A stretch of 64,000 bases of DNA, from assembly GCA_964450885.1 (NCBI GenBank), contig CAYVFE010000001.1:502572-566571 (forward strand). The letters run 5' to 3'. The notes beneath the pieces were generated by a model. That model did no database searches. It had not been told where the DNA came from and worked only from the letters and a program-made list of their open reading frames with translations. This document shows, piece after piece, positions 1 to 64,000 of this stretch (positions are counted from its first letter, which is position 1; each line of letters opens with the position of its first letter). The translations under genes were made by a program, and so were the position numbers. This DNA is from an uncultured Gammaproteobacteria bacterium (GTDB taxonomy: Bacteria > Patescibacteriota > Microgenomatia > Levybacterales > GWA1-39-11).

Positions 1-43
1 TCTGTCTATAATTTCCAAATATTTATACAAAAAGGGACATCAG

Positions 44-955
44 GTGACAATCATTTGTGAGAAGCATGATAAGAGTCTTAAAAATATTGAGACCATAGAT
101 GGAATCAGAGTGATCCGTATTCCGATCTCCCATTCGGAAAGGAATAAGAAATTTGAGATTTGGAAATGGATTTTAAAAAACAGAGAACTAATAGATAGTT
201 TTGATGTAATCCATATCCACGATGTCTTTTTTTGGATTCTGCCATTGGTGTTCACTGTTAGAAGAGGTCATATTTATATGACATTTCATGGATACGAGGG
301 GTATCCTGTAAGATTCGGAAGTAAAATTCAGAAGAAAATAGCTGATATGTATAGCTCGGGAACTATTACTATAGGAGATTTTATTAATAAATGGTATGGT
401 TTGAAGTCTGATGCGGTAATATATGGAGGAGTTTTTAACATCAAAACAGGTTCAAATCGTCCAAAAAACCCTCTTTCCGCTATTTTTTTCGGAAGATTCG
501 AACCTCTTACAGGAATAGATCAATATTATAAAGCATACAAAATACTTAAGAATAGACATAAGACATTTGAATTTGAGGCTATCGGTAAAGGAAGGTATAG
601 GGATAAGTTAGAGGATATCTCTATTACACCATTTAAGTCAAAAATTACAGATCAGATTCAAAATAGCCGATTTATTTTTGTTTCAGGGTATCTTTCCATG
701 CTTGAGGCGATGATTCAAAAAAGACTTGTGATTGCAGTATATAATAATCCTCTAAAAAAAGATTATCTTTTGGATTCTCCCTTTAGAAAGTATGTGGATA
801 TATGTAGTTCGGGAAATGATATTGCAGAAAAGATTGAATTTTATATTAAAAATCCTAAAGAAGAGGAGAAGAAGATAGATAAAGCTTATTTATGGGCAAA
901 AGAGCAGACTTGGGAAAAGGTTGTCGATACGTACATCAATCTATGGCAAATATAA
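44..955 (+). CDS. GT-B fold glycosyltransferase (GT4/GT1-clan-like). No in-frame stop lies between base 2 and the GTG at 44, so the gene may be truncated at the 5-prime end by the window edge.
   Basis: C-terminal motifs typical of retaining GT-B enzymes: FFGRFEPLTGID..KAY (GRxxxxKG-like), EAIGKG, and the E-x7-E region LSMLEAMIQKRLVIA. The stop overlaps the next gene. Confidence 0.6.
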   Translation: MTIICEKHDKSLKNIETIDGIRVIRIPISHSERNKKFEIWKWILKNRELIDSFDVIHIHDVFFWILPLVFTVRRGHIYMTFHGYEGYPVRFGSKIQKKIADMYSSGTITIGDFINKWYGLKSDAVIYGGVFNIKTGSNRPKNPLSAIFFGRFEPLTGIDQYYKAYKILKNRHKTFEFEAIGKGRYRDKLEDISITPFKSKITDQIQNSRFIFVSGYLSMLEAMIQKRLVIAVYNNPLKKDYLLDSPFRKYVDICSSGNDIAEKIEFYIKNPKEEEKKIDKAYLWAKEQTWEKVVDTYINLWQI

Positions 956-3504
956 AAAAATCCCTGATAGTTACTGTCTATAACGAAGAGTCGTCAATAA
1001 ACTCTTTATTAGATTCGATATATACACAATCAGAATTTCCACACGAGTTGGTAATTGTGGATGGTGGATCTTTAGATAAAACCTTTGAGCTTATAAAAAA
1101 ACACAAGTTAGCTAGTAAAATTAAAGTCAAGGTTCTTGAAAAAAAAGGGAATATTGCAAAAGGACGTAATTTTGCTATAGAGAATGCAACTGGAGAGGTA
1201 ATTGCGATAACTGATGCTGGATGCAGATTAGATAAAAAATGGTTTGAGAATATCACGCGTCCATTCAGCGATAAAAAAATAGATATAGTAGCAGGGTATT
1301 ACAGAGGAAATCCAAAAAGTAATTTTCAAAAGGCCTTAGTGCCTTATGTATTGGTTATGCCAGAAAAAATCAATGAGAGTGAATTTCTACCCTCCGCACG
1401 TTCGATGGCAATGAGAAGAGGCGTATGGAAAAGACTTGGGGGTTTTTCGGAAAAACTTAATCAATCAGAAGACTATGACTTTGCAAGACGAGCAAAAAAT
1501 ATATTTAATATAAAATTTGTAAGAAAAGCTATTGTTTCATGGAGTCCTAGAGAAAGTATATTTTCGGCATATAAAATGTTTTATAAGTATGCATATGGTG
1601 ATATAAAGGCGGGAATTTTGAGACCTAGGGTTGTTGGAATGTTTGCGAGATATTTGTTTGCTGTTCTGTCAATTCTTGCTGCGAGGTTTGTGTCATTCGA
1701 ACTTCCGTATTATCTCAGTGGACTTTATTTACTAACATATGGATTCTGGTCGATCCATAAAAATTATAAATATGTCCGAGATAAATCAGCAGTGCTTTAT
1801 CTTCCGATGATCCAGATAGTGTCTGATATAGCAGTTATGGGCGGATCATTGTCCTCAGCCCTGGTACGTATAGCTAATTTTTTAGTAGTTTTTGCAAAAA
1901 AAGAAAGGAGCACTTTTCTGGCGATTTTGCTATTTATAGTTCTGACGTTAAGTATTATTAAATGGGGACTTCCTAGTAGTAGTCATCCATTCATATATCA
2001 CATGGATGAATGGCATCAGCTCCAATCTATTCGTAATTTATTCATACACCTTTCGCCAAATATGGAAGGGTCCGCGAATGGACCAATTTTTCATTTTGGG
2101 TTGAGCGGGATATATGTAGCGGTTCTTTCTATTTTAGGATTAGTAAATCCGTTTGTTATCAATTCTTCACTAGATAACTTAAATGCGCAAAATTTATTGT
2201 TTGTATATCTACGGTTAAGCACATTATTCTTCTCTTTGGGTGCAGTAGGCTTAATAATTTATATTCTCCGGAAGCAGCTCAAGGTTTCACTGATCGTTTT
2301 GCCAGTTGTTCTCTTCCTATTTTCCCCATCATGGATATCATTAAGTAATTATTTTAAATACGATATAGCTCTTTTGTTCTGGATAATATTATCGATTCTT
2401 TTGATATTCAAATTTTCGACAACGCCTAATTTGAAAAATTATTTACTTGCTGCTCTTCCAGTTGCTTTGGCGATAACTACAAAAATCAGTGCTCTGCCTC
2501 TATTTATAATCTATGTTTTAGCATTTTTTATATATAAGGTGAAACCTCTTAGTAACTTGAGATATCTTTTTCTGGGGACCATCTTATTTTTGACAATCTT
2601 TTTTGTTCTGGGGGTCCCGGACCTATTCTTGGGAACAGGAGACTACCATGAATATTTTTACTCAAATTTAGTCTCTGCCCCTTCGGAGACAGCCAACTAC
2701 AAATTGGGAACGTCATACTGGATCTATCTTTTTACAAATCAAATTCCGGTTCTGTTTGGTCTGTCAATCGTAATCCTCTTTGTCTTTTCGTTGACTTATT
2801 TTACAAAGATAACAATAGCCTCAGGTATAAAAAATATATTTAAAACGAAAAAGAACGAGGTATTTATTCTATCTTCTTTTATCATCTTTGCGGTAAGTCT
2901 TATCCCATTAAAACTTTTTATCGTAAATAGGAGTTTGGTTATTTTGCCGTTTGTCGTTCTATTTATCGGATTAATATTTCAGAAATTTATTGACAATAAT
3001 GCAGATAGAAAAAAGATAGTTCTTTTTATTGTGAGTGTTTTACTAATATTACAGATTGTCCAAGGGTCTTCTTGGATATTCATAAAATATAGTGATCCAA
3101 GAGAGATATCGTCTAAATGGATACTGGAAAATATCGATAAAGGTTCGGAGATAGGGATAGAAAGTGTTCCTATTTATCAATTTCTTCCGGATTTAGTACT
3201 TAAAGAATACTATCAGTCAGAGCGAAATATTGATACAGATATGAATTATAAATATCGGATAATAGACGGTGAAAGTGAGGTCTTGCCGGAATACATAGTT
3301 ATCTCAAATGTTGATATCGCTGCAAGCTATATACATAAATCCCCGAAGAAGAGTTTGATTTTAAGGATGAACAAAGAGGAATACGAAGTCATTAAGGAGT
3401 TTAAATTAAAAAGAGAAATAAATGATTTGTTCGCGACCAGGTTAGATTTTTTCATAAGTCTGCTTTCACCGACACCAAACATCTATATTTATGGTAAACC
3501 TTAA
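943..3504 (+). CDS. Fusion protein: N-terminal GT2 (GT-A fold) glycosyltransferase domain plus a ~600 aa polytopic membrane domain (GT-C / PMT-ArnT-like).
   Basis: GT2 hallmarks: SLIVTVYNEE...LVIVDGGSLDKT...ITDAGCRLD. Residues 250-870 are almost entirely hydrophobic helices. The likely start is the internal Met (MANIKK), which overlaps the upstream gene by 13 nt; the ORF track starts at 892. Confidence 0.65.
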   Translation: MANIKKSLIVTVYNEESSINSLLDSIYTQSEFPHELVIVDGGSLDKTFELIKKHKLASKIKVKVLEKKGNIAKGRNFAIENATGEVIAITDAGCRLDKKWFENITRPFSDKKIDIVAGYYRGNPKSNFQKALVPYVLVMPEKINESEFLPSARSMAMRRGVWKRLGGFSEKLNQSEDYDFARRAKNIFNIKFVRKAIVSWSPRESIFSAYKMFYKYAYGDIKAGILRPRVVGMFARYLFAVLSILAARFVSFELPYYLSGLYLLTYGFWSIHKNYKYVRDKSAVLYLPMIQIVSDIAVMGGSLSSALVRIANFLVVFAKKERSTFLAILLFIVLTLSIIKWGLPSSSHPFIYHMDEWHQLQSIRNLFIHLSPNMEGSANGPIFHFGLSGIYVAVLSILGLVNPFVINSSLDNLNAQNLLFVYLRLSTLFFSLGAVGLIIYILRKQLKVSLIVLPVVLFLFSPSWISLSNYFKYDIALLFWIILSILLIFKFSTTPNLKNYLLAALPVALAITTKISALPLFIIYVLAFFIYKVKPLSNLRYLFLGTILFLTIFFVLGVPDLFLGTGDYHEYFYSNLVSAPSETANYKLGTSYWIYLFTNQIPVLFGLSIVILFVFSLTYFTKITIASGIKNIFKTKKNEVFILSSFIIFAVSLIPLKLFIVNRSLVILPFVVLFIGLIFQKFIDNNADRKKIVLFIVSVLLILQIVQGSSWIFIKYSDPREISSKWILENIDKGSEIGIESVPIYQFLPDLVLKEYYQSERNIDTDMNYKYRIIDGESEVLPEYIVISNVDIAASYIHKSPKKSLILRMNKEEYEVIKEFKLKREINDLFATRLDFFISLLSPTPNIYIYGKP

Positions 3505-3507
3505 TGT

Positions 3508-4731
3508 ATGGGTTATTTCGGACAAACTATTAAAGGCATTTCATGGATAGGGGGGCTAAGAGGAGTGACCCGTGGATTGGCGTTTGTCAGGATTTTGATT
3601 CTGGCTCGGTTGTTGACCCCTTCTCAATTTGGTTTGTTTGGGGTAGCATCTTTTATGCTCGCGCTCGTAGAGGTTTTTACCGAAACAGGTATAAATATTT
3701 TCTTAGTTCAGCGGGAAGGTAAGATAGATAACTATTTAAGCTCTGCGTGGATAATTTCAATTTTTCGTGGATTCATAATTTTTACAGTCATACTCGTAAG
3801 TGCACCATTTGCATCTAGTCTTTTCAATGCGCAGGATGCTCTGGGTCTACTTATTCTTATAGCTTTTGTGCCTTTAGTCAGGGGTTTTATAAATCCAGCA
3901 GTCGTTTTGTATCAGAAGGAGTTGAGCTTTCATAAAGAATTTTATTTTAAGGCAACAGTATTATCATTTGAGGTTGTTGTTTCAGTAATACTAGCCTATC
4001 TACTGCGGTCTCCAGCAGGGCTTATCCTCGGACTTATAGCAAGCGCTATTTTAGAAGTCTTTCTTTCTTTTCTTTTAATAAAATCAAGACCTACATTTAA
4101 ATTTGAAAGAATGCGGTTTGTGGAAGTTTTGCATACTGGTAAGTGGGTTACAATATCAACAATTTTTAATTATTTATACCAGAATGTTGATGATATGGTA
4201 GTTGTGAGATTTTTGAATACCACAAGTCTGGGATTTTACCAAATGGCATACAAGCTTGCGATGCTGCCGATAACAGAGGTTGCAGATGTTGTAGGTAGAG
4301 TAACATTTCCTGTATATGCTAGAATTTCCGGAGATAAAAAGAGACTAAAAAAAGCATTTTATAAGACCATAGCAGCAAATTTAATTCTCTCCTCGCCTGT
4401 AGTTATTGTGTTTATTATATTTCCAAATCAAATAGTTCTATTGATTCTGGGGGAGAAATGGCTAGGTGCCGTGCCTGCATTTCAGGTGTTAGTGTTTTTT
4501 GGACTCGCTAGAGCAGTTACAAGTCCAGCGACGGTATTACTTCTGGCGTTAAAGAGGCAGGATGTTGTCGCAAAAATATCACTTGGCACCTTTTTGTTAA
4601 TGGCCTTGACGATTATTCCTTTTGTCACGATTTGGGGGATTTTTGGAGCAGGTCTCTCATCAGTTTTGGCGTCCGTCATTATGATCCCATTTGCGTATTA
4701 TTTCTCTCTTAGATACTTCTCGGATAAATAG
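3508..4731 (+). CDS. Polysaccharide biosynthesis flippase-like membrane protein (Wzx/MurJ, MOP superfamily).
   Basis: Roughly 12 predicted TM helices. The N-terminal LLTPSQFGLFGVASFMLALVEVFTETGINIFLVQ motif is typical of PST-family flippases. Confidence 0.5.
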   Translation: MGYFGQTIKGISWIGGLRGVTRGLAFVRILILARLLTPSQFGLFGVASFMLALVEVFTETGINIFLVQREGKIDNYLSSAWIISIFRGFIIFTVILVSAPFASSLFNAQDALGLLILIAFVPLVRGFINPAVVLYQKELSFHKEFYFKATVLSFEVVVSVILAYLLRSPAGLILGLIASAILEVFLSFLLIKSRPTFKFERMRFVEVLHTGKWVTISTIFNYLYQNVDDMVVVRFLNTTSLGFYQMAYKLAMLPITEVADVVGRVTFPVYARISGDKKRLKKAFYKTIAANLILSSPVVIVFIIFPNQIVLLILGEKWLGAVPAFQVLVFFGLARAVTSPATVLLLALKRQDVVAKISLGTFLLMALTIIPFVTIWGIFGAGLSSVLASVIMIPFAYYFSLRYFSDK

Positions 4732-4753
4732 TAAAGGAGTTTTTACCAGCAAA

Positions 4754-6181
4754 TTAATTTATTTTTTCTCCCACTATGACTACATATGTAAACAGGTCTT
4801 TAACTCCAAAATGAAATCCTGTCAGCTTGAAGTTTGAGTCTGCCATAATCTTTCTTATTTGAGATTTAGATTTGACTTTGGTTATTTCATGAGGATGGAG
4901 ACGAATATTTTTTTTCAATATGTTGTTGAGCAGAAAGTGTATCGAATTAAGAAAGATTACACTAAGACCAAAATATGGAGGCCAAAAAAGTACGATTTTC
5001 GAGTGTGATTTTAGTACTCTGTTGAATTCATCCAGAGTCTTTCTGATCTCTTTTTTATCCAGGTGCTCCATTACGCCTAGATTGTAGATGCCGTCATATG
5101 TGCTATTTTTTGCTGGAATTTTCATAATACTTCCATGGAGTATTTTGCAATCTTTTCCGTAAAGATGTTTGTATCTGTTTAATGCCTCTGCAGAGATATC
5201 AAGGGCAGTAACATCCATTATTTTTACTATATCGCTATCCACCTGACCACCTCCGCAGCCCGCATGCAGTATTTTTGACTGCATTTTGTAAGTTGATTTT
5301 ATATGCTGATTTAATGCAGGTTTTATAATGAATTTTCTATAAAACACAGCTAAAGTGTCGTAGAAAATTTTTCTTTTGTTTCTATCCATTTTCCAATATG
5401 CATCCCATTCCTTTTCCACGGTGCCTTTTTTTTGATGCGACTTAATACTTGCTGGATGCCAGATATATGAGTCACGGTAAATCTTTGATAGGTATGCAGT
5501 CTGAAATAGGAATTTAAAACTGTACCACGCGTCAGATATTTTCATCTTCGACGACCCGTAGGTTCTGGCAGAAAGTTTTACTGGAACTTCTTTAACCTTA
5601 TACCCGTTAAGAATGAGGATAAACAGGCTTTCAAAAAAAAATGAGTATCCTGTAGACGTTATGAGCTTAAATACCTCTTTGTCCACTTTTTTTAAATTGT
5701 AAAGCCTGAAAGCGCTAGTGGCATCAAAGGGAATGTGAAGAATTTTTTTAGTCAAGAAGTGTCCAGTTATGGCTAGTGTTTTGCGGAATATATTCCAATC
5801 CGAGATTCCATCACTTTTCATATAGCGGGAAGCGATTACTATATCTGATCGGCCCTTTTTATCGATGAGTTTTTTTATAGTTTTTGGGTTATGGGTAAAA
5901 TCTGCATCCATCGTAATAAGGGTCTTGTACCCTTTTTCGTAAGCGTATCTTATTCCATCAGCATGAGCACTTCCGATGCCCAGCTTACTTCCTCTTTTAA
6001 TCAATTTTATATGTGCATCTTTTTTTTGAAGTGCACTAATTTTTTTAGAAGTGCCATCTGGAGAGTTATCGTCGATAAAAAGAATATCTATGCTGGGCAA
6101 ATATTTTTTAATTTTCAAATATAAGGGTTGAATATTTTCTACTTCTTTGTAGGTGGGAATAAGTACCAGAGTATTGTTCAT
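4754..6181 (-). CDS. Fusion protein: GT2 polyprenyl-phosphate sugar synthase-like domain (DPM1/ArnC-like) plus a C-terminal class I SAM-dependent methyltransferase.
   Basis: N-terminus: LVLIPTYKEVENI...LFIDDNSPDGT...TMDADFTHNP, a DPM1-like DxD region. C-terminus: LHAGCGGGQVDSD...ALDIS...LHGSIMKIP...DGIYNLGVMEHL, Rossmann MT motifs I-III. Confidence 0.65.
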   Translation of the reverse strand: MNNTLVLIPTYKEVENIQPLYLKIKKYLPSIDILFIDDNSPDGTSKKISALQKKDAHIKLIKRGSKLGIGSAHADGIRYAYEKGYKTLITMDADFTHNPKTIKKLIDKKGRSDIVIASRYMKSDGISDWNIFRKTLAITGHFLTKKILHIPFDATSAFRLYNLKKVDKEVFKLITSTGYSFFFESLFILILNGYKVKEVPVKLSARTYGSSKMKISDAWYSFKFLFQTAYLSKIYRDSYIWHPASIKSHQKKGTVEKEWDAYWKMDRNKRKIFYDTLAVFYRKFIIKPALNQHIKSTYKMQSKILHAGCGGGQVDSDIVKIMDVTALDISAEALNRYKHLYGKDCKILHGSIMKIPAKNSTYDGIYNLGVMEHLDKKEIRKTLDEFNRVLKSHSKIVLFWPPYFGLSVIFLNSIHFLLNNILKKNIRLHPHEITKVKSKSQIRKIMADSNFKLTGFHFGVKDLFTYVVIVGEKIN

Positions 6182-6271
6182 GAATCTTAATAAGTACGGA
6201 TATAAAATCTAATAATTCTAACAAAAGATAAAATTAATTTCTATGCATCGATTGCATATTTTTGAATAGAA

Positions 6272-7516
6272 TCATACAATTTCCAGCGCCGGCAAAGGAA
6301 AAATGAAATGTCCTCCCGATTTTAGGTAATCTTTTTCACGTTGCAAAAATTCTTCTTTAAAGAACCATGGAAGTACTAGCATATAGTCTGGTTGTTCTTT
6401 TCTTGCTTGATCTTCCGAGATAATGGGGATGCCTACAGAAGCAATATTTGTTCCCCATTTTTCGGGATTCCTTTCGACGGCCTTATCAATAAGCTTGTTA
6501 TCCAGATCGAAATATTGAAGTAGTGTATTTCCACGGGTTGACGCACCGTAAATATAAATCTTCTTTCCATTCTCGTGTTCCCTTTTTATAAATTCATAAA
6601 CGTCTTTTTTAATTGATTTTATTCTTTTTGCAAAGTCTGTGTATATTTTTTGCCTTTTTAAATTTATAAGACTTTCGAGCTGCAGCTGCTCACGAACATA
6701 ATTTGTTATTGGAAACTTATCCTTTTTGCAAATATATGTTCTAAAGCTCCCTCCATTAAGGTCTCTTAATTCCAAATCAAATACTTCTAAGCCATGTTGG
6801 CCTAACAGGTTTTGAAGAGAGGTTAAAGAATAGTACTCTAGGTGCTCATGAACTATATTATCGAATGCGTTTTGAGTAAGCATTTTAACGAGATAGTTTT
6901 GCTGTATTACAAAAACCCCATCATCTTTTAATATTTTGATTACATCAGACACAAATTTATTTGGGTGCTCCATATCATAGAAACATGAAATCGCTGTTAC
7001 TATGTCTGCTTTATTATTGACTAAAAAAGGACTAACTGATTCATAATTAAAAAAATCCGACACAACTGCATTGGCGTGTTTTTTACTATACTTTGCAAAT
7101 TTCTTTATGGGGTCAACAGCTAGTCTATAGTAGCCTTTAGGATAATTTGAAAGCAACGTTCCATCGTTTGCGCCAATATCAACCACTGTAAGTTTTTCTT
7201 TCTTCCCTGCGATTTTTAGGGTTTTTCTGACTACATCAGATAACTCGTCTTGCATCGTCTTGTTTATTCCGGATTTATAACCATAATTTTCGCTATAAAG
7301 TAGAGAAGTTGGGGCATTGTGTTTTAGTTGCAGGAGATGGCAGTCTTTGCAAAAGATTAGTTTTAAGGGAAAGCTTTGAGGCTTTTTATTGCTTTTGGTG
7401 AATTCAGAAAGATACAATTTGCCTAAATTTAGGATGGTTGAAAGATTTTGCGATTTGCAGGACCTACAGTATCTGATCGATATATCTTTACTTTTCATCA
7501 ATTTTAATATCGTCAA
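6272..7516 (-). CDS. SAM-dependent methyltransferase with an N-terminal Cys4 zinc ribbon (domain layout of NDP-hexose C-methyltransferases such as TylCIII).
   Basis: CRSCKSQNL...CKDCHLLQL, then VVDIGANDGTLL (motif I), then a C-terminal alpha/beta extension. Confidence 0.55.
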   Translation of the reverse strand: MTILKLMKSKDISIRYCRSCKSQNLSTILNLGKLYLSEFTKSNKKPQSFPLKLIFCKDCHLLQLKHNAPTSLLYSENYGYKSGINKTMQDELSDVVRKTLKIAGKKEKLTVVDIGANDGTLLSNYPKGYYRLAVDPIKKFAKYSKKHANAVVSDFFNYESVSPFLVNNKADIVTAISCFYDMEHPNKFVSDVIKILKDDGVFVIQQNYLVKMLTQNAFDNIVHEHLEYYSLTSLQNLLGQHGLEVFDLELRDLNGGSFRTYICKKDKFPITNYVREQLQLESLINLKRQKIYTDFAKRIKSIKKDVYEFIKREHENGKKIYIYGASTRGNTLLQYFDLDNKLIDKAVERNPEKWGTNIASVGIPIISEDQARKEQPDYMLVLPWFFKEEFLQREKDYLKSGGHFIFPLPALEIV

Positions 7517-7568
7517 TTATATATTAAAAATACTGTAAAACAAATAAGAAGCTCATCGTTAAAGTTGG

Positions 7569-7577
7569 TATAATCAC
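7569..7577 (+). promoter_or_regulatory. Extended -10 promoter element (TGgTATAAT) for the GT-C gene at 7610; this region is shared divergently with the methyltransferase gene.
   Basis: The sequence aaagTTGGTATAATcac lies about 33 nt upstream of the ATG. No good -35 element is present. Confidence 0.35.
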
Positions 7578-7609
7578 TAGGTAAATACGTGAGCACAGGG
7601 ATTTAATGC

Positions 7610-9148
7610 ATGAAATATAAATATATTGTTATTATTCTAATCTTTTGTTTTTCTCTATTCATAAGGCTGGCGACTTTAAATCAGATCGGAAGAACATGGG
7701 ATGAGCCTCAGTTCATAGAAGAGGGATATAGAATGGTGGAATTATTTAAAGCAGGGGATTTAAATAATAGTTTTTTTTATACGACTTACGATCACCCGCC
7801 ACTTATCAAATACATATTTGGAATTACATCGTATCTTGATATAAAAGAAACGAAACCGAATGGCGATGTTATTTTTAATTATGATTACACTTATTCTAGA
7901 ATATTATCTGCGACTCTCTTTTCTATAGGCGTGGTAATGACGGTGCTTTTGGGGTGGAGACTGTTTTCACCATTTGTGGGGGGTATTTCAGGTGTTATTC
8001 TGGCTATGCTGCCATTTTCTGTTGGTCTTTCGCAATTAATCAGTGCGGAGAGTTTGAAGATATTTATCTATCCTATTGCAATTTATTCAATTTTGTTGCT
8101 TGTTGAAAAGTTTTCATTAAAAAGAGCTATAGTTGTTGGGTTAATAATAGGCATCGCTCTTCAAGTCAAACAGTCAAACGGTTTACTGTTCCTGGTGCTC
8201 GTGGGCATGCTGATAATTAGATACTTTAGTTTAGGTAAAAAGAAAAGGCTAGGATACATTAAGAGTAGGATTGCTGGATTTTTTGTAGTAGTAGTCGGCA
8301 GTATGCTTTCCTTTATAGCGCTGTGGCCTCAAGCGATATTCAATTTGGACAAGATTTATAAGATTCATGACAAATTTTGGGGTGTTGAATTTTCTCCAAA
8401 ACCATGGCTTATTACGATGTCTGTACCCGAAGTTTTCTTTGGAAGACTGATCATAACGCCGAATTTTTATTATCTTGTCTATTTTTTCATAAGTACACCA
8501 GTGGTTATTTTAGCCCTGTTTTTTGTAGGTATTTGGAAGATAGTAATGTCAAAAAACTGGAAGCTTTATATTCTGATTATTTGGTTTTGTGTTCCTTTTC
8601 TCCTATCTCTTTATTCATGGAGACAGCATGGGCTTCGATATCTTATTGAAATTTATCCAGCCTTAGCGCTTATTTCCGCTATAGGATTTGATTCTTTGGC
8701 CAGTAGGCTTACTACCAGCCTTCGCAATAAAGCGTTGATATTTGGACTAGTTATTATTTATCTTTTCGCATCTCTTTTATACGTGAAACCATATTATTTA
8801 GAGTACTATAATGAATTAGTGGGGGGTACAGGTAATGTTTACAGGAATAACTGGTTTCAAATAGGCTGGTGGGGACAGGGATTAAGAGAGGCTGGTCTAT
8901 ATATAATCAACAATTCTGAAAATGATTCTGAGATAGGGCTTGCTATTTCTCCCGATCATGTTTTGCCCCGTTCTGAAAATTTAATTTACTCAGATTTTGT
9001 GGAATCCAAAAATTATGATTATGTAATAGTAAATCATTATCACATTATCCGTGATGGATTTGATGATAGCAGCATAAGGGCTGATTATAATTTAATTTAT
9101 CAGGTCAAAGCTGATGGGGCAACACTGGTCTATATATATAAGAAATGA
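7610..9148 (+). CDS. GT-C fold polyprenyl-phosphate-sugar-dependent membrane glycosyltransferase (PMT/ArnT, GT39/GT83-like).
   Basis: Multiple TM helices. The first extracytoplasmic loop carries the conserved acidic motif RTWDEPQF..EEGY...YDHPPL, characteristic of PMT/ArnT/Stt3-type GT-C enzymes. Confidence 0.55.
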   Translation: MKYKYIVIILIFCFSLFIRLATLNQIGRTWDEPQFIEEGYRMVELFKAGDLNNSFFYTTYDHPPLIKYIFGITSYLDIKETKPNGDVIFNYDYTYSRILSATLFSIGVVMTVLLGWRLFSPFVGGISGVILAMLPFSVGLSQLISAESLKIFIYPIAIYSILLLVEKFSLKRAIVVGLIIGIALQVKQSNGLLFLVLVGMLIIRYFSLGKKKRLGYIKSRIAGFFVVVVGSMLSFIALWPQAIFNLDKIYKIHDKFWGVEFSPKPWLITMSVPEVFFGRLIITPNFYYLVYFFISTPVVILALFFVGIWKIVMSKNWKLYILIIWFCVPFLLSLYSWRQHGLRYLIEIYPALALISAIGFDSLASRLTTSLRNKALIFGLVIIYLFASLLYVKPYYLEYYNELVGGTGNVYRNNWFQIGWWGQGLREAGLYIINNSENDSEIGLAISPDHVLPRSENLIYSDFVESKNYDYVIVNHYHIIRDGFDDSSIRADYNLIYQVKADGATLVYIYKK

Positions 9149-11340
9149 ATAAAAAAATATCGGTAATAATAGTTCACTACAACGTTAAAAAAGAGTTATT
9201 CGATTGCATAGAGTCTATTTATAAATCTAAACCGAGAGTAGATTTTGAAATAATTGTAGTGGATAACGACGAAGTAAAAATAATCGAAAAAGATTTGAGG
9301 AAAAAATTCTCAAAAGTAATTTATATCAAGAATAAAAATAACGGTTGGGGTGGAGGAGCCAACAAGGGGGTTAAGTATGCAAAAGGAGAATATCTCTATT
9401 TCTTAAATCCAGATACGATTTTTATGAACAATGCGCTTGATGCAATATATGATTTTGTCAAAAGAAAAAAAGATATAGGAATAGCATCGTCACTTTTATT
9501 TGACGAAGAAAAAAAAGTCTATCCACTCCAAGGTACAAAACTATTGAATCCTTTGAATGCAATATTCTCGCTTTCTTTCATAAATAAGTTTTTTCCGAAC
9601 AATCCGATATCAAAAAGATTCTGGATGAGAGGGAGAAGTAAAAAAGATATTTCAGAAGTTGAATCTTCCACGCTCAGTGCAGCTCTTATAAAAAAAGAAG
9701 TCTTTATAGAGGCTGGGAAGTTTGATGAGAACTACTTTTTGTATTATGAAGAATATGATCTCAGCAAAAGATTAAAGAGAATAGGATACAAGAATTTTAT
9801 AGTTCCTAGTTCGAAGGTTATTCATATATGGGAGGCAAGCGCCATAAAAACAGGAAGAACGAAAGAATTTATGGATAATAGCCGAAAGTACTACTTCAAG
9901 AAATATTATGGTTCTATATTAGGTAATCTAATCGAACTGGTTCTCGGACTTAATAAAAAAAATCTGCTTGTGTATTTATTTTTGTTGGGAATATTTTCGA
10001 TAGGAGCATATCTGCGGCTGAGCGCCTTGGATAAATATGTGCCATTCATCGGAGACCAGGCCTGGTTTTATTTATCGGCGCGAGACTTTATATTAACAGG
10101 TGAAATCCCTCTTTTGGGGATCACTTCTAGTCACACCTGGATACACCAAGGTGCGCTATGGACTTATTTACTAACTCCCGCTCTTTTTCTCTCGAGTTAC
10201 AATCCTATTTCGGGATTTTACCTTTCATCGCTGTTGGGAATATTAACAGTAGCTGTATCCTATAAGCTCGCTAGAGATTTTTTTTCAAGAACGTTTGGAC
10301 TAATATTTGCAGCTCTTATTGCCGTATCTCCTCTTGTAGTATTCCATTCAAGGTTTGCATATCACACAACACCAATACCTTTATTCGTTATCTTGTTATT
10401 TTATTCGATGAGTAAGTGGTTAAAGGGGAGTGTTAACTATTTTCCTATTGTACTTTTTTCAATGAATGTTCTTTATAACTTAGAGCTTGCTACAGTGATA
10501 TTCTGGCCAGTTATCATAGCGTATCTGTTATATGGATTCACAAGAAAGAAAGAATATGCATTAGGTTTAGTTAGAAAAAATATAGTATTTTGGTCTTTGT
10601 TGGCTTTGGTAATTCCAATGGTGCCAGTTCTAGTTCATGACTTGAAAAGCGGATTTCCTCAAACAGTAGTCTTTGGAGGATGGTTTGGATATAAACTGCT
10701 GCAATTTGTGGGTATTATTGAGAAAAGCGCGGTTGATGAGAGCTCAATTAGACTCGCTGTTAATTTTTTTATTGAAAAGCACAATCAGCTCTTTTTTACT
10801 TTTAATCAATACATATCTTTTGGAGTGTTTTTAGTAGCCATGGTAATTTCCTTTACAGTGTCTTTAAAAAGATCTTTGTTGTCCAATTTTGGAATAGTTT
10901 TCATGCTAACTTTCATGGGACTTTTGGCATACTTTATGTCAGGCGTACCCTCAGAAGCATATTTAGTTATGCTTTTTCCCGGACTGTTATTTATCCTGGC
11001 GTTTGCTATTTACCAACTTAGAAATAGAGTTCTAATCTCCATTGTGATGATGATTATTTTTGCTACAAATATTTATTATTTAATAACAACTAATTACCTT
11101 ACTATAGATACTGTTACTTTATCAGAAAAAATTTCTGCCTCTAAGGAGATTTTGGAACTAACAAACAGTAACGAATTAAATCTGATCTACAAAGGGTCTG
11201 GTGAGGAGTTTCAAAGCAGTAGAATGCCTTATGAATATCTAGTATGGTGGAGAAGTGGAATGAATCTATCTGAGGCGGGGAGAAAAGTATTGGTTACAGA
11301 GCAGGGAGGTAATATAATTATTAGTAGAATAAATGAGTAA
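9145..11340 (+). CDS. Fusion protein: N-terminal GT2 domain plus a C-terminal ~470 aa polytopic membrane (GT-C-like) domain.
   Basis: ISVIIVHYNVKKEL...IIVVDNDE...YFLNPDT (GT2), then about 12 TM helices. It overlaps the upstream gene by 4 nt. Confidence 0.65.
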   Translation: MNKKISVIIVHYNVKKELFDCIESIYKSKPRVDFEIIVVDNDEVKIIEKDLRKKFSKVIYIKNKNNGWGGGANKGVKYAKGEYLYFLNPDTIFMNNALDAIYDFVKRKKDIGIASSLLFDEEKKVYPLQGTKLLNPLNAIFSLSFINKFFPNNPISKRFWMRGRSKKDISEVESSTLSAALIKKEVFIEAGKFDENYFLYYEEYDLSKRLKRIGYKNFIVPSSKVIHIWEASAIKTGRTKEFMDNSRKYYFKKYYGSILGNLIELVLGLNKKNLLVYLFLLGIFSIGAYLRLSALDKYVPFIGDQAWFYLSARDFILTGEIPLLGITSSHTWIHQGALWTYLLTPALFLSSYNPISGFYLSSLLGILTVAVSYKLARDFFSRTFGLIFAALIAVSPLVVFHSRFAYHTTPIPLFVILLFYSMSKWLKGSVNYFPIVLFSMNVLYNLELATVIFWPVIIAYLLYGFTRKKEYALGLVRKNIVFWSLLALVIPMVPVLVHDLKSGFPQTVVFGGWFGYKLLQFVGIIEKSAVDESSIRLAVNFFIEKHNQLFFTFNQYISFGVFLVAMVISFTVSLKRSLLSNFGIVFMLTFMGLLAYFMSGVPSEAYLVMLFPGLLFILAFAIYQLRNRVLISIVMMIIFATNIYYLITTNYLTIDTVTLSEKISASKEILELTNSNELNLIYKGSGEEFQSSRMPYEYLVWWRSGMNLSEAGRKVLVTEQGGNIIISRINE

Positions 11341-12079
11341 GTTAACTGTCGTTATTATTACAAAAAATGAAGAATCAAATATAGATTCTTGTCTCAAGCA
11401 ATTAGTCTTTGCAGACGAAATAATATTGATTGATGATAATTCAACAGATAAAACTTTAGAGATTGCAAAAAAATATAAAGTAAAAGTTATTAGCAATAAA
11501 TTGTCTTCGTTTTCGCATCAAAGAAATTTAGCATTGGAGAGAGCATCAAATAGTTGGGTGCTATTTATTGATGCAGATGAAACAATAGATGAAAAGTTGA
11601 GAGAAGAGATTTTAGAAAGAATATCGGAAGAGACATACGATGGTTACTACATAAAACGAAAAGATATATTTTTAGGATACGAAATGAAGTATGGAGACTT
11701 AGAGGATGTACGGATTTTGCGACTTGGAAGAAAAAATAGCGGAATGTGGGAAGGAGATGTGCATGAAAAGTGGAGAATCAAGGGTAAAACATCAAATTTA
11801 AAAAATTCGCTAGGTCATCATTCTCACCAGAACCTGTTTCACTTTATAGATAAAATTAATTACTACTCGTCGATAAGAGCAAATGAATTAAAGCAAGGCA
11901 ATATAAAATCTTCTTTTCTGACGATTGCTCTTTATCCGATGTTTAAATTTGTAATACTATATTTTTCGAAAATGGGATTTAGAGATGGACTGCCGGGATT
12001 TATTCATGCACTTTTTATGAGTATGTATTCATTTTTAGTTCGTGGGAAGTTATATCTGCTATACAAGGATGAAAAGTAA
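11333..12079 (+). CDS. GT2 family glycosyltransferase (WaaE/KdtX-like small GT2).
   Basis: LTVVIITKNEESNI...ILIDDNSTDKT...LFIDADE. There is a C-terminal amphipathic/TM segment. The gene overlaps the upstream gene by 8 nt. Confidence 0.7.
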   Translation: MSKLTVVIITKNEESNIDSCLKQLVFADEIILIDDNSTDKTLEIAKKYKVKVISNKLSSFSHQRNLALERASNSWVLFIDADETIDEKLREEILERISEETYDGYYIKRKDIFLGYEMKYGDLEDVRILRLGRKNSGMWEGDVHEKWRIKGKTSNLKNSLGHHSHQNLFHFIDKINYYSSIRANELKQGNIKSSFLTIALYPMFKFVILYFSKMGFRDGLPGFIHALFMSMYSFLVRGKLYLLYKDEK

Positions 12080-12139
12080 AGATACTCTATTTTCTATATT
12101 TGCAGCTATTTTATTTTCTCTTTATCTATTACATTTATT

Positions 12140-13705
12140 ATGCAGGGTAGATTACTGTTTTTATTTGCCACTTTAATCGGATTATTTTCATATTCTGTTT
12201 TGGTGTTGGGATTGCTGGGTTCTATAAATAAAATCTCTGTTTTGTTTGTTACCATAGTGTTTTTTGGCATAATCTTTTATTCTTTTTTTAAACATCCGGA
12301 ATCTGTAAAAAGTCTATTTGTACAAGCTAAAAAAAATCTTTTTTATTTTTCTATACTTTTTGGTCTGGCACTGATCAATTTTGTTGGAATGTTAGGTCCT
12401 GAGCTGGGATTTGATGCTCTTTGGTATCATCTTGTTATCCCCAAGTTGTATGTAGCCAGTGGTGCGATTGAATTCATCCCCAACGGTCTACTTTACTATT
12501 CTGTAATGCCAAAGCTTATTGATATTTTATATATACCCGCCTTAATGTTTTCAGACGAGACTACAGCAAAATTTATACATTTTCTATTTGGTCTTTTAGC
12601 GACCATAGGAACTTATAAAATAGCAAATTTATTTTTAGATAAAAAGCTTTCTTATCTTGCAGCTGTGATATTCTATTCAAATCTGGTTGTAGGATGGCTG
12701 TCGATAACTGCTTATATAGACCTTGGTCGAACCTTTTTCGCAACGCTTTCGATTTATTTTTTTCTTCAATACTTTAAGTTAAGAGAGCCCAAATACTTAT
12801 TTGCGTCATCGATATTAGTTGGTCTTGAAATTAGTACTAAGCTATTGGGATTTTCGACACTAATTTCCCTATTCATCGTGCTTTTGATTTTTTCAACAAA
12901 AGCAACGATAGGTGACAAAATCAAGAATGGGTTATTATTCCTTGTTATCCCCATACTAATTAACGCTATCTGGTTCATCTTTGCCTATGTAAATACAGGG
13001 AACGCTTTTTATCCTTTCTTTTCTGAAATCTATCCATCAAAAATTCTAGCTTCAAGCATTAGCCCTATCATCATGAAAGATACTCTCGATTTATTTTTAT
13101 TCTCAGCTGATCCAATATCACCTATATATTTAATTGTTACACCGCTTTTGATCTTAATGTATAAGAAAATGTCCTATGAGATTAAGATAATTTGCGCTAT
13201 TTTGGTGATAAACCTTCTAATATGGAATTTCATACCGCAAAAGAACTCAAGATTTTTTCTACCATATTTACCTTTATTTTCAGCACTTGTTGTTTGGGTT
13301 ATAAGTGTATCAAGGGAGAGAATAAAAAAGACCTTATTAGTGGTAGTTTATTTAACAATAATTGTAAATTTAGTATATCGAGGTGTAGCTAATTTTAAAT
13401 ATTTACCGGTGATTTTAGGTTTGCAAACAAAAGAAGAGTTTTTGGTTAAGTATCTAAATTTTGACTATGGAGACTATATAGATGTTGGTAGTAGCGTAAA
13501 AAAAATTGTGGGAGAAAACAGGGTTCTGGTAAAAAATATCCACAATCTGTATTATGTAGATTTCCCCTTTGACCACGAGTCGTGGGAAAGAAAAATCAAT
13601 TATAAGTACATTTTAATTAGAGGTAATCTGAACAACAAAAAAGGATATAATCTAGTATATAGCGATCCAATAACGAATACGTATCTTTATGAGTCAGATA
13701 AATAG
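12140..13705 (+). CDS. Polytopic membrane protein, GT-C-like (ArnT/PMT-like).
   Basis: At least 12 TM helices and a periplasmic-loop aromatic/acidic motif (FDALWYH). No soluble catalytic domain is present. Confidence 0.4.
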   Translation: MQGRLLFLFATLIGLFSYSVLVLGLLGSINKISVLFVTIVFFGIIFYSFFKHPESVKSLFVQAKKNLFYFSILFGLALINFVGMLGPELGFDALWYHLVIPKLYVASGAIEFIPNGLLYYSVMPKLIDILYIPALMFSDETTAKFIHFLFGLLATIGTYKIANLFLDKKLSYLAAVIFYSNLVVGWLSITAYIDLGRTFFATLSIYFFLQYFKLREPKYLFASSILVGLEISTKLLGFSTLISLFIVLLIFSTKATIGDKIKNGLLFLVIPILINAIWFIFAYVNTGNAFYPFFSEIYPSKILASSISPIIMKDTLDLFLFSADPISPIYLIVTPLLILMYKKMSYEIKIICAILVINLLIWNFIPQKNSRFFLPYLPLFSALVVWVISVSRERIKKTLLVVVYLTIIVNLVYRGVANFKYLPVILGLQTKEEFLVKYLNFDYGDYIDVGSSVKKIVGENRVLVKNIHNLYYVDFPFDHESWERKINYKYILIRGNLNNKKGYNLVYSDPITNTYLYESDK

Positions 13706-14909
13706 AACTGCTTTTATACTATACATAGCCCTGACATGTTTTTTTCCATTAGGTGTTCTTGTTCGATTTACTCCAGTTGTAAACTTCAATATTTATCCAC
13801 AGGACGTTATAGTATGTGGAATTTTTCTACTAACTCTTTTTTCTTATTTTAAGAATAAGAAAAAGCACTACAAAACGCTTTTTTACTCAATCACAATTTT
13901 TAATGTGATAGCCATCCTTTCCTTAGTTATTAACATTTTCCGGCTAGATCAAAATGAACTATTTGTTTCCTTTTCTTATTTAATAAGATTGGATGCATAT
14001 ATTTCGTTGTTGTTTATAGGTTTATTTGGTTTTAGTAAATATAGAACAAGGATTTTAGGAAAATTATTCATGATTGCATCGTGTTTATTTATTATTTTTG
14101 GTTTTGCTCAATACTTTTTTTATAATAACTTGCGGAACTTGTATTACTTAGGTTGGGACGAGCATTTGTACAGACTTTTTTCTACATTTTTAGATCCTAA
14201 TTTTGCTGGAGTTCTTTTCGTTCTTATCGCATTGGTTTTTCTGGGAAAGATATTGGATAAGAATTCCCATAGCGCGGCGAGCCTAATGGTAGATATAGCC
14301 TTGATTATAGCTTCGGTTCTTGCAATTATTCTTACCTATTCTCGAACTGCACTAATAGCGCTTTTTGCGAGCGGACTCTTTTTTCTTACAATAAGAAGAA
14401 AAATTAAACTTTTAGTTATCTCGGTAGTAGTTTTGTTGACAGTAGCATTCTTAGTATCAGATTTTTCAGTCGAAGGAATGAATCCAATAAGAATAGCCTC
14501 ATCGGAAGCAAGAATACATTCAATGAATGAGGCGGTAGATATATTTACAGACAGTCCAATTTACGGAATAGGCTTTAATGCCTATAGATATTATCAGCAA
14601 GATAAAGGATTTAGAAAGGACACGCTATCTATTTCGAGCAATGCAGATGCCGGGACAGACAACAGTTTTCTTTTCATCTTAGCAACGACCGGAATCATTG
14701 GATTTATTGCTTATTTGAATATCTGGTTCGTAGTCTTAAAAAAGATAAGCAAAAAAGGCCCTGAAAAAAGTTATGTTTCTTATGCGATAATTATTGCACT
14801 ATTTACCGGGAGTTTATTTGTGAATGCTTTGTTCTATGCTCCTATAATGTTGTGGGTATTTTTATATTTAGGAAGACAGATAGATCCGGATGACAACTAT
14901 TCTTTGTAG
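13689..14909 (+). CDS. O-antigen ligase / polymerase family (WaaL/Wzy_C) membrane protein.
   Basis: Polytopic. It has a large periplasmic loop with a conserved R/H and the IYGIGFNAY (GxGxGxF-like) motif typical of the Wzy_C domain. Overlaps the upstream gene by 17 nt. Confidence 0.55.
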   Translation: MSQINRTAFILYIALTCFFPLGVLVRFTPVVNFNIYPQDVIVCGIFLLTLFSYFKNKKKHYKTLFYSITIFNVIAILSLVINIFRLDQNELFVSFSYLIRLDAYISLLFIGLFGFSKYRTRILGKLFMIASCLFIIFGFAQYFFYNNLRNLYYLGWDEHLYRLFSTFLDPNFAGVLFVLIALVFLGKILDKNSHSAASLMVDIALIIASVLAIILTYSRTALIALFASGLFFLTIRRKIKLLVISVVVLLTVAFLVSDFSVEGMNPIRIASSEARIHSMNEAVDIFTDSPIYGIGFNAYRYYQQDKGFRKDTLSISSNADAGTDNSFLFILATTGIIGFIAYLNIWFVVLKKISKKGPEKSYVSYAIIIALFTGSLFVNALFYAPIMLWVFLYLGRQIDPDDNYSL

Positions 14910-15628
14910 TCTACCTTGATTTCTTTTGAGGTTTTTATGCCTGCTTCGTTGGTTGCTTCTACAGTTATTGTATTTTCACCTTCGCTAAGTTCTAGCCTGT
15001 AAGAGTATTCACCCTCGCTATCAACAATCGCCCTAAAACCATTAACAGTAATAGAGTTATTAGGATCAGTCTTACCAGATACTGTAATTGTCTTATCTGC
15101 CTTAGTAAACGATGACTTGTCCGAAGGGGCACTTATCTCAAGTTCTGGCTTGTCTGAAGACCTCGTGATACTATAATCTTGGGAAAAATCACTTTCCTTA
15201 TCATCGAGAAAGTATTTTGCGTTTATGGTATTCTCGCCATTTCGAAGATCAATCCTTTTGAATTCAAAATTATTACTACCATCCAGCGATATGTCGTCTA
15301 CCTCTTTTTCGTTAACATATAATATAATTTTCCCCTCATTGTATGACGAACTGCCAGCGATATTAATTTGTGCACTTGATGTAGCGTTCTGGATTCCATT
15401 TAGGGTAGGTGCAGCAAGAAATTGCTCCTGCAGGATAGATTCGCTAGACTCTGTTTCATCTCCTCTGATACCAAATATTATGTTTCCAAATGCGCCGAGT
15501 AGGGCACCTGAAAATTGAATTAGTAGAAAAATTATAATAAGTGTTCCCAGACCAAAGAAAATAAATTGTTTCTTGCTCTGTTTTTCGGCGTATCTGGAAA
15601 GTCTAGACGATCTTATTCTTCTTGCCAT
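14897..15628 (-). CDS. Membrane-anchored surface protein: basic cytoplasmic tail, one TM helix, extracellular Ig-like beta domains.
   Basis: MARRIRSSRLSRYAEKQSKK, then a TM helix, then Ser/Thr/Asn-rich beta-strand repeats (ITVSGKTDPNNSITVNG..., TITVEATNEAG). Its 3-prime end overlaps the convergent ligase-like gene by 13 nt. Confidence 0.45.
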   Translation of the reverse strand: MARRIRSSRLSRYAEKQSKKQFIFFGLGTLIIIFLLIQFSGALLGAFGNIIFGIRGDETESSESILQEQFLAAPTLNGIQNATSSAQINIAGSSSYNEGKIILYVNEKEVDDISLDGSNNFEFKRIDLRNGENTINAKYFLDDKESDFSQDYSITRSSDKPELEISAPSDKSSFTKADKTITVSGKTDPNNSITVNGFRAIVDSEGEYSYRLELSEGENTITVEATNEAGIKTSKEIKVDYKE

Positions 15629-15631
15629 AAA

Positions 15632-16045
15632 TTACTGATACTTTTGTTTCTTCTTCATTTTATCAGCAACATGAAGCTCCATAATAGCTTTTTGGAGTTC
15701 TTTCTCTGCCATTGCGAAATCGACATCGCTTTCCCTCTTTCTCATAGTTTCCTCTGCGCGTTTTTTTGCCTCTTGGGCTCTGGCTGCCTGTATGTTCTCT
15801 GCTTTAATCAGGTGGTCAGAGAGTATAGTGACATTTCCGTCGCTCACTTCAACAAATCCGCCAACGGTCGCAATAATATTTTCTCTTGATCCCTTTCTGA
15901 TGCTTACGAGACCACTGCTCATTTTAGTGAAGAGAGAAATGTGATGGGGAAGGATAGTAATTTCTCCCTTTGGGGTTGGTAGAGAAATCTCATCAACAGT
16001 GTCCTGATAAATTGTTCCTTCAGGAGAAACTACGTTTAGATTCAT
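15632..16045 (-). CDS. atpC: F1 ATP synthase epsilon subunit.
   Basis: MNLNVVSPEG...EISLPTPKGEITILPHH matches the conserved epsilon N-terminal beta-sandwich. Last gene of the atp operon. Confidence 0.9.
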   Translation of the reverse strand: MNLNVVSPEGTIYQDTVDEISLPTPKGEITILPHHISLFTKMSSGLVSIRKGSRENIIATVGGFVEVSDGNVTILSDHLIKAENIQAARAQEAKKRAEETMRKRESDVDFAMAEKELQKAIMELHVADKMKKKQKYQ

Positions 16046-16047
16046 AG

Positions 16048-18323
<2,276 letters not shown>

Positions 18324-18326
18324 AAT

Positions 18327-19841
18327 TTATTTAAAGGTTTTTTTAAAGCTTTTTATTGCGTCATCAAGTTCTTTTTGGGTCTTATCATCGATTTTGTCAC
18401 CTTTTTTAAGCTTTTCGATAGTTTTTTTATTCTTTACCTTAAGGTAATCTATGAATTTATTCTCGAACTCTAATATTCTTTCAACTTCTACATCATCAAG
18501 TCCTCCAGATGTTGCTGCATATATAGAAACCGTTTCTGAAAGTTCGTCGAGGGGAGAGAATTGTGGTTGTTTCATGATTTCTGTAACTCGTTTTCCGCGC
18601 TCTATTTTTTTCTGAGTCTCTTCATCCAAGTCACTACCAAACTGTACAAAAGCAGCGAGGGATCTATATTGCGCAAGCTCCAGGCGGAGTGGGGCACCAA
18701 CTTGCTTCATGGCTTTTGTTTGAGCTGCGCCTCCAACACGGGAAACAGATTGACCGGCATTTATAGCAGGACGAATGCCGCTGTTAAATAGATCATTCTC
18801 GAGATAGATTTGTCCGTCAGTGATAGAAATAACGTTAGTTGGAATATACGCAGAGCTGTCGCCTGCCTGGGTTTCTATAATTGGAAGTGATGTAAGTGAT
18901 CCGCCACCTTCTGCTTCTGACATTCGTGAAGAACGCTCCAAAAGTCTTGAGTGAAGATAGAAAATATCTCCAGGATATGCCTCACGACCAGCAGGACGTC
19001 TCAAAAGAAGGGATAATTGTCTGTATGACCATGCGTGTTTTGACAAATCATCATAGACGACCAAGACGTCATGACCTTTTTCCATAAAGTATTCACCGAT
19101 TGCAGTAGCACTGAATGGAGCAAGGAATTGCAAAGCTGCGGGATCAGATGCGCTAGATGCAACAACAATCGTATAGTCCATAGCGCCTTCTTCTTCAAGC
19201 TTTCCAATGATTCGCGCAATATTGCTTCTCTTTTGACCTATGGCACAATATATACAGATAACCTGCTTTAGGCCTAAATCTTTCTTCTTCTGGTTTATGA
19301 TAGCATCTACTGCTATAGCTGTTTTACCGGTATTTCTGTCACCAATGATAAGCTCTCTTTGCCCTCTTCCGATAGGGATCATAGCATCGATTGCCTTTAT
19401 TCCTGTTTTGATGGGTGTATCTACAGGTTCACGCTCTACGATTCCGGGAGCGATTTTTTCGAGCAGATAGTCTTTGCCTTTTAGATTTAACTTTTTACCA
19501 TCGAGTGGGCTTTGAAGAGGGCTGACTACTCTTCCTATTAACTCATCAGTTCCTACAACAGATAGGATTTTCCCAGTGGATTTCACTTTGTCTCCTTCTT
19601 TTATAGAATAAGTATCCGATAAAAGGATAATCGAGGCGAAGTCTTCATCTAGGTTAAAAGCAAGACCAGTCGACTTGTCTTCGAATTCGACTATTTCCCC
19701 AAAGCCTACTCTTGAGAGTCCACTAACCTGGACAATGCCATCTCCGATTGACTCCACCTTTCCAACATTCTCGAATTTTGGATCCGAGGTTGTTGAAGTT
19801 AGTCTTTGTTCTATTTGTTTAATTAGATCTTCTGCTTTCAT
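18327..19841 (-). CDS. atpA: F1 ATP synthase alpha subunit.
   Basis: P-loop GDRNTGKT and a conserved alpha C-terminal domain. Confidence 0.97.
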   Translation of the reverse strand: MKAEDLIKQIEQRLTSTTSDPKFENVGKVESIGDGIVQVSGLSRVGFGEIVEFEDKSTGLAFNLDEDFASIILLSDTYSIKEGDKVKSTGKILSVVGTDELIGRVVSPLQSPLDGKKLNLKGKDYLLEKIAPGIVEREPVDTPIKTGIKAIDAMIPIGRGQRELIIGDRNTGKTAIAVDAIINQKKKDLGLKQVICIYCAIGQKRSNIARIIGKLEEEGAMDYTIVVASSASDPAALQFLAPFSATAIGEYFMEKGHDVLVVYDDLSKHAWSYRQLSLLLRRPAGREAYPGDIFYLHSRLLERSSRMSEAEGGGSLTSLPIIETQAGDSSAYIPTNVISITDGQIYLENDLFNSGIRPAINAGQSVSRVGGAAQTKAMKQVGAPLRLELAQYRSLAAFVQFGSDLDEETQKKIERGKRVTEIMKQPQFSPLDELSETVSIYAATSGGLDDVEVERILEFENKFIDYLKVKNKKTIEKLKKGDKIDDKTQKELDDAIKSFKKTFK

Positions 19842-19842
19842 A

Positions 19843-20190
19843 CTAAATTAAATGTAATCTGTCTTCGATCATTCCGCTCATAGTATAGTTAACTGTCATA
19901 TCATTGTCTAGGATAATAATTCCCCCACCTAATTTTTCATCCTTTTCATAGCTTACCGTCTTATTTTTATACATATTTTCTATTTCCTTTTTTATCTCAT
20001 TTGTCATGTTTCCGTCGAATTTGATGATTACCGATCTTTCCATATGTGTTTTTTTAAGTCTTCTCAGGAAAATCTTTAACTCTTTCTTGTTAAATTTTTG
20101 CAATACATAATTTGCTATTTTGACATCGACTTGACCTTTTGAGTCGATTGACTCGTTTGCAAGATTTTTAATAACTTGATTACTTATCAT
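19843..20190 (-). CDS. atpH: ATP synthase delta (OSCP) subunit, unusually short (115 aa).
   Basis: The OSCP C-terminal signature LGGGIIILDNDMTVNYTMSG is present. It overlaps atpF by 4 nt. Confidence 0.75.
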   Translation of the reverse strand: MISNQVIKNLANESIDSKGQVDVKIANYVLQKFNKKELKIFLRRLKKTHMERSVIIKFDGNMTNEIKKEIENMYKNKTVSYEKDEKLGGGIIILDNDMTVNYTMSGMIEDRLHLI

Positions 20191-20687
20191 AATGCCTTAA
20201 TCTTCTTAATGCTTCTTTTTAAGATTTCTTCCTTTTCTTTGCTAGTAAACAGGTCAGTAATTACGCTTTCAAGTATTTTCTGAGAGGCTTTCGCAGCAAT
20301 ACTTGAAATCTGTTTTTCTATCGCCTCTTTCTCTAGATTCGCTTGCTCTTTAGCGTTTTTGATAATCTTTTCAGATTCAGTTCTGGATTCTAGGAGCATA
20401 TTTTCACTTATGCTTTGGGCACTCTTTTTCGATTCATTTATAATCTTTTCAGCTTCTTTTGCGGCTTTATTTATGATTTCATCCTTTTTCTCCTCAGCAG
20501 AAATCATAGCCTTTTCAGCCTTTTCTGCATTCTCTAATCCTTTCTTGATCTCATCCTCCCGTTTTTTTACTGCACCAAGTAATGGTTTGTATAAAAACTT
20601 TTTAAATAGAAAGGCAAGTATTAGAAAATTTAGAATTTGTGCTACGAAAAGCTTTAGGTCGAATCCAAATTCCGATAGTATTTCCAT
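20187..20687 (-). CDS. atpF: Fo ATP synthase b subunit.
   Basis: An N-terminal TM helix followed by a long charged coiled coil. Confidence 0.85.
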   Translation of the reverse strand: MEILSEFGFDLKLFVAQILNFLILAFLFKKFLYKPLLGAVKKREDEIKKGLENAEKAEKAMISAEEKKDEIINKAAKEAEKIINESKKSAQSISENMLLESRTESEKIIKNAKEQANLEKEAIEKQISSIAAKASQKILESVITDLFTSKEKEEILKRSIKKIKAL

Positions 20688-20694
20688 AATTACT

Positions 20695-20904
<210 letters not shown>

Positions 20905-21645
20905 TTAGTGCCCACCTCCTTCCGAGTGTGGCGTGCTCAGCACAGCCATAAATACCATAGTTAACATTGCAAAAACAAGAGCTTGGACTAATGCGATTAT
21001 TGTTTCTAACATAATAAATGGTAGGGGAGCAAGAAATGCAAATATCCCCGATATCGTTACGAGAACGACTTCTCCCGCAAAGATATTACCAAATAGTCTA
21101 AACGAAAGAGATATTATTTTAACAAATTCCAGAACAAACTCAAGAAGTCCTATAAAAAGGCTAACGGGATTTAATGATAAAAACTTTTGAAGATATCCTA
21201 CAAGCCCCACTGTTGTTATCGTAAGAAAGTGAGTAGCAAAAACAGATACGGTTCCTAAGGCAAGCGTCATATTAAAGTCGGTCGTTGCTGCCCTAAATAA
21301 GGGAACAAGTGTGTGTTCCCCATGGTGTTCTTCGAATATCCCAACTGCAGTTATTCCGGGTAGGAGTCCGAAAAGATTTGTCACGAATATTACTATGAAA
21401 AATGTCGCAAACCATGGGAATATTTTTGCAGCACGACTTCCAGCAATCTGTTCTGTTAGTCCATAGAAGTAGGTCAGTCCAGGCTCTATGAATGACTGGA
21501 TTCCTGATGGCCTGACACTTATTCTCTTTGCTATTATATAGAGTAGGAAAAGTAGGATCGCATCTACTGCGACCGTTGCTATTACTGTGTTTGTTACTGG
21601 AAAACCAGCAACTTCAGTTATTAATTCAGGTTGTAATGAAGCCAT
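20905..21645 (-). CDS. atpB: Fo ATP synthase a subunit.
   Basis: Conserved essential Arg region (LSFRLFGNIFAGE). Confidence 0.93.
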   Translation of the reverse strand: MASLQPELITEVAGFPVTNTVIATVAVDAILLFLLYIIAKRISVRPSGIQSFIEPGLTYFYGLTEQIAGSRAAKIFPWFATFFIVIFVTNLFGLLPGITAVGIFEEHHGEHTLVPLFRAATTDFNMTLALGTVSVFATHFLTITTVGLVGYLQKFLSLNPVSLFIGLLEFVLEFVKIISLSFRLFGNIFAGEVVLVTISGIFAFLAPLPFIMLETIIALVQALVFAMLTMVFMAVLSTPHSEGGGH

Positions 21646-21682
21646 TAAAACTATCTACCCAATTAACTAAGGGAATGAGTTT

Positions 21683-21711
21683 ATTTTATCGAAGGAAATA
21701 GTGATAGTCAA
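21683..21711 (-). promoter_or_regulatory. Candidate sigma70-type promoter for the atp operon (minus strand): -35 TTGACT, 17 nt spacer, -10 TAAAAT.
   Basis: The reverse complement of 21683-21711 reads TTGACTatcactatttccttcgaTAAAAT. The -10 lies about 38 nt upstream of the atpB ATG. Confidence 0.4.
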
Positions 21712-21716
21712 GAGAG

Positions 21717-24700
21717 TTAATTCACCAGTCTTACACTGTCGACCAGAATAACTGGAGCGTCGTCTTTGTGGTCAATTTTACCAGTCACTAGGACTATGGC
21801 ATCTTTATTGATAAGTGATTTGTCTCTTGCGAAAACTTTCGGAAAAACCACAGCTTCGATAGATCCTCCCATATGGTCCTCAACGGTAATAAAAGCCATC
21901 TCTTCATTTTTTCGTTTTGTAAATATTTTTTTTACTTGACTAACAAGCCCTCCAACCCTAACGCTCGATCCGTCTTTTGCTTCTGGAATTTCGTTGATCT
22001 TATGTGTGGAAAGTGAGAAAAGATTGCCCAGTTTTTGATTTAGAGGATGGTCAGTCAGAAAAAATCCCAGAAGCTCCCGCTCAAAGACCAGTTTTTCATT
22101 TTGTGTGAATTCCTCTATTTCCATATATACTTTCATATCAAAATGCAGACTGCTTTCATCAGGGATGTCTTCAAAAAGACTATCCTGATTTAGATTTACC
22201 GTTTTAGATTTTTTGTTGACAGTATCTACTATTTCGTTCATTGCGGTAAGCATCATGGCCCGATTTCCAAATTCATCAAATGCGCCTGCCTTTATAAGAC
22301 TTTCAAGCGTTTTCCTATTTACTTTTGAAAGATCTACCCGGCTTACAAAGTCCATAAGGCTTTCAAAGTTTCCTTTATTTCGTGCTTCAAGAATAGTGGA
22401 GATTGCGGCCTCTCCTACATTTTTTATAGCACTAAGTCCAAATCTTATATTCTCATGGTCTTCAACTGAAAATTCTGCTTCTGATTTATTGACGGATGGA
22501 GTTAGCACATTGATCTTCAATCTTTTACATTCTGCGATAGCCTCTGCCATCTTTTCGTTCTTTGCAGGGCCTGTGGTTCCACGAGACTCAGCAGTAAGGA
22601 GCGCAGTCATAAATTCTACACCGTAATTGGCCTTTAGATAAGCTGTCCGGTAGGCGATAGTTGCATAGCAAGCGGCATGTGCTTTATTAAATCCATAGCC
22701 GGCAAAAGGAGCGATCAAGTCGAAAAGTTCCTCACTTTTTTTCTTGTCAAGGCCATTATCCATAGCGCCTTTTATAAATAAGTCTTTCTGCTTTTTCATT
22801 TCTGCCGGTATTTTTTTACCCACTGCCTTTCTCAATTTATCTGCATCGAGCCAGGAAAATCCAGCAAGTTTTATAGCTGTCAAAAGTACATCATCCTGAT
22901 ACGTAAGTATTCCATAAGATGGACGGAGGATTTCTTCCAGACGGGGATCCGGATATGAAATCTTTTCTGGGTTATGCTTTCTTTCGATAAAGTCAGGGAT
23001 ATTTTGCATGGGACCTGGTCTGTAAAGAGCAACCATTGCCATCACATCAAAGATAGAAGAAGGCTTAAGCTCTTTTATATAGCGTCTCATCCCAGCAGAC
23101 TCAAGTTGAAATATTCCTGTATTCTCTCCAGACGCAAGCAGCTGGTAAGTTTTTTCATCATCTAGTGGTACTGTCGAGAAATCGACCGTTTCTTCTCTGT
23201 TGGCCTTTATAAATCGAAGAGCTTCCTGGATAATTGTGAGATTTCGCAGGCCCAGAAAGTCCATTTTCAGGAGTCCGACTCCGTCTTCACCAACAGTATA
23301 CATATCGTATTGTGTAATTATTTTTCCACCCCTCGATTCTCTTTGTAATGGAGTGTATTCAGTAATATCTTTATCTGCGATAACGACTCCTGCGGCATGG
23401 ACAGATGCATGGCGCGCAACACCCTCAAGCTTTTTAGATAAGTCTATAAGTCTTTTTGTGTCTTCCTCAGAGTTGTATGCATTCCGCAGGTCTGTGCTTT
23501 GGGAAAGCGCATTATCAAGTGTCATCGAATGGCCTTGCCATCCGGGAGGAATCATTTTTGAGATTCTGTCGGGCCCAGAGTAGGGCATCCCTAAAGCTCT
23601 TCCCGTATCCCTTACGGAGCCCTTGGCCTCCATCGTTCCAAAAGTGATGATCTGCGCGACTTTGTCACGGCCATATTTTTCGGTAACATAATTTATGACC
23701 TCATCTCTTTTGGTATCAGCAAAGTCTAGATCAATATCGGGAGCAGAGGGTCTTTGAGGATTTAGAAATCTTTCAAAAGGGAGTTTGAAATAGAATGGGT
23801 CTACGTCGGTAATCCTGAGTATGTACGACACCACAGAACCTGCTGCTGATCCTCTCCCAGGACCAACGGATATACCGTTATCTTTCGCCCAGTTAACAAA
23901 GTCAGCTACAACCAGAAAATAAGTAGCATAGCCCTTGTCATTTATTATCGAGAGTTCATAGTCGACCCTTTCCTCGATTTCAGGAGTAACTTGCTTGTAT
24001 CTTTTACTAATATTTTCATCAATCAGCTGCTTGAGATAAGTCTTTGGGGTAAGTCCTTTGGGGACCTCAAAATTTGGCATTATCCATTTGCCTAACTCTA
24101 TCTCCACATTGCATCGATCAGAAATTTTCATTGTATTTTCAACGGCACTAGGCACATCCATAAATAATTCTTTCATTTCCTGCGGGGTTTTTATGTAAAA
24201 ATCAGGCGAGTCGATCATAGAAAGTTTTCGATTTGGAGTATCGATTGTGGTTTGTGTGCCAATGCAGAGTAATATTTCTTGAGCCTGTGCATCATCTTTA
24301 TTGATATAGTGATTGTCATTTGTAGCTACGAGTGGGATACCTTCTCTTTTTGATATTTCGATGAGCTTTTGATTGAGCTCTTCTTGACGCGGGACTTTAA
24401 TGTGTCTCTGGATCTCCAGATATAATCTATCGTTATCAAATATCTCCTTAAGATTATCTAATCTTGTTGCCGCTTCTTTTTCGTTTCCATTTAATAGCGG
24501 ATCGGAGATATAGCCATTTAGGCATGCAGTAAGACAGATCAATCCTTCGTTATGTTTTCTCAGAAGTTCTATGTCGCATCGTGGTTTGTAATAATATCCT
24601 TCAAGGTTTGCGACCGAAATGATCTTCATCAAATTTTTATAGCCCTGCAAATTTTCAGCTAGAAGTATTAGATGGTTGTAGTCTTTATCAACTCCAGCCT

Positions 24701-24935
24701 CTTTATCATGCAAAGAGCGCGGGGCCATGTATACCTCGCAGCCGATAATCGGTTTTATTTCATATTTTTTACATGTCTGAAAAAATTTAATAGCTCCATA
24801 TAGACTTCCATGGTCGGTTATGGCGATGGATTTCATACCTAGATCCTTTGCTTTTTTTACCATGAGCTCGACCTTTGACAGTCCATCGAGTAGAGAATAT
24901 TCAGAGTGGTTATGTAAGTGTGTAAATTCTGTCAT
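21717..24935 (-). CDS. dnaE: DNA polymerase III alpha subunit.
   Basis: N-terminal PHP domain (HLHNHSEYSLLDG..ITDHGSLYG) followed by the Pol IIIA palm, fingers and OB domains. Confidence 0.97.
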   Translation of the reverse strand: MTEFTHLHNHSEYSLLDGLSKVELMVKKAKDLGMKSIAITDHGSLYGAIKFFQTCKKYEIKPIIGCEVYMAPRSLHDKEAGVDKDYNHLILLAENLQGYKNLMKIISVANLEGYYYKPRCDIELLRKHNEGLICLTACLNGYISDPLLNGNEKEAATRLDNLKEIFDNDRLYLEIQRHIKVPRQEELNQKLIEISKREGIPLVATNDNHYINKDDAQAQEILLCIGTQTTIDTPNRKLSMIDSPDFYIKTPQEMKELFMDVPSAVENTMKISDRCNVEIELGKWIMPNFEVPKGLTPKTYLKQLIDENISKRYKQVTPEIEERVDYELSIINDKGYATYFLVVADFVNWAKDNGISVGPGRGSAAGSVVSYILRITDVDPFYFKLPFERFLNPQRPSAPDIDLDFADTKRDEVINYVTEKYGRDKVAQIITFGTMEAKGSVRDTGRALGMPYSGPDRISKMIPPGWQGHSMTLDNALSQSTDLRNAYNSEEDTKRLIDLSKKLEGVARHASVHAAGVVIADKDITEYTPLQRESRGGKIITQYDMYTVGEDGVGLLKMDFLGLRNLTIIQEALRFIKANREETVDFSTVPLDDEKTYQLLASGENTGIFQLESAGMRRYIKELKPSSIFDVMAMVALYRPGPMQNIPDFIERKHNPEKISYPDPRLEEILRPSYGILTYQDDVLLTAIKLAGFSWLDADKLRKAVGKKIPAEMKKQKDLFIKGAMDNGLDKKKSEELFDLIAPFAGYGFNKAHAACYATIAYRTAYLKANYGVEFMTALLTAESRGTTGPAKNEKMAEAIAECKRLKINVLTPSVNKSEAEFSVEDHENIRFGLSAIKNVGEAAISTILEARNKGNFESLMDFVSRVDLSKVNRKTLESLIKAGAFDEFGNRAMMLTAMNEIVDTVNKKSKTVNLNQDSLFEDIPDESSLHFDMKVYMEIEEFTQNEKLVFERELLGFFLTDHPLNQKLGNLFSLSTHKINEIPEAKDGSSVRVGGLVSQVKKIFTKRKNEEMAFITVEDHMGGSIEAVVFPKVFARDKSLINKDAIVLVTGKIDHKDDAPVILVDSVRLVN

Positions 24936-24939
24936 GCTT

Positions 24940-25677
24940 TTATGCAGCGTTAGCTGCGCTATTTATTTTTTGGGGCAAGAATTCCTTAAAATTTCCATCA
25001 GATTGAACAACCATTAAATGGCTTTCCCCATCCTGTTTGTTAAGTTTTGCTCCATACATGGCCTCATCAGCTTTAGCTATAGATTCTTCTGGATTATTCA
25101 AATCTAGTAGTATTGCCCCAGCAGATATCCGTATTTGAGTATTTTCATTAAGCCTGTTCCACCAACTTTGTAGTCCGTCATTATCTGGATCGTCTAGAAT
25201 TATCGCGAATTCATCTCCCCCAAATCTAGCGACTATGTCTGTTCCTCTGGTGCTGCTCTTTAGTTCGGAAGCGATTAATTTTAGGTATTCATCACCTGCC
25301 TCATGTCCTTGCGAGTCATTAATCTCTTTCAATCCGTCTGCGTCTATAAATATTGCGTTGAGTTTGCCGCCAGATCTTTTGCTCAAATTAATTCGTTGTT
25401 TTAATTCTTTATCAAACCCTTTTCTATTGAGTAGCCCAGTTAGCTCATCGATTCCAGACCTTTCCTTTTCCCGTTCAAGGCGTATCTCTGTAGCTACTAA
25501 ATTTCTAGCACTTCTGTTAGCGGAGACTAGTTCTAATTTAGTTTTATCCAAGCTTTCATGTAGGTTATCATCCTCCAAAGCAGTCAATTTTTCGTCAACT
25601 CTATTTTGTATATCGTGATCTTTGCTAGTTTTTATAACTGGTGGTAACTCAACCTCTGGTCCTCCTTCTTCCATCAA
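24940..25677 (-). CDS. Stand-alone GGDEF-domain diguanylate cyclase with an intact I-site.
   Basis: LTGLLNRKGF, active site GGDEF, and an RxxD I-site (RGTD) 5 residues upstream. The N-terminal ~70 aa are charged coiled-coil with no recognisable sensor domain. Confidence 0.85.
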   Translation of the reverse strand: MMEEGGPEVELPPVIKTSKDHDIQNRVDEKLTALEDDNLHESLDKTKLELVSANRSARNLVATEIRLEREKERSGIDELTGLLNRKGFDKELKQRINLSKRSGGKLNAIFIDADGLKEINDSQGHEAGDEYLKLIASELKSSTRGTDIVARFGGDEFAIILDDPDNDGLQSWWNRLNENTQIRISAGAILLDLNNPEESIAKADEAMYGAKLNKQDGESHLMVVQSDGNFKEFLPQKINSAANAA

Positions 25678-25678
25678 A

Positions 25679-27007
25679 TCATTCTAGCATTTCGGTGAGT
25701 TTTTTTCTAATCTGATCATTGTCTTTTGCTTCTGGCAAAGCCCTTTTTACCATACCTATTAGAAATCCTATTACCTGATTTTTTCCTGATTTGTAATCTT
25801 TTACTGCCTGAATATTTTGTTCAAATACCTCGCTTATTGCTTGCTCGAGTTTCGAGTCATCGATTGTCTCAATATTTTCTTCTTCTACGATTTGCTTTAT
25901 GACACTTGCAGGGGGAGTGTCTTTTACATCTACTTTTTTATTTATGAGATAAGATGCTATTTTTGTTGCTTTTATACCATGTCTTTTTCCGATTTCCACC
26001 ATATCTTCAAAATAGTCTGCTTGTGCTTTTTCGCGTGTCAGTATCTCTGCGTCAAGATTTTTTATTCCATAGTCTTTAGCAAGTCTCTTCCGTCTTTCGT
26101 CGGGTAGTTCGGGTATCTGAGTTTGTAAGATCTCTATTTGAGAATCGGTAAATTCTATAGGTGGGATGTCGGGTTCGGGGAAGTACCTATAGTCATGAGC
26201 CTCCTCTTTGCTTCTTTGGCTCACAGTTTTATTCTTAAATTCATTCCACCCACGGGTTTCTTGAGTAGGAGTTTCTCCTTCTTCAAGCAACTGTTCGTGA
26301 CGTTTTTGTTCGTATTTAATAGCTTTGTCTACGAATTTAAATGAGTTGATATTTTTTACTTCCACTTTATATTTAGGTAGCTTTGTCTCACCCGGTTTTC
26401 TAAGAGAAATATTTGGCTCAAGTCTCATATGGCCCTTTTCCATATCAGCGTCAGATACATTTAAGTACCGTATTATTCTTTGAAGTCTTGTCAAAAATTC
26501 TTTAGCTTCTTCGCCTGATCTGATATCAGGCTCGGTAACTATCTCAACGAGCGGCACACCTGAACGGTTGAAGTCTATAAGCGATACATCTTTTCCATCT
26601 AGTCTAGAGTGGGTAAGTTTTCCCGTATCCTCTTCCATGTGTACACGGGTAATTCCTATGGTCTTTTTAGTGCCATTTACTTCAATCTCTAGTTTTCCAT
26701 GTTCCCCAAAAGGGTGGAGGAATTGACTGGTCTGGAATCCTTTAGCAAGATCCGGATAAAAGTAGTTCTTTCTTTCAAAAAAAGAATCTTTATTTATTTT
26801 ACAACCGAGAGCCAGGGCAATTTTTACACAAGAATCTATTGCTTGTTGATTTGTGTAGGGTAGGGCACCAGGTAGTCCCAAGCATGTTGGACAAGTTGTA
26901 GTATTTGGTTTGTCAGCTAGTGTAGGATTTTTACATCGGCAAAACATTTTCCCTAGAGTGGAAAGTTCTACATGTATTTCTAATCCTACTATTGTTTCGT
27001 AACTCAT
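25679..27007 (-). CDS. gatB: Asp/Glu-tRNA(Asn/Gln) amidotransferase subunit B.
   Basis: MSYETIVGLEIHVEL...CRC and the GatB/YqeY tail. Confidence 0.95.
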   Translation of the reverse strand: MSYETIVGLEIHVELSTLGKMFCRCKNPTLADKPNTTTCPTCLGLPGALPYTNQQAIDSCVKIALALGCKINKDSFFERKNYFYPDLAKGFQTSQFLHPFGEHGKLEIEVNGTKKTIGITRVHMEEDTGKLTHSRLDGKDVSLIDFNRSGVPLVEIVTEPDIRSGEEAKEFLTRLQRIIRYLNVSDADMEKGHMRLEPNISLRKPGETKLPKYKVEVKNINSFKFVDKAIKYEQKRHEQLLEEGETPTQETRGWNEFKNKTVSQRSKEEAHDYRYFPEPDIPPIEFTDSQIEILQTQIPELPDERRKRLAKDYGIKNLDAEILTREKAQADYFEDMVEIGKRHGIKATKIASYLINKKVDVKDTPPASVIKQIVEEENIETIDDSKLEQAISEVFEQNIQAVKDYKSGKNQVIGFLIGMVKRALPEAKDNDQIRKKLTEMLE

Positions 27008-28407
27008 AAATTTGGCAGTTCTTTGTAATGCTCTGTTTTGCTTTCGAATTGAGAACCTATCCTAAATAATAATTTTTCAGAAAAGTGGGGTCCTATGAAC
27101 TGGATTCCAATAGGAAGTTTGCCTTCTGAAAAGCCAGCAGGAACTGATATTGCGGGCACACCAGCTAGATTTATTGGTACAGTAAGCAAATCTGATAGAT
27201 ACATCTGGAGTGGATCATCCGCTTTCTCCCCAAATTTCCATGCTGGGGTGGGCGATACAGGGGCGACTAACGCATCAGCTTTTTCAAAAGCGTCTTTAAA
27301 GTCTTTAATGATAAGTGTTCTTACCTGCATAGCCTTTTTATAGTAGGCGTCATAATATCCAGAAGAAAGAGTAAAGGTGCCCAGCATGATTCTTCTCTTT
27401 GCTTCTTTACCAAAATAAGATCTATCTTTGCCAAACCTAATCCCATCGTAACGGGCCAGGTTGCTGCTGACCTCCGATGGCTGGAGGATGTAATATGTTG
27501 CAATGGCGTGATCTGTATTCGGAAGCGATACTTCAATAATCTGTGCGCCCAATTCCTCAAGAGCCTTAATAGATTTTTCGAAAGCTTGCTTAGTGTCTTT
27601 ATCCAAGGCGTCAGATACATATTCTTTGGGAATTCCTATTCTGAGACCCTTTATTTCCTTTTTCAGATCTTCCATGTAGTTTTCTTTGTCCCTTTTTGCA
27701 AGCGTACTGTCATATCCATCAGCTCCTGCCGTCACATTTAGGATTCTTGCTGAGTCTTCAACTGTTTTTGAAAAATGTCCGATGCTATCCAGTGATGAGG
27801 CCATAGAAATTACACCGTAGCGGGAGACAAGTCCATATGTAGGTTTTAGGCCGACCGTATTTGTGAAACTTGCTGGTAGTCGGATAGATCCGCCAGTATC
27901 GGTACCTGTAGAAAATGGTACAAGTGATGCTGCTACTGCAGCAGCAGATCCGCTGGATGATCCTCCAGGAACGCGTTCTTTATTCCAGGGATTTAGTGTA
28001 TTGCCAAAATCACTATTCTCTCCGGACGATCCGTGCGCCCAAGCATCGCAGTTGAGCTTTCCCAAAGATATCGCTCCAGCCTCTTCAAGCACATTTACAA
28101 CTGTTCCTGAGTATGGTGGGATATAGTCTCTTAAGACATTTGAGCTGGCGGTGGTTCTGACCCCCTTTGTCAAAAACATATCTTTTATTCCAAGCGGAAT
28201 GCCATATAGCGCTCCATTGGGAGTCTTGCTATCAAGATCTTTTGCTTTCTTCTTTGCATTTTGTGCGTCAAGAGTTATAAATGCATTTAACTCAGGGTTT
28301 AGTTTTTCGATTCTCTCCAAGTAGGAAGACACTATTTCGCTGACGGAAAATTTTTTTTCTTTGTACCCATCTATAATTTCTGTAATTGTTAGGTTTGTAA
28401 TATCCAT
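27004..28407 (-). CDS. gatA: Asp/Glu-tRNA(Asn/Gln) amidotransferase subunit A (amidase).
   Basis: Amidase signature GGSSSGSAAAVAA and the Ser-cisSer-Lys triad context. Confidence 0.95.
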   Translation of the reverse strand: MDITNLTITEIIDGYKEKKFSVSEIVSSYLERIEKLNPELNAFITLDAQNAKKKAKDLDSKTPNGALYGIPLGIKDMFLTKGVRTTASSNVLRDYIPPYSGTVVNVLEEAGAISLGKLNCDAWAHGSSGENSDFGNTLNPWNKERVPGGSSSGSAAAVAASLVPFSTGTDTGGSIRLPASFTNTVGLKPTYGLVSRYGVISMASSLDSIGHFSKTVEDSARILNVTAGADGYDSTLAKRDKENYMEDLKKEIKGLRIGIPKEYVSDALDKDTKQAFEKSIKALEELGAQIIEVSLPNTDHAIATYYILQPSEVSSNLARYDGIRFGKDRSYFGKEAKRRIMLGTFTLSSGYYDAYYKKAMQVRTLIIKDFKDAFEKADALVAPVSPTPAWKFGEKADDPLQMYLSDLLTVPINLAGVPAISVPAGFSEGKLPIGIQFIGPHFSEKLLFRIGSQFESKTEHYKELPNL

Positions 28408-28697
28408 TATTCGTTGGTCTCTACCAGCTTATCTACAACAAACATATTATTGTGTTTTTTTTCTGTTCCTGAAGTAGATTCTTCGGGTGGCAACATGCCA
28501 CCAATATGTTCATCGCTTCGGGTTATATTCTTAAGTCCTGTGACTTGTGTAGTCGGTTCGACTGCGGTGGTATCTATTTTATTCAGTTGTTCTATGTAGT
28601 GGAGGATATCATTAAGTTGTTCATCAAATTCTTTTTCCTCTTTATCTGTCAGTGTTAGGTTCGAAAGCTTTGAAACTTTCTTTACATCAATTTTCAT
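28407..28697 (-). CDS. gatC: Asp/Glu-tRNA(Asn/Gln) amidotransferase subunit C.
   Basis: Size, position upstream of gatA, and the conserved LTDKEEKEF...L motif. Confidence 0.85.
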   Translation of the reverse strand: MKIDVKKVSKLSNLTLTDKEEKEFDEQLNDILHYIEQLNKIDTTAVEPTTQVTGLKNITRSDEHIGGMLPPEESTSGTEKKHNNMFVVDKLVETNE

Positions 28698-28735
28698 GAC
28701 TTGATTATATAAGTTTGAGGCTAAATAAACAACAC

Positions 28736-29515
28736 TTAATATGAGGTTTTTAACCGCATAAGGATATTTGTCTTAGCTTTATTTGCATAAGTATCATCGA
28801 GCTTACTTAAAGCTATTTCCTTTCCGTATTTTTTGACTAATGCATTTTCAATCAGATAGTCAGCAAGTTCTGGATTAGATGGGAGTATGGGACCATGAAG
28901 ATATGTGCCGATAGTACTTTTGTAATGAATTCCTTCGGTGGTGTCCTCACCGTTATTTCCGTATCCCTTTATGATTTCCGCAAAAGCCAGGTCTTTATTT
29001 GCAAGAATAGTTCTACCGCCATGATTTTCAAAACCTACAATATAGTTGGAAAGCTTAAGGTTGTTGGTCGGTAGCTGATGTGGTTTTATAACTGCATTTC
29101 CTATGAGTCTTTTTCCAGCTTGATCAGAATGTGTATACATGTCAAATATTCCAAGCCCGGGAATTTTTATTCCATATGAATCTATATAATAATTTCCCAG
29201 GAATTGGTAAGCTCCGCAGATAAAAAGACCTGGTGTATTTGATTCAATGAGCTTGGATATTATTTTGCCCTTAGTTCCATTTAGATCTTTTTGAACGATT
29301 TCCTGCTGGATATCTTGGGCGCCGCCCATAAATAAAATATCGCAACTTATTAACTCATCTGCCTTAGAGTCATGATTTATTCTCTTTATCTTTACACCCA
29401 TACCCCTCCATTCGATGCGTTTTTGAAGAACAATTATATTCCCACGGTCACCATATGTTGACATTAGTTCTGGATATAGCCATCCAACTGTTAGTTCATA
29501 ATTTTGTTTTTTCAT
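28736..29515 (-). CDS. gatD: Lipid II isoglutaminyl synthase glutaminase subunit GatD-like (CobB/CobQ-type class I glutamine amidotransferase).
   Basis: Catalytic Cys in FICGAYQ and His in YLHGP. Overlaps murT by 4 nt. Confidence 0.75.
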   Translation of the reverse strand: MKKQNYELTVGWLYPELMSTYGDRGNIIVLQKRIEWRGMGVKIKRINHDSKADELISCDILFMGGAQDIQQEIVQKDLNGTKGKIISKLIESNTPGLFICGAYQFLGNYYIDSYGIKIPGLGIFDMYTHSDQAGKRLIGNAVIKPHQLPTNNLKLSNYIVGFENHGGRTILANKDLAFAEIIKGYGNNGEDTTEGIHYKSTIGTYLHGPILPSNPELADYLIENALVKKYGKEIALSKLDDTYANKAKTNILMRLKTSY

Positions 29516-30804
29516 AAAATTGACTTTCCTGTTAGTATCTTTCTGATCTCAAGCATGGCAGAGTACGTAGGTAATATTGCTATGCTCTGGTTGTTAGAAG
29601 TATTCTTGGCAGCTCTTTTTATAGCAGTCGATAAATCTTCGTAGACACGAAGGTTTTCAAGTCCTGCATAGGATAGCCTATTTGCCAGATCGTATGCGCG
29701 CTCACCTGTTATTGTAATATGGAAATTGCCCCTATGGAGCAACTCGAAGTCGACATCCCAAATCCAACTGATATCGCGTCCGTCCGGAATTTTGTCATTT
29801 AAAGCAAAAACCAAATTCTTATATTTATTATTAATTGCGACCTTTAGTGATTCATTGAAGCCAGTCGGATTTTTTGAGAGAAGTAGCAGAAGCTCCGTAT
29901 TTTTGTAGGTTATTTTTTCTTGTCTACCAAATGCTGGCTTAAAATCCTCGAGGCTTTGTATAGAATCGCTTCTTTTTATATCAAATAAATTTTCTGCACA
30001 CAGAGCTGCTGCTGTCAGGTTATATGTATTGAAGGTGCCGTAAAGATCCGTTTTGATATCAAGTTTTATCGAATCCGGATTTTTGAACTTACATTTAGAA
30101 CAGGAAAAGTTACCGATATGTGAATATGAGATCCTCGAATACTCTAATTTATTTTGACAATTAGGACAATTAGTGGAGTCGACAGCATGTGAGAGTTTTT
30201 TTTCTTTCTTTAGATCGTCATTTATAGAATAGAAGATCTTTTTACCCTTTGCGCATTTTGCTAAATCTATGATTTGAGGGTCATCAGCGTTTGCGATAAC
30301 GCTGGTTTTTGAATCTGTTTTTTCCAAAGACGATTTCCATTTTTGTGATGTAGTATTTATCTCCCCGTAGCGGTCTAACTGGTCGCGGAAAAGATTTAAG
30401 AGAATTATTGCATTAGGATTTTTAATTTCTTTTAGGATCAATGGAAACGAATTTTCATCGACTTCAAATAATAATGCTTTACTATTTATTTTCCCGAGAA
30501 GGTTTGAATTCTTGATAATCAGTGAGGCAAGTCCATTCAAAAGATTTGCGCCGGAGTCATTTCTTACAACATCTATACGATTTGTTTTTAGTATATGATA
30601 AAGTGCCTTTGTGGTTGTGGTCTTTCCGTTCGTTCCGGCAATAAATACTATTTTAAGTCCTTTATTTTTAGATAGGGTATCTTTTATAAAATCTGGATTA
30701 GACTCCAGCGCTATATGACCAGGCCATGTTGATGCATTGCGGTTCAAAATCGTTTTGATGAAAAGTGAAGCAAATTTTCCTATAAGAATCGAAAATAAAA
30801 GCAT
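29512..30804 (-). CDS. murT: Mur-ligase-family lipid II isoglutaminyl synthase subunit MurT.
   Basis: Mur ligase P-loop GTNGKTTTTK. Internal Cys4 ribbon (CPNC...CSKC). C-terminal DUF1727-like domain. Confidence 0.8.
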   Translation of the reverse strand: MLLFSILIGKFASLFIKTILNRNASTWPGHIALESNPDFIKDTLSKNKGLKIVFIAGTNGKTTTTKALYHILKTNRIDVVRNDSGANLLNGLASLIIKNSNLLGKINSKALLFEVDENSFPLILKEIKNPNAIILLNLFRDQLDRYGEINTTSQKWKSSLEKTDSKTSVIANADDPQIIDLAKCAKGKKIFYSINDDLKKEKKLSHAVDSTNCPNCQNKLEYSRISYSHIGNFSCSKCKFKNPDSIKLDIKTDLYGTFNTYNLTAAALCAENLFDIKRSDSIQSLEDFKPAFGRQEKITYKNTELLLLLSKNPTGFNESLKVAINNKYKNLVFALNDKIPDGRDISWIWDVDFELLHRGNFHITITGERAYDLANRLSYAGLENLRVYEDLSTAIKRAAKNTSNNQSIAILPTYSAMLEIRKILTGKSIL

Positions 30805-30820
30805 TCATTTATTATATCAA

Positions 30821-31702
30821 TTACATCTGGCGAAGTCTTTTTATACGCTCTTGTGCAGGAGGGTGTGTGCTATATAAGTTCGAGAAGAAATCTCTAGTTT
30901 TTTTCCCGGAGAAAGGATTTTCTATGAACATATGAGCAGTCGCATGGGAGGAGTTCTTTAGCTTTGGGTGTCTGCTTATTTTTTCAAGAGCTGAAGCAAG
31001 ACCTTCTGGATAGCGAGTGAGAAGCGCTCCGCTAGCGTCCGCCAGATATTCACGTTTTCTACTGACAGAAAGTTTTATGAGGGTCGCTGCTATGGGTGCA
31101 AGGATTGCTGCTGCGATTGCTATTATGATCAGTATTCCATTGCTGTTTTTTCTATCACTGCCCCCAAAGATAAGACTTCGCAGAAAGAAGTCTGAAATAA
31201 TAGCAATGCTCCCAGCCAGGATGGTGACAAGGCTCATGAGTCGTATATCGTAATTTCTCACATGTGAGAGTTCATGTGCGATAACGCCTTCGAGCTCCTG
31301 CTTGTCCAATGCTTGAAGAAGTCCTGTCGTCGCAGCGATGGCGCTATGCTCCGGGTCACGTCCGGTGGCAAAAGCGTTCATGGCTGGATCCTGCATGACA
31401 TAAACCTTTGGAATTTTTTGTCCAAGACCGATAGATAGATTTTCAACTATGCTGTAAAGCTGAGGATAGTCTTCCTTTTTAACAGGTTTTGCATTAGATA
31501 GAGAAAGTACAATTTTATCCGAATTGTAGTATGAAATATACGTGATAATTCCGAAGATTACTAAAAATACACCTAGTCCTAACAGTCCGAAGTCAAAAAA
31601 TAAAGAGATGATATAGCCAAAAATAATGGTGAAAATTATGAATCCCAGTATCAGAAGTATTGTTTTCCTCTTATTAGAGGCTATCTGTTGATAGATATTC
31701 AT
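30821..31702 (-). CDS. htpX: M48-family zinc metalloprotease HtpX.
   Basis: Two N-terminal TM helices, HELSHV (HExxH), and two further TM helices. Confidence 0.85.
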   Translation of the reverse strand: MNIYQQIASNKRKTILLILGFIIFTIIFGYIISLFFDFGLLGLGVFLVIFGIITYISYYNSDKIVLSLSNAKPVKKEDYPQLYSIVENLSIGLGQKIPKVYVMQDPAMNAFATGRDPEHSAIAATTGLLQALDKQELEGVIAHELSHVRNYDIRLMSLVTILAGSIAIISDFFLRSLIFGGSDRKNSNGILIIIAIAAAILAPIAATLIKLSVSRKREYLADASGALLTRYPEGLASALEKISRHPKLKNSSHATAHMFIENPFSGKKTRDFFSNLYSTHPPAQERIKRLRQM

Positions 31703-31707
31703 AAATA

Positions 31708-32259
31708 CTAGAAGGATACTTTAATAGGTTCGCGGGATGATGGTTCTGCTTCAAAGAATTGCTCCTCCTTAAAATTAAATTGTCCTGCTATCAAGTTTGT
31801 AGGAAACATTTTGATCTTAGTGTTGTATGAGAGCACATTTGAGTTATAGAACTGTCTGGAGTACGAGATCTTGTCCTCAGTGTCAGTTAGTTCGTCTTGA
31901 AGTTTTGAAAAGTTCGCACTTGCTTTAAGATCAGGGTAACTTTCTGCTACAGCAAAAAGACTTTTTAATGTATCAGTAAGCATGTTGTTTGCTGCAGCTT
32001 TTTGCTCTGGAGACTTTGCCTCCATGAGAGATGCTCTAGCATTCGTTACATTTTCAAGCACCTGCTTTTCGTGCTTTGCATATCCTTTTACGGTTTCGAT
32101 AAGATTAGGGATGAGGTCTAGGCGTCTTTTTAGCTGGACATCGATGCTGCTTATGGCCTCTTTAATCCTTTCACGAAGAGTTACGAGCTGGTTATATGTC
32201 AGCCATACGAATGCGACAAGTACGAGCGCTATTACTGCAATTCCTATTAAGATTTCCAT
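31708..32259 (-). CDS. lemA: LemA family membrane protein.
   Basis: N-terminal TM helix plus the conserved LemA core (YNQLVTLRE...[14 protein letters not shown]). Confidence 0.85.
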
Positions 32260-32299
32260 AATTTATTCTTGCACAATTTAGCCTGTAAGTCAATGTTAT

Positions 32300-34069
32300 T
32301 TAGCCCTGAATCCACTTCGTTAATTCTGTATATGAAAATGTATTTATAATGTCCTTTTTTTCGCACCAGCCACGCTTGGCGACGGAGACTCCATACTTCA
32401 TATTATCCATATGGGTTACCGCATGACTATCGGTATCTATAACGAATTTACATCCACTTTCTCTCGCTGAAAATACCAAATCATCACGGAGGTCAAGTCG
32501 GGTAGGCCAGGCATTAATTTCGAGTGCTTTATTCTTTTCTTTGATATATTTAAAAATTTTATCCCAGTCTGCATCATATCCGTTCCTTTGATTGATCAAC
32601 CTTCCCGTGGGGTGGGCAAATATTTTAGCTTTGGGGTGTGATAGCCCGGACAGTATTCTCTTTGTCATTTTTTCACGTTCGGTCTTGAACGAGCTATGAA
32701 TTGAGACGATTGCCATATCTAACAATTCAAGACATTTATCTGATAAGGCCAACTTTCCTGAGGTCAAAATATCAACTTCGAGTAAATTAACTATTCGTAT
32801 ATTTTTGTTACTCTTTTTTAGTTGTTCAATTTTATTATTCCTTTTAACGAGAATCTGATATATTTCATTCTCATCGTGGTTGCCGATGCTAGGATTGTGC
32901 TCAGAAAAACCGATATAATCATAATTTAACGATATAGCCTTGTCGATCATCGTCTGCATAGAGTCTTTCCCATAGTCGTGGCTGGAGTCCAGTGGATAGT
33001 CGGAGTGTATATGAAAGTCTCCTTTAATATCGTCTATTTCAACTAGCTTTGGCAATTTGTCTTTTAGAGCAGCTTCAATTTCCCCTCTATTCTCTCTTAT
33101 TTCAGGTTGTATCCATGGAAGACCTAGGAATTTATAAAACTCCTTTTCGTCACTGAATTTTTTAAGTTTCCCATTCTTTAATTTGATACCTTTTTCTGAC
33201 AGTGAATAGCCTTTTTTAATCGCGTATTCCCGAAGTTTTACGTTGTGTTCCTTGCTTCCTGTAAAGTGCTGTAATAGTGAGCCTATCTGCTCTGGACTTA
33301 GGACCATAAGATCTACCTGCTTATTCCCAGACAATACGATCGATGCTGTTATTTCTCCTTTTTCTATAATTCTATCTTTATGTGGGTAATTTACGAAATG
33401 TTCCAGAACTTTTGAGGGATTTTTGGAAGTTATTGCTATATCAACGTCTCCAATGGTTGGTTTTTTTCTTCTGAGGCTGCCAAGAGGATATGCTTCAATA
33501 GTCTCCTTCTCTTTTTTGAGGTATTCCAAGATATCATCGGCTATGTCTTGGGCCAGGGGGAGAACCATTCTGGCTGATTTTGTTTTTCCGACCCGATATT
33601 CCTCAATGGCTGTTATTATGTCTGCTTGAGATTTCTCTCCAAAACCATCAAGGGGTGATATCTTATTTTCTTTTGCGAGCTTATAGATTTTGTCGATCAC
33701 ATCTTTCGGGTCTTTGAGCCCAAAAGCATCGACGATTCTGAAAGCTTTTTTCGGGCCAAAAGATGGCACATCCAAAAGCGGGAAAATAGCCGGAGATAGC
33801 GCGCCTAGTATTTCATCGAAATGCTTTACTTTACCTTTCTCAAAAAGTTCTAATAAATGCGCTCTTATGCTTGGTCCAACACCTGGGAGTCTGTCTAGTT
33901 GGTCTTGAGAAAGCAGATCTTTTACTTCCTTGCTCGAGCTTTCTATCGTGTCTGCTGCCTTTTTGTACGCTAATATCTGAAATCTATATTTACCCTCATT
34001 TTTTATAGTGTAAGCGCCTGCGACGTTATTTAAAAGTCTGGCAATTTCTAAGTTAGAAAAAGACTTCAT
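32300..34069 (-). CDS. Family X DNA polymerase with a C-terminal PHP domain (PolX).
   Basis: HhH motifs, nucleotidyltransferase motif GDVDIAITS, and a PHP domain (DFHIHSDYP...HSSF...DTDSH). I place the start at MKSFSNLEIARLL. The longer track ORF (to 34285) is the antisense translation of tRNA-Asp. Confidence 0.85.
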   Translation of the reverse strand: MKSFSNLEIARLLNNVAGAYTIKNEGKYRFQILAYKKAADTIESSSKEVKDLLSQDQLDRLPGVGPSIRAHLLELFEKGKVKHFDEILGALSPAIFPLLDVPSFGPKKAFRIVDAFGLKDPKDVIDKIYKLAKENKISPLDGFGEKSQADIITAIEEYRVGKTKSARMVLPLAQDIADDILEYLKKEKETIEAYPLGSLRRKKPTIGDVDIAITSKNPSKVLEHFVNYPHKDRIIEKGEITASIVLSGNKQVDLMVLSPEQIGSLLQHFTGSKEHNVKLREYAIKKGYSLSEKGIKLKNGKLKKFSDEKEFYKFLGLPWIQPEIRENRGEIEAALKDKLPKLVEIDDIKGDFHIHSDYPLDSSHDYGKDSMQTMIDKAISLNYDYIGFSEHNPSIGNHDENEIYQILVKRNNKIEQLKKSNKNIRIVNLLEVDILTSGKLALSDKCLELLDMAIVSIHSSFKTEREKMTKRILSGLSHPKAKIFAHPTGRLINQRNGYDADWDKIFKYIKEKNKALEINAWPTRLDLRDDLVFSARESGCKFVIDTDSHAVTHMDNMKYGVSVAKRGWCEKKDIINTFSYTELTKWIQG

Positions 34070-34076
34070 AATTGAT

Positions 34077-34085
34077 ATGATATCA
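34077..34085 (-). promoter_or_regulatory. Extended -10 element (TGaTATCAT) 7 nt upstream of the PolX ATG; candidate leaderless-mRNA promoter.
   Basis: Minus strand reads gTGaTATCATatcaatTATG. Confidence 0.3.
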
Positions 34086-34100
34086 CACGCACAAATCTCA

Positions 34101-34129
34101 TTGACGGTAAACTTAATTTCTGGTAGTAT
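34101..34129 (+). promoter_or_regulatory. Candidate promoter for tRNA-Asp: -35 TTGACG, 17 nt spacer, extended -10 TGgTAGTAT.
   Basis: TTGACGgtaaacttaatttcTGgTAGTAT lies 12 nt upstream of the tRNA 5-prime end. Confidence 0.4.
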
Positions 34130-34141
34130 TATGAGCATTGT

Positions 34142-34215
34142 GGGGTGGTAGCTCAGTTGGCTAGAGCGCTTCCCTGTCACGGAAGAGGTCGCGGGTCCGA
34201 GTCCCGTCCATCCCG
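34142..34215 (+). tRNA. tRNA-Asp (GTC).
   Basis: Hand-folded cloverleaf: acceptor GGGGTGG/CCATCCC, anticodon stem CTTCC/GGAAG with loop CTGTCAC, T-loop TCCGAGT, discriminator G. CCA is not encoded. Confidence 0.85.
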
Positions 34216-34368
34216 CATAAAATTTGATAGACCTTTTAATGCAAGTTGTTTTTGCAATTTGTATAAAAAACGAGTATATATACAACAGTTAAGTTTTACT
34301 TGACACTCAATCTTGCCCTGAATTTAAAAGCTTCTGCCCAGAAAGGAGGCGAAAAACTTCTTAATAAA

Positions 34369-35004
34369 ATGGCAAAAAAAACAACAAAAAACAATTTCGA
34401 TATTAAACAGCTTATAGATAACTCAGGTTCTTATAAGAATCTTATTTACGGAGCAGTAACAGTTTTGATTCTTGCTGTAATCGTGTTTTTAGGAATAAGG
34501 ACACTTTCTCAAAATCAAGGAGATATCAATGATGATGCTGTAACTGTAAGTGAGGATCAGAACGCAGTCGAATATGATGTAGCAGAGGGAGAGACCTTGT
34601 GGAGTATTTCTGAAAAAGTTTATGGAACTGGATTCAACTGGCAGGTAATTGCTGATGCGAATAATCTTGAGGACGGAAACAATCTTGAGGCAGGAACAAA
34701 GCTAACGATTCCAAATCTAACACCAACAGCTGCTGAGGATGAAGAGTCCGAGCAAGCGATGGAAACAGAAGAAAACGTGGCGGAAGCAACTGTTACTCCA
34801 GCACCAACAAGTGCTGAAACGGATACCCAGGATCCTAAGGCATCAAATGCTACCGAATATACGGTTAAACACGGTGATAATCTTTGGAAGATTGCTGTAG
34901 CTGAATATGGAGATGGTTACAAGTGGACAGAAATTGCTAAAGCAAATAAGCTCGCAAATCCTAATTTGATCCACTCTGGCAACAAGTTGACTCTACCTAG
35001 ATAG
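34369..35004 (+). CDS. Membrane-anchored LysM-domain (peptidoglycan-binding) protein with two LysM repeats.
   Basis: TM helix, then YDVAEGETLWSISEKVYG...LEAGTKLTIP and YTVKHGDNLWKIAVAEYG...HSGNKLTLP. AAAGGAGG lies upstream of the ATG at 34369; the track starts at TTG 34300. Confidence 0.75.
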   Translation: MAKKTTKNNFDIKQLIDNSGSYKNLIYGAVTVLILAVIVFLGIRTLSQNQGDINDDAVTVSEDQNAVEYDVAEGETLWSISEKVYGTGFNWQVIADANNLEDGNNLEAGTKLTIPNLTPTAAEDEESEQAMETEENVAEATVTPAPTSAETDTQDPKASNATEYTVKHGDNLWKIAVAEYGDGYKWTEIAKANKLANPNLIHSGNKLTLPR

Positions 35005-35124
35005 GTCCTGTCCTTAATAAGTGCTTTAGTTGGTGATCTGATTCGAATATAATAATAAAAGAATCGATCGAAAAAGGCTTTGCGAGGATAGACCATCTAG
35101 ATAGATAAGACTCCTCGTAATATT

Positions 35125-35196
35125 GCGAGGGTAGTTCAGCGGTAGAATGTCTCCTTCCCAAGGAGAAGGTCGCGGGTTCAATTCCCGTCCCTCGCT
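35125..35196 (+). tRNA. tRNA-Gly (CCC).
   Basis: Acceptor GCGAGGG/CCCTCGC, anticodon stem TCTCC/GGAGA with loop TTCCCAA, T-arm GCGGG-TTCAATT-CCCGT, discriminator U. CCA is not encoded. Confidence 0.8.
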
Positions 35197-35232
35197 CACA
35201 TATTTCCGAACTTGTCGGATTCATATGTCAGG

Positions 35233-35718
35233 ATGGACAGCAAAACACAAAAATTACTAACCGATGGATTGATTGCAGGTTATGCAGGTCAAAGCGAATT
35301 GTCTGATGTCATAAGAAGCACGTTCGTAGGAAAGCAGAGCGATTTTTCGGTCGGGGATGGAATATATCATGATGAGTGGTTTGCCCATGAGATTGGCGGT
35401 GGTCAGGAACTTGTCGACGCGGGAGGAAGCAAATTTACGAGATTGTATGCCGGCGGATCACTGGAAGCAAAGAGTGTTAAATCTTTAGGGATAGCGCAGC
35501 AAGATATTTCGGATTTCTTAAAAAAGCAGCTGATTGATTTAGGAGGAAAAACCCGCTTACTTGACGACTGTCTGCCAGCGCCAGTTGGAGATTGGCAATA
35601 TTTTTATAGGATTTTAGAGAGACATTCGTCTATTCCGATTACGACAGGCCGTGAATCGATTACATATAAAGGGACGGAGGTCCATATTCATCAATTCATG
35701 ATTTGTTGCATCAAATAA
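35233..35718 (+). CDS. Hypothetical protein, Gly-rich, no TM helix.
   Basis: Intact ORF. I place the start at the internal ATG because the TTG at 35212 abuts the tRNA. No family recognised. Confidence 0.4.
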   Translation: MDSKTQKLLTDGLIAGYAGQSELSDVIRSTFVGKQSDFSVGDGIYHDEWFAHEIGGGQELVDAGGSKFTRLYAGGSLEAKSVKSLGIAQQDISDFLKKQLIDLGGKTRLLDDCLPAPVGDWQYFYRILERHSSIPITTGRESITYKGTEVHIHQFMICCIK

Positions 35719-35725
35719 TTCATTA

Positions 35726-35754
35726 TTGACAGTGTTTTTTGGATTTGATATATT
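35726..35754 (+). promoter_or_regulatory. Near-consensus sigma70 promoter: -35 TTGACA, 17 nt spacer, -10 TATATT, ending 5 nt before the pyrG GTG start.
   Basis: cattaTTGACAgtgttttttggatttgaTATATTaaaccGTG. Confidence 0.6.
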
Positions 35755-35759
35755 AAACC

Positions 35760-37418
35760 GTGCCGAAAAAGAATAGTACAAAATATATATTCGTTTCAGG
35801 CGGAGTTATCTCAGGAATAGGAAAGGGGATAACAGTAGCCTCGACGGCACTTCTTCTCAAAAATTCAGGTTTTAAAGTAGCCCCTATAAAATTCGAAAAC
35901 TATCTAAATCTTGACGCAGGAACCATAAACCCTATAGAGCACGGTGATCCATTTCTTTGCGAAGACGGAACAGAAGGAGACATGGATATAGGGACTTATG
36001 AGAAATATCTTGATGAGGACATGGGCAAGCTCAACTTCGTCACTATGGGTAAGATTTACCATACGGTCCTTATGCGCGAGCGTGAATTTGGCTATAATGG
36101 TGAAGATGTAGAGGCAATTCCTCATGTAACAGATGAAATCATAAGAAGAATTGATGCCGTAGCAAACGACAAAAAGGCAGATATAGTAATAATAGAACTG
36201 GGAGGTACAGCGGGAGAATATCAGAATGCGCTGTATTATGAAGCTTCAAGAATCCTTACACTGAGAAAGCCGGATGATGTAGCGCACATTCATGTAAGTT
36301 ATGTGCCTGTTCCTTCTCATCTAGGTGAACCCAAGACTAAGCCAACGCAACTTTCTGTGAGAACCCTTAATTCGATGGGCATTCAACCGGATTTTATAGT
36401 TGCAAGGTCCGAAATCGATCTGGACGAAAGACGACGTGAACGATTCGCGCTTTTTTGTAATATGCACAAAGAAAATGTCATATCAAGTCCCGATGTTGAA
36501 AGCGTTTATGAGATTCCTTTAGTCCTAGATAGACAGAATTTTGCACAAAAAATCCAAAAAAGACTGAAGCTTCCCATCAAGGATCCTAACCTTTCAGAGT
36601 GGAGGAGTGTGGTAGACAAGGTAAAAGCTAAAAAAAGAAAAGATGTGACGATCGCAATCGTGGGTAAATACTTTTCGACTGGTGACTATCACATCAGGGA
36701 TTCATATGCAGCGCTTTTGGATGCGATAGACCATGCATCGTGGAGCGTCGGAGTGAAGGTAAAAACGGTTTGGATTGACTCTGAGAAAGTTGAGAAAAAT
36801 GGCGAAAGTATCATCGGAAACCCTGACGGAATAATTGTTCCGATAGGTTGGGGGAATAGAGGATCTGAGGGTATGATAACCGCGGCGTCCTATGCTAGGC
36901 GCAAAAAAATCCCCTATTTGGGACTTTGTTATGGTATGCAGCTTGCATGTGTTGCCTATGCCAGGGATATGCTGGGACTTAAGGATGCGAATACAGCCGA
37001 AAATGATGGTAAAACTAAGAACGCAGTTATTCATCTGATGCCAGCTCAAGAGGAAATTATGAAAAACCGTGCTTATGGAGGCACGATGCGTTTGGGAGGA
37101 TGGGAGGCAATAGTTAAGAAAGATACCATTGCTTTTAAGGCGTATGAAAAATATGGAGAGATTGATAAAAAAACAGGTTTGACCTCAGAGCGTCACAGAC
37201 ACAGATATGAATTCAACGACGAGTATGCGAAGGATTTTGAAAGAACTGGATTTGTTATAAGCGCTAGGTCTGTTGTAGAGAATCTGACCGAAATAATCGA
37301 GCTTCCTAAAAAAGATCACCCTTTTTATCTGGGAACGCAGGGTCATCCTGAATATAAAAGCAGGCCAAACAGACCGCACCCATTGTTCATAGAGCTACTA
37401 AAAGCATCTTCGAAGTGA
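35760..37418 (+). CDS. pyrG: CTP synthase.
   Basis: KYIFVSGGVISGIGKGI, then the synthetase domain, then a class I GATase domain (GLCYGMQ). GTG start according to the ORF track. Confidence 0.97.
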   Translation: MPKKNSTKYIFVSGGVISGIGKGITVASTALLLKNSGFKVAPIKFENYLNLDAGTINPIEHGDPFLCEDGTEGDMDIGTYEKYLDEDMGKLNFVTMGKIYHTVLMREREFGYNGEDVEAIPHVTDEIIRRIDAVANDKKADIVIIELGGTAGEYQNALYYEASRILTLRKPDDVAHIHVSYVPVPSHLGEPKTKPTQLSVRTLNSMGIQPDFIVARSEIDLDERRRERFALFCNMHKENVISSPDVESVYEIPLVLDRQNFAQKIQKRLKLPIKDPNLSEWRSVVDKVKAKKRKDVTIAIVGKYFSTGDYHIRDSYAALLDAIDHASWSVGVKVKTVWIDSEKVEKNGESIIGNPDGIIVPIGWGNRGSEGMITAASYARRKKIPYLGLCYGMQLACVAYARDMLGLKDANTAENDGKTKNAVIHLMPAQEEIMKNRAYGGTMRLGGWEAIVKKDTIAFKAYEKYGEIDKKTGLTSERHRHRYEFNDEYAKDFERTGFVISARSVVENLTEIIELPKKDHPFYLGTQGHPEYKSRPNRPHPLFIELLKASSK

Positions 37419-37460
37419 ACTTCTGGAAATCTGAACTAGAATATTGTATAATTCAAACTT

Positions 37461-37706
37461 ATGGAAACCAAAGATATAAGGCGAAAAAATATAGTCAAAG
37501 TTTCACAAAAAATCAATGACGGAAAGCGCGAACGCGTAATATCTTTTACTGGTGAGGTTATAAAGTCAAGAGGGATCAGCGATAACAAGATGATAACTGT
37601 AAGACAGAATTTAGATGGTGTTGAAGTCGACAGGATATTGCCGGTCGTGCACCCATCCATAGTTGATATTGAGATTTTACAAAAAGCCGCAAAAAAGAAA
37701 AAATAA
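37461..37706 (+). CDS. rplS: Ribosomal protein bL19, compact form (81 aa).
   Basis: IVKVSQKINDGKRERVISFTGEVIKSRG...TVRQNLDGVEVDRILPVVHPSIVDIEIL aligns to the bL19 core ([21 protein letters not shown]...TVRKIS.GEGVERVF..HSP). An in-frame stop 12 nt upstream excludes a longer N-terminus. Confidence 0.75.
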   Translation: METKDIRRKNIVKVSQKINDGKRERVISFTGEVIKSRGISDNKMITVRQNLDGVEVDRILPVVHPSIVDIEILQKAAKKKK

Positions 37707-37741
37707 TAGATTTATTCTTCTTCCTTTAGTATTCTAATAGT

Positions 37742-38089
37742 GTGCGTCAAAAAGGTATAGATGGTGAGTTAATTGCCTCTGATTTCTTAAAAAAATTGGG
37801 TTATAAAATTATCACAAAAAATTTTCATTCAAGATTTGGTGAGGTCGATATAATAGCGAGCCGTGGTAGGACAATAGTTTTTGTTGAAGTAAAACTTCGC
37901 TACAATAATTCATTTGGTACGCCTTTGGAATCAATTACTCGCTCAAAACTGGAGAAGATTAAAAAAACCGCCCTTTTCTATCTGACGTTAAACAATAAAG
38001 CAGACTCTGACTTTAGGTTTGATGCAGTGGAGATCTTATATCAGGATGGGAGACGCAAGATTAATCACGTCGAGAATATTACGCTTTGA
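37742..38089 (+). CDS. yraN: YraN/UPF0102 family (PD-(D/E)xK-like) protein.
   Basis: GE.IASDFLKKLGYKII..NF....GEVDIIA...TIVFVEVK matches the family core. GTG start. Confidence 0.7.
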   Translation: MRQKGIDGELIASDFLKKLGYKIITKNFHSRFGEVDIIASRGRTIVFVEVKLRYNNSFGTPLESITRSKLEKIKKTALFYLTLNNKADSDFRFDAVEILYQDGRRKINHVENITL

Positions 38090-38090
38090 A

Positions 38091-39389
38091 TTATTCCTCC
38101 AGCATCTCTTCATATTCTGAATCGTAGATAGGTTTTATGAGAAATCCCTTCATATCTTTGTAACCAATTAGTATAGGAAATGCTAAATGTGAACGATCAG
38201 CAACCGTTGCTGTGACTGTCATTTTTTTGTCTCCGATCTCGATAGTGACGTTTGCAGTGGGTCTATATCCGGATCCGCTAGCCGAGGACACGAAAACGGA
38301 TTCACCAGTAAGCGGGATATTGAGTTTTTCCAGAAGGGTCCTGTCTATGGAGGAGCGTTTTGCGCCAGTATCCATTTTTGCTTTAGTTTTGTGCAGCTCT
38401 CCATGTGCATGAATTGTTACATCCTGATTTATGGAGAGCACTGTAGGCGATATCTTGATCTTCTCGGAAAAATCTGATGCAAATAGATTTTTGCCTATTT
38501 CAACACCTCTATCGGGATTGCCGACGACCATATCCTCAACGCGTTCTAGCCTGCTTCTCAGTGAGGATCTATTTGCATTTTGGATAGAGAGCCCAGGTCG
38601 CGCGTTTACCTCTAGGATGAGAGGACCCCTGTCCCTATCCAATGCTATATCTATGCCTGCATAACCCAGATTTACTGCAAATTGCGTATTTGAGGCTATT
38701 TTTAACATTTCATCCCAGAAGGGGAGTTTGATTCCCCTGGTTTTTATTTTTGTATCAGGGATGAAGTCCACGTGCTGATCATAGAGGACTGCGCCAGTCG
38801 TTATCCCTGTTCTTATATCGATTCCAAATCCTAACGCTCCTTGGTGCAGGTTGGCTTTTCCATTGGATAGCGAGGTGGGTAGTCTAAGCATGGCCATTAT
38901 GGGGACTGCGTTAAAAGATATAACTCTTATATCAGGAATTCCTCTATCACGGTACTTCTTGAAGAAAGGATGGAGGATTATGCGTTCCTCTATGAAAGCT
39001 ACATCAGGTAGGAATTTTAGCGAATATGCTCCTTCAAATATGTCTAGGACATGCGATTCCAACTGCGGGATGGAATACGAAAGATTTTCGTTGATATATG
39101 CGCTCTCATTTTCAAATTTTCTTACTGGTAGTATTCCAAGTCCTCCATATCCACGGGCCGGCTTTATAACAAAGCCTTTTTTTGGCAGCGATGACCAATC
39201 AAAAGAGATCAGTGCCTCTCTGCTATAAAATGCTTGGATTAGATTTGGTGTAGGTATTCCATTTTCTGCAAGGATTCTTTTTGTCTCCAGTTTGTCATCA
39301 GCGATTTTTTTTGAATCACTGGAATTATATTTGTTGATAAACAGGAAATTTCGGGCATTCATGCCCAGTATGTTTCTACTTACCGGCAT
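38091..39389 (-). CDS. Fusion protein: RimK-like ATP-grasp amidoligase (alpha-L-glutamate ligase-related) plus a C-terminal retropepsin-like aspartic peptidase domain.
   Basis: ATP-grasp: FVIKPARGYGGLGILPV, LEVNARPGLSIQNAN. C-terminal ~120 aa carry the aspartic protease motif MDTGAKRSSI (DTGA) and a beta-rich fold. Overlaps the upstream 7TM gene by 14 nt. Confidence 0.7.
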   Translation of the reverse strand: MPVSRNILGMNARNFLFINKYNSSDSKKIADDKLETKRILAENGIPTPNLIQAFYSREALISFDWSSLPKKGFVIKPARGYGGLGILPVRKFENESAYINENLSYSIPQLESHVLDIFEGAYSLKFLPDVAFIEERIILHPFFKKYRDRGIPDIRVISFNAVPIMAMLRLPTSLSNGKANLHQGALGFGIDIRTGITTGAVLYDQHVDFIPDTKIKTRGIKLPFWDEMLKIASNTQFAVNLGYAGIDIALDRDRGPLILEVNARPGLSIQNANRSSLRSRLERVEDMVVGNPDRGVEIGKNLFASDFSEKIKISPTVLSINQDVTIHAHGELHKTKAKMDTGAKRSSIDRTLLEKLNIPLTGESVFVSSASGSGYRPTANVTIEIGDKKMTVTATVADRSHLAFPILIGYKDMKGFLIKPIYDSEYEEMLEE

Positions 39390-40326
39390 GTCGGGAAATG
39401 GTATTGAATCTAAAGTACTCTAAGATTCTAAGTCCGAAGTATCTTCCTATAAGGATATTTATAGGAATCAGTAAGAAGATAAGTTCGGGATATAAAAGGA
39501 AAGTGTCTCTGATAGTCTGGGCCGAAAGAACCACAAATCCTACCACTCCCAATGCAAAGGTTACAAGAGTAATTACAAGCATTTCCTGAAAGCTTCTTTC
39601 AAGTTGTACGGAAATTATTTGTTCGCTCAAAAGTATCAAGAGAAGTACGGGAAATATAGATAGCTGTCTTACAACGAGAATTCCCGCCATCGCACTGATG
39701 GTTATGACTGAGAAAATAATGATAGAGACTATAAACATAGATAAAGCCATTTTAGGAAGCTGCATGATCCTGACTTTTCTCAGAATCAATCTAGCGAATG
39801 TCGAACCCAATATGATCGATGCCAAAAGTATAAGTCCCGCAGTAATTCCTGTAGAAAGAAGCGTAATAGACAGCGCTATCGGCACAAGAAGCCCAATACT
39901 GGGGAGACCGACAACATGCCGTATAAATGCAATAATCGTCGCAAGCATAGGAAGCAGGAGTATTAATATTATTGTTCTCGAAGGAACTCCGGCACGAACA
40001 GATTCCTGAACAGAGTATGCGGCAAAATTGAAAGGAGTCAGCGTTTTGGCCGGTCTCTTTTCGAACAGCACAAGAACCTCATCTCTTGAGGCTGGTTCTT
40101 CGGGACGAGTGACGTCTTCTTCGGCGATTTTCTTAAGTGCTTCAACCTCTTCGGCTGATGGAGATGAGCTTGCCGAATCCGTTGCAAGCTCATCTTCGAG
40201 CTCCTCATCAGCGGTGTTTGCAGGAATTAGTCTTATCTGGGCATTAGAATAGTTTGCCAGTGACAAGAATAGGAAAAATGCTGAAAAAAGTATAAGTAAT
40301 TTTGTAGTTAGAGCAAGTTTTAACAT
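39376..40326 (-). CDS. 7-TM membrane protein with signal peptide and acidic Ser/Glu-rich ectodomain; the 7TM module usually found fused to an inactive transglutaminase and associated with ATP-grasp/peptidase pairs.
   Basis: Signal peptide, then EDELATDSASSSPSAEEVEALKKIAEED, then seven hydrophobic helices. I place the start at the ATG (MLKLAL); the track starts 9 nt upstream at TTG. Confidence 0.6.
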   Translation of the reverse strand: MLKLALTTKLLILFSAFFLFLSLANYSNAQIRLIPANTADEELEDELATDSASSSPSAEEVEALKKIAEEDVTRPEEPASRDEVLVLFEKRPAKTLTPFNFAAYSVQESVRAGVPSRTIILILLLPMLATIIAFIRHVVGLPSIGLLVPIALSITLLSTGITAGLILLASIILGSTFARLILRKVRIMQLPKMALSMFIVSIIIFSVITISAMAGILVVRQLSIFPVLLLILLSEQIISVQLERSFQEMLVITLVTFALGVVGFVVLSAQTIRDTFLLYPELIFLLIPINILIGRYFGLRILEYFRFNTISRHAGK

Positions 40327-40355
40327 ATTCAACAATTATAGTATATTATATCATC

Positions 40356-40841
40356 ATGAACATACTTGGAATAGACCCAGGGCTCGGAAGGACAGGGTGG
40401 GCGATAGTAGAGGAGCTCAATGGAAAGTGTATACTTATCGACTACGGTTGCATAGAAACTGAAAAAAATACAAAAGAGGCTGGGAGGATAAAAACGATTT
40501 ATTCCGAGATAAAAAAAATCATAGATAAACATAATCCGGAGATTTTGTCTGTAGAAAAACTTTTCTTTAATAAGAATGTAACAACAGCGCTAAGCGTAGG
40601 CCAGGCTCGTGGTGTTGTGGTTCTGGCAGCAGTGAATAAAGGACTTATAATCGAGGAATATACGCCTTTGCAGGTAAAGATTGCAGTTACCGGGTATGGA
40701 AGGGCAGATAAAAATCAGGTTGGAGAGATGGTAAAGAGCAGTTTTGGACTCAAATCTATCCCCAAGCCGGATGATGCTGCTGATGCAATAGCGATAGCGC
40801 TAACACATGCTGTATCTTACAAAATTAGGAATTTGGCATAA
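40356..40841 (+). CDS. ruvC: Holliday junction resolvase RuvC.
   Basis: ILGIDPGLGRTGWAIVE with conserved catalytic D/E positions. Confidence 0.93.
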   Translation: MNILGIDPGLGRTGWAIVEELNGKCILIDYGCIETEKNTKEAGRIKTIYSEIKKIIDKHNPEILSVEKLFFNKNVTTALSVGQARGVVVLAAVNKGLIIEEYTPLQVKIAVTGYGRADKNQVGEMVKSSFGLKSIPKPDDAADAIAIALTHAVSYKIRNLA

Positions 40842-40863
40842 GTTAGGGTAGTATAATAGGGTT

Positions 40864-41436
40864 ATGATAGGGTATCTTTCTGGTGAGATTTTTGAAATAT
40901 TTGAGAATAGTGTCATACTTCTGGTGAATGGGGTGGGATACAAGGTATTTCCAACGGGTAGATTTCTTGAAAAAACCAAGCAGAAAGAGGCTTCGTCTTT
41001 ATATATAACCAGTGTTATAAAAGAGGATGTTTTTGACCTATATGGATTCGAGACTCTCGAGGAGAAAAATCTATTTGAGCTTATTATAAATATTTCCGGT
41101 ATTGGTCCAAAAACAGCACTGGGAATTCTCTCAAAATCAAAAATTGATGAAATCATGAGTGCTATATCCGCAGGAGATGCGTCATTTTTTACAGGTATTC
41201 CTCGACTAGGAAAGAAAAATGCACAAAAATTGATTATCGAATTGAGAAGCAAAGTAGGTAATGTGACACCTTTGTCTTTTGTGGAGAATCAGGAGAGGAC
41301 AGAGCTTTTGGATGCGCTCAGGAGTTTTGGTTATCAGGAAAAAGAAATTTTACCTATAATGTCCCAGGTAGACAAGAACGGGGGCAGGCTGGAGGAGAAG
41401 ATTGCTTTTGCTCTCAAACATCTTGGAAGAAAATAA
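40864..41436 (+). CDS. ruvA: Holliday junction branch migration protein RuvA.
   Basis: MIGYLSGEI...[10 protein letters not shown]; HhH domain ([13 protein letters not shown]). Confidence 0.9.
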
Positions 41437-41437
41437 A

Positions 41438-42445
41438 ATGAAAAATGATATAGACATAAATAATCAGGAAGAAATTGTTATTCAAAGTCTCAGAGCATCT
41501 TCATGGCCGGAATTTATTGGTCAGGAGGTGGTCAAAAAAACGCTTTTCATATCTATGAAGGCCGCAAAAAAACGCGAAGAGAGTTTGGAGCACTTACTCT
41601 TCTATGGACCTCCTGGGCTAGGAAAGACTACAATTTCACATATTATCGCAAAAGAAATGGGAGCGAATATCCGCATAACATCCGGTCCGGCTCTGGAGCG
41701 ATCAGGAGATCTCGCATCGATACTTACTAACCTTTCTGAAGGAGATGTGCTTTTTATCGACGAGATACACAGACTGAATAAGGTTGTAGAAGAAACGCTT
41801 TACCCTGCTATGGAGGATTTTGCTCTCGATATAGTAATAGGGAAAGGGCCTTCTGCAAGGACTCTGCGCATGGATCTTCCGAGATTTACTATAATCGGAG
41901 CCACTACAAAAGCTGGGATGATTTCAGGGCCACTGCGTGACCGTTTTGGGGTAATTAGCCGTCTCACATTTTACAACCATAAAGAGCTTACAGAGATCAT
42001 CAAGAATGCCGCTGCAAAATTAAATGTTGAGGTCGAAGATTCGGCTTGCGAAGAACTTGCCACACGTGGCCGTGGCACGCCTCGTATAGCTTTAAGGCTC
42101 TTGAAAAGAGCAAGAGACTTTGCCGCGATTCATGGCCAGGGTGTTATTACGAAAGATATCGTAAAAAAGACGCTTGATGTGCTTGAGATAGACCATAAGG
42201 GTCTTGATGAATCTGACAAGAGATATCTTATGGCTATACTAGAGAAGTATGATGGTGGACCGGTGGGCTTGGAGACGCTTGCTGCAGCACTTTCTGAGGA
42301 CAGCGCTACGATCGAAGAGGTTATTGAGCCATACCTGATGCAGATAGGCTTTGTTAAAAGAACCAGTAGGGGAAGAATGCTCACGGAGAATGCACTCTAC
42401 CATCTGGGGATTGAAAAGGATCCCAAGCAGAAAAAACTTCTATAA
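41438..42445 (+). CDS. ruvB: Holliday junction ATP-dependent helicase RuvB.
   Basis: FIGQE.VK..L.I...[20 protein letters not shown]; Walker [11 protein letters not shown] start at the Met immediately after the ruvA stop. Confidence 0.95.
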
Positions 42446-42448
42446 ATT

Positions 42449-45115
42449 TTACTCAGAAAGCGACCGAATGAACGACTTTGTTTTTTGAAATGGCAGGGAT
42501 TTTATAGAATCCTGAAGGCAAAGCAGTATGATTCCAGCTATAACGGGCAATATCCAAATCTGTAGTCCCAAAGGAGCAGTTGAAAAAACAGTTCTTGCTG
42601 GTGTGTAGAGTATTATCATCATCGCTGTAATCGAAAGGATAGTTGCGACCACAAGGTATTTATTTATGAAGGGTGATCGAGTCAGGACGTTTTTCCTGAA
42701 AGATCTAAATGTGTATGCATTAACTATCTCAAGTAGGATTATCGTTACTAAGGCGGATGTTCTGGCCACGTCAACACTTTCGCCCATCACATTGAATACG
42801 ATGTAATATACGGTTAATGAACTGAATGCCATAAGACCACCAAGTGTGATGATTACCCCTACATGCGTCTTTTCGAGAATTGAGGATTTTCTTCTAGGAG
42901 GGTAGTTCATGATATCTTTTGAGGTTGGATTGAGTCCCAGCGTAATGGCAGGCATGTTGTCTGTAACGAGGTTTATGAAAAGTATTTGTAGCGCGACAAG
43001 TATCGGTGCTTCCCAACCCAGAACAGGAGAGAGTAAGACTCCCATTAGGACAATCGTGAGCTCCGCGACATTAGTCGATAATTGGTAAGTCACAAACTTT
43101 CTGATGTTATTGAATATCGTCCTTCCCTCACGTATTGCGCTTACGATAGTTGCGAAATTATCGTCCTTTAAGGTAAGGTCCGCAACAGAGCGCGATACAT
43201 CAGTGCCATTTTTACCCATAGCAACACCGATATGAGCTTCTTTTAGAGCTGGTGCGTCGTTCACTCCATCACCTGTCATCGTCACAATTTCGCCTTGTTG
43301 TTTGAGAGCTTTTACTATCCGCAGTTTGTGTTCCGGATTCACCCGCGCAAAAATTGTAGTTTCCATTACGGCCAGTTTTAGCTCGTCATCAGACATTTCA
43401 CTGATCTGTTTTCCCAGCAGCAATTTTCCTGTTATATTTACCTGGCGGCCTATGGCTTTTGCCGTCTCACTATTATCTCCTGTAATCATCTTTACTTTTA
43501 TCTGTGCTTTCCGACAAATTTCTATCGCCTCTTTAATTTCTTCACGTGGAGGATCCTCAAGCGCTACAGTACCTAGGAAAGTGAACTTATCCTCGGTGTA
43601 GTTCGTATCGTTGTCACTATTTTTATAAGCAAACGAAAGAGTCCTTAGGGCTCTTGTAGTAAGATGCGTATTTATCTCAAGCAGTTGAGCCTTCTTTTCC
43701 TCTGTTAGCTTACGAGACTTTCCATTTTCAAGGATATGCGTACACTTGTCGATTATTACTTCAAATGCACCTTTGGCATATACATATTCGCCACTTTCTT
43801 CTTTTGAAAGAATAGACATCATTTTTCTTTCTGAGCTAAATGGTGTCTCGTTTACTCTCTCGAATTTATAGTCTTCGGCATATAAATATGATTTTGCTCC
43901 TAGGATAAGTAGCGCTCCTTCCGTTTGGCTACCTACTACGTTAAATAGATGATCTTCCTCGATTCTTTCGAGCAATGAATCGTTGCAGAGAATACCGATC
44001 TTTAGCATCAGCTCCAATGATTCATCTTCTTTGATAACGATACCTCTTTTGTTTTTTTGGATTTCACCTTCTGCTTTGTATCCAGTCCCTGTTACCGAAT
44101 AGACGTCATTTTCAGTGATAATTCCTCTTACCGTCATCTCCCCTACGGTGAGAGTTCCTGTTTTATCAGTACATATGACAGTTGTTTCCCCTAGTGTTTC
44201 GATTATAGACATGCGATTTACTACCGCATTTTTCTTGGCCATCCTCGATGCGCCTACGGCAAGGGTGGTGGTCAATACTACAGGAAATCCCTCTGGGAAA
44301 GCAGATACAGAGATCGCTATTACTAGGATCAATATTTCAGTGATGTATTGGCCTGATAATTCAGGTACCCGCGTCAACATAAGGACCCCAATAAGCGTTG
44401 ATGTTATGAGTGCAATCCCTACCATGATTTTTGATATGTGATTTACTTTGTCTTGGAGAGGAAGTTCTTTCTCTACTGATGATATAAGCCCTGCTATTTC
44501 TCCAAATTTTGTATTCATGCCAGTGTGTATCACCTTTGCGTAACACTTTCCATTAACTAGATATGAGCCCATATACAGAGTATTTTCTTCTGCAAATTTT
44601 TCTTCTGTTGAGACTTGGACTTTCACAACATCACTTGATTCGCCAGTAAGTATGGACTCATTTACTTCTATGTCCTCGCCATCAAGTAAAATACAGTCTG
44701 CTGGTATCCTTTCGCCATTTCGCAAGACGAGGATATCATCGATAACTATTTCTTTTGACGGGATTTCTTTTTCTTTGCCATTTCTTATGACCATGCTAAG
44801 AGGGAGGATCATCTTCTTAAGCGCATTTATGGACTTTTCAGCCCGGTATTCCTGTATAAATCCGGTAATTACCACGAGGACAATAACACCGATTATCGCG
44901 TAACCAGTAACGCCTTTTCCGACCACGAAAGATATTATTGCAGCGGCAAGTAAAAGATAAAATATAAAATTCTTCTTCACTTGGCGTATAAGTATCGTAA
45001 GAGGTGAAGTTTTTCCGATGTCTGTAATTTCGTTCGGCCCGAACTCCTTGAGCTTTTGCAAAGCCTCTTCCTGTGTTAAGCCTTTGATTTTGTTCACTTC
45101 TTCTATGGTACCCAA
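42449..45115 (-). CDS. P-type ATPase, type IIA-like (Ca2+/Mg2+ transporting).
   Basis: DKTGTLT, M4 motif FPEGFP (PEGLP-like), MITGDN, GDGVNDAPAL; 10 TM helices. Confidence 0.9.
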   Translation of the reverse strand: MGTIEEVNKIKGLTQEEALQKLKEFGPNEITDIGKTSPLTILIRQVKKNFIFYLLLAAAIISFVVGKGVTGYAIIGVIVLVVITGFIQEYRAEKSINALKKMILPLSMVIRNGKEKEIPSKEIVIDDILVLRNGERIPADCILLDGEDIEVNESILTGESSDVVKVQVSTEEKFAEENTLYMGSYLVNGKCYAKVIHTGMNTKFGEIAGLISSVEKELPLQDKVNHISKIMVGIALITSTLIGVLMLTRVPELSGQYITEILILVIAISVSAFPEGFPVVLTTTLAVGASRMAKKNAVVNRMSIIETLGETTVICTDKTGTLTVGEMTVRGIITENDVYSVTGTGYKAEGEIQKNKRGIVIKEDESLELMLKIGILCNDSLLERIEEDHLFNVVGSQTEGALLILGAKSYLYAEDYKFERVNETPFSSERKMMSILSKEESGEYVYAKGAFEVIIDKCTHILENGKSRKLTEEKKAQLLEINTHLTTRALRTLSFAYKNSDNDTNYTEDKFTFLGTVALEDPPREEIKEAIEICRKAQIKVKMITGDNSETAKAIGRQVNITGKLLLGKQISEMSDDELKLAVMETTIFARVNPEHKLRIVKALKQQGEIVTMTGDGVNDAPALKEAHIGVAMGKNGTDVSRSVADLTLKDDNFATIVSAIREGRTIFNNIRKFVTYQLSTNVAELTIVLMGVLLSPVLGWEAPILVALQILFINLVTDNMPAITLGLNPTSKDIMNYPPRRKSSILEKTHVGVIITLGGLMAFSSLTVYYIVFNVMGESVDVARTSALVTIILLEIVNAYTFRSFRKNVLTRSPFINKYLVVATILSITAMMIILYTPARTVFSTAPLGLQIWILPVIAGIILLCLQDSIKSLPFQKTKSFIRSLSE

Positions 45116-45148
45116 ATAACACCAGGAGATTCAAGTTATATATGAAAG

Positions 45149-46783
45149 TTGCTTTTATGCTTATATTGTAATTTAATTAACGGAATGAGCCTGACGAAAA
45201 TCCGGAGATTATTACTAAAATATAAGCTCACACTTGCTACTTTAGCGATCCTGCTTCCTATATACATACTTCTATATCAGATATATATACCGCGCATAAA
45301 TGCTTTTGGTTGCTTCGATGATTGTAATAATTTCATGCGTGGATATTTTTTTCTAAACGGAAATCCTTTGTTCTCTGGAGTATTTTCGGGGCATCAGCCA
45401 TTTGGATCTTATTTGAGTGCCATAATTCAAGCAGTAACTGACCCCGCTAGTGTGTATGAGTTGATCCTTCGTCATAGGCAGTTTTTGATAGGATTTAGTT
45501 TTATCGCAAATATTTTGCTGATTCTGCGATTTGGTCCAAAGATGATAATCTTTACAGTCATATTCGAATTCAGCAAGTTCTATATCTTTGGAGACAGGTT
45601 TTTGGGTGAATCCATGATCATCTATCCTGCTGTCTACATGGCTGGACTGGGATTGTACCGGATCTGGGGAAGGAAGATATATAGAATAGAGTATGCAATA
45701 GCTGCTGTTTTTTGTTGGTTTGTTATTTTTCTCAGAGCTACATATGTTCCGATGGCGTTGTTCCTTTTTATATTCATTAATTGGCACTCGCCAATCAGAA
45801 AGATGCCGAAAGGAAAAGTGGCGTCTATAGCTCTGTTTTTTGCGCTAAGTTTGGTGACCATTCTTTTGCATGATATTCCCGAGTACTTTTTCAATGTGGT
45901 GTTCTTTAATTTTCAGGTGAATATACCGGCAGAGACCAGGTTGCCTATGTTCGGCCCTAAGATCCTGCATTGGTTCTTTTATCCTATCTATATTTTCTTT
46001 TATGGAGAGCACAACATATTCAAATCTCTTTTGATAGGTATCAACATCACATTTCTTATCCTCTTTGTGAATCTTCTATATAGAAAAAGATTAATTATGG
46101 CTACATTTTTATTCTTACTTTTAGGAGTGGCAAATATCCGGACAGTCATGCCAGGAAATCTTTTTCTCGAGGCATTCCATATGGTTTCGTGGTATGGTCT
46201 ATTGATTTTCATAACGTTGATGCTCTTATTTGATAGAGTAGAAAATAAGAAGCTTTTTTATCCAGGAGCGCTGATACTTGTCGTGTCTTTCGCGATATTT
46301 CTAGCATCTCCTGATTATTTTGCGAAGGAAAAGGTAGACCCTCATGTAGAGTTTGTAAATAACTATGGTTACATCCTGCAGCAGGGAGAAGCGATCAAAG
46401 CACTGTCTAATCCTGACGACTCGTTATTTCTGGATGGTTCTGATGATCTGATCTATTGGCAGTCAGGGCTTTTTTCATCATACAAATATTCGTGGTACAC
46501 GTCGTCTATGTCGAAATTTGATAAGTTCAATATAGCAAGAATCGAAATGTTCGAAAATGACCCTCCTGATTTTTATAGAGAGTACGGGAGGTGCCCAAAG
46601 GGTGAAGGAGTAGATGCATATTATTTCCTGCCCACGTTCATAAAAGATGACTATGTAAGACTTTATGAGGACGACCATCCATCATGTCTATATATACATA
46701 AGAATAAATTGAGTGAGGTTACAACAGAACAAAAAGAAAAAGCAGCTGAGTGGCTCTATACTATTTCTGATGAGAAAAATTAA
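45149..46783 (+). CDS. Hypothetical polytopic membrane protein (544 aa).
   Basis: About 12 hydrophobic helices and a ~140 aa C-terminal soluble region. No family recognised. Its 3-prime end is overlapped by the greA start. Confidence 0.4.
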   Translation: MLLCLYCNLINGMSLTKIRRLLLKYKLTLATLAILLPIYILLYQIYIPRINAFGCFDDCNNFMRGYFFLNGNPLFSGVFSGHQPFGSYLSAIIQAVTDPASVYELILRHRQFLIGFSFIANILLILRFGPKMIIFTVIFEFSKFYIFGDRFLGESMIIYPAVYMAGLGLYRIWGRKIYRIEYAIAAVFCWFVIFLRATYVPMALFLFIFINWHSPIRKMPKGKVASIALFFALSLVTILLHDIPEYFFNVVFFNFQVNIPAETRLPMFGPKILHWFFYPIYIFFYGEHNIFKSLLIGINITFLILFVNLLYRKRLIMATFLFLLLGVANIRTVMPGNLFLEAFHMVSWYGLLIFITLMLLFDRVENKKLFYPGALILVVSFAIFLASPDYFAKEKVDPHVEFVNNYGYILQQGEAIKALSNPDDSLFLDGSDDLIYWQSGLFSSYKYSWYTSSMSKFDKFNIARIEMFENDPPDFYREYGRCPKGEGVDAYYFLPTFIKDDYVRLYEDDHPSCLYIHKNKLSEVTTEQKEKAAEWLYTISDEKN

Positions 46784-47231
46784 AAGGATCCCGGTAACGC
46801 AGGAGGGCTACGAAAGACTGGTGTCAGATCTTAAAGCGCTCAAAGAGTCACGACCAAAAGCGGTAGAGACGCTCTCCGATGCCAGAAAGATGGGCGATCT
46901 TTCGGAAAATGGGCTTTATACTGCAGCTAAAATGCGTCTTCGCGGAATCGACTCTCAGATATTCAGGTTAAATATCCAGATAAAACTTGCGGATATTATA
47001 AAAGAAAACAAAAATGACGTAGTGGGGCTTGGATCTAGAGTTGAAGTTAGCGATGGCCAGAACATCAGGACATTTTATATAGTAGGAGACTATGAGGCTG
47101 ATCCCAAAAACAACAAGATTTCCAGTAGGTCACCTATTGGCAGGAGTCTGATAGGAAAAAAGATGGGAGATTCTGTGGAGGTAAGTGTTCCTTCTGGGAA
47201 AGTCTTCTATAAAATCACAAAGCTTATCTAG
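46770..47231 (+). CDS. greA: Transcription elongation factor GreA.
   Basis: IPVTQEGYERL...GDLSENGLY..AK......FKBP-like C-terminus (SPIGRSLIGKKMGDSVEV). I use the internal Met as start; the track ORF begins at 46713. Confidence 0.85.
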   Translation: MRKIKRIPVTQEGYERLVSDLKALKESRPKAVETLSDARKMGDLSENGLYTAAKMRLRGIDSQIFRLNIQIKLADIIKENKNDVVGLGSRVEVSDGQNIRTFYIVGDYEADPKNNKISSRSPIGRSLIGKKMGDSVEVSVPSGKVFYKITKLI

Positions 47232-47235
47232 ATTC

Positions 47236-49512
47236 CTATGGTGTAGGCGTAGTGGTAGGAGAAGGTTCTACAAGCGTTATGATCGGCGTTATGAGTATTG
47301 ATGTAGGCGATGGATCGGGAGTGCTTGTTATACCCTGAGTAGGATTAGGTTGTGGAGTGCTCGTCGGTTGATTTTCATCATCATCTTCGTCTTCCTCATT
47401 CTCGTCGTCATTATCATCGTTATCTTCAGGAGTTGGTGTGGGCGTAGGGATTCCGCAAAGTTTTGTCGGTGCGGTCCCCCTGAGGAAAAACTCGGTATAT
47501 GCAGACGATGTTGCGAATTCTACCTTTAGACCATCTTCAAAGCAAACCTCTTCGCGTGCTATACCAGGTGGCTGTCGGAAGTTTTCGATCGGTTTTCCAG
47601 AAAGTCCTGCTTCCATAATCTGTCTCCAGATCGGTGCTGCTCCCAGAGATCCTGCAACGCTAGTCATAGGTGTGTTGTCGTTATTCCCTATCCAGACTCC
47701 TACAGCAAGTTGAGGTGTGTATCCTATCGTGAGTGCATCTCTATAGTCCTCAGTCGTCCCGGTTTTGACTGCAGCAAGCCTAGAGATGTTAAGGGCTGTT
47801 CCGAAAGTCTCTGATCTTATGGAATTGTCTGACAAGATAGAGCTTATGAGAAAGGCGACAGTTTCCGGAAGTGCTCTCTTGCTGTCGTTTTCGCTTTCCA
47901 TAACACTTTTTCCATTCTTATCTAAAATCTCAGTGAATAGAGTATATTTATTCCATTCACCTTCGTTAGCATATGTTGCGTAAGCATTGGTCATCTCGAT
48001 TAGTGGCACTTCGGCCGCACCAAGGACGAGAGGAAGTCCATAGTCGACATCGTCAGAAAGAGTAGTTATTCCAAGATCTCTTGCAGCCTCTATTCCGTCG
48101 TCTACACCAACCATATTCATGACGTGTACCGCAGGAATATTCAAGGAATTTGCGAGTGCAAAACGTACGAGTACATCACCGCGGAAGCTATTATTATAAT
48201 TTCTAGGTCTATAGCTACCAAAGCTTACGGCCTCATCTTTTAGTTGGGTTGACGGAGTAATTAGTCTTTCTTCAAGCGCCTTTGCGTAGATGATCGGTTT
48301 GAATGATGATCCTGGTTGTCGGGGACGTATCGCCATATTTATTCTGCCAGTCTCTTCGTCATCCCAGTCATAACTTCCTACGAGGGCAAGTACTTCTCCA
48401 GTATCAGGGTCAATCGCGACTGCAGCGCCGTTTGAGACATTCGAACCTCTTAGCCTGTTTACCTGATTTTCCACAGCGCTCTGCGCGGCTTCTTGAAGCT
48501 TTAGATCCATCGTTGTTTTGACTGTAAATCCGCTTTGGGCGACATCCTGTTCGCCGAATTCGTCTATCAGAATATCCTGAATCATAAGTGCAAAGTGGAC
48601 TCCCTGCCGATTTATATCCTGCTGCGTCGGGTCAAAAACTATTTCTTCCTCGAGGGCACTTTCCAGCTCCTTTTCATCTATGTATCCCTGATCATGCATC
48701 AGCTCAAGTATGAGATCCTTTCTTTCCAAAGCAGCATCTAGATCTCCTGTAAGCGGAGAATAGTAAGAGGGTGCTCGGATAATGCCGGCAAACAATGCAC
48801 TTTGCGCAAGTGAAAGCTCCGACGCGTCTTTAGAAAAGTACCTCTGGGCTGCGTCTTGGATTCCGAATGCTCCTTCACCATAGTAATTCGTATTTATGTA
48901 TAGTTCCAGGATGTCATCTTTCGAGTAGCGTCTTTCAAGCTCCAGTGCGAGCACTAGCTCCTGATATTTTCTTAGAAGCTTTTTGTCAGGAGACAGGATT
49001 GCATTTTTTATGAGTTGCTGTGAGATAGTAGATCCACCTTGGACAGAGGACTGGGAAAGTAGATTTTCGCGTATGGCGCGTCCTATTCCAGAAATAGAGA
49101 AGCCAGGATGTTCGTAAAAATCCTTGTCTTCGACTGCTACGAATGCGTATTTGGTATATTCAGGGAGATCTCCAAGTGCTACTGGATTTTTTGTCGTTGC
49201 GTCAAAAAGGGTAAAAAATGGTATATCATTTCTATCCAGAAGTACTACCCCATGATTTTTCTTATTTATAATTCGCTCTTTTGATGAAAGGTCGCGTACG
49301 AAGTATACATAAGTAATGATAGGAATGAGCACCATTATCGCTACTGCTCCTATAACCGCATATTTTATGTATTTCCTGTTTTTCTTGACGAATCGTACTA
49401 CGTCTTCTTTTTTGAGGTTTCTTGCCTGATGATACTTTGCCTTGATATAGGGCTTATCGATTTTCTTAACAAATCGGATAAATTCTGATAGGTTGTGTTT
49501 TAATCTTTTCAT
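47236..49512 (-). CDS. Class A penicillin-binding protein (PBP1A-type bifunctional transglycosylase/transpeptidase) with a C-terminal acidic and Pro/Thr-rich tail.
   Basis: TM anchor. GT51 motifs EDKDFYEH, GGSTISQQL. TP motifs SSFKP (SxxK), SRN-like, KTGTT. Tail: EDNDDNDDENEEDEDDDENQPTSTPQPNPT...TPTP. Confidence 0.9.
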   Translation of the reverse strand: MKRLKHNLSEFIRFVKKIDKPYIKAKYHQARNLKKEDVVRFVKKNRKYIKYAVIGAVAIMVLIPIITYVYFVRDLSSKERIINKKNHGVVLLDRNDIPFFTLFDATTKNPVALGDLPEYTKYAFVAVEDKDFYEHPGFSISGIGRAIRENLLSQSSVQGGSTISQQLIKNAILSPDKKLLRKYQELVLALELERRYSKDDILELYINTNYYGEGAFGIQDAAQRYFSKDASELSLAQSALFAGIIRAPSYYSPLTGDLDAALERKDLILELMHDQGYIDEKELESALEEEIVFDPTQQDINRQGVHFALMIQDILIDEFGEQDVAQSGFTVKTTMDLKLQEAAQSAVENQVNRLRGSNVSNGAAVAIDPDTGEVLALVGSYDWDDEETGRINMAIRPRQPGSSFKPIIYAKALEERLITPSTQLKDEAVSFGSYRPRNYNNSFRGDVLVRFALANSLNIPAVHVMNMVGVDDGIEAARDLGITTLSDDVDYGLPLVLGAAEVPLIEMTNAYATYANEGEWNKYTLFTEILDKNGKSVMESENDSKRALPETVAFLISSILSDNSIRSETFGTALNISRLAAVKTGTTEDYRDALTIGYTPQLAVGVWIGNNDNTPMTSVAGSLGAAPIWRQIMEAGLSGKPIENFRQPPGIAREEVCFEDGLKVEFATSSAYTEFFLRGTAPTKLCGIPTPTPTPEDNDDNDDENEEDEDDDENQPTSTPQPNPTQGITSTPDPSPTSILITPIITLVEPSPTTTPTP

Positions 49513-49594
49513 GGGATATATTATACTATTTTGAACCTAAATAAAGTAAATGTCAATGAGAGAGGAGTAAGAAATCGTATGATAGAATAGAGTC

Positions 49595-50005
49595 ATGAAT
49601 ATGTTCAAACCTGTTGCTGCAAAAAACGAAAAAGAATACATAGAATCCATTTCCGAGCCGAGAAAAAGTCAGATATTAAGGCTTGATAAGCTTATAAAAG
49701 ATACACTGCCCAACCTAAAGCCTACATTTGCATACAACATGCTCGGATATGGGATGTTCCACTACAAAACGAAATCAGGAAGTGAAGGAGAGTGGCCGAT
49801 TATCGCTCTTGCATCTCAGAAGAACTATATCTCTCTTTATATATGCGCTACAAAAGATGGAAAGTATCTGGCGGAGGAGAATAAAGAAAAACTGGGAAAG
49901 GTGTCTGTAGGCAAATCATGCATAAGGTTTAAAAAGATTGAGGACTTGAACCTGGACGAGATAAAAAGATTACTAAAAGAAGCTGAAAAATTTCCAGGAC
50001 TTTGA
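49595..50005 (+). CDS. DUF1801 (YdhG-like) family protein.
   Basis: Size and the conserved layout (..KPTFAYNMLGYG.....GEWP.IALASQKNYISLY). Confidence 0.45.
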   Translation: MNMFKPVAAKNEKEYIESISEPRKSQILRLDKLIKDTLPNLKPTFAYNMLGYGMFHYKTKSGSEGEWPIIALASQKNYISLYICATKDGKYLAEENKEKLGKVSVGKSCIRFKKIEDLNLDEIKRLLKEAEKFPGL

Positions 50006-50006
50006 G

Positions 50007-50225
50007 TTGTATTGTCTTAAAAAATATCTTTGCAATTTTTTTGATTTGCATGAGCTTAGTATAATAAAAGTAATGAAATATCCAAGAGGATCAAGTATCG
50101 CAGTAGGGTTAGTCGTAGGGCTTGTTATAGGAATTCTGACAGATAATATTGTTAGTATGCTTTTTCTGGGATTGATGTTTGGTGGAATAGGAGAAGGTCT
50201 TAATAAGCCAAAAAAAGGTAAATAA
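50007..50225 (+). CDS. Small hydrophobic protein (one TM helix), hypothetical. The likely product is shorter, starting at the internal Met.
   Basis: The ORF abuts the upstream gene. Gly-zipper-like TM (GLVVGLVIGIL). Weak support. Confidence 0.25.
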   Translation: MYCLKKYLCNFFDLHELSIIKVMKYPRGSSIAVGLVVGLVIGILTDNIVSMLFLGLMFGGIGEGLNKPKKGK

Positions 50226-50275
50226 TCTCACCGCAGCTTAGAAATACCCGAAAGATCTTGGAGTTAACCGAAGTT

Positions 50276-50668
50276 TTAGAATGCGCCAATGATAAGCCCC
50301 ATTACAGCAAAGACTACTGTGTTATATCCAGCATTTATGAGCCAGAGTTTGAAGGATTTACCCTCAAACATGTAATTGACGCCGAATGCGAGCGAAACCC
50401 ATCCAAGTCCTGCAGCAAGTCCTGCTCCGAGGCCAAAAAGCCAGTCGCCATCATTGCCTATAAATGCAGCAAGATTTACGGCCATAATAATCTCCAGAAC
50501 TAAAGAGCCGACGAGAAGCTTGACTAGGTTTGGAGTTTTGACATCTTTTCCTTCTTTCATCCCAATCTCTTTCTGCCAAGGTTTAATGAAGATGACGGTG
50601 TACCATAAGAATCCTAGAAAGAATGCGGATAATGCGGCAAGAGCGACAGCCAGAAAATTAATCTCCAT
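50276..50668 (-). CDS. DUF1761 family membrane protein.
   Basis: Three or four TM helices with conserved W/F..GxxWY and GLGAGLAAGLGW motifs. Confidence 0.5.
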   Translation of the reverse strand: MEINFLAVALAALSAFFLGFLWYTVIFIKPWQKEIGMKEGKDVKTPNLVKLLVGSLVLEIIMAVNLAAFIGNDGDWLFGLGAGLAAGLGWVSLAFGVNYMFEGKSFKLWLINAGYNTVVFAVMGLIIGAF

Positions 50669-50819
50669 AATTTCTTTATAGTTATAGACTAATAATTTGT
50701 CAAGTGAGAATAAATTTTCATTGGATCCTAAGAATTAAAATCAGGAGTCAATAGAGGAAGTCCAAAGGTGGAAATAATCTGTATTTTAAGTTATTGAAAG
50801 ATTTTTTTGGAGGGAGGTC

Positions 50820-51431
50820 TTATTTTAAAACTTTATACCTAATGTGCGTAACTATACTGGTTCCGCTAACTTCGATAGCTTCAAGATTGAGGTTAGGTAT
50901 TCCATCAAAAAGACGAGTGCCCACACCAATAGTTACGGGAATTATATGTAGCCAAAGCTCATCAATAAGCCCGGCCTTTAAATATTGGTTAACAGTATTT
51001 GCACCTCCCATAATCTTTACATTCCGATTTCCTGCTACTTCTTTTGCTTTTGTAAGTGCTGTTTCAATGCCGTCATTTATAAAAATGAATGTTGTTCCAC
51101 CTTCCATTTCTATCGGTTCTCGCATCGAATGCGAGAGTACGAAAACCGGAGCGTGATACGGGGGATTATTGCCCCACCATCCTTTCCAATCTGGATCGTC
51201 TCTTCTGTCTTTAGGCCCAAACATGTTGCTTCCCATAATAAATGCTCCTGCATCGAGAATAGCGTCTATTTCTTTTTTATGATTGTGCTTTTCGGGCTCT
51301 GCAAACATCCATCTATCTAGTAGATCTGAATCGAAATTGTCTCCAAACGGATTTTCGTAACTTTGATTCAGGCCAGCAGTAAAGCCATCAAGAGACATTG
51401 TCATTCCAGAGGTAACTTTTACTTTGCTCAT
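50820..51431 (-). CDS. Dihydrofolate reductase-like / RibD C-terminal domain family reductase.
   Basis: MSLDGF.A.......F; DELWLHIIPVTIGVGTRLF matches the RibD_C/DHFR-like fold. Confidence 0.6.
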   Translation of the reverse strand: MSKVKVTSGMTMSLDGFTAGLNQSYENPFGDNFDSDLLDRWMFAEPEKHNHKKEIDAILDAGAFIMGSNMFGPKDRRDDPDWKGWWGNNPPYHAPVFVLSHSMREPIEMEGGTTFIFINDGIETALTKAKEVAGNRNVKIMGGANTVNQYLKAGLIDELWLHIIPVTIGVGTRLFDGIPNLNLEAIEVSGTSIVTHIRYKVLK

Positions 51432-51541
51432 ATTGTTATTGTAACAAATTACTCACGAAGCTAAGATGCTACAAAAATAAAAATCAGAAAAATGTAGAAA
51501 TTTGTGAGCCGAATATCCAGAATCTGCCATCCTTAACTAAT

Positions 51542-51550
51542 TGATATAAT
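51542..51550 (+). promoter_or_regulatory. Extended -10 element TGaTATAAT 6 nt upstream of the GH1 ATG; candidate leaderless transcript.
   Basis: taattGATATAATaaaggtATG. Confidence 0.4.
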
Positions 51551-51556
51551 AAAGGT

Positions 51557-52936
51557 ATGAAATGCAAGTTTCCCGACAATTTTGTTTTTGGAGTTGCTGA
51601 TGCAGATCTGCAGGTAATAGGTGAGGGTTTTACTCAAAAATATGAAGGATCTGAGCAAACAATGTGGGATGCTTATGCCAAAAATTCAGGTAAGGTATTT
51701 GAGAATCAAACGCCTGAGATTGGTATTGATAGATACAGCAGATGGAAGGAGGATATAGACATTATGAAGAGTATGGGCATAAAAGATTACCGTACCTCGA
51801 TTTCCATGTCGCGTACTATTCGACGAGACGGAAGTGTAAACGAGAAGTCGATAGAGTGGTATAAAACGTACTTCAAGGCATTAAACGAAGCAGGAATTTC
51901 CATTTCGGCGACCCTATATCACTGGGAGCTTCCATATTATCTCGAGGAAGATGGAGGGTGGCTTAATAAAGAAACGATTCAGTGGTTTCTCAAGCATGTA
52001 AAGGCCGTTGCAGAAAGCTTAGGAGAATATATTGATGAGTACTTTATTCTTAACGAGCCTTGGTGCAGCTCAATACTTTCTTACCATATGGGAATACATG
52101 CTCCGGGCAAGAGAAATTTATCGGAGGCGTTACAAGCGGCTCACAATCTTTTACTTGCACAAGGATTAGCATATGAAGTGCTCCGTAAAATAAATCCAAA
52201 TGCGAGGATTAGCACGGTATACAATGTATCACCATCTTATCCTGCTACGAATAATGAAGAAGATAGGAAAGCAGCAAAAAATTATGATGGATACTTTAAT
52301 CGTTGGTTTTTAGATCCGCTTTTTCTTGGTAAATATCCTCAGGACATGATAGATCTCTACAAAGATCATGTTCCCTCTTTTACAGAAGCAGATATGGAAA
52401 CTATAAATATCGGAAAAAAGCTCCATGCTTTAGGTATAAATTACTATAATGGTAGCATTGTAAAATACAGCGACGATAACGAGCTTCATTTTGAATATTC
52501 TGGTAATGAGGAGGGTGAAAAAAATGACCTAAATTGGCCGATATATTTACCTCCCCATTATCCAGAAGGACTTTTTGACATCCTTGAAAGAGTTTACTCG
52601 TTGTACAAAGATTTTGGACTCAAAAGAATATACGTTACAGAAAACGGTATCGCTCTGAATACCCCCTGGGATGGTAAGACGGAAATTGTTGACGACGAAA
52701 AGCGAATTTGGTTTTTGAAAGGACATATACTACAAGTCTATAAAGCAATTGAAAAAAAAATACCAGTTGAGAAATATTTTGAATGGACATTGATGGACAA
52801 TTATGAGTGGGCGGAAGGTTATCGGCCCCAATCTTGCTTCGGACTCATACATGTTGAAAGACCCTCGCTGCAAAGGATTTGGAAGAAAAGTGCGTATTGG
52901 TATAAGAACCTAATAAGCACTAACACGCTTGAGTAG
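51557..52936 (+). CDS. Glycoside hydrolase family 1 beta-glucosidase / 6-phospho-beta-glucosidase.
   Basis: FPDNFVFGVADADLQVIGEG (N-terminal GH1 signature), LNEPW (acid/base), YVTENGIA (nucleophile). Confidence 0.85.
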   Translation: MKCKFPDNFVFGVADADLQVIGEGFTQKYEGSEQTMWDAYAKNSGKVFENQTPEIGIDRYSRWKEDIDIMKSMGIKDYRTSISMSRTIRRDGSVNEKSIEWYKTYFKALNEAGISISATLYHWELPYYLEEDGGWLNKETIQWFLKHVKAVAESLGEYIDEYFILNEPWCSSILSYHMGIHAPGKRNLSEALQAAHNLLLAQGLAYEVLRKINPNARISTVYNVSPSYPATNNEEDRKAAKNYDGYFNRWFLDPLFLGKYPQDMIDLYKDHVPSFTEADMETINIGKKLHALGINYYNGSIVKYSDDNELHFEYSGNEEGEKNDLNWPIYLPPHYPEGLFDILERVYSLYKDFGLKRIYVTENGIALNTPWDGKTEIVDDEKRIWFLKGHILQVYKAIEKKIPVEKYFEWTLMDNYEWAEGYRPQSCFGLIHVERPSLQRIWKKSAYWYKNLISTNTLE

Positions 52937-53027
52937 ATTCATGTCTTAGTTCTCTCAGAATTTAGAATATTAAGGGGGGGTAGACTTCAAGCTAAATGAG
53001 AATATAAAAAGACTAAAGAGCTTGTTG

Positions 53028-53100
53028 TGAGCCGACTGGGACTCGAACCCAGAACCAAAAGCTTAAAAGGCTTTTGCTCTGCCAATTGAGCTATCGGCCC
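53028..53100 (-). tRNA. tRNA-Lys (TTT).
   Basis: Reverse complement folds: acceptor GGGCCGA/TCGGCTC, D-arm GCTC..GAGC, anticodon stem AAAGC/GCTTT with loop CTTTTAA, T-arm CTGGG-TTCGAGT-CCCAG, discriminator A. CCA is not encoded. Confidence 0.8.
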
Positions 53101-53126
53101 TACGTCGGATGCAGGATACCGCTTTC

Positions 53127-53144
53127 GATTCGATAAATCGAATC
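53127..53144. repeat. Perfect 8-2-8 palindrome GATTCGAT-AA-ATCGAATC about 27 bp upstream of tRNA-Lys.
   Basis: Read directly: tttcGATTCGATaaATCGAATCttc. Confidence 0.6.
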
Positions 53145-53288
53145 TTCAGCCTTTATCCTCATCCTCCTTATTTCGAAAATCAAAAGATTTTCGACAGGAA
53201 TCCTCTTCTCAAAATGCTAAATGCATTTTGTTCTAAGTGACGAGGCCTTAATTTTATCAAAATTAGCTCCATCGCGCAATGAACTCAT

Positions 53289-53346
53289 TTGACAAAGGAG
53301 CTGATATCTTTAATACTGTTAGTTAGTATTAAATGAGAGGAGGTGA
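53289..53346 (+). promoter_or_regulatory. Promoter-like TTGACA, 17 nt spacer, AATACT, followed by a strong Shine-Dalgarno GGAGGTGA 5 nt before the ATG at 53352.
   Basis: cattTGACAaaggagctgatatctttAATACT ... gaGGAGGTGAgtgatATG. Confidence 0.45.
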
Positions 53347-53351
53347 GTGAT

Positions 53352-54011
53352 ATGCAAAATATTAACGACACTTTAATAAACACGGTAAATAGTAGCATGG
53401 CGACAATAGTTAGCTTTGCTCCAAAATTCATCTTAGGACTCATATTTCTAGTTATCGGTGTAATAATTGCAGCTTTCCTAAAGCAGGTATTGAAGGAGTT
53501 ATTTAGATTCTTCAAGCTGGATGCGTATCTGGCAAAGTATGGTGTGCCTGAGACAAAAGAGGGTACACAATGGAGTTCTATAATTGCGGAAATCGTTAGG
53601 TGGTTTGTGATAATCGCGTTTCTGATCCCGACAGCTGATGTGTGGGGACTCGGACGCTTCGCGTCGGTTCTGGATGGACTTCTTTCGTACCTACCTAATG
53701 TATTCGTAGCAGTACTACTTCTTTTGGTAGGATTTGTAGTAGCACGACTTGTCTATGATTTGGTGCTTGCGTCAGTTCATGGCGTTTCAAAAGAATCAGC
53801 AAAGTCAGTTGCGCTAATCGCACGATATTCGGTCCTGGTATTCGTATTTTTGGTGGTATTGAATCAGCTTGGTATAGCAAGCGATTTGATAAGGATACTA
53901 TTTAGTGGAATCGTCGCGATGCTAGCTATCGCTGGAGGACTTGCCTTCGGACTTGGTGGTAAAGATGCGGCAAAAGAGACTATAGATAAGCTACGTAAAA
54001 GACTTAAGTAG
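53352..54011 (+). CDS. Membrane protein with two internally duplicated helix-pair repeats (conserved-TM-helix / MscS-N-terminal-like).
   Basis: Two similar halves (ILGLIFLVIGVIIAAFLKQVL... and LVGFVVARLVYDLVLASV...). Strong SD. I take the ATG at 53352; the track starts at GTG 53343. Confidence 0.5.
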   Translation: MQNINDTLINTVNSSMATIVSFAPKFILGLIFLVIGVIIAAFLKQVLKELFRFFKLDAYLAKYGVPETKEGTQWSSIIAEIVRWFVIIAFLIPTADVWGLGRFASVLDGLLSYLPNVFVAVLLLLVGFVVARLVYDLVLASVHGVSKESAKSVALIARYSVLVFVFLVVLNQLGIASDLIRILFSGIVAMLAIAGGLAFGLGGKDAAKETIDKLRKRLK

Positions 54012-54022
54012 AAATCACAGGA

Positions 54023-54061
54023 AACACGCCTCGAGGTATTTGGGGTGTGTTTTCTTGTTTT
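54023..54061 (+). terminator. Rho-independent terminator candidate.
   Basis: AACACGCC-(13 nt loop)-GGTGTGTT stem (8 bp with one G-T) followed by TTCTTGTTTT, just after the stop at 54011. Confidence 0.45.
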
Positions 54062-54097
54062 GAGGCTTCATTTCTTATATAATTGGTAAGCACTTAG

Positions 54098-54171
54098 GGC
54101 CCCATCGTCTAGCGGCCTAGGACGTCGGGCTTTCATCCCGAAAATCGCGGGTTCGATTCCCGCTGGGGTCA
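54098..54171 (+). tRNA. tRNA-Glu (TTC).
   Basis: Acceptor GGCCCCA/TGGGGTC, D-stem GTCT/GGAC, anticodon stem TCGGG/CCCGA with loop CTTTCAT, T-arm GCGGG-TTCGATT-CCCGC, discriminator A. Confidence 0.8.
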
Positions 54172-54183
54172 CAAGAAAAATAA

Positions 54184-54495
54184 TTACTTTCTAATAAAGG
54201 ATTTTATCTTGGCTTTCAAATCAGAAAATCGCGCTTTGGCTCTAGCATCTCGCATATTATCGTTCAACTCTCTCATCATTTCTGACCGCAACCTTCCTCC
54301 TGCAGCATGATCGGGTGTTTGAATTGTACTTTTCAAAAAATCAACATCTTCAATTGATAAATTAAGTACTGGCTGGCTAGGCAATGTATCCGCATCCGGG
54401 AATTGGGAAAGCATTTCTCCCATAAGAATTCCCATTCGTGATTGATGAAACTCGCCCAATTCTTTAAAAGAACCATCTTCTCTTTTTTCCTGCAA
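54184..54495 (-). CDS. Hypothetical protein (103 aa).
   Basis: ORF only; no family recognised. Confidence 0.3.
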   Translation of the reverse strand: MQEKREDGSFKELGEFHQSRMGILMGEMLSQFPDADTLPSQPVLNLSIEDVDFLKSTIQTPDHAAGGRLRSEMMRELNDNMRDARAKARFSDLKAKIKSFIRK

Positions 54496-54675
54496 TTTCT
54501 TGCTTATATATAGGCGCGAGCGATTCTGCTAGATAAGAAAAAAGCGGTGGCCTTAATGAAATAGGATATTTTACTTCAGGGGTGGGTGATTGTTCCGGGA
54601 ACTGTGAATGCTCCGATTTTTCCATGATGGATTAGATTCCATGTAACGCAAAGCATAACTCAAGTGAAGAAAGTT

Positions 54676-54942
54676 TTATTTTGCGTTGGCGCTAGCTTGC
54701 TCTATTTGTTCTTTCCTCTTTTTTGCGTAGATCTCATTTTTCATCTTGAGCTCTTCTTTCTTACGGATGTCCTCTGCTAGATTTTCCTCAAATTCTTTCT
54801 GACACTGTTTGTCAGAGCAGACTATCTGAGAGTGGATGAGTTTTGACTTCCCGATTCTTGTTTCTATAACCTCGACCCAGGTCTTTGCAACCTTTTCAGG
54901 TTTTTTACATCTAACGCATAGTGAAGATATTGTGCTTTTCAT
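54676..54942 (-). CDS. Small Cys4 zinc-ribbon protein with a Lys/Glu-rich tail.
   Basis: CVRC...(25 aa)...CSDKQC; charged helical C-terminus. Confidence 0.35.
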   Translation of the reverse strand: MKSTISSLCVRCKKPEKVAKTWVEVIETRIGKSKLIHSQIVCSDKQCQKEFEENLAEDIRKKEELKMKNEIYAKKRKEQIEQASANAK

Positions 54943-55107
54943 ATTAGGTGTGCTTCGGAGTAGTATTGGAGTTATATTACTATTTCGAATTCAATAACTA
55001 TTCTAGCACATTTTACTAAAATAAGCAATTATCGCAAAGAGAATAGGCTCAAAATTTATAGGAAAGTCAGTCTACCTATATCATAAAACTATATTACTAA
55101 TACCTAT

Positions 55108-55136
55108 TGACACTAATTATCCTATAAGATATAATT
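55108..55136 (+). promoter_or_regulatory. Consensus sigma70 promoter: -35 TTGACA, 17 nt spacer, -10 TATAAT, about 30 nt upstream of the GT2 synthase ATG.
   Basis: ctaTTGACActaattatcctataagaTATAATtccc. Confidence 0.6.
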
Positions 55137-55147
55137 CCCAAGTTCCT

Positions 55148-55165
55148 AATCCATTTGGATTTTTT
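55148..55165 (+). promoter_or_regulatory. Small AT-rich hairpin (AATCCA-tt-TGGATT) plus a T5 run immediately before the start codon, in the predicted 5-prime UTR.
   Basis: cctAATCCAttTGGATTttttATG. Confidence 0.3.
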
Positions 55166-56734
55166 ATGAATAATTTATACAATACAGTCCCTCACACGGG
55201 GACACTAAATAGCGAGATACTCGTTACACCAAAAAGGTGGACAGAGTATAAGAGCGAAGTAAAGCGCACTTCTAAGAAGAAAAAGGGTATCCGATCCGTA
55301 AAGATAGTTGGCGGTAGATATTACGTTGCGAATTCAAGCTATAGAGAAAGGCTCGCAAGACTACTGGTCATAATTCCTGCACACAATGAGGAAGATACGA
55401 TAGCAGATACTCTTTCCCACATTCTCAACCAGACTCGAAGACCTGACAGGATAGTTGTTTCGGCTGATAACTGTACAGATAAGACAGCAACTGTCGTCAG
55501 AAAGATTGCTAGAAAGAATCCAATAGTAAAACTTCATATTACGAAAGATAATAAGCAGCGCAAGGTGGGAGCGCTAAATCAAGCATGGCTTTTGTATTCA
55601 AAAGGCTTTGACATAGTCGCCTGTATCGACGCAGATACAGTGATTTGGCAAGGAGTGCTGGAAGAACTTGAGGAAGAATTACTTCCGAGGACGAGATGTG
55701 CAGGCATCATGGCAAAATACACATTTGATCAGGACTGGATCCCACCTCAAATCCGTACCAGCAAAGAACCTGTTCGTGGGGCAGAAAACGAAGTAAAAAA
55801 GGTAACTAAACTACCTTGGAAGACGAGGCAATTAGTCCGTGCACAGCGCCTGGAGTTCACTTCATGGAATTTGGATCAACTACGTCGCGGCCGAACTACA
55901 TATGTTCTAGGAGGTCAGGCTACTATGTTCAGGCAAGCAGCACTGATGCTTGCAGCTACACGTAACAATGGATATGGGCCTTGGAATTCTGATACGGATG
56001 TTGAGGACATGGAGCTTACCTGGAGATTTCAAGATCTTCAGCTTGAGACGCTTATAAGCTCTACTGCTCGTGCTGATGCAGGCGCAATGTACAATCTTAA
56101 ATCACTATGGGCACAAAGACGCAAATGGGATGAGGGAATGATTCGTCTATTATTGCGTTATAAATTGAGAAATCAGACAGTTTTTCCTATCATGCAACAG
56201 CTTAAGATGGGACTTGATCTACTCGTGCGCGTGATGTTTATACTTATGCTTACGGCATCTATTGTATTGCACTCATTCGTATGGTCATGGATTTGGCTTC
56301 TTCCACCAGCTCTTGCTATTCTGATCAACCTCAAGGTGGCATCCAAAGCGCCTAGGGCAAAATTTGGAGACTATATCTTTGCTCTTTTGTATTTCCCCGC
56401 AGAGTTATATCTATGGTTCAGGTTGGCTTCATTTACAGCAAGCTGGGGAACTGCTTTGATAAAAGCACCAACCAGCACTCATGACAATTGGGCTAGGCAG
56501 GCACAGGCTGAGCGTGGAGACGGAGGAGCAAATGCCAGCGCCATAATCCTGGGTGGACTTTTGGTGCTTGTTATCGGTATGGTAGTCAGTCTCAGTCTTA
56601 TGCCTAGAAATCTAGCAGATACTGTCGTAGCATTCGGATGGGTATTTTTGAGTGTCCTTACTGTAACCCTTAGCGTAATCATGGCAGGAAAACTATTGGT
56701 AATGCTTTTGCGTGACGGAAGATATAGCGCCTAG
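55166..56734 (+). CDS. Processive membrane GT2 glycosyltransferase (cellulose/chitin/PNAG-synthase-like, NodC/PgaC/BcsA-type architecture).
   Basis: LVIIPAHNEEDTI, DADT, and a Q(R/Q)xRW-type motif WAQRRKW, followed by four C-terminal TM helices. No PilZ domain. Confidence 0.7.
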   Translation: MNNLYNTVPHTGTLNSEILVTPKRWTEYKSEVKRTSKKKKGIRSVKIVGGRYYVANSSYRERLARLLVIIPAHNEEDTIADTLSHILNQTRRPDRIVVSADNCTDKTATVVRKIARKNPIVKLHITKDNKQRKVGALNQAWLLYSKGFDIVACIDADTVIWQGVLEELEEELLPRTRCAGIMAKYTFDQDWIPPQIRTSKEPVRGAENEVKKVTKLPWKTRQLVRAQRLEFTSWNLDQLRRGRTTYVLGGQATMFRQAALMLAATRNNGYGPWNSDTDVEDMELTWRFQDLQLETLISSTARADAGAMYNLKSLWAQRRKWDEGMIRLLLRYKLRNQTVFPIMQQLKMGLDLLVRVMFILMLTASIVLHSFVWSWIWLLPPALAILINLKVASKAPRAKFGDYIFALLYFPAELYLWFRLASFTASWGTALIKAPTSTHDNWARQAQAERGDGGANASAIILGGLLVLVIGMVVSLSLMPRNLADTVVAFGWVFLSVLTVTLSVIMAGKLLVMLLRDGRYSA

Positions 56735-57682
56735 CTAAAATACCCTCAGTATTTCTCTGGCCTCATCTATAGAGCTTGTTTCCATCAATTTTTCCCTTAG
56801 TTCTGACGCTCCGTCAAAACCATTCACGTAGATTTTAAAGTAGCGTTTTAATGGGGGAAAACTCTTTTCGCTTCCCCACGTTTTTTCAAATAAATCCAGG
56901 TGCTTATTTAAAAGACCGACCTTTTCGTCTCTGGAAAGATCATGGAAAGATAGCTTGCCGCTAAATGCATAAGGATCATGGAATATACCACGCCCTATCA
57001 TGATTCCGTCCAGTCCGGTTTCTTTTACCTTTAGATTTGCCTCCGAGACGTTTTCTATATCACCATTTCCGATGAGTATGGTATCGGGTGCTATCTTATT
57101 TTTTAACTCAACTACCTGGTTGACGATTTCCCAATGGGCGGGGACTTTGGACATCTCTTTTACTGTCCGAAGATGGACAGTGAGTGCTTTTATGTCTTGT
57201 TTTAAAAGATATTCTAACCAGTCCAGTTCGATTCCAGTAGTTCCCAGTCGCGTTTTGACACTTACAGGTAGACTCCCTGCGCCTTTTTTGGTCTCTTCGA
57301 TAATTTCTGCTGCAATTTCAGGTCGTCTTATGAGGCCTGCACATGAGCCCTTTTTTACTATATTACGTTCTGGGCATCCCATATTTATATCGATGCCATC
57401 AAAGCCCATATTTACGATCAGCTCGGCCGCTTTTGCAAAATAATTCGGATCAGCTCCCCATATCTGAGCAATTATAGGTTTTTCATTGCTTTCGAATCTA
57501 AGGCGTTGTGCAACTTGCTTATTTCCTGCAGAAAGGAGTCCCTGGACATTTGTGAACTCTGTAAAAAAGATGTCGGGTCGGGCGCAATCCAGAACGATTT
57601 GCCTAAACACGGTATCAGTTGCGCCTTCCATTGGCGCTAAAATAAAAATTGGCTTGTCAATTTTTTCCCAGCTAAATTTCAT
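56735..57682 (-). CDS. tRNA-dihydrouridine synthase.
   Basis: ILAPMEGATDTVFRQI...TIM barrel with catalytic Cys (GCPERN). Confidence 0.9.
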   Translation of the reverse strand: MKFSWEKIDKPIFILAPMEGATDTVFRQIVLDCARPDIFFTEFTNVQGLLSAGNKQVAQRLRFESNEKPIIAQIWGADPNYFAKAAELIVNMGFDGIDINMGCPERNIVKKGSCAGLIRRPEIAAEIIEETKKGAGSLPVSVKTRLGTTGIELDWLEYLLKQDIKALTVHLRTVKEMSKVPAHWEIVNQVVELKNKIAPDTILIGNGDIENVSEANLKVKETGLDGIMIGRGIFHDPYAFSGKLSFHDLSRDEKVGLLNKHLDLFEKTWGSEKSFPPLKRYFKIYVNGFDGASELREKLMETSSIDEAREILRVF

Positions 57683-57709
57683 CTAAGTATTATATATGAT
57701 AAGTGCTTC

Positions 57710-57913
57710 TTGACAAATTATTTTAAATGGTGCTACGCTCTTATTATGGATAAGAGATACATGGCTGCAATACTTGTTTCAGTAGGATTCATTATCTATT
57801 TCTTCCCTCAATTTTCTGAGATCACAAAAGACAACAGAGAAATCACAGGCGCCATTTTTGCCATAGGTGGTGCTATCCTTTGGTATCTCCCCACAAACAG
57901 AAAGAAGAAATAA
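57710..57913 (+). CDS. Small two-TM hypothetical membrane protein.
   Basis: ORF with two hydrophobic helices; weak support. Confidence 0.25.
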   Translation: MTNYFKWCYALIMDKRYMAAILVSVGFIIYFFPQFSEITKDNREITGAIFAIGGAILWYLPTNRKKK

Positions 57914-57955
57914 TCCCCATCATTTGACTTTAAATCTCTATTTAGTATTATGTAA

Positions 57956-59092
57956 ATGATGAAAAAGGTAGCCCTATTTTTGCTTTTTTTCCTGTGCTTT
58001 GTGCCGCAGGTAAGTGCTGTGTATGATCCTATAGAACGCCCTAATAATTTTTATGGGATACATATTCTTTTCCCATCTGAGCTTTCGGAAGCAGCAGCTT
58101 TGGTGAATTCCTCGCAGGGCGAGTGGGGATATGTGACAATACCTATTCAGGCTACAGACAAGGATCTTTCTAAATGGCAGGATTTTATGGATCAGTGCGC
58201 AGAAAAAAAACTTATACCGATAGTGCGTATTGCTACGGATCCATTATATAGTGATACTTCCGTGTGGAGGATCCCTACCGAGGCAGACATCATAGATTCT
58301 GCAAACTTTCTAAACTCCCTTGATTGGCCGATAGACAATAGGTATGTAATTATTTACAACGAGGTCAATCGTTTTGACGAATGGGGAGGACAGCCACCGG
58401 ATCCAGCCAGGTATGGAGAGCTCTTGTCTTTTGCCTACGATGTATTCAAAAGACGAAGTGAGGATTTTTATATCATAATGTCAGGTATGGATAATGCTTC
58501 CCCAAACGATCGGATAAAGTATATGGATAATCTTGTTTTTATCCGCGAGATGATAGATTCAAAACCAGAAATAGTAGATAAGATGGATGGATTTTCTTCG
58601 CATTCATATCCAAACCCCGGATTTTCGCAGCCACCCAGCAGCACCGCAGTGGAGGGAACAGCGACATATAAATATGAATACGATCTGATAAATGAGACGT
58701 CAAAAAAGAAAGTGCCGGCATTTATAACGGAGACAGGGTGGGTATCTGACAACCTTTCGGACGAAATCGTAGCGCAATATTATAAGACAGCATACGAAAA
58801 TATCTGGGGGGAGGATAAAGAGAGGATAGTTGCGATAACTCCATTTCTGTTGAATTCGACAGGGGGACAATTCGAGAATTTCTCATTCATAATCAATGGA
58901 GTGCATACTCAGCACTACGAAAGCAAAAAAAATCTTACCAAGACGCGCGGCGAGCCGGTTAAATCGGAGGTGAAAGGAGCGGAGGTCAAAGAGCCGGCTA
59001 AAAAGACCGAGAAGTTTTTCGCAAATAGCTTTGGTCTCAACAACAATCCGACAGAAGATTTTATAATAGAGTATATTCGTTTCTTCTTCTAA
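57956..59092 (+). CDS. Secreted hypothetical protein, probable GH-A clan (TIM-barrel) glycoside hydrolase.
   Basis: Signal peptide (MMKKVALFLLFFLCFVPQVSA). Candidate acid/base IIYNEVN and nucleophile ITETGW, spaced as in GH5/GH26/GH113-type enzymes. Confidence 0.4.
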   Translation: MMKKVALFLLFFLCFVPQVSAVYDPIERPNNFYGIHILFPSELSEAAALVNSSQGEWGYVTIPIQATDKDLSKWQDFMDQCAEKKLIPIVRIATDPLYSDTSVWRIPTEADIIDSANFLNSLDWPIDNRYVIIYNEVNRFDEWGGQPPDPARYGELLSFAYDVFKRRSEDFYIIMSGMDNASPNDRIKYMDNLVFIREMIDSKPEIVDKMDGFSSHSYPNPGFSQPPSSTAVEGTATYKYEYDLINETSKKKVPAFITETGWVSDNLSDEIVAQYYKTAYENIWGEDKERIVAITPFLLNSTGGQFENFSFIINGVHTQHYESKKNLTKTRGEPVKSEVKGAEVKEPAKKTEKFFANSFGLNNNPTEDFIIEYIRFFF

Positions 59093-59093
59093 G

Positions 59094-59492
59094 ATGTTTG
59101 GTGCAAAGAAAAAAAATAAAAAGCTTGAGTGGGAGAAAGATCTCGTGGCACAAGGTATGGTCGAGTCTTATGCTGCGACCGAGCATTTCAAGCACGTAAA
59201 GCCGGACAGGATATTTTGTTACAAGACGACTGGTTCAAAGGCTCGCGCGTATGCGCGTATCTGGGCTTTCCCGAAAATATTTCAGGATGCGCTCGATCTG
59301 GAGCCTGCATATGTCATCGAATGTATAACAGAGAAATTCGACAGATTAAAAGAGGAAGACAAGAAAAAAGTGATAATCCATGAGCTTTTACATATCCCCA
59401 AAAATTTTTCGGGAAGTCTTTTACCACATAAATACGGCAAAAAAAGGATTGACAGCGAAGTAAAAAAAATTTATAAAGCTTTGAAGGTATGA
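59094..59492 (+). CDS. Small HExxH-motif putative metallopeptidase-like protein.
   Basis: VIIHELLHIP, the only conserved-looking motif; 132 aa. Confidence 0.3.
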   Translation: MFGAKKKNKKLEWEKDLVAQGMVESYAATEHFKHVKPDRIFCYKTTGSKARAYARIWAFPKIFQDALDLEPAYVIECITEKFDRLKEEDKKKVIIHELLHIPKNFSGSLLPHKYGKKRIDSEVKKIYKALKV

Positions 59493-60169
59493 TAAGTCTT
59501 ATTCATGGTGATGACCTGGAAAGAATCGAAAAAACCCTTATAGATCTGACTTTAAAATCCAAAATTGTGAGGATTGATGGTGTAAAGATCAAGAAAAAAG
59601 AGCTTGAGGAGATCTTGTTGGGTGGTAGCCTTTTCGGTGAAGAAAGTCTTTTTGTCATAGATAGCCTTTATAAGAGCAAGAATAAGAAGGAGCTTTTGGA
59701 ATTTATTTCCATCCATAAAGATTCATTGACCGCTATCCTGGTTGAACGATCAAAGATTACTAAAAGAGACCTGGGATTGATCAAAGCGGACTCTGTCAGC
59801 GAATTTGCCCTTCCGCAGTACTATTTCAAATTTCTGGATGAGATCTATCCTGGTAACTCAAAAAGCCTTGATCGTGTCTATAGAGAGCTTTTGAAGACGA
59901 TGGGAGCTGAGCAAATCTTCTATTCTGTAATAAAAAGAGTGAGGGCGCTTATCGCGGTGCGAAGTGGCGCAAATAGTCATAGTGAGATAGTGCGTTTTGC
60001 CCCGTGGCAGCTGGGAAAACTCAGACAGCAGGCGTCTTTTTGGAGAGAGGAAGATCTTGTGGCTTTTTACAACAAGCTTTTTGAGATAGAAAAGAAGATG
60101 AAATCAAGCGCGCTTCCTTTAGGTCTTGAGAAATATCTTGACATAATGCTGATAACTGAATTAAACTAA
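59489..60169 (+). CDS. Possible DNA polymerase III delta subunit (HolA-like, compact).
   Basis: The N-terminus (MISLIHGDDLERIEK...LFGEESLFVID) resembles the HolA N-domain, and the remaining ~130 aa are consistent with a truncated HolA body. Overlaps the upstream stop (ATGA). Confidence 0.3.
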   Translation: MISLIHGDDLERIEKTLIDLTLKSKIVRIDGVKIKKKELEEILLGGSLFGEESLFVIDSLYKSKNKKELLEFISIHKDSLTAILVERSKITKRDLGLIKADSVSEFALPQYYFKFLDEIYPGNSKSLDRVYRELLKTMGAEQIFYSVIKRVRALIAVRSGANSHSEIVRFAPWQLGKLRQQASFWREEDLVAFYNKLFEIEKKMKSSALPLGLEKYLDIMLITELN

Positions 60170-60185
60170 ATCATCAATTTTAGCA

Positions 60186-62024
60186 ATGTCAGCTCAAAAT
60201 AACATGGCACCTCAAACAAAAGAACTTCTAGACAAAGCGCTCCAAGAGAAAAAACTCAATCAAAAAGCTTATGACGAGATAATCAGGTGGCTTACGGAGG
60301 AAGAATTTGAGGAATTCAAAGAAATACTGACGGGAAAAATCACAGATTCACAGTGGGAATTTTTGATGGACGCATTCTATAGAGTACTGATATTTGGTAC
60401 AGGGGGAATCAGAGGCGTAATGGATATAGGAACGAATAGGTTGAATAGTTATATGGTGAGATGGGCGTCACAAGCATATGCGCAATATCTTCTTAAGCAT
60501 AAAAGTGAACGCGTAAAAGATGGAGTCGCCATAGCTTATGATAGTAGGCATAACTCCAAAAAATTCACTGAAGAGACTGCCAGGGTCTTGGCGGCAAATG
60601 GAATTCCTGTGCATATTTATGACTATTACAAGGCCACTCCACAACTATCATTTACTGTCAGGGAGCTCGGGTGTGTAGGTGGAATAGTGCTTACTGCAAG
60701 TCATAATCCACCGGAATTTAATGGATATAAGGTCTATGATGAAAATGGTGTTCAGGTTCTGCCTGCTGTAGGACTTCAAATAGAGGAAGAATTCAAAGAT
60801 ATCAAAAGTATAAATAAGATGTCGTTTGATGAGGCTGTCGAAAAGGGACTTGTGAAATATATAGATAAGTCTGTAGATGAGAAATTTGCGCAGTCTGCGA
60901 AGGCGGCATCTACATATTCGGGACGAAACGTAAAGATAGTTTTTTCACCTCTTCACGGAGTTGGATCACAGTCCGTACTGCCGATACTTACAGAGCTTGG
61001 TTTTGATGACATAGTTCTCGTAGAGGATCAGATGAGTCTTGATGGAGATTTTCCAAACGTAGAAGGACATTTCCCTAATCCCGAATTTCCAGTCGTCTAT
61101 AAAAAGGCTATCGAGATCGCAAAAAAAGAAAATGCAGATATAGTCCTCGTATCTGATCCTGATGCTGACAGGTTAGGTATGGCAGTTCCTGATAAAAATG
61201 GAGAATGGACTCCTTTAAATGGGAATCAGGGAGCAGTCCTTATGGAGTATTTTCTACTTGAGAACTTGTCAAAGTCGGGCAAACTTCCTGCAAATCCAGT
61301 TCTGGTAAAAACCTCGGTCACGACAGACCTCTTCAAGGATGTTGGCGAGAGTTTTGGTGCGGAGGTTATAGGAGATCTTTTGGTCGGATTCAAATTTATA
61401 GGGGACAGGATAGAGCATTTGCCTGAGGGTAAAAATTTCGTATTTGCAGCAGAAGAAAGCGTAGGATATCTTTCGGGCCTTGCTTATCGCGATAAGGGAG
61501 CAGAAACGCCTGCTGTTATCGCGGCTGAGATGGCAGCTTACTGTCGGGACAACAATACCACTCCTATAGATATGTTGGAGTCGGTTTATCAGAAGTATGG
61601 TTATTATGCGGAAAGACTTTTCTACAAATTGATAGAAGGATTTGGGGCATTTGATCAAATGAATATGGCGATGGAGCAGCTTAGGACAAATCTACCAAAA
61701 GAGATAGGAGGAAGGAAAATCTTGAAGGTTCTCGACCGTCTTACGGGTGAGTTGCGTGATGGGCAGACCGGGGAGCTTTTGGAATCGCGTGATTGGGACA
61801 AAGGGGACATGATCTCTTTCTTTTTTACTGACGATGAGCGCACAGTGATTCATGCACGGCCTTCAGGAACCGAACCAAAGATGAAATACTATACGAATGT
61901 AAAAGGAAGATTGCAGGAGAGTTCAAAAGAAGATATCATGAAAGAGGCGGAGAAGCTCGAGAAGAGTATCGCCGGCATTTTTGAAGGTATAATAAAAGAT
62001 ATAAAGGTAGACGTTTTTAATTAG
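60186..62024 (+). CDS. Alpha-D-phosphohexomutase (phosphoglucomutase/phosphomannomutase family).
   Basis: Active-site Ser loop TASHNPPEFNGYKV and metal loop DPDADR. Confidence 0.9.
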   Translation: MSAQNNMAPQTKELLDKALQEKKLNQKAYDEIIRWLTEEEFEEFKEILTGKITDSQWEFLMDAFYRVLIFGTGGIRGVMDIGTNRLNSYMVRWASQAYAQYLLKHKSERVKDGVAIAYDSRHNSKKFTEETARVLAANGIPVHIYDYYKATPQLSFTVRELGCVGGIVLTASHNPPEFNGYKVYDENGVQVLPAVGLQIEEEFKDIKSINKMSFDEAVEKGLVKYIDKSVDEKFAQSAKAASTYSGRNVKIVFSPLHGVGSQSVLPILTELGFDDIVLVEDQMSLDGDFPNVEGHFPNPEFPVVYKKAIEIAKKENADIVLVSDPDADRLGMAVPDKNGEWTPLNGNQGAVLMEYFLLENLSKSGKLPANPVLVKTSVTTDLFKDVGESFGAEVIGDLLVGFKFIGDRIEHLPEGKNFVFAAEESVGYLSGLAYRDKGAETPAVIAAEMAAYCRDNNTTPIDMLESVYQKYGYYAERLFYKLIEGFGAFDQMNMAMEQLRTNLPKEIGGRKILKVLDRLTGELRDGQTGELLESRDWDKGDMISFFFTDDERTVIHARPSGTEPKMKYYTNVKGRLQESSKEDIMKEAEKLEKSIAGIFEGIIKDIKVDVFN

Positions 62025-62025
62025 T

Positions 62026-63048
62026 ATGAATCCTATAGACAAATCAAATTTTAGACAGATGTTGCTTGATAGCCCTGATCAATTCAAGACAGGATTTGAA
62101 ATAGCGGATGGTATAAAAGTCGAGGGGGAATTCAAGTCTATTATGCTTTCAGGGATGGGTGGATCAGCTCTTCCAGGGAACATATTGCGTGTGTATCTGA
62201 GCGAGCTTTTCAAGAACGATAAGAATCACAAGAGATTTGAAGTATACCAGAATAGATTCTATTCTCTTCCTCACGAAGCATTCGATAATTGTCTTAATTT
62301 TCTGATGTCCTATTCCGGGAATACAGAGGAGACTTTGGAGTCTTTTGAGGAGGTTTTGGAAAATAAGCTTCCGGCGATCGGAGTCAGTAGTGGAGGAAAA
62401 GTCGAAAAGATAAGCAACGATAACAGTATCCCTCACATAAAGATGCCGATGCCTTATCCTGACTTTCAACCTAGACTAGGGACGGGGTACTTTTTTGGCG
62501 CTCTTGTTCAGGTGCTCATAAATCAAGGGATGATTCCTGACACCAAAGATCAAATACTTTCTGCTGCACAAAAGCTTAAGGAGAATATAGGAGATATTGA
62601 AGAACGGGGAAAGTCTCTTGCTGGAAAGGTTAAAGGTAGGACCCCGGTTTTCTATACATCTACTAAATATAAGCCAATCGCTATGGTCTGGAAAATCATG
62701 ATAAATGAGAATGGGAAGACTCCTGCATTCTGGAATTTCTTCCCCGAGCTAAATCATAACGAGATGAATGGGTTTGTGAGCCGCCAGGGAGATTTTATCG
62801 CAATTATGTTAAGAGATCCGGAGGATCATCCCAGAAACCATAAAAGATTTGAGGTAACAGCACAAATCCTAAGAGATACAGGCATGGAATCGGAGATAAT
62901 CGATTATTCTCAGGGAGACGTATTCTACAAGATGTTCAGCTCATTACTTTTGGGCGGATTTACATCATATTACCTAGCACTTTCTTATGGAAACGATCCA
63001 ACTCCCGTAGATCTGGTCGAAAAGTTCAAAAAACTTTTGGAGTCTTAA
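62026..63048 (+). CDS. SIS-domain sugar-phosphate isomerase, bifunctional PGI/PMI-like.
   Basis: SIS motifs (LSGMGGSALPGN; SYSGNTEET); size fits the archaeal-type PGI/PMI family. Confidence 0.55.
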   Translation: MNPIDKSNFRQMLLDSPDQFKTGFEIADGIKVEGEFKSIMLSGMGGSALPGNILRVYLSELFKNDKNHKRFEVYQNRFYSLPHEAFDNCLNFLMSYSGNTEETLESFEEVLENKLPAIGVSSGGKVEKISNDNSIPHIKMPMPYPDFQPRLGTGYFFGALVQVLINQGMIPDTKDQILSAAQKLKENIGDIEERGKSLAGKVKGRTPVFYTSTKYKPIAMVWKIMINENGKTPAFWNFFPELNHNEMNGFVSRQGDFIAIMLRDPEDHPRNHKRFEVTAQILRDTGMESEIIDYSQGDVFYKMFSSLLLGGFTSYYLALSYGNDPTPVDLVEKFKKLLES

Positions 63049-63105
63049 ATAACCCACTTTCTTCTAGGATTGACTTATAGTATAACTATTTTTATAATAT
63101 GTCCT

Positions 63106-63522
63106 ATGGTTAAGAAAAGACGGGGAAGAAAAGAAATTATAACAAGCCATCAACGAGCTCATGAAGCCATTGCGCAAGCCAGGGTAGTGGGTACTCAAAA
63201 AGAAATAGTGCTTGATGAAGTGGAATTAATAGAGGATAAGGTATGCGAATTGTCTGAGGGAAAAGAGGTAGTAATAGAGGAGTCGTCTGAGATGATTAAG
63301 GAAAAATTTAGACTAAAAAGCGAGAAGGCTCATGAGCAGGCGAAAGAGTTGCAGAGTGACGTATATCGTTTGTTTGAGTTGACAAGAGATGGTGAACGAA
63401 CTCCTCAAAATTATCATGACGAACTCGTAAACGACCCCGAAATTTCAGGTGATGATGTGTATCGGGCAATTAGTTTCGGGATTGAAGCGTCTTCTCATCA
63501 ATTCCTCTCCAAAGAACGATAA
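63106..63522 (+). CDS. Hypothetical acidic protein.
   Basis: ORF only. I prefer the internal Met (MVKKRRGRKE) over the hydrophobic track start at 63070. Confidence 0.3.
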   Translation: MVKKRRGRKEIITSHQRAHEAIAQARVVGTQKEIVLDEVELIEDKVCELSEGKEVVIEESSEMIKEKFRLKSEKAHEQAKELQSDVYRLFELTRDGERTPQNYHDELVNDPEISGDDVYRAISFGIEASSHQFLSKER

Positions 63523-63561
63523 CTTCTTGCATTTAAATCCAAAATTGAGCACAATGTATGT

Positions 63562-64000
63562 ATGGTCACTTCTTCAGATTTAGTGGTATGGCTTTCCAGT
63601 GTCGACAAACACGACATACATTATGTGGGTAGTAAAAATGCGAATCTAGGAGAAATGATAAGGGCAGGATTCCCTGTCCCTGAAGGATTCGCGGTTACTT
63701 CGACGGCCTATTCCATATTTCTTAAGAAAAATAATCTCGATGAGAAAATAAAGCACCTTTTGGGGACGATAAATTATGATGATAATGACTCTATCTCTCA
63801 GGTAAGTGCTCATATAAAAAAACTTATAATAAGTTCAAGCATCCCTGAGGAGATTATAAAAGATATATTCAACGCGTATGAGAGAATGACTGTAAAGTAC
63901 GATTCTCCCTATGTCGCGATACGTTCAAGCTCAACAAGTGAGGATTCAAAAACAGCTTCATTTGCCGGACAACAGGAAACATATCTAAATATAAAAGGAG
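63562..64000 (+). CDS. PEP-utilising enzyme, N-terminal nucleotide-binding domain of PEP synthase / pyruvate phosphate dikinase (3-prime partial; runs off the window).
   Basis: IHYVGSKNANLGEMIRAGFPVPEGFAVTSTAY...AIRSSSTSEDSKTASFAGQQETYLNIKG matches the PPDK_N signature. Absent from the ORF track because no stop falls inside the window. Confidence 0.8.
   Translation, partial: MVTSSDLVVWLSSVDKHDIHYVGSKNANLGEMIRAGFPVPEGFAVTSTAYSIFLKKNNLDEKIKHLLGTINYDDNDSISQVSAHIKKLIISSSIPEEIIKDIFNAYERMTVKYDSPYVAIRSSSTSEDSKTASFAGQQETYLNIKG

Follow-up and report, generated by a model that had tools for sequence, protein, structure and literature searches.

Two single polypeptides, here termed A and B, each join a GT2 (GT-A) domain to a polytopic GT-C membrane domain, and both are encoded in a cell-surface glycan cluster of approximately 15 kb in a Levybacteria-like (CPR/Patescibacteria) genome. 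In sister genomes the GT2 and GT-C of each occur as a pair of separate genes, of which A and B are the fused forms. Their GT2 domains fall outside the ArnC/GtrB/DPM1 type, that of A resembling PcManGT and TarS and that of B resembling WrtF, polypeptide GalNAc-transferases (ppGalNAc-T) and rhamnosyltransferases. We give an even chance to the model that A and B are fused GT-A/GT-C pairs acting on opposite membrane faces within one Wzx-dependent surface-glycan pathway. Judging from topology, the GT2 half would face the cytoplasm and use a nucleotide sugar, and the GT-C half would present a conserved acidic site at the outer face and use a polyprenyl-phosphate-linked donor.

Integrity of the fused genes

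ORFs A and B lie at 943-3504 and 9145-11340 on the plus strand of the window (the whole 64,000-nucleotide stretch of DNA that was analysed) and encode 853 and 731 amino acids, respectively. The reading frame of A is open from 892 to 3504, giving 870 aa when counted from the first ATG; the ATG at 943 yields the 853-aa product, which matches the public protein P0001 with 100% identity and coverage. The start codon of B overlaps the stop codon of the upstream gene (ATGA), and both proteins are encoded on one 588-kb public contig.

The original prediction of two single-polypeptide GT2 plus GT-C fusions proved to be genuine, based on intact ORFs, Pfam matches and full-length homologues. At 39-62% identity, full-length homologues from independent assemblies made up all of the best 120 matches for A and nearly all of the best 120 for B (>100 for each protein). 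AlphaFold2 models had a mean pLDDT of 90.1 for each protein (pTM 0.86 for A and 0.79 for B) and were confident across both GT2/GT-C junctions. That other genomes carry split versions could be taken to mean that a frameshift or misassembly had joined two separate genes, but the same uninterrupted ORFs with conserved junctions were found in hundreds of independent assemblies, pLDDT was high over the junctions and the exact proteins are present in NCBI, JGI, ENA and Logan, which makes such an artefact exceedingly improbable.

Gene content of the cluster

The following genes were identified:

44..955, plus strand: GT4-type (GT-B) glycosyltransferase, upstream of A (Pfam)
943..3504, plus strand: ORF A, GT2, two-TM/interface region, GT-C and C-terminal outside domain (Pfam, alignment, AlphaFold2)
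3508..4731, plus strand: Wzx-type (MOP family) flippase, directly downstream of A (Polysacc_synt_3, 224 bits)
4754..6181, minus strand: DPM1/ArnC/GtrB-type GT2 fused to a SAM methyltransferase (NCBIfam, phmmer, shared motifs)
6272..7516, minus strand: NDP-sugar C-methyltransferase-like gene (Methyltransf_14, 157 bits; Methyltransf_13)
7610..9148, plus strand: stand-alone GT-C-like protein with a WDEP motif after TM1 (weak PMT_2 match)
9145..11340, plus strand: ORF B, GT2, amphipathic linker, GT-C and C-terminal outside domain (Pfam, alignment, AlphaFold2)
11333..12079, plus strand: small GT2 with a hydrophobic C-terminus, overlapping the end of B (Pfam, NCBIfam, phmmer)
12140..13705, plus strand: stand-alone GT-C (PMT_2, 36.5 bits, above the cut-off)
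13689..14909, plus strand: Wzy_C/O-antigen-ligase-like membrane protein at the end of the cluster (Pfam)

Most related loci likewise have a GT4 homologue on the upstream side of A, typically at a distance of a few kb, and in 18 loci fused A is immediately followed by Wzx. For the gene at 4754-6181 (minus strand), the best NCBIfam matches were PpgS, PgfS and AglJ, together with ArnC over the full GT-A domain. In phmmer searches its residues 5-212 matched E. coli ArnC with 28.6 bits and GtrB with 21.8 bits, and it shares the DADxxxxP and FR motifs with ArnC. This gene is likely to be a polyprenyl-phosphate sugar synthase of the conventional unfused kind, judging from its sequence. Of the 55 loci that reach 15 kb or more, 31 contain a homologue of it, and in 12 loci this homologue directly follows fused A. 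The gene at 11333-12079 is possibly a second GT2 of the polyprenyl-phosphate type.

The cluster holds four GT2 and four GT-C modules in pairs, two fused and two adjacent. No priming phosphoglycosyltransferase (PF00953 or PF02397) was detected in the window cluster or in the cluster of the related locus L016, so some GT2 may have to start on polyprenyl monophosphate; the GT2 of A, with its own transmembrane region, is a candidate for this role. The intergenic gaps within 1-14909 are too small for a GtrA-like ORF.

Domain organization of A and B

The following domains were delimited:

943..1617, plus strand: A, cytoplasmic GT-A (GT2) domain, aa 1-225 (PF00535, invariant columns, Foldseek)
1618..1902, plus strand: A, interface helix, TM hairpin and long amphipathic helix, aa 226-320 (DSSP helices, loop charges, PcManGT alignment)
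1903..3084, plus strand: A, GT-C membrane domain with about 11 TM helices, aa 321-714 (PF02366, invariants, DSSP and positive-inside rule)
3085..3501, plus strand: A, C-terminal alpha/beta domain predicted outside, aa 715-853 (alignment, AlphaFold2, loop charges)
9145..9858, plus strand: B, cytoplasmic GT-A (GT2) domain, aa 1-238 (PF00535, invariants, Foldseek, TIGR01556)
9859..9954, plus strand: B, basic/aromatic amphipathic helices joining the GT2 to TM1 of the GT-C, aa 239-270 (AlphaFold2, loop charges)
9955..11088, plus strand: B, GT-C membrane domain with about 11 TM helices, aa 271-648 (PMT_2, hhalign, invariants, topology)
11089..11337, plus strand: B, C-terminal alpha/beta domain predicted outside, aa 649-731 (alignment, AlphaFold2, loop charges)

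Glycos_transf_2 (PF00535) was matched with 75.4 bits by A and 74.0 bits by B (Pfam cut-off 23.3). In the family alignments, the invariant GT2 residues of A were D40, D91 and E176-D177 (1468-1473, a putative catalytic base), with both D91 and G93 of the DAG motif occupying invariant positions; those of B were N88-P89-D90-T91, E203/D205 (9748-9759) and H227 (9823-9825). The original prediction had read DAG/DxD in A and NPDT in B, and translation placed DAG at 1213-1221 and NPDT at 9406-9417, but neither GT2 contains a canonical DxD. The DxD is degenerate in both proteins; the equivalents of the nucleotide- and metal-binding Asp residues and the catalytic acid are conserved.

Ahead of its GT-C part, the GT2 domain of A carries its own interface helix and two-TM hairpin (aa 206-320), with DSSP helices in the model at 206-222, 228-246, 253-277 and 287-320. 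The region of aa 226-320 is part of the GT2 module and is also found in stand-alone A-type GT2 genes of other genomes (289 and 388 aa). The GT2 of B lacks any TM helix, and its stand-alone B-type counterparts finish in an amphipathic helix.

The C-terminal halves span 538 aa in A and 466 aa in B, of which the last 140 and 80 aa, respectively, fold into a soluble alpha/beta domain with a predicted location outside the membrane; that of A contains an invariant IGxExxPxYQ motif. The claim that each protein continues into 470-600 aa of membrane helices was therefore correct as to a polytopic domain and too generous as to its length, with only about 380-400 aa per half (approximately 11 TM helices) being membrane-embedded and the rest soluble.

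The GT-C halves

Pfam and hhalign profiles assign the membrane halves to the PMT/PMT_2 (GT-C) families, and they are not plain anchor helices. A matched PMT (PF02366) with 27.4-28.7 bits, above the cut-off of 22.7. B matched PMT_2 (PF13231) with 23.0-24.1 bits, under the cut-off of 26.1; this family was matched by 21 of 22 relatives of B (best E 3.9e-11). By hhalign, the B-type GT-C profile aligned to the A-type with a probability of 95.7% and to a family of stand-alone, above-cut-off PMT_2 proteins with 94.8%. AlphaFold2 DSSP assignments and hydropathy gave about 11 TM helices for each half, and GT-C superfamily members are polytopic with 8-13 TM helices (PMC8035078). Sequence-profile searches of the GT-C halves against solved PMT structures returned no match, and an hhalign comparison of the GT-C profiles with a single ArnT sequence, that of E. 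coli, gave no significant alignment.

Invariant residues of the A-type GT-C were M-D-E-W-H (2002-2016), which opens the first predicted outside loop, K-Y-D (2356-2364), K514 (2482-2484) and P-D (2617-2622). In B, the first outside loop opens with G-D-Q (10051-10059), where G303-D304 is invariant and Q305 nearly so, and R-F-A-Y-H-T is located at 10351-10368. The suggested check for a conserved Asp/Glu in the first outside loop had a positive outcome: D355-E356 of A was invariant in 38/38 and 19/19 sequences and D304 of B in 39/39 and 22/22, the outside placement of these acidic motifs being predicted from helix parity and the positive-inside rule. Other invariant polar residues also fall in loops predicted outside in both proteins, and the K/R-rich loop pattern fits the same topology. 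Taken together, the PMT/PMT_2 matches, the invariant acids after TM1 and the invariant outside-loop polar residues suggest that the GT-C halves look catalytically competent. The suggestion that the two copies differ also held, as A and B contain different GT2 and GT-C subtypes.

The fused GT2 domains

Both models adopt a GT-A fold, with a Foldseek probability of 1.00 to TarS, PcManGT, WrtF, TarP and K4CP. The original prediction had cast each GT2 as an equivalent of ArnC/DPM1 charging polyprenyl phosphate for its own GT-C; NCBIfam, phmmer and Foldseek all place the fused domains elsewhere, bearing in mind that GT2 subfamily is an unreliable guide to acceptor type. The best NCBIfam scores were to generic GT2 families (TIGR04283, MftF, EpsD, rhamnosyltransferase and PglI), with TIGR01556 rhamnosyltransferase matching the GT2 of B at 47 bits; the ArnC and PpgS models gave 17-19 bits for A and were absent from the matches of B. 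In phmmer searches, E. coli ArnC and GtrB (YfdH) matched A only N-terminally (15 bits) and did not match B. Among A, B and the gene at 4754-6181, only the latter aligned with ArnC and GtrB over the whole GT-A domain.

The best 50 Foldseek matches included TarS, PcManGT, WrtF, RmlT, TarP and polypeptide GalNAc-transferases for A, and WrtF, ppGalNAc-T, RmlT and K4CP for B, with GtrB, DPMS and ArnC absent from both sets; the E-values of the listed matches were all ~1e-9 to 1e-8, such that the ranking separates them poorly. Three ArnC/DPM1-type motifs, read off a single alignment of ArnC, GtrB and 4754-6181 rather than taken from a curated definition, were DAD followed by xxxxP without insertion, FR after the GT-A core, and (E/A)RxxGxSK before the membrane helices. 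ArnC and 4754-6181 contain all three, GtrB has the last two with DVD replacing DAD, and in the same alignment all three are missing from A (DAGCRLDKKW) and B (NPDTIFMNNA). A also matches the Pfam families Glyco_transf_21 and Glyco_tranf_2_3, members of which often glycosylate lipids.

Fused, split and shuffled forms

Fused A was found in 52 of 77 GTDB species loci, and the A-type GT2 and GT-C were two genes in 10 loci. For 35 B-type GT-C matches in these loci, the B-type GT2 was directly beside the GT-C; at L080 the two genes (282 and 470 aa) overlap by 4 nt, and at L006 and L081 a methyltransferase gene lies between them. Among the best 150 cluster representatives, the B-type GT-C was stand-alone in ~75 and fused in ~51. 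GT-A and GT-C are encoded together, being fused here and, where split, lying side by side or translationally coupled; in both forms the GT2 precedes the GT-C. The split counterparts and fusions constitute a Rosetta-stone pattern linking GT2 to GT-C.

Other arrangements also occur. In Amesbacteria loci the A-type GT2 is kept with GT4 and Wzx and the A-type GT-C is elsewhere, L067 encodes a domain swap with a B-type GT2 on an A-type GT-C, and GT2-GT-C-GT-C proteins occur among relatives. The swapping of GT-C modules between GT2 types, their frequent stand-alone occurrence and the lack of a TM helix in the GT2 of B (with the amphipathic ends of its stand-alone relatives) would fit a membrane half that mainly holds the GT2 at the membrane or performs an unrelated step, with no mechanistic coupling. 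We consider this improbable: fused and stand-alone proteins share an invariant acidic motif and several invariant residues in predicted outside loops, arguing for a conserved catalytic site, the GT2 and GT-C remain adjacent with a 4-nt overlap when split, and a polytopic half of 466-538 aa that includes a folded outside domain far exceeds what an anchor needs.

Proposed pathway

In the model to which we give an even chance, the fused GT2s and the GT4 enzyme would extend a polyprenyl-(pyro)phosphate-linked saccharide at the inner face, and the Wzx encoded beside A would bring lipid-linked intermediates to the outer side, where the GT-C halves, along with the two stand-alone GT-Cs, would pass sugars from lipid-linked donors to the final acceptor. 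Monosaccharide charging of polyprenyl phosphate would most likely fall to 4754-6181, perhaps also to 11333-12079, rather than to the fused GT2s, and through the fusion a Leloir enzyme would be held at the membrane and joined to the partner that acts outside. Systems combining a GT-A, a Wzx-type flippase and a GT-C are known, including cytoplasmic elongation on a C55-P-linked sugar (PMC8035078, PMC10821137). By analogy with CsbB/YfhO and GtrB/GtrC, however, GT2/GT-C pairing in a conserved order is what donor-synthase/transferase pairs would be expected to show, which speaks against this model.

A different division of labour, which we hold to be possible but doubtful, is that the fused GT2 itself charges polyprenyl phosphate, or primes a polyprenyl-P-linked oligosaccharide, and that after flipping by Wzx the GT-C of the same polypeptide performs the transfer outside. 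It would apply especially to A, whose GT2 has its own lipid-facing TM region. The two active sites on opposite faces of one polypeptide in a preserved order, the four GT2/GT-C pairs, the Wzx adjoining A and the lack of a phosphoglycosyltransferase in the cluster all favour it, as does the use of Wzx-type flippases by polyprenyl-P-sugar systems such as GacIJKL and WpsABGJ (PMC8035078, PMC10821137). So too do the interface helix and TM hairpin of A and its matches to Glyco_transf_21 and Glyco_tranf_2_3. The best membrane-embedded structural match of A is PcManGT, which Gandini and colleagues reportedly described in 2020 as dolichyl-phosphate-dependent.

Against this, neither fused GT2 groups with ArnC, GtrB, DPM1, PpgS or PgfS among best matches by NCBIfam, phmmer or Foldseek, and the neighbouring unfused gene does. 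The NPD...H signature of B and its WrtF/ppGalNAc-T/rhamnosyltransferase relatives are typical of hydroxyl-acceptor enzymes, the A-type GT2 of Amesbacteria has parted from its GT-C and stayed with GT4 and Wzx, and modules are shuffled, as in L067 and the GT2-GT-C-GT-C proteins. A single-chain machine, in which the GT2 half loads polyprenyl phosphate inside with a sugar or primed oligosaccharide and the GT-C half of that chain takes it off outside and recycles the carrier locally, with flipping by Wzx or by the protein itself, is a tentative proposal.

Matching a GT-C enzyme to its donor, acceptor and partner enzymes is difficult, and natural fusions with split counterparts indicate which GT-A and which GT-C work together. 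Such modules are numerous in CPR bacteria, for which, to our knowledge, no surface-glycan structure has been determined. Single-chain loading and unloading, if true, would represent the first report of a GT-A donor synthase directly and physically coupled to its own GT-C transferase, and would extend the set of GT2 subtypes with known activity on polyprenyl phosphate. Mechanistically coupled halves would provide compact, self-contained tools to study and engineer lipid-linked glycosylation across a membrane. If the halves are uncoupled, the result still has value in charting a conserved Wzx/GT-C glycan cluster of Levybacteria-like genomes, with ordinary biochemistry in an unusual package.

Relationship to known systems

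No description of such a GT-A/GT-C fusion was found in the searchable literature. Like the cluster described here, GtrA/B/C, CsbB-GtcA-YfhO, GacI/J/K/L and lactococcal WpsA/B/G/J co-encode a cytoplasmic GT-A, a flippase and a polytopic GT-C with an acidic outside-loop motif, and the flippase of the present cluster is Wzx-type, as in GacK and WpsG. The differences are that here the GT-A and GT-C form one polypeptide, that the fused GT-A is not of the GtrB/CsbB/GacI subtype and that no GtrA-type gene is present. ArnC/ArnT of E. coli and Salmonella employ the same two fold classes and inside/outside logic as A and B, and the membrane half of A matches PF02366, which is also the Pfam family of ArnT; ArnC-like similarity, however, is confined here to the separate gene 4754-6181.

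The two-domain Ppm1 of mycobacteria had been offered as a comparison. It likewise joins a GT2 to a polytopic membrane domain, and mycobacteria also pair a DPM1-type synthase with a PMT-family GT-C (Pmt) in one organism. The parallel does not extend to the domains themselves: the Ppm1 membrane domain is Lnt/CN-hydrolase-like and not GT-C, whereas by Pfam, NCBIfam and phmmer the membrane halves of A and B are PMT/PMT_2 and their GT2 halves are not DPM1-type. The DPM1-type GT2 of this cluster is instead fused to a methyltransferase.

A shares with the PMT (GT39) protein O-mannosyltransferases about 11 TM helices, an above-cut-off PF02366 match and the D-E motif that is a hallmark of the first outside loop in PMTs; A and B differ from them in lacking a MIR domain and in their C-terminal domain. 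PcManGT (PDB 6YV7) is a stand-alone archaeal membrane GT2 whose fold is a minimal version of the cellulose-synthase-like one. Residues 1-320 of A align to nearly its whole chain, the membrane-embedded portion included (324 alignment columns over 345 target residues, target TM-score 0.57, E 1.4e-9, 19% identity). The GT2 of B, by its TIGR01556 match and NPD...H signature, resembles WrtF/WbbL-type rhamnosyl-/fucosyltransferases and ppGalNAc-T-like GT-A enzymes (target TM-score 0.68 and rmsd of ~4 Å to WrtF by Foldseek). All of these enzymes differ from B in being soluble or peripheral proteins without a GT-C fusion. WrtF adds fucose to an O-polysaccharide (PMC12595478).

Two intact reading frames encode GT2/GT-C fusion proteins

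An ORF listing of the window contained two long uninterrupted reading frames on the + strand, 892/943-3504 (ORF A) and 9145-11340 (ORF B). Translation of ORF A from the ATG at 943 yields an 853-aa product identical to public protein P0001, and the 731-aa product of ORF B is likewise a public protein, encoded on the P0001 contig. All 120 listed matches of A, and nearly all of those of B, were full-length at 39-62% identity; these homologs stem from many independent assemblies, the named ones being Candidatus Levybacteria or Patescibacteria. A scan using one genome per GTDB species returned 77 loci, and fused A was found in 52 of them. Full-length homologs in independent assemblies and the recurrence of fused A exclude a frameshift or assembly error, which the original prediction had raised as a way for two separate genes to appear joined.

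Both proteins begin with a Pfam Glycos_transf_2 domain (75.4 bits in A and 74.0 bits in B; cut-off 23.3). The membrane half of A matched PMT (PF02366; 27.4 bits, cut-off 22.7), and that of B matched PMT_2 (PF13231) at 23.0 bits, below the cut-off of 26.1. AlphaFold2 models, which rested on the homolog alignments, had a mean pLDDT of 90.1 for both ORFs (pTM 0.86 for A and 0.79 for B), with confidence holding along the whole chains, junctions included. Intact reading frames, Pfam matches, homologs and models thus bear out the claim that each ORF encodes a single-polypeptide fusion, with the following parts:

Domain organization of the ORF A and ORF B products
A, aa 1-225: GT-A domain
A, aa 206-320: interface helix, two-helix TM hairpin and long amphipathic helix
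A, aa 321-714: GT-C part, about 11 TM helices
A, aa 715-853: C-terminal alpha/beta domain
B, aa 1-238: GT-A domain
B, between GT-A domain and GT-C part: two basic amphipathic helices
B, aa 271-648: GT-C part, about 11 TM helices
B, after the GT-C part: small C-terminal domain

Since the helices of residues 206-320 of A are retained in stand-alone A-type GT2 genes (289-388 aa), they were counted as part of the GT2 module. Translation confirmed the motifs originally named, DAG in A (1213-1221) and NPDT in B (9406-9417); D91 and G93 of the former and the entire latter are invariant across the family alignments.

The membrane halves match GT-C families

Among A-type GT-C domains, 14/19 matched PMT_2 (best E 1.2e-14) and 10/19 matched PMT (best E 6.7e-11), while PMT_2 was matched by 21 of the 22 B-type domains (best E 3.9e-11). 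Profile-profile comparison related the A-type to the B-type domains (95.7% probability) and the B-type domains to the protein family of 12140-13705, a stand-alone PMT_2 protein (94.8%). Searches of PDB sequences with full-length, A-type GT-C and stand-alone PMT_2 family profiles returned no GT-C chain, and comparing the GT-C profiles by hhalign with one sequence, that of E. coli ArnT, gave no significant match (probability below 1%). The PMT/PMT_2 matches in both domain sets, together with the loop topology, led us to reject simple anchoring helices and uphold the predicted GT-C nature of these halves.

Helix parity and the Lys/Arg distribution over the family alignments fit a cytoplasmic GT2 domain in both proteins, and predict an outside location for the first long loop, the loop after TM7 and the C-terminal domain. 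The acidic residue sought in the first predicted outside loop was invariant: the loop opens with M-D355-E356-W-H in A and G-D304-Q in B, and stand-alone forms encoded by Amesbacteria, Beckwithbacteria and Paceibacterota loci keep the motif without exception. Other invariant polar residues of the predicted outside loops are K472-Y-D474, K514 and P559-D560 in A, and R403, Y406, H407 and E447 in B. Because these outside-loop residues are invariant, it is improbable that the GT-C half serves purely as an anchor.

GT2 and GT-C modules are split and shuffled among relatives

In 10 loci the A-type GT2 and GT-C are encoded by two genes; at one of the related loci, L057, a single gene lies between them, and in Amesbacteria the A-type GT2 is kept in a GT4-GT2-Wzx operon with the A-type GT-C elsewhere. 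Several relatives likewise encode the B-type halves separately. At L080 a 282-aa B-type GT2 (33% identity, E 3e-38) overlaps a 470-aa GT-C by 4 nt, and at L006 and L081 the two are separated by a C-methyltransferase gene. B-type GT-C searches gave 188 clusters with E values up to 1e-30; in the best 150 cluster representatives the domain was fused in about 51 and stand-alone in about 75. In an 832-aa ORF from a Paceibacterota MAG (L067:9101-11599), a B-type GT2 is fused to an A-type GT-C, indicating that modules have been shuffled between fusions; L073 has a similar arrangement. In two ORF B homologs, P0152 (1092 aa) and P0211 (1118 aa), two PMT_2 regions come after the GT2, suggesting a GT2-GT-C-GT-C triple fusion.

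In-frame stops occur within GT-C homologs of two MAGs (L004:15800-17056 and L064:18754-20328; B-type and 12140-type) and reflect either pseudogenes or misassembly.

The fusions lie in a conserved cluster with its own putative donor synthase

ORFs A and B sit in a tightly packed cluster in which start and stop codons overlap, and synteny of the cluster is kept across Levybacteria-like genomes:

Genes of the window cluster
44-955, +, GT4
943-3504, +, ORF A
3508-4731, +, Wzx-type flippase
4754-6181, -, DPM1-type GT2 + methyltransferase
6272-7516, -, sugar C-methyltransferase
7610-9148, +, GT-C
9145-11340, +, ORF B
11333-12079, +, small GT2
12140-13705, +, GT-C
13689-14909, +, Wzy_C-like

No phosphoglycosyltransferase (PF00953 or PF02397) was found in this cluster or in that of L016, which is complete, with housekeeping genes on its borders. 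A promoter and terminator scan of 1-15800 performed no better than shuffled sequence.

The original prediction likened the fusions to ArnC/ArnT and DPM1/PMT, whose roles are split between two proteins. The joining of a GT2 to a GT-C stood; an ArnC/GtrB/DPM1 subtype for the fused GT2 was not supported. The best NCBIfam families were generic GT2s (TIGR04283, MftF and EpsD for A; TIGR04283, a rhamnosyltransferase subfamily and PglI for B); ArnC and PpgS scored only 17-19 bits for A and were absent from the listed matches of B. By Foldseek, the solved structures closest to A were TarS and PcManGT, the latter matched over nearly its entire chain, membrane part included; those closest to B were WrtF (target TM-score 0.68), polypeptide GalNAc-transferases and chondroitin polymerase. 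GtrB, DPMS and ArnC were absent from the top 50 structural matches of either protein. When A, B and 4754-6181 were compared by phmmer with E. coli ArnC and GtrB (YfdH), only 4754-6181 matched over the full GT-A domain; A gave a weak, N-terminal match and B none. The 4754-6181 product also shares with ArnC and GtrB an uninterrupted acidic motif followed by xxxxP (DAD in ArnC, DVD in GtrB), an FR motif and an (E/A)RxxGxSK motif. On these matches and motifs, the cluster is predicted to hold already a conventional, unfused polyprenyl-phosphate sugar synthase. Of 55 loci with a length of 15 kb or more, 31 carry a homolog of 4754-6181, and in 12 loci this is the gene immediately following fused A. 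A Ppm1-like architecture was rejected for A and B on the Pfam and NCBIfam results.

[quoted passage not shown] The best reading, to which we give an even chance, is that A and B represent fused GT-A/GT-C gene pairs from a pathway of this kind: the GT2 domains would be Leloir transferases lengthening a lipid-linked saccharide at the inner face, the GT-C halves would transfer from lipid-linked donors at the outer face, and the DPM1-type gene would supply the polyprenyl-P-monosaccharide. The main rival is the self-supply originally proposed, whereby each fused GT2 charges the donor for the GT-C of its own polypeptide. In its favour are that four GT2 and four GT-C modules pair one to one, that the GT2-then-GT-C order is conserved, that no priming phosphoglycosyltransferase was found in the cluster and that A has a lipid-facing TM region; however, the fused GT2s are not of the ArnC/GtrB/DPM1 subtype while their neighbour 4754-6181 is, and we consider self-supply rather doubtful.

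Additional features of the cluster and its surroundings

The 475-aa product of 4754-6181(-) is itself a third fusion, of a DPM1/ArnC/GtrB-type GT2 and a SAM-dependent methyltransferase, and might methylate a lipid-linked sugar. A full-length homolog occurs only in L044 (62%); elsewhere the DPM1-type GT2 is a gene of its own (about 236 aa, e.g. L016:12570-13280), as are the methyltransferases. The small GT2 11333-12079(+) (248 aa) has a hydrophobic C-terminus and a stretch, NELKQGNIKSS, that is similar to the ArnC/GtrB motif (E/A)RxxGxSK. Its type is followed within 400 nt by a 12140-type GT-C in 12/22 loci, and the two may form a classical split donor-synthase/GT-C pair.

At the cluster end, on the opposite strand, 14897-15628(-) encodes Ig-like/Glucodextran_B domains with an N-terminal hydrophobic segment and is a candidate surface protein or glycosylation substrate; such a protein occupies the cluster end in three genomes (the window, L080:9004-9413 and L082:5392-5744). 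Large ORFs without a Pfam match lie in or beside the cluster at L016:8102-9952(-), L057:8409-9947(+) and L054:8184-9497(-). The first, the only one compared, showed weak tblastn similarity to GT-C 12140-13705 and may be a divergent GT-C. L016:6363-8105 matches PTPS_related and YfhO.

Both halves of the fusions are from known families, and some homologs are auto-annotated 'GT2 family glycosyltransferase/4-amino-4-deoxy-L-arabinose transferase-like glycosyltransferase'. In the searchable literature, which leaves most subscription journals outside, we found no published description or test of a GT-A/GT-C (GT2/GT-C) fusion and nothing relevant on CPR glycosylation. Many MAG records with the Levybacteria-type cluster (loci L002-L075) are titled 'uncultured Gammaproteobacteria bacterium' or 'Pseudomonadales', and L058 'Limisphaerales'; these titles are almost certainly mislabelled or placeholder taxonomy.

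Elsewhere in the window, 38091-39389(-) fuses a 'sugar-transfer associated' ATP-grasp domain to a retropepsin-like/Zn-protease-like C-terminal region, and 45149-46783(+) is a 544-aa ORF with no Pfam match. A MurT/GatD-like pair (28736-30804(-); Mur-ligase-like and CobB/CobQ-type amidotransferase) and a class A PBP (47236-49512(-)) indicate that the organism makes peptidoglycan, which is probably amidated and is a possible anchor for the glycan of the cluster.

Follow-up and report, generated by a model that had tools for sequence, protein, structure and literature searches.

A GT2–methyltransferase fusion protein predicted to charge a lipid carrier with an unusual methylated sugar

What is made by a single protein in which a DPM1-like glycosyltransferase runs on into a SAM-dependent methyltransferase? 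Here we present a computational analysis of such a gene, which lies in a 64-kb stretch of DNA (hereafter the window, meaning the whole stretch analysed; Table 1). The enzyme that it encodes most likely puts an unusual sugar on a membrane lipid carrier, with methylation of that sugar, for decoration of the cell surface. The original prediction for this gene had proposed a plain methylated hexose as the product; our analysis retains the enzyme classes and argues for a different sugar.

Table 1 Features of the fusion gene and its surroundings, in window coordinates
Feature	Coordinates	Strand	Basis and remarks
GT2 fused to GT-C (PMT-like) polytopic membrane domain	892..3504	+	PF00535 and PF02366; 12 hydrophobic segments
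Wzx-type (MOP) polysaccharide flippase-like protein	3508..4731	+	PF13440, E 2e-66; convergent with the fusion gene
Complete GT2–MT fusion gene	4754..6181	-	475-aa ORF and stop codon
Class I SAM MT domain, aa 258-475	4757..5410	-	Pfam, invariant residues
SAM-binding motif I, ILHAGCGGGQVD, aa 304-315	5237..5272	-	Motif and conservation
Variable inter-domain linker, aa 236-257	5411..5476	-	Mean pairwise identity 18%, lower pLDDT
GT2 domain, DPM1/Ppm1-type catalytic domain, aa 1-235	5477..6181	-	Pfam, PDB match, Foldseek
TMDADFTHNP, DPMS-type DxD metal/donor motif, aa 90-99	5885..5914	-	DADLQH in PfDPMS
NDP-sugar 3-C-methyltransferase, directly upstream of the fusion gene	6272..7516	-	90-nt gap; Zn-ribbon (PF08421), MT core (PF13489), C-terminal domain (PF08484)
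PMT_2-like GT-C membrane protein	7610..9148	+	Weak: PF13231, E 6e-5, under the curated cut-off; 10 hydrophobic segments
GT2 fused to PMT_2-like GT-C membrane domain	9145..11340	+	Weak PMT_2 match; 8 hydrophobic segments
PMT_2 GT-C membrane protein	12140..13705	+	PF13231, E 7e-9, over the cut-off

The two activities are encoded in one intact gene. Its ORF runs uninterrupted from ATG to stop in the ORF list of the window, and Pfam profiles match both halves of the protein (PF00535, aa 6-163, E 9e-23; PF13649/PF08241, aa 304-397, E 2e-13 and 3e-13), so that the single ORF and the domain assignment of the original prediction, with a DPM1-like glycosyltransferase of the polyprenyl-phosphate kind running into an intact class I SAM methyltransferase (MT), both stand. 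The linker is read in a single frame, with no frameshift seen at the junction. That the fusion is an artefact of assembly or sequencing, with a frameshift merging two genes, or else a pseudogene, has a likelihood close to nil, and we reject this reading: four sources (NCBI, JGI, Logan and ENA) list the identical protein, which was found on three contigs, and there are more than 120 full-length fused homologues; the best 120 have both domains, align with 98-100% of the query and are 46-72% identical to it. The two halves are conserved to an equal degree (mean pairwise identity 54% for GT2 and 55% for MT, against 18% for the linker), and the AF2 model of the whole protein is confident (pLDDT 87, pTM 0.77). 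Apart from the occurrence of two-gene split versions in other lineages, nothing speaks in favour of an artefact.

The fusion architecture is also widespread. At least 597 species-level genomes from many phyla have relatives of the protein, and an architecture found in hundreds of species is not rare. Every NCBIfam match of the fusion protein falls far under its curated cut-off, so there is no curated equivalog for it, and annotation pipelines at present call it just ‘glycosyltransferase’ or, in error, ‘dolichol-phosphate mannosyltransferase’. The family was not found in any paper in our literature searches on the fusion, on lipid-carrier C-methyl sugars and on the vinelose and evalose pathways. 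In plasmid and phage collections no fused homologue was found and the GT2 half alone gave matches (approximately 30-33% identity; the plasmid-borne ones are annotated polyprenol monophosphomannose synthase); the fusion is not an obvious phage seroconversion module.

The GT2 domain is closest to enzymes that charge a lipid phosphate. Its nearest solved relative is P. furiosus DPMS (PfDPMS; 5mlz, E 1e-22, aa 5-220), and the top Foldseek matches, DPMS, GtrB and ArnC, are all polyprenyl-phosphate glycosyltransferases. The domain has a GT-A fold with a DADxxH-type DxD motif, located within the TMDADFTHNP segment that the original prediction had singled out. Among 64 relatives nine residues are invariant (E13, D38, D92, D94, H97, R119, R133, R206 and K212), equivalent to DPMS E12, D39, D89, D91, H94, R117, R131, R202 and K208, with residue roles taken from PMC5526996. 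They comprise the counterparts of the PfDPMS acceptor loop (A-loop) residues Arg202 and Lys208 together with the Glu12 lock (R206, K212 and E13), and those of the acceptor-phosphate residues Arg117 and Arg131 (R119 and R133). The site of the acceptor-positioning Ser135 of PfDPMS is occupied by Thr in all but one of 50 relatives (49 of 50) and by Ala137 in the window protein, a departure that speaks against the lipid-charging role. In the AF2 model, helices at aa 131-148 and 215-234 occupy the positions of the DPMS interface helices (IFH), with modest hydrophobic moments. The GT-A fold, the DADxxH-type DxD, the A-loop Arg/Lys and the acceptor-phosphate arginines are shared with PfDPMS, DPM1 and bacterial Ppm1, and the two helices may correspond to their interface helices; by contrast, the fusion protein has neither a transmembrane (TM) domain nor a partner-subunit motif, and its catalytic domain is followed by an MT. 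When its TM domain is removed, PfDPMS retains membrane targeting and full activity and acts on Dol-P, and human DPM1 also has no TM helices (PMC5526996), so the missing TM helices are no obstacle to such a role. The GT2 domain is therefore predicted to be, most likely, a DPM1/Ppm1-type polyprenyl-phosphate glycosyltransferase.

Known fusions of glycosyltransferases and methyltransferases offer a comparison. In WsaE of Geobacillus stearothermophilus (PMC2943079) and in A064R of chlorovirus PBCV-1 (PMC7826918) the glycosyltransferase domain adds a sugar that the MT domain then 2-O-methylates. Their likeness to the protein studied here is one of architecture, a glycosyltransferase and a SAM-MT in one polypeptide; they lengthen and cap oligosaccharides with rhamnose, whereas the glycosyltransferase here is of the lipid-phosphate-charging type. 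The GT2 domain could nonetheless extend a cytoplasmic glycan instead of acting on a lipid carrier, with the MT capping the terminal sugar in the style of WsaE, WbdD or A064R, a mode that existing fusions make familiar, that would suit a protein with no TM helices, and that would fit a gene lying within a glycan-assembly island (GT4, GT2, Wzx and Wzy_C genes). We regard this as improbable, because the nearest sequences and folds all belong to polyprenyl-phosphate glycosyltransferases, the acceptor-phosphate arginines and the A-loop do not vary, the DPMS catalytic domain works on Dol-P even when stripped of its TM helices, and GtrA, EamA and GT-C neighbours suit a system based on lipid-monosaccharide donors. 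In addition, neither an ABC transporter nor a coiled-coil ruler was seen beside the fusion gene in the window.

If the acceptor is a lipid phosphate, the sugar is probably not mannose. The position of the metal-contacting Gln93 of DPMS (site 96) is Thr or Ser in all 64 relatives, with Thr in the window motif, and that of Lys178, which contacts mannose O4/O5 (site 180), is Ser or Ala in all 64. With both mannose-specificity residues replaced, the GT2 protein should not be filed as a mannose synthase, and its gene context, unlike that of DPMS, points to a branched deoxyhexose.

The most direct part of that context is the gene immediately upstream. It had been described as a second methyltransferase with a Zn-ribbon; both the Zn-ribbon and the MT core are indeed there, and what that description missed is that the three domains and the full-length similarity to MtmC, TcaB9 and KijD1 identify the product as a sugar 3-C-methyltransferase. 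MtmC (4rv9) is matched at E 8e-49 over aa 14-413, and full-length matches are also found to TcaB9 and to 5t64 (‘sugar 3-C-methyl transferase’). The gene is 63% identical to its syntenic counterpart in the closest GTDB relative (L001). In 36 of 50 loci a C-methyltransferase homologue lies within 6 kb of the GT2–MT gene, and in 28 of the 50 a GMD-family gene does. Across phyla the cassette has a recurring order: C-methyltransferase, a GMD-like protein without the dehydratase glutamate, then GT2–MT. It is the GMD-like copy immediately upstream of the GT2 gene that has lost this residue in the related loci, and a canonical GMD is an extra neighbour in at least 12 of them. Relatives consisting of GT2 only, with the same substitutions at the Lys178 and Gln93 sites, adjoin GMD/GMER genes.

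Taken together, the 3-C-methyltransferase, the GMD-family partners and the loss of Lys178 and Gln93 point to a C-methyl-branched deoxyhexose, which on this sequence evidence is more likely the transferred sugar than mannose. In about one-quarter of loci no C-methyltransferase is found nearby, so the sugar may differ among lineages. For the organism studied here the full cassette cannot be claimed, because a tblastn search of the 64-kb window found no GMD, C1-type, FnlA/RmlD-type or other SDR sugar-nucleotide genes; L001 does have SDR genes nearby, but they belong to the FnlA/RmlD/2-epimerase (UDP-HexNAc) group and not to GMD.

These gaps bear on the product first proposed, in which the GT2 domain uses GDP-Man or UDP-Glc to place plain mannose or glucose on polyprenyl phosphate and the MT O-methylates that sugar, the C-methyltransferase taking no part. 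The DPM1-type motif and catalytic residues, the window without GMD or reductase genes for a deoxy sugar, and the one-quarter or so of loci with no C-methyltransferase nearby all fit such a route. We nevertheless consider it unlikely: the C-methyltransferase gene immediately precedes the fusion gene in the window and recurs in most loci, the mannose-contacting and metal-contacting residues are replaced family-wide, and GT2-only relatives with the same replacements sit beside GMD/GMER genes. A plain 3-O- or 6-O-methyl hexose is accordingly not what the conserved partners suggest, and the analogy drawn with mycobacterial MMP/MGLP found no support in the sequence.

Sugar C-methylation pathways of known or proposed function provide another comparison. 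MtmC, TcaB9 and KijD1, each matched over its full length by the upstream gene, and the GDP-virenose route proposed in silico for Coxiella (PMC3539893), in which a C-methyltransferase accompanies GMD-family genes as it does in our related loci, feed Leloir glycosyltransferases for antibiotics and O-antigen. By contrast, the product here is apparently passed to a polyprenyl-phosphate carrier, and the GMD-like paralogue has no dehydratase Glu.

The second half of the protein is a class I MT in which the glycine-rich motif I (LHAGCGxGQVD) and the acidic D328 are invariant; inspection of motif I bears out the earlier statement that it is intact. The AF2 model of the domain has a core of alternating strands and helices, for which Foldseek returns many class I MTs, and two additions, a pair of aromatic-rich N-terminal helices and a hydrophobic helix insert (aa 403-437). 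The SAM motifs and approximately 50 residues of the domain are invariant, and so are many putative substrate-pocket residues; among the invariant positions are W259, Y262, W263, Y274, D275, H306, G308, G310 and G312, and the motifs YNLGVMEH and WPP. This invariance argues for MT catalysis. The family is small and specific (87 cluster representatives at E<=1e-30 among 1.84 billion) and occurs fused to GT2 or as a stand-alone gene, which starts just past the position of the linker in the fusion. A profile search with the MT domain against all PDB sequences gave matches to the generic SAM core only, mostly in proteins of unassigned function, and full-length Foldseek matches were equally generic, so the substrate cannot be read from homology.

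The acceptor of the methyl group would be a sugar, as the fusion and the gene context suggest. The MT might otherwise act on another target (another lipid, the final acceptor or a protein) or serve mainly as a structural or membrane module. Its generic matches to known structures leave room for this, and the domain sits where type III DPMS has its TM domain, which it could replace, and carries the most hydrophobic segment of the fusion protein (aa 396-421); GT2-only versions of the cassette also exist (L050, L054 and L055). Against it stand the invariance of the SAM-binding and many putative pocket residues, the occurrence of this small family fused or adjacent to the same GT2 clade, and a three-part fusion that includes an SDR sugar enzyme and so links the MT to sugar chemistry. 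We judge it unlikely that the MT acts elsewhere than on the transferred sugar or is mainly structural.

Methylation of the sugar handled by the GT2 domain is also suggested by how the two halves travel. Of 49 related loci with both halves, 39 have them fused, as in the window, and 10 have them as separate adjacent ORFs; the split occurs in Bacteroidota, Coxiellaceae, Bradyrhizobium and Methanoregula. Further fusions, GT2+MT+second MT and GT2+MT+SDR, were seen. The adjacency of GT2 and MT as separate genes in several lineages points to functional coupling of their predicted activities. In both of the characterised fusions compared above, WsaE and A064R, the target of the MT is likewise the sugar that its partner domain has added.

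The surroundings of the gene resemble those of systems that use lipid-linked monosaccharides outside the cytoplasm. The window has four PMT/PMT_2-type GT-C proteins within 9 kb, and the GT2–GT-C protein encoded beyond the Wzx-type gene is a candidate consumer of the polyprenyl-phosphate sugar. Among relatives, 35 of 50 loci encode a large polytopic protein no more than three genes away, an enrichment that is not statistically strong; polytopic neighbours tested included PMT_2, PMT_2+TPR and a weak YfhO match. A small flippase lies beside the gene in four loci only, with GtrA directly downstream in L019 and L050 and an EamA pair adjacent in L057 and L058, and is thus not a general feature. Methanoregula combines an EamA half-transporter pair with a weak GT87 match. 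The window has a Wzx-type protein instead, which may have a role in the pathway.

The fusion protein is best read as the enzyme that would charge the lipid in a three-component extracytoplasmic glycosylation system. With GtrA/GtrB/GtrC, ArnC/ArnE-F/ArnT and the pentofuranose systems it shares a GT2 polyprenyl-phosphate sugar synthase with neighbouring GT-C transferases, to which some loci add GtrA or paired EamA half-transporters. It differs from them in that the tailoring enzyme is an MT fused to the synthase, the donor sugar is apparently C-methyl-branched and most loci have no dedicated small flippase beside the gene. Tailoring of a lipid-linked monosaccharide before use has a precedent in deformylation by ArnD. 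Another is lipid-linked epimerisation in pentofuranose systems (Kelly et al. 2024; PMC11127046). A SAM-dependent MT also operates in dolichol-phosphate-based glycosylation in Haloferax volcanii (AglP; PMC3871713); compared by role, AglP is a separate protein engaged in assembly of the N-glycan oligosaccharide, whereas the MT here is fused to a synthase and would act on a monosaccharide donor.

With slightly more confidence than doubt, we propose a bifunctional synthase and MT at the cytoplasmic face that makes a branched, methylated deoxyhexose on polyprenyl phosphate for use by GT-C enzymes outside. The adjacent sugar 3-C-methyltransferase would help to make a C-methyl-branched deoxyhexose, in most relatives by a route from GDP-mannose via GMD and the GMD-like, reductase-type paralogue. 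The GT2 domain, held at the membrane by its two interface helices and not by a TM domain, would move one sugar from its nucleotide to polyprenyl phosphate at the cytoplasmic face, and the MT domain would methylate the same sugar, most likely at a hydroxyl, either just before transfer or, as we slightly favour, on the lipid-linked product before flipping. Because SAM is cytoplasmic, methylation would have to precede flipping; this part of the original prediction can be kept as a deduction, without the plain hexose as substrate. Once flipped, the methylated sugar on its polyprenyl phosphate would serve as donor for GT-C membrane glycosyltransferases, several of them encoded nearby, with a surface glycan or a protein as the decorated target.

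A broader reading, possible but doubtful, is that the cassette represents an undescribed pathway spread over more than 10 bacterial phyla, in which a C-methylated and O-methylated deoxyhexose is built and then delivered by polyprenyl phosphate for extracytoplasmic glycosylation, the fused MT modifies the monosaccharide at the membrane interface once it is lipid-linked, and a new GMD-derived enzyme works without dehydratase chemistry. In scope, this reading takes in Patescibacteria-like genomes and the split version in Methanoregula.

A methylated branched deoxyhexose on polyprenyl phosphate would, if confirmed, be a new class of lipid-linked donor, and a compact cassette (C-methyltransferase, GMD-like protein and GT2–MT) would predict such surface sugars in many uncultured lineages. 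Should methylation occur on the lipid-linked sugar, this would be the first polyprenyl-phosphate monosaccharide donor methylated by a synthase-fused domain. Genomes could be screened for rare branched or methylated sugars by means of the cassette, which could also be a source of enzymes for glycoengineering, and the proposal gives a testable function to a dedicated MT family and to the GMD paralogue without the dehydratase glutamate. No concept is overturned, as GT–MT fusions and lipid-carrier glycosylation systems are already known.

A scan for promoters and terminators round the gene pair gave no more sites than shuffled sequence. An Rfam scan of the window matched four tRNAs only.

The fusion gene (window 4754–6181, minus strand) is a single ORF of 475 amino acids, unbroken from ATG to stop, in which Pfam detects a GT2 domain (amino acids 6–163, E = 9e-23) and class I methyltransferase (MT) models (amino acids 304–397, E about 2e-13). 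It thus has the architecture of the original prediction, a DPM1-like GT2 joined to a SAM methyltransferase; the TMDADFTHNP motif quoted there lies at amino acids 90–99 (nucleotides 5885–5914), and SAM motif I, described as intact, is ILHAGCGGGQVD (amino acids 304–315). The prediction had also raised a sequencing frameshift at the domain junction. The reading frame is unchanged across the linker (RDSYIWHPASIKSHQKKGTVEK, amino acids 236–257), and the identical protein is found in NCBI, JGI, Logan and ENA records, on a 588-kb contig, and was read on three contigs. The top 120 homologues span 98–100% of the query at 46–72% identity, are nearly all 470–540 amino acids long and all carry both Pfam domains. 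Across 23 aligned members, the two domains show equal conservation (mean pairwise identity 54% for GT2 and 55% for MT), which the linker lacks (18%). The AlphaFold2 model is confident, with two domains (mean pLDDT 87, pTM 0.77). Identical records, fused full-length homologues, equal domain conservation and the model therefore exclude a frameshift artefact.

The closest solved sequence to the GT2 domain is Pyrococcus furiosus dolichyl-phosphate mannose synthase (PfDPMS; 5mlz, E = 1e-22, amino acids 5–220), and the closest folds identified by Foldseek are DPMS, GtrB and ArnC, all of which charge polyprenyl phosphate. We mapped PfDPMS residues (PMC5526996) through the 5mlz alignment and checked them in 64 relatives. 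Invariant are E13 (PfDPMS Glu12, which locks the A-loop), D38 (Asp39, which contacts guanine), D92, D94 and H97 (Asp89, Asp91 and His94), R206 and K212 (A-loop Arg202 and Lys208), and R119 and R133 (the acceptor-phosphate ligands Arg117 and Arg131; PMC5526996). Conservation of this acceptor-phosphate site makes chain-capping on a cytoplasmic glycan an unlikely function. The position of Gln93, a metal contact, is Thr or Ser in every relative checked, and in all of them Ser or Ala takes the place of Lys178, a residue in contact with mannose O4/O5 and the phosphoester (PMC5526996). Ser135, which positions the acceptor phosphate and whose S135A variant loses activity (PMC5526996), corresponds to Thr in 49 of 50 relatives and to Ala137 (nucleotides 5771–5773) in the window protein; two close homologues (P0002 and P0005) also have Ala here, and a Thr two residues further on might compensate for the missing Thr/Ser. 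The fusion protein has no transmembrane domain, like human DPM1, and the PfDPMS catalytic domain without its transmembrane domain is still membrane-targeted, with wild-type activity (PMC5526996). In type III DPMS the transmembrane domain sits where the fusion family has its MT domain. No NCBIfam equivalog was found for the fusion protein, all matches falling far below the cut-offs. From sequence and fold, we conclude that the GT2 domain is probably not a mannose synthase but a glycosyltransferase of the polyprenyl-phosphate type whose sugar pocket is altered.

Within the MT domain, motif I, D328 (the acidic residue after strand 2), YNLGVMEH, FWPP and five aromatic residues in the two N-terminal helices (W259, Y262, W263, Y274 and Y281) are invariant, a pattern that points to an active enzyme with a defined pocket. 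Solved structures align with a profile of the domain in the SAM-binding core only, most of them being structural-genomics proteins with no assigned function, and Foldseek matches are equally generic (ChlM, AtmM, MitM, METTL6 and geranyl-diphosphate methyltransferase among them). Searched alone against 1.84 billion cluster representatives, the domain gave 87 matches at E ≤ 1e-30 and 245 at E ≤ 1e-10; the best 150 comprise 57 stand-alone proteins (up to 260 amino acids), at least 22 fusions and, for the remainder, fragments. The MT thus belongs to a small, dedicated family linked to this GT2 clade. Given the invariant catalytic motifs and this dedicated distribution, an MT role unrelated to the transferred sugar, or a purely structural one, is unlikely. 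Action on the sugar that the GT2 domain handles is favoured, because in both characterised GT–MT fusions that we checked, WsaE (PMC2943079) and chlorovirus A064R (PMC7826918), the MT methylates the sugar added by its fused GT. Over the whole protein, hydrophobicity peaks at amino acids 396–421, in and after MT strand 5, a stretch that the AlphaFold2 model shows as a helix of lower confidence; conjecturally, it might act as a lid or face the membrane.

A scan of one genome per GTDB species returned at least 597 stretches encoding a relative. By label, the best 80 of these include MAGs of Bdellovibrionota, Omnitrophota, Planctomycetota, Acidobacteriota, Chloroflexota, Verrucomicrobiota, Nitrospirota, Bacteroidota, Myxococcota, Armatimonadota and several proteobacterial classes, together with one isolate (Bradyrhizobium lablabi SZCCT0009) and Methanoregula. 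The three closest GTDB matches among those listed (L001–L003) share 50–56% identity, and a close homologue lies in a record named "Patescibacteria group bacterium". That record name, the low G+C content and the 588-kb contig together make it likely that the window is of Patescibacteria-like origin. The L001–L003 records are titled 'uncultured Gammaproteobacteria', a label that may be wrong: their gene content and synteny resemble those of the window and of Patescibacteria-like homologues. By our own ORF calling, the halves are fused in 39 of 49 related loci holding both and separate in the other 10 (six Bacteroidota, one Coxiellaceae, Bradyrhizobium and two Methanoregula). In the split loci each gene has a start codon of its own, which often overlaps the stop of the gene before it, and in Methanoregula the two are convergent; the stand-alone MT begins precisely at the conserved (Q)EWDxYW helix, just past the linker position. 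Longer fusions are rarer: P0100 (774 amino acids) adds a second MT and P0129 (857 amino acids) an SDR epimerase/dehydratase domain. The second MT domain of P0100 is of PF13489 type. Six loci also encode, close to the fusion gene and in some cases immediately after it, another methyltransferase, of about 300 amino acids, that combines PF13489 with a Cys-rich (Zn-ribbon-like) N-terminal segment. Both hint at a second methylation.

ORFs called in 80 loci and the window were clustered by BLASTP, with counts taken over the 50 loci having both halves. A protein of about 415 amino acids is encoded within 6 kb in 36 loci and one of about 316 in 28, in the recurrent order 415-aa gene, 316-aa gene, GT2–MT. 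The former is homologous to the window C-methyltransferase and matches, over its full length, the sugar 3-C-methyltransferases MtmC (4rv9, E = 8e-49), TcaB9 and a KijD1-type enzyme. The latter belongs to the GDP-mannose 4,6-dehydratase (GMD) family (PF16363, E = 5e-62; closest solved structure P. aeruginosa GMD, E = 3e-51). Every copy immediately preceding the GT2 gene has FYAASS[H/L][I/V]FG in place of the GMD motif YQAS(S/T)SE, and has therefore lost the dehydratase glutamate to His or Leu; the Ser and YxxxK residues are retained, and we presume these proteins to be ketoreductase- or epimerase-type enzymes. Such Glu-less homologues (300–330 amino acids) are always encoded between the C-methyltransferase and the DPM1-like GT2 gene, immediately before the latter. 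At least 12 loci additionally encode a canonical GMD (SSE/TSE motif), and Dependentiae and Babeliales MAGs hold GT2-only relatives with the same pocket substitutions beside GMD and a GDP-fucose-synthase-like gene. Because MT-less versions of the cassette exist (L050, L054 and L055), methylation looks like an optional tailoring step. In L082, the P0013 locus of another small-genome relative, the neighbours of the fusion gene are an SDR epimerase and a transketolase-like protein split in two (PF00456 and PF02779), not a C-methyltransferase; these might provide a different route to a branched sugar.

From the observed domain identities and genomic coupling we infer the chemistry of each step, lipid charging included. 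The neighbouring enzyme would C-methylate a nucleotide-activated 4-keto-6-deoxy sugar, derived in most relatives from GDP-mannose, which would then be reduced; the GT2 domain would move it to polyprenyl phosphate at the cytoplasmic membrane face; and the MT would add a SAM methyl to the nucleotide sugar or the lipid-linked product. SAM is cytoplasmic, so the MT step would have to precede flipping, after which GT-C enzymes would use the product.

Large polytopic proteins are encoded within three genes in 35 of the 50 loci, a weak test, as such proteins are common there. Ten, classified by Pfam, comprise two PMT_2 proteins (one with TPR repeats), one TPR-bearing polytopic protein, one weak YfhO, one DUF7657 and five without significant match, one of which had negligible matches alone (E above 0.05). 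GtrA directly follows the fusion or GT2 gene in L019 and L050. Downstream of the Methanoregula split pair come two EamA half-transporters (110–150 amino acids) in an ArnE/ArnF-like arrangement and a polytopic protein of 439 amino acids that matches GT87 weakly; with these, the methanogen would have all parts of a three-component system. Such neighbourhoods (GT2 synthase, polytopic proteins and, in a few loci, GtrA or EamA) resemble the three-component glycosylation systems reviewed in PMC11127046.

Coordinates of features in the window and in related loci
Location	Coordinates	Strand	Feature	Details
Window	44–955		GT4	Pfam
Window	892–3504	+	GT2–PMT fusion, 870 aa	N-terminal cytoplasmic GT2; polytopic PMT/PMT_2-like GT-C domain
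Window	3508–4731		Wzx-type protein	Pfam
Window	4754–6181	−	GT2–MT fusion	
Window	6272–7516	−	C-methyltransferase	PF08421 Zn-ribbon; PF08484 (C-terminal domain of sugar C-methyltransferases)
Window	7610–9148		Weak PMT_2 match	Pfam
Window	9145–11340	+	GT2–PMT_2 fusion, 731 aa	N-terminal cytoplasmic GT2; polytopic PMT/PMT_2-like GT-C domain
Window	11333–12079		GT2	Pfam
Window	12140–13705		PMT_2	Pfam
Window	13689–14909		Wzy_C protein	Pfam
Window	34142–34215		tRNA	Rfam
Window	35125–35196		tRNA	Rfam
Window	53028–53100		tRNA	Rfam
Window	54098–54171		tRNA	Rfam
L001	1108–8158		Second module	
L020	9028–9996		Glu-less GMD homologue	
L064	8997–9992		Glu-less GMD homologue	
L058	9019–9993		Glu-less GMD homologue	
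L057	6700–9500		EamA-pair region	Methanoregula
L058	10900–13500		EamA-pair region	Methanoregula
L082	2200–4391		SDR epimerase, transketolase-like pair	
L027	9309–10211		PF13489 methyltransferase	
L014, L016, L026, L046, L047			PF13489 methyltransferase	

Judged by gene content, the fusion gene lies within a surface-glycan island, in which the two GT2–PMT fusions could combine synthesis and use of a lipid-linked sugar in one polypeptide. The Zn-ribbon methyltransferase originally noted was recovered 90 nucleotides upstream on the same strand; it shares 63% identity with its syntenic counterpart in L001, the closest GTDB relative, and the GT4 gene is likewise syntenic. No GMD-like or other SDR sugar-nucleotide gene was found anywhere in the 64-kb window. 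Because deoxy-sugar genes are absent from it, a plain methyl-hexose, as first proposed, is still a possible product in the window organism. The nearby SDR genes in L001 are of FnlA/RmlD/2-epimerase type, beside a second C-methyltransferase and a GT2-only DPM1-like gene. This second module, next to the fusion gene, comprises a small MT, the second C-methyltransferase, an RmlD-like reductase, a UDP-GlcNAc 2-epimerase-like protein, the GT2-only gene and an FnlA/CapE-like dehydratase, which suggests that a lipid carrier is also loaded with another C-methyl sugar, derived from HexNAc.

Literature searches found no publication on the GT2–MT family, which databases name "glycosyltransferase" or "dolichol-phosphate mannosyltransferase". 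Lipid-carrier sugar synthases with tailoring are already known, as are GT–MT fusions; what seems new is their combination, together with a dedicated MT family, a GMD-like paralogue and a donor that is probably branched and methylated. Four tRNA genes are the sole Rfam matches in the window.

What the first reader, a model, noticed from the sequence alone, without database searches (positions are those of the whole stretch)
38091..40326. 7TM membrane protein coupled to an ATP-grasp ligase fused to a retropepsin-like peptidase
Two minus-strand genes overlap by 14 nt, which suggests translational coupling.
- The upstream gene encodes a signal peptide, an acidic Ser/Glu-rich ectodomain and seven TM helices.
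- The downstream gene encodes a RimK-like ATP-grasp amidoligase (KPARGYGGLGI; EVNARPGLS) fused in one polypeptide to a retropepsin-like aspartic peptidase (MDTGAKRSSI).

Comparative genomics of ATP-grasp amidoligases has described a conserved but functionally uncharacterised triad: a 7TM module (usually fused to an inactive transglutaminase), an alpha-L-glutamate-ligase-related ATP-grasp, and a separate retropepsin-like protease. This window differs from that triad in two ways: the ligase and peptidase are fused, and the 7TM protein has no transglutaminase domain but carries a low-complexity acidic ectodomain.

A plausible function is ATP-dependent addition of amino acids (for example Glu) to a peptide or protein tail followed by processing, regulated at the membrane. 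This could act as a signalling or peptide-modification system in a reduced genome.
Basis: partly seen in the sequence, partly recalled or inferred. Interest (0 to 1): 0.78.

Follow-up and report, generated by a model that had tools for sequence, protein, structure and literature searches.

The report
Compact membrane-coupled glutamate ligase–peptidase pair
A tiny-genome (Patescibacteria) bacterium carries a two-gene, stripped-down version of the recently described Rlo/Rim systems, with the peptide-building enzyme and the peptide-cutting enzyme welded into one protein; this puts the protease on the inside of the membrane rather than outside, which helps narrow down how these poorly understood systems work.

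Summary
Two minus-strand genes overlap by 14 nt.

- **Gene 1** (39376-40326) encodes a probable signal peptide, an 85-aa acidic ectodomain and a PF14402 7TM core with no transglutaminase domain.
- **Gene 2** (38091-39389) encodes an RloC-type ATP-grasp (PF14397, 2e-62; TIGR02291, 4e-80) fused to a retropepsin. The retropepsin matches RloA crystal structures at 4e-9 and keeps AKxDTGA plus residues that appear to correspond to RloA's poly-Glu-binding Arg residues.

- The "uncharacterised triad" is now RloABC of Pseudomonas (2025). A RimB-RimK hybrid has also been described.
- The fusion is common, not unique: more than 120 clusters at 90% identity and about 49 of the top 150 representatives at 50% identity. 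Neighbourhoods were checked in seven related loci, and a 7TM gene lay immediately upstream in all of them.
- The ectodomain cannot be the substrate. It lies on the wrong side of the membrane and its longest acidic run is 3 residues.

Sister architectures strengthen the module logic. The 7TM is fused directly to the ligase in some. A MATCAP carboxypeptidase accompanies a degenerate retropepsin in others.

Most likely function: membrane-docked synthesis and self-trimming of alpha-linked acidic (Glu) chains. This is a new variant of a known kind, of moderate interest.

The parts
39376..40326 (-). Gene 1: 316-aa membrane protein. It has an RloB-type 7TM core without a transglutaminase domain. An alternative TTG start lies at 40335.
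   Evidence: ORF. PF14402 on residues 120-310, 1.7e-19. NF052267 RloB matches only its C-terminal 7TM part. 542 homologues; the top 120 are all about 300-330 aa and carry PF14402 only.
40237..40326 (-). Residues 1-30: hydrophobic N-terminal segment, a probable signal peptide ending ...SNA-Q.
   Evidence: Hydropathy segment 1-28 and AF2 helix 2-24. Q30 is invariant in 29 homologues. Cleavage is inferred, not predicted with a dedicated tool.
39982..40236 (-). Residues 31-115: acidic extracytoplasmic region with a conserved motif (LATDSA..SSPSAE..., DVTRPEEP, LF.KRP, N..A..VQ.SV..GVP).
   Evidence: 19 D/E against 9 K/R, longest acidic run 3. Conserved columns A58, T73, E76, L87, R91, N100, Q107, G113, P115. 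Low pLDDT with four short helices.
39379..39981 (-). Residues 116-316: seven TM helices plus a basic cytoplasmic C-terminal tail, GRYFGLRILEYFRFNTISRHAGK.
   Evidence: AF2 helices 116-139, 147-159, 161-184, 189-214, 219-243, 246-268 and 282-313. K/R cluster in the predicted inside loops and the tail. G294-F307 is nearly invariant. In other lineages this end is fused directly to the ligase N-terminus.
39376..39389 (-). 14-nt overlap (ATGCCGGTAAGTAG) between the stop of gene 1 and the start of gene 2. Likely translational coupling.
   Evidence: An identical overlap length is seen in L001, L002 and L004.
38091..39389 (-). Gene 2: 432-aa cytosolic bifunctional protein, an ATP-grasp ligase followed by a retropepsin-like peptidase.
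   Evidence: AF2 model with pLDDT 83.
38520..39377 (-). Residues 5-290: RloC-type ATP-grasp amino-acid ligase domain. It lacks the N-terminal pre-ATP-grasp domain of RimK.
   Evidence: PF14397 at 211 bits and TIGR02291 at 269 bits. Foldseek top hits are ArgX/LysX, RimK and cyanophycin synthetase at about 2e-10. Invariant K76, D247, E260, N262, R264. The alignment to RimK starts at RimK residue 78.
38130..38447 (-). Residues 315-420: retropepsin-like aspartic peptidase domain with a short flap and no cysteines.
   Evidence: Profile against PDB: RloA 9g59 at 4.1e-9, 9g58 at 2.5e-7, 2pma at 3.3e-6, Ddi1 at 0.03. Foldseek viral library: acid protease at 2.7e-11 with TMt 0.80, plus caulimoviral and retroviral proteases. 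97% of 120 homologues have no Cys in the last 135 residues, which include this domain.
38361..38381 (-). Catalytic motif A337-K-M-D340-T-G-A343.
   Evidence: A337, K338, D340, G342 and A343 are invariant in 30 homologues. The motif aligns to AK(M/L)DTGA of the RloA structures.
38094..38129 (-). Residues 421-432: acidic C-terminal tail IYDSEYEEMLEE, a feature specific to this clade.
   Evidence: Tails are net negative in 87% of 119 close homologues, and 72 of them end in -EE. More distant ligase-peptidase representatives have short basic tails instead.
40327..40355 (.). 29-nt divergent intergenic spacer between gene 1 and ruvC. On the minus strand a TATAAT (40340-40335) lies 8 nt before the ATG, and no Shine-Dalgarno sequence is visible.
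   Evidence: Sequence. The pattern scan listed promoter-like sites here only for the ruvC (+) strand. A leaderless or short-leader transcript is an inference.

Best explanation
This is a compact two-gene version of the Rlo/Rim type of system in a Levyibacteriota-like (Patescibacteria) genome.

Shown here:
- A 7TM membrane protein of the RloB family core, without the periplasmic transglutaminase-like domain, is co-encoded with and probably translationally coupled to a soluble protein with no signal peptide or TM segment.
- That soluble protein joins an RloC-type ATP-grasp ligase to a retropepsin-like peptidase. The peptidase has an intact catalytic Asp and conserved Lys/Arg residues; by motif position and spacing these appear to be the ones RloA uses to bind poly-glutamate.

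Inferred:
- The ligase sits at the inner face of the membrane, docked on the conserved basic C-terminal tail of the 7TM protein.
- It uses ATP to extend alpha-linked acidic (most likely Glu) chains, either free or on the C-terminus of an acceptor.
- The fused peptidase acts as a homodimer. It cuts chains once they are long enough and may also stimulate the ligase, as RimB does for RimK. The result is a self-limiting synthesis and trimming cycle.
- The 7TM core either gates this activity in response to the envelope or passes the product or acceptor across the membrane. Its ectodomain is interchangeable between lineages.

Unlike Pseudomonas RloABC, trimming here happens on the cytoplasmic side.
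For: Domain identities.

Catalytic competence:
- Invariant K76, D247, E260, N262 and R264 in the ligase, and A337-K338-x-D340-[TS]-G342-A343, R376 and R399 in the peptidase, across 30 homologues of 52-88% identity.
- K338/D340 have the K46/D48 spacing of RloA. R376 and R399 are 23 residues apart, like RloA R114 and R137, whose mutation most reduces poly-Glu cleavage (PMC12239564).

Cytosolic location of the peptidase: no signal peptide or TM in the fusion, and none of the Cys pair that marks periplasmic RloA.

Coupling of the 7TM protein to the ligase:
- A 7TM gene lies immediately upstream of the ligase gene in L001-L007, while the flanking genes vary.
- 7TM-ligase single-chain fusions occur in 8 of the top 150 representatives, and one representative is peptidase-7TM-ligase.

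A peptidase partner appears to be required. In 51 MATCAP-containing fusions the retropepsin DTG motif is lost in 47, while the MATCAP HExxxH motif is kept in 47.

Precedents: RimK makes poly-alpha-Glu; RimB cleaves it and stimulates RimK fourfold; the RimBK hybrid is active (PMC11957791). Deleting rloB or rloC suppresses the rloA1-3 mutant (PMC12239564).
Against: - No biochemical data exist for any RloC-type ligase, so its amino-acid and acceptor specificity are unknown. Identity to RimK is only about 20%.
- The ligase fails the curated cut-offs of TIGR02291 (269 against 314 bits) and of RimK (51 against 143 bits).
- It lacks the N-terminal domain that many ATP-grasp enzymes use for acceptor binding.
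- Pfam's name for the family (sugar-transfer associated), together with PBP1a, S11 peptidase, GalT and YdjC contexts in related loci, points equally to envelope glycopolymer chemistry.
- Extended sister operons carry 2-3 further ATP-grasp ligases, which suggests a heteropeptide rather than pure poly-Glu.
- The 7TM fold has no solved relative, so its role is open.
- Contact between the two proteins was not modelled.
Confidence: 0.55

Rival explanations
1. Envelope-precursor modification. The ligase adds one or a few amino acids to a membrane-bound cell-wall or surface-glycopolymer precursor (for example a lipid-linked intermediate) held by the 7TM protein. The peptidase edits or removes the added peptide. 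The system tunes wall chemistry rather than making poly-Glu.
For: - The PF14397 family is named as sugar-transfer associated.
- The pair lies next to PBP1a plus an S11 carboxypeptidase in L003, and near PBP1a in L005.
- A GalT-like gene lies directly upstream of the 7TM gene in L006 and L007.
- One fusion carries a YdjC deacetylase domain.
- Pseudomonas rlo mutants have cell-shape, beta-lactam and hypo-osmotic phenotypes (PMC12239564).
Against: - In the window the pair is flanked only by ruvCAB, a yraN-like gene and L19/CTP-synthase-like genes (flank names are by inspection of the translations), and flanks vary between loci.
- The peptidase keeps residues that appear to be RloA's poly-Glu-binding residues.
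- The partners that replace the retropepsin (MATCAP) act on protein or peptide C-termini.
- No glycosyltransferase is conserved with the pair.
Confidence: 0.2
2. RimK-like ribosome modification. The fusion is simply a RimK/RimB equivalent that adds Glu residues to ribosomal protein S6 and trims them, and the 7TM protein is only a membrane anchor or is functionally unrelated.
For: - The cytosolic ligase-plus-retropepsin combination mirrors RimK-RimB and the RimBK hybrid (PMC11957791).
- RimK structures are among the best fold matches.
Against: - The RimK family model scores 51.5 bits against a cut-off of 143, while the RloC-type model scores 269 bits.
- The domain order is the opposite of RimBK.
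- The RimK N-terminal domain is missing.
- The 7TM gene is next to the ligase gene in every locus checked and is covalently fused to it in other lineages. That is hard to reconcile with a ribosomal target.
Confidence: 0.07
3. Self-modification. The enzyme's own acidic C-terminal tail (…YEEMLEE) is the primer that the ligase extends and the peptidase trims, or it is a pseudo-substrate that blocks the basic peptidase channel. Either would give an autoregulatory timer.
For: - Tails are net negative in 87% of 119 close homologues, and 72 of 119 end in -EE, like the RimK acceptor end of S6.
- The best structural match for the ligase is ArgX in complex with LysW, a carrier protein; that LysW is used through its acidic C-terminus is my own recollection.
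Against: - The acidic tail is confined to the window's own 50%-identity clade. 31 of 35 other full-length ligase-peptidase representatives do not have net-acidic tails; most are short and basic.
- It therefore cannot be the family's conserved substrate.
Confidence: 0.08

Closest known systems
RloABC of Pseudomonas aeruginosa (Lormand et al., mBio 2025, PMC12239564)
   Same: The same three modules are present: the 7TM core (PF14402), the RloC-type ATP-grasp (PF14397/TIGR02291) and a retropepsin-like peptidase (PF05618) with DTGA and conserved Lys/Arg residues that appear to be RloA's poly-Glu-binding residues. The genes are adjacent and co-oriented.
   Different: - The peptidase is fused to the C-terminus of the cytosolic ligase. 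It has no signal peptide or disulfide pair and a flap about 30 residues shorter, so it acts inside the cell rather than in the periplasm.
- The 7TM protein lacks the inactive transglutaminase domain and has an 85-aa acidic ectodomain instead.
- There are two genes instead of three.
- The host is Patescibacteria, whereas RloB was reported as 96% Proteobacteria.
- All curated NCBIfam Rlo cut-offs are missed.
RimK-RimB and the RimBK hybrid (Little et al., JBC 2025, PMC11957791)
   Same: A cytosolic ATP-grasp Glu ligase works together with a cytosolic retropepsin that cleaves poly-Glu. A natural single-chain hybrid exists and is proteolytically active.
   Different: - In RimBK the peptidase is N-terminal to a true RimK. 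Here it is C-terminal to an RloC-type ligase that lacks RimK's N-terminal domain.
- Rim systems have no 7TM partner and act on ribosomal protein S6.
Comparative-genomics triad: 7TM-inactive transglutaminase + alpha-L-glutamate-ligase-like ATP-grasp + pepsin-like peptidase (Iyer, Abhiman, Burroughs and Aravind 2009). This is recalled from memory; the paper was not available.
   Same: This is the gene-neighbourhood family from which Pfam PF14397, PF14402 and PF14400 derive.
   Different: Here the system is fused and lacks the transglutaminase domain. I could not check whether that paper already lists this architecture.
Tubulin tail cycle: TTL/TTLL ATP-grasp ligases and the MATCAP carboxypeptidase
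   Same: An ATP-grasp ligase that adds residues to an acidic C-terminal tail is paired with a peptidase that removes them. Sister proteins of the window's enzyme carry a MATCAP (PF08014) domain in the same chain.
   Different: The window's own protein has no MATCAP domain. The similarity is one of logic and of shared domain families in relatives, not orthology.

Membership tests
RloC / alpha-L-glutamate ligase-like protein (TIGR02291; Pfam PF14397) | Score above the family model's curated cut-off. | tested here: inconclusive
   PF14397 scores 211.3 bits against a cut-off of 31.4, which is met. TIGR02291 scores 269.1 bits against a cut-off of 314.2, which is not met. It is still far above every other ATP-grasp model.
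RloC / alpha-L-glutamate ligase-like protein (TIGR02291; Pfam PF14397) | Intact ATP-grasp nucleotide and Mg site. | tested here: met
   K76, D247, E260, N262 and R264 are invariant in 30 homologues. The EVNxxPG block aligns to the corresponding RimK block.
RloC / alpha-L-glutamate ligase-like protein (TIGR02291; Pfam PF14397) | Encoded next to a 7TM_transglut membrane protein. | tested here: met
   Seen in the window and in L001-L007.
RloC / alpha-L-glutamate ligase-like protein (TIGR02291; Pfam PF14397) | Stand-alone single-domain protein of about 320 aa. | tested here: not met
   The protein is 432 aa with a C-terminal peptidase domain.
RloB (NF052267; PF14400 + PF14402) | 7TM module. | tested here: met
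   PF14402 scores 70.8 bits against a cut-off of 25, on residues 120-310.
RloB (NF052267; PF14400 + PF14402) | N-terminal periplasmic inactive transglutaminase domain. | tested here: not met
   NF052267 matches only its positions 312-505 of 508 (37 bits against a cut-off of 900). No transglutaminase family is hit, and the ectodomain is only 85 aa.
RloA secreted retropepsin-like peptidases (NF052262-4; PF05618) | Retropepsin fold with the D-T-G-A catalytic motif. | tested here: met
   PF05618 scores 29.9 bits against a cut-off of 27. RloA structures match at 4e-9. Foldseek finds viral aspartic proteases at 2.7e-11.
RloA secreted retropepsin-like peptidases (NF052262-4; PF05618) | Basic residues that bind poly-Glu (K46, R114, R137 in RloA). 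| tested here: met
   K338, R376 and R399 are invariant and have the same K-x-D and R-to-R (23 residues) spacing. Their functional role is inferred from PMC12239564.
RloA secreted retropepsin-like peptidases (NF052262-4; PF05618) | N-terminal signal peptide, periplasmic location and a conserved disulfide pair. | tested here: not met
   The domain is internal to a soluble fusion. No Cys is present in the last 135 residues in 97% of homologues. The NCBIfam RloA models score 20-31 bits against cut-offs of 210-280.
RloA secreted retropepsin-like peptidases (NF052262-4; PF05618) | Cleaves runs of 8 or more Glu. | not testable with these tools
   This needs an enzyme assay.
RimK / RimBK hybrid | RimK family ligase with its N-terminal domain. 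| tested here: not met
   TIGR00768 scores 51.5 bits against a cut-off of 143.4. PRK10446 scores 21.5 against 331. The alignment starts at RimK residue 78.
RimK / RimBK hybrid | Peptidase domain N-terminal to the ligase. | tested here: not met
   Here the ligase comes first (residues 5-290) and the peptidase second (315-420). The RimBK domain order is taken from PMC11957791.
RimK / RimBK hybrid | Modifies ribosomal protein S6. | not testable with these tools
   No S6 gene was identified in the window, and proteomics would be needed.

The most novel reading that the evidence does not exclude
The Patescibacteria 7TM/ATP-grasp/peptidase modules form one family of membrane-coupled machines. They build short acidic peptide chains on the cytoplasmic face, trim them with either a retropepsin or a MATCAP carboxypeptidase, and pass the product through the 7TM core to the cell surface. 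The window holds the minimal form. Relatives have up to three extra ATP-grasp ligases, a MATCAP domain, or all modules in one chain. On this reading, cytosolic trimming is ancestral and Pseudomonas RloA is a secondarily exported version. The ligase-plus-MATCAP pairing would be a prokaryotic forerunner of the eukaryotic tubulin-tail ligation and removal cycle.
Probability: 0.15. Interest if true: 0.75.

Novelty: new variant of a known kind. Interest (0 to 1): 0.45.

Why it matters
The biochemical role of RloB and RloC in Pseudomonas is unknown, even though the operon affects osmotic tolerance, biofilm formation and beta-lactam sensitivity.

This natural minimal variant shows three things:
- The 7TM core, not the transglutaminase domain, is the conserved partner of the ligase.
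- The ligase docks at the cytoplasmic end of the 7TM protein. In other lineages the two are one chain.
- A peptidase appears to be an obligatory companion. It can sit on either side of the membrane, or be replaced by a MATCAP carboxypeptidase.

These constraints favour a model in which a ligase product must be trimmed. They also give a small two-protein system that could be reconstituted to find the ligase's substrate. Finally, the finding extends the Rlo-type system from Proteobacteria into reduced-genome Patescibacteria.

Tried and rejected
- **Housekeeping ATP-grasp (Ddl, CPSase, GshB, PurK):** only marginal hits, E 3e-6 to 0.15. Rejected.
- **Ectodomain as ligase or peptidase substrate:** it is on the wrong side of the membrane, and its longest acidic run is 3 residues (at most 5 in 29 homologues), against the 8 or more Glu that RloA needs. 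Rejected.
- **Own acidic -EE tail as the conserved substrate:** the feature is confined to the window's own clade. Kept only as a low-probability rival.
- **Recent horizontal island:** GC content of 0.41 matches the neighbouring sequence, and synteny with ruvC is shared with distant relatives. Rejected.
- **Further copies in the window:** local HMMs for the ligase, peptidase, 7TM and MATCAP domains found only the two genes.
- **Dead ends:**
  - Exact look-up of the 100%-identical 7TM protein found no contig.
  - The genome-contig scan, run with a single protein as query, returned only one locus, so the taxonomic range is poorly sampled.
  - Iyer et al. 2009 is not held.
  - The afdb50 library was unavailable.
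  - The 7TM model has no significant PDB neighbour; the best E-value is 1.5.
  - Cluster look-ups gave almost no organism names.
  - Literature searches for the Pfam/TIGR identifiers, for Patescibacteria plus ATP-grasp, and for rloB/rloC found nothing beyond the two 2025 papers.
Full report
**1. Observation**

The ORF list shows two minus-strand genes. One spans 38091..39389 (432 aa). The sequence at the junction reads ...CGACATGCCGGTAAGTAGAAAC. The start of the 432-aa gene therefore lies 14 nt inside the end of the 7TM gene.

Both genes have very strong homologues: E 1.7e-268 for the ligase-peptidase and E 4.9e-182 (100% identity) for the 7TM protein. GC content here (0.41) matches the rest of the window.

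The closest genome record is a Candidatus Levyibacteriota MAG, at 84% amino-acid identity, with the same gene order and the same 14-nt overlap. Levyibacteriota belongs to the Patescibacteria, Microgenomates group.

**2. What the two proteins are**

The 432-aa protein has two domains.
- Residues 13-285 match PF14397 ATPgrasp_ST at 2.1e-62.
- Residues 307-416 match PF05618 (the RimB/RloA-type family, still labelled "zinc protease" in this Pfam copy) at 6e-7, and PF13650 Asp_protease_2 at 2e-6.
- In NCBIfam the best model is TIGR02291, alpha-L-glutamate ligase-like, at 4.2e-80. Its 269 bits fall below the curated 314. RimK, LysX, Ddl and CPSase models score far lower.

An AlphaFold2 model built on 30 homologues has pLDDT 83.
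- Its N-terminal part matches ArgX/LysX, RimK and cyanophycin synthetase at about 2e-10.
- Against viral structures, its C-terminal part matches a phage acid protease (E 2.7e-11, target-normalised TM-score 0.80). It also matches caulimoviral and retroviral proteases, including HIV-1 protease.
- A profile of the C-terminal domain finds the RloA crystal structures 9g59 (4.1e-9) and 9g58 (2.5e-7), Legionella 2pma (3.3e-6) and Ddi1 (0.03).

Across 30 homologues of 52-88% identity, the invariant columns include:
- the ATP-grasp residues K76, D247, E260, N262 and R264;
- the peptidase residues A337, K338, D340, G342, A343, R376 and R399.

K338-x-D340 reproduces K46-x-D48 of RloA. R376 and R399 sit in the same RP and DRS motifs, with the same 23-residue spacing, as RloA R114 and R137. 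Mutating those two RloA residues most reduces poly-Glu cleavage. The flap region is about 30 residues shorter than in RloA.

The fusion has no signal peptide or TM segment. It also lacks the Cys pair that marks periplasmic RloA proteins. The peptidase is therefore predicted to be cytosolic.

The 316-aa protein matches PF14402 7TM_transglut on residues 120-310 (1.7e-19). It matches only the C-terminal 7TM part (positions 312-505 of 508) of the RloB model.
- The AF2 model (pLDDT 72) gives an N-terminal hydrophobic helix, four short helices in a low-confidence region, and seven TM helices.
- K/R residues cluster in the loops predicted to face inward and in the C-terminal tail.
- The ectodomain is acidic (19 D/E against 9 K/R). 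It carries a motif conserved in all 29 aligned homologues, so it is not mere low complexity.
- The most conserved stretch outside the membrane is the cytoplasmic tail, GRYFGLR..EY.RF.
- The 7TM fold has no significant neighbour among solved structures.

**3. How common it is, and its relatives**

The top 120 clusters at 90% identity are all full-length fusions of 424-466 aa. The top 120 homologues of the 7TM protein are mostly about 300-330 aa and carry PF14402 only.

An exhaustive profile search of 1.84 billion representatives gave 5200 hits at E up to 1e-3 and 546 at E up to 1e-30. I classified the best 150 with local HMMs:

| Architecture | Count |
|---|---|
| Ligase + peptidase | 49 |
| Ligase + (often degenerate) peptidase + MATCAP | 51 |
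| 7TM + ligase in one chain | 8 |
| Peptidase + 7TM + ligase | 1 |
| Ligase alone | 41 |

Pfam confirmed these architectures. It also found versions with a second ATP-grasp, with a YdjC domain, and with a transglutaminase-core + 7TM + ligase arrangement.

In the MATCAP fusions the retropepsin DTG motif is lost in 47 of 51, while the MATCAP HExxxH motif is kept in 47 of 51. In the plain ligase-peptidase class, DTG is kept in 42 of 49. The active peptidase thus appears to be either the retropepsin or the metallo-carboxypeptidase.

A 7TM gene lies immediately upstream of the ligase gene in every locus examined, but its ectodomain differs:
- 85-aa acidic here;
- PKD repeats in L005;
- none (a 245-248 aa protein) in L006 and L007.

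In L005-L007 the module follows yebC-ruvC. In L007 it is followed by ruvA-ruvB. In the window it is divergent from ruvC-ruvA-ruvB, at 40356-42445; the ruv names in the window are my reading of the translations, not a tool result. L006 and L007 carry two or three further ATP-grasp genes and, in L006, a MATCAP gene.

The window has no further copy of any of these domains.

**4. Mechanism**

Published work supplies the following:
- RimK makes poly-alpha-Glu and adds Glu to S6.
- RimB cleaves poly-Glu and stimulates RimK about fourfold.
- A RimB-RimK hybrid (peptidase first) from Desulfotalea is proteolytically active (PMC11957791).
- RloA is a secreted retropepsin that cuts runs of 8 or more Glu.
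- Deleting rloB or rloC suppresses the rloA1-3 triple mutant. That paper's authors read this as all rlo genes acting in the same processes; my further inference is that RloB and RloC make something that must be trimmed (PMC12239564).

Combined with the anatomy above, the best explanation is a membrane-docked, self-limiting synthesis and trimming cycle for alpha-linked acidic chains. Both enzyme activities would sit on the cytoplasmic face.

What is shown: the domain identities, the conserved catalytic and substrate-binding residues, the genetic coupling, and fusion of the 7TM C-terminus to the ligase in relatives.

What is inferred: Glu as the substrate, the nature of the acceptor, stimulation of the ligase by the peptidase, and whether the 7TM protein regulates or translocates.

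**5. Rivals**

- **Envelope-precursor chemistry.** Supported by PBP1a, S11 peptidase, GalT and YdjC contexts, by the Pfam family name, and by the Pseudomonas cell-shape phenotypes. It lacks any conserved glycosyl-transfer partner.
- **S6 modification.** Disfavoured by the model scores, the domain order and the consistently adjacent 7TM partner.
- **Self-modification of the acidic -EE tail.** Attractive within the window's clade: 72 of 119 tails end in -EE. More distant ligase-peptidase representatives lack the feature.
It fails on topology and on the lack of long acidic runs.

**6. Comparison and novelty**

The pair works like Rlo/Rim systems and shares their domain families. It fails the defining features of each named member:
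- no transglutaminase domain (RloB);
- no secretion signal or disulfide pair (RloA);
- not stand-alone, and below the equivalog cut-off (RloC);
- wrong ligase subfamily and wrong domain order (RimBK).

I found no paper describing the Patescibacteria version. The Rlo paper reports RloB as 96% proteobacterial. I could not read Iyer et al. 2009, which may list such architectures.

Verdict: a real, conserved, database-visible but apparently undescribed variant of a known kind. It is useful mainly because it constrains the Rlo mechanism.

Noticed in passing
L005 4990-7377; proteins P0246, P0264, P0271 and about 48 other representatives: A large sister class of about 790-aa proteins has an RloC-type ATP-grasp, a retropepsin-like domain and a MATCAP (PF08014, tubulin tyrosine carboxypeptidase family) domain. 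The retropepsin DTG motif is lost in 47 of 51, while the MATCAP HExxxH motif is kept in 47 of 51. One member is from an uncultured bacterium (EKD49309.1), where it is mis-named as ketopantoate hydroxymethyltransferase.
   Followed up: partly
Proteins P0345 (657 aa), P0364 (832 aa), P0337, P0354, P0369, P0375: Single-chain versions exist. One is TM anchor + retropepsin + 7TM + ATP-grasp, with the peptidase on the opposite side of the membrane from the ligase. Another is transglutaminase-core + 7TM + ATP-grasp. Several are 7TM + ATP-grasp. Peptidase location relative to the membrane therefore differs between lineages.
   Followed up: partly
Window 40356-42445 (ruvC, ruvA, ruvB by inspection of the translations); L005, L006, L007: The 7TM-ligase module sits at the ruv locus in several distantly related lineages. 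It lies downstream of yebC-ruvC, and in L007 upstream of ruvA-ruvB. In the window it is divergent from ruvC. The reason for this persistent linkage is unknown.
   Followed up: no
L006 5400-9398; L007 6786-9842: Extended operons add two or three further ATP-grasp ligase genes, a MATCAP gene (L006) and a DUF3541 gene (L007) after the ligase-peptidase gene. A GalT-like gene lies before the 7TM gene. This suggests that some versions assemble a heteropeptide.
   Followed up: no
Window 40327-40355: Only 29 nt separate the divergent starts of the 7TM gene and ruvC. A TATAAT on the minus strand lies 8 nt before the 7TM ATG. A plus-strand TATATT/TATTAT ends 7-9 nt before the ruvC ATG. No Shine-Dalgarno sequence is visible, so both genes may be leaderless or have very short leaders.
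   Followed up: no
Window 40237-40239 (residue Q30 of the 7TM protein): A Gln immediately after the predicted signal-peptide cleavage site (...A-Q) is invariant in all 29 aligned 7TM homologues, although the sequence around it is variable. It could be a conserved cleavage or N-terminal pyroglutamate position.
   Followed up: no
L002 10470-11314; L004 9438-11258: A roughly 606-aa Transglut_core (PF01841) protein lies about 3-4 kb downstream of the pair, after uvrA, in two loci whose 7TM proteins lack a transglutaminase domain. This may be coincidence or a separated partner.
   Followed up: no
Window 34142-34216 and 35125-35197: tRNA-Asp and tRNA-Gly genes lie inside mechanically extended or spurious ORFs (32300..34285 from its TTG start, and 34997..35224). 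The true start of the 661-aa ORF is probably further downstream.
   Followed up: no
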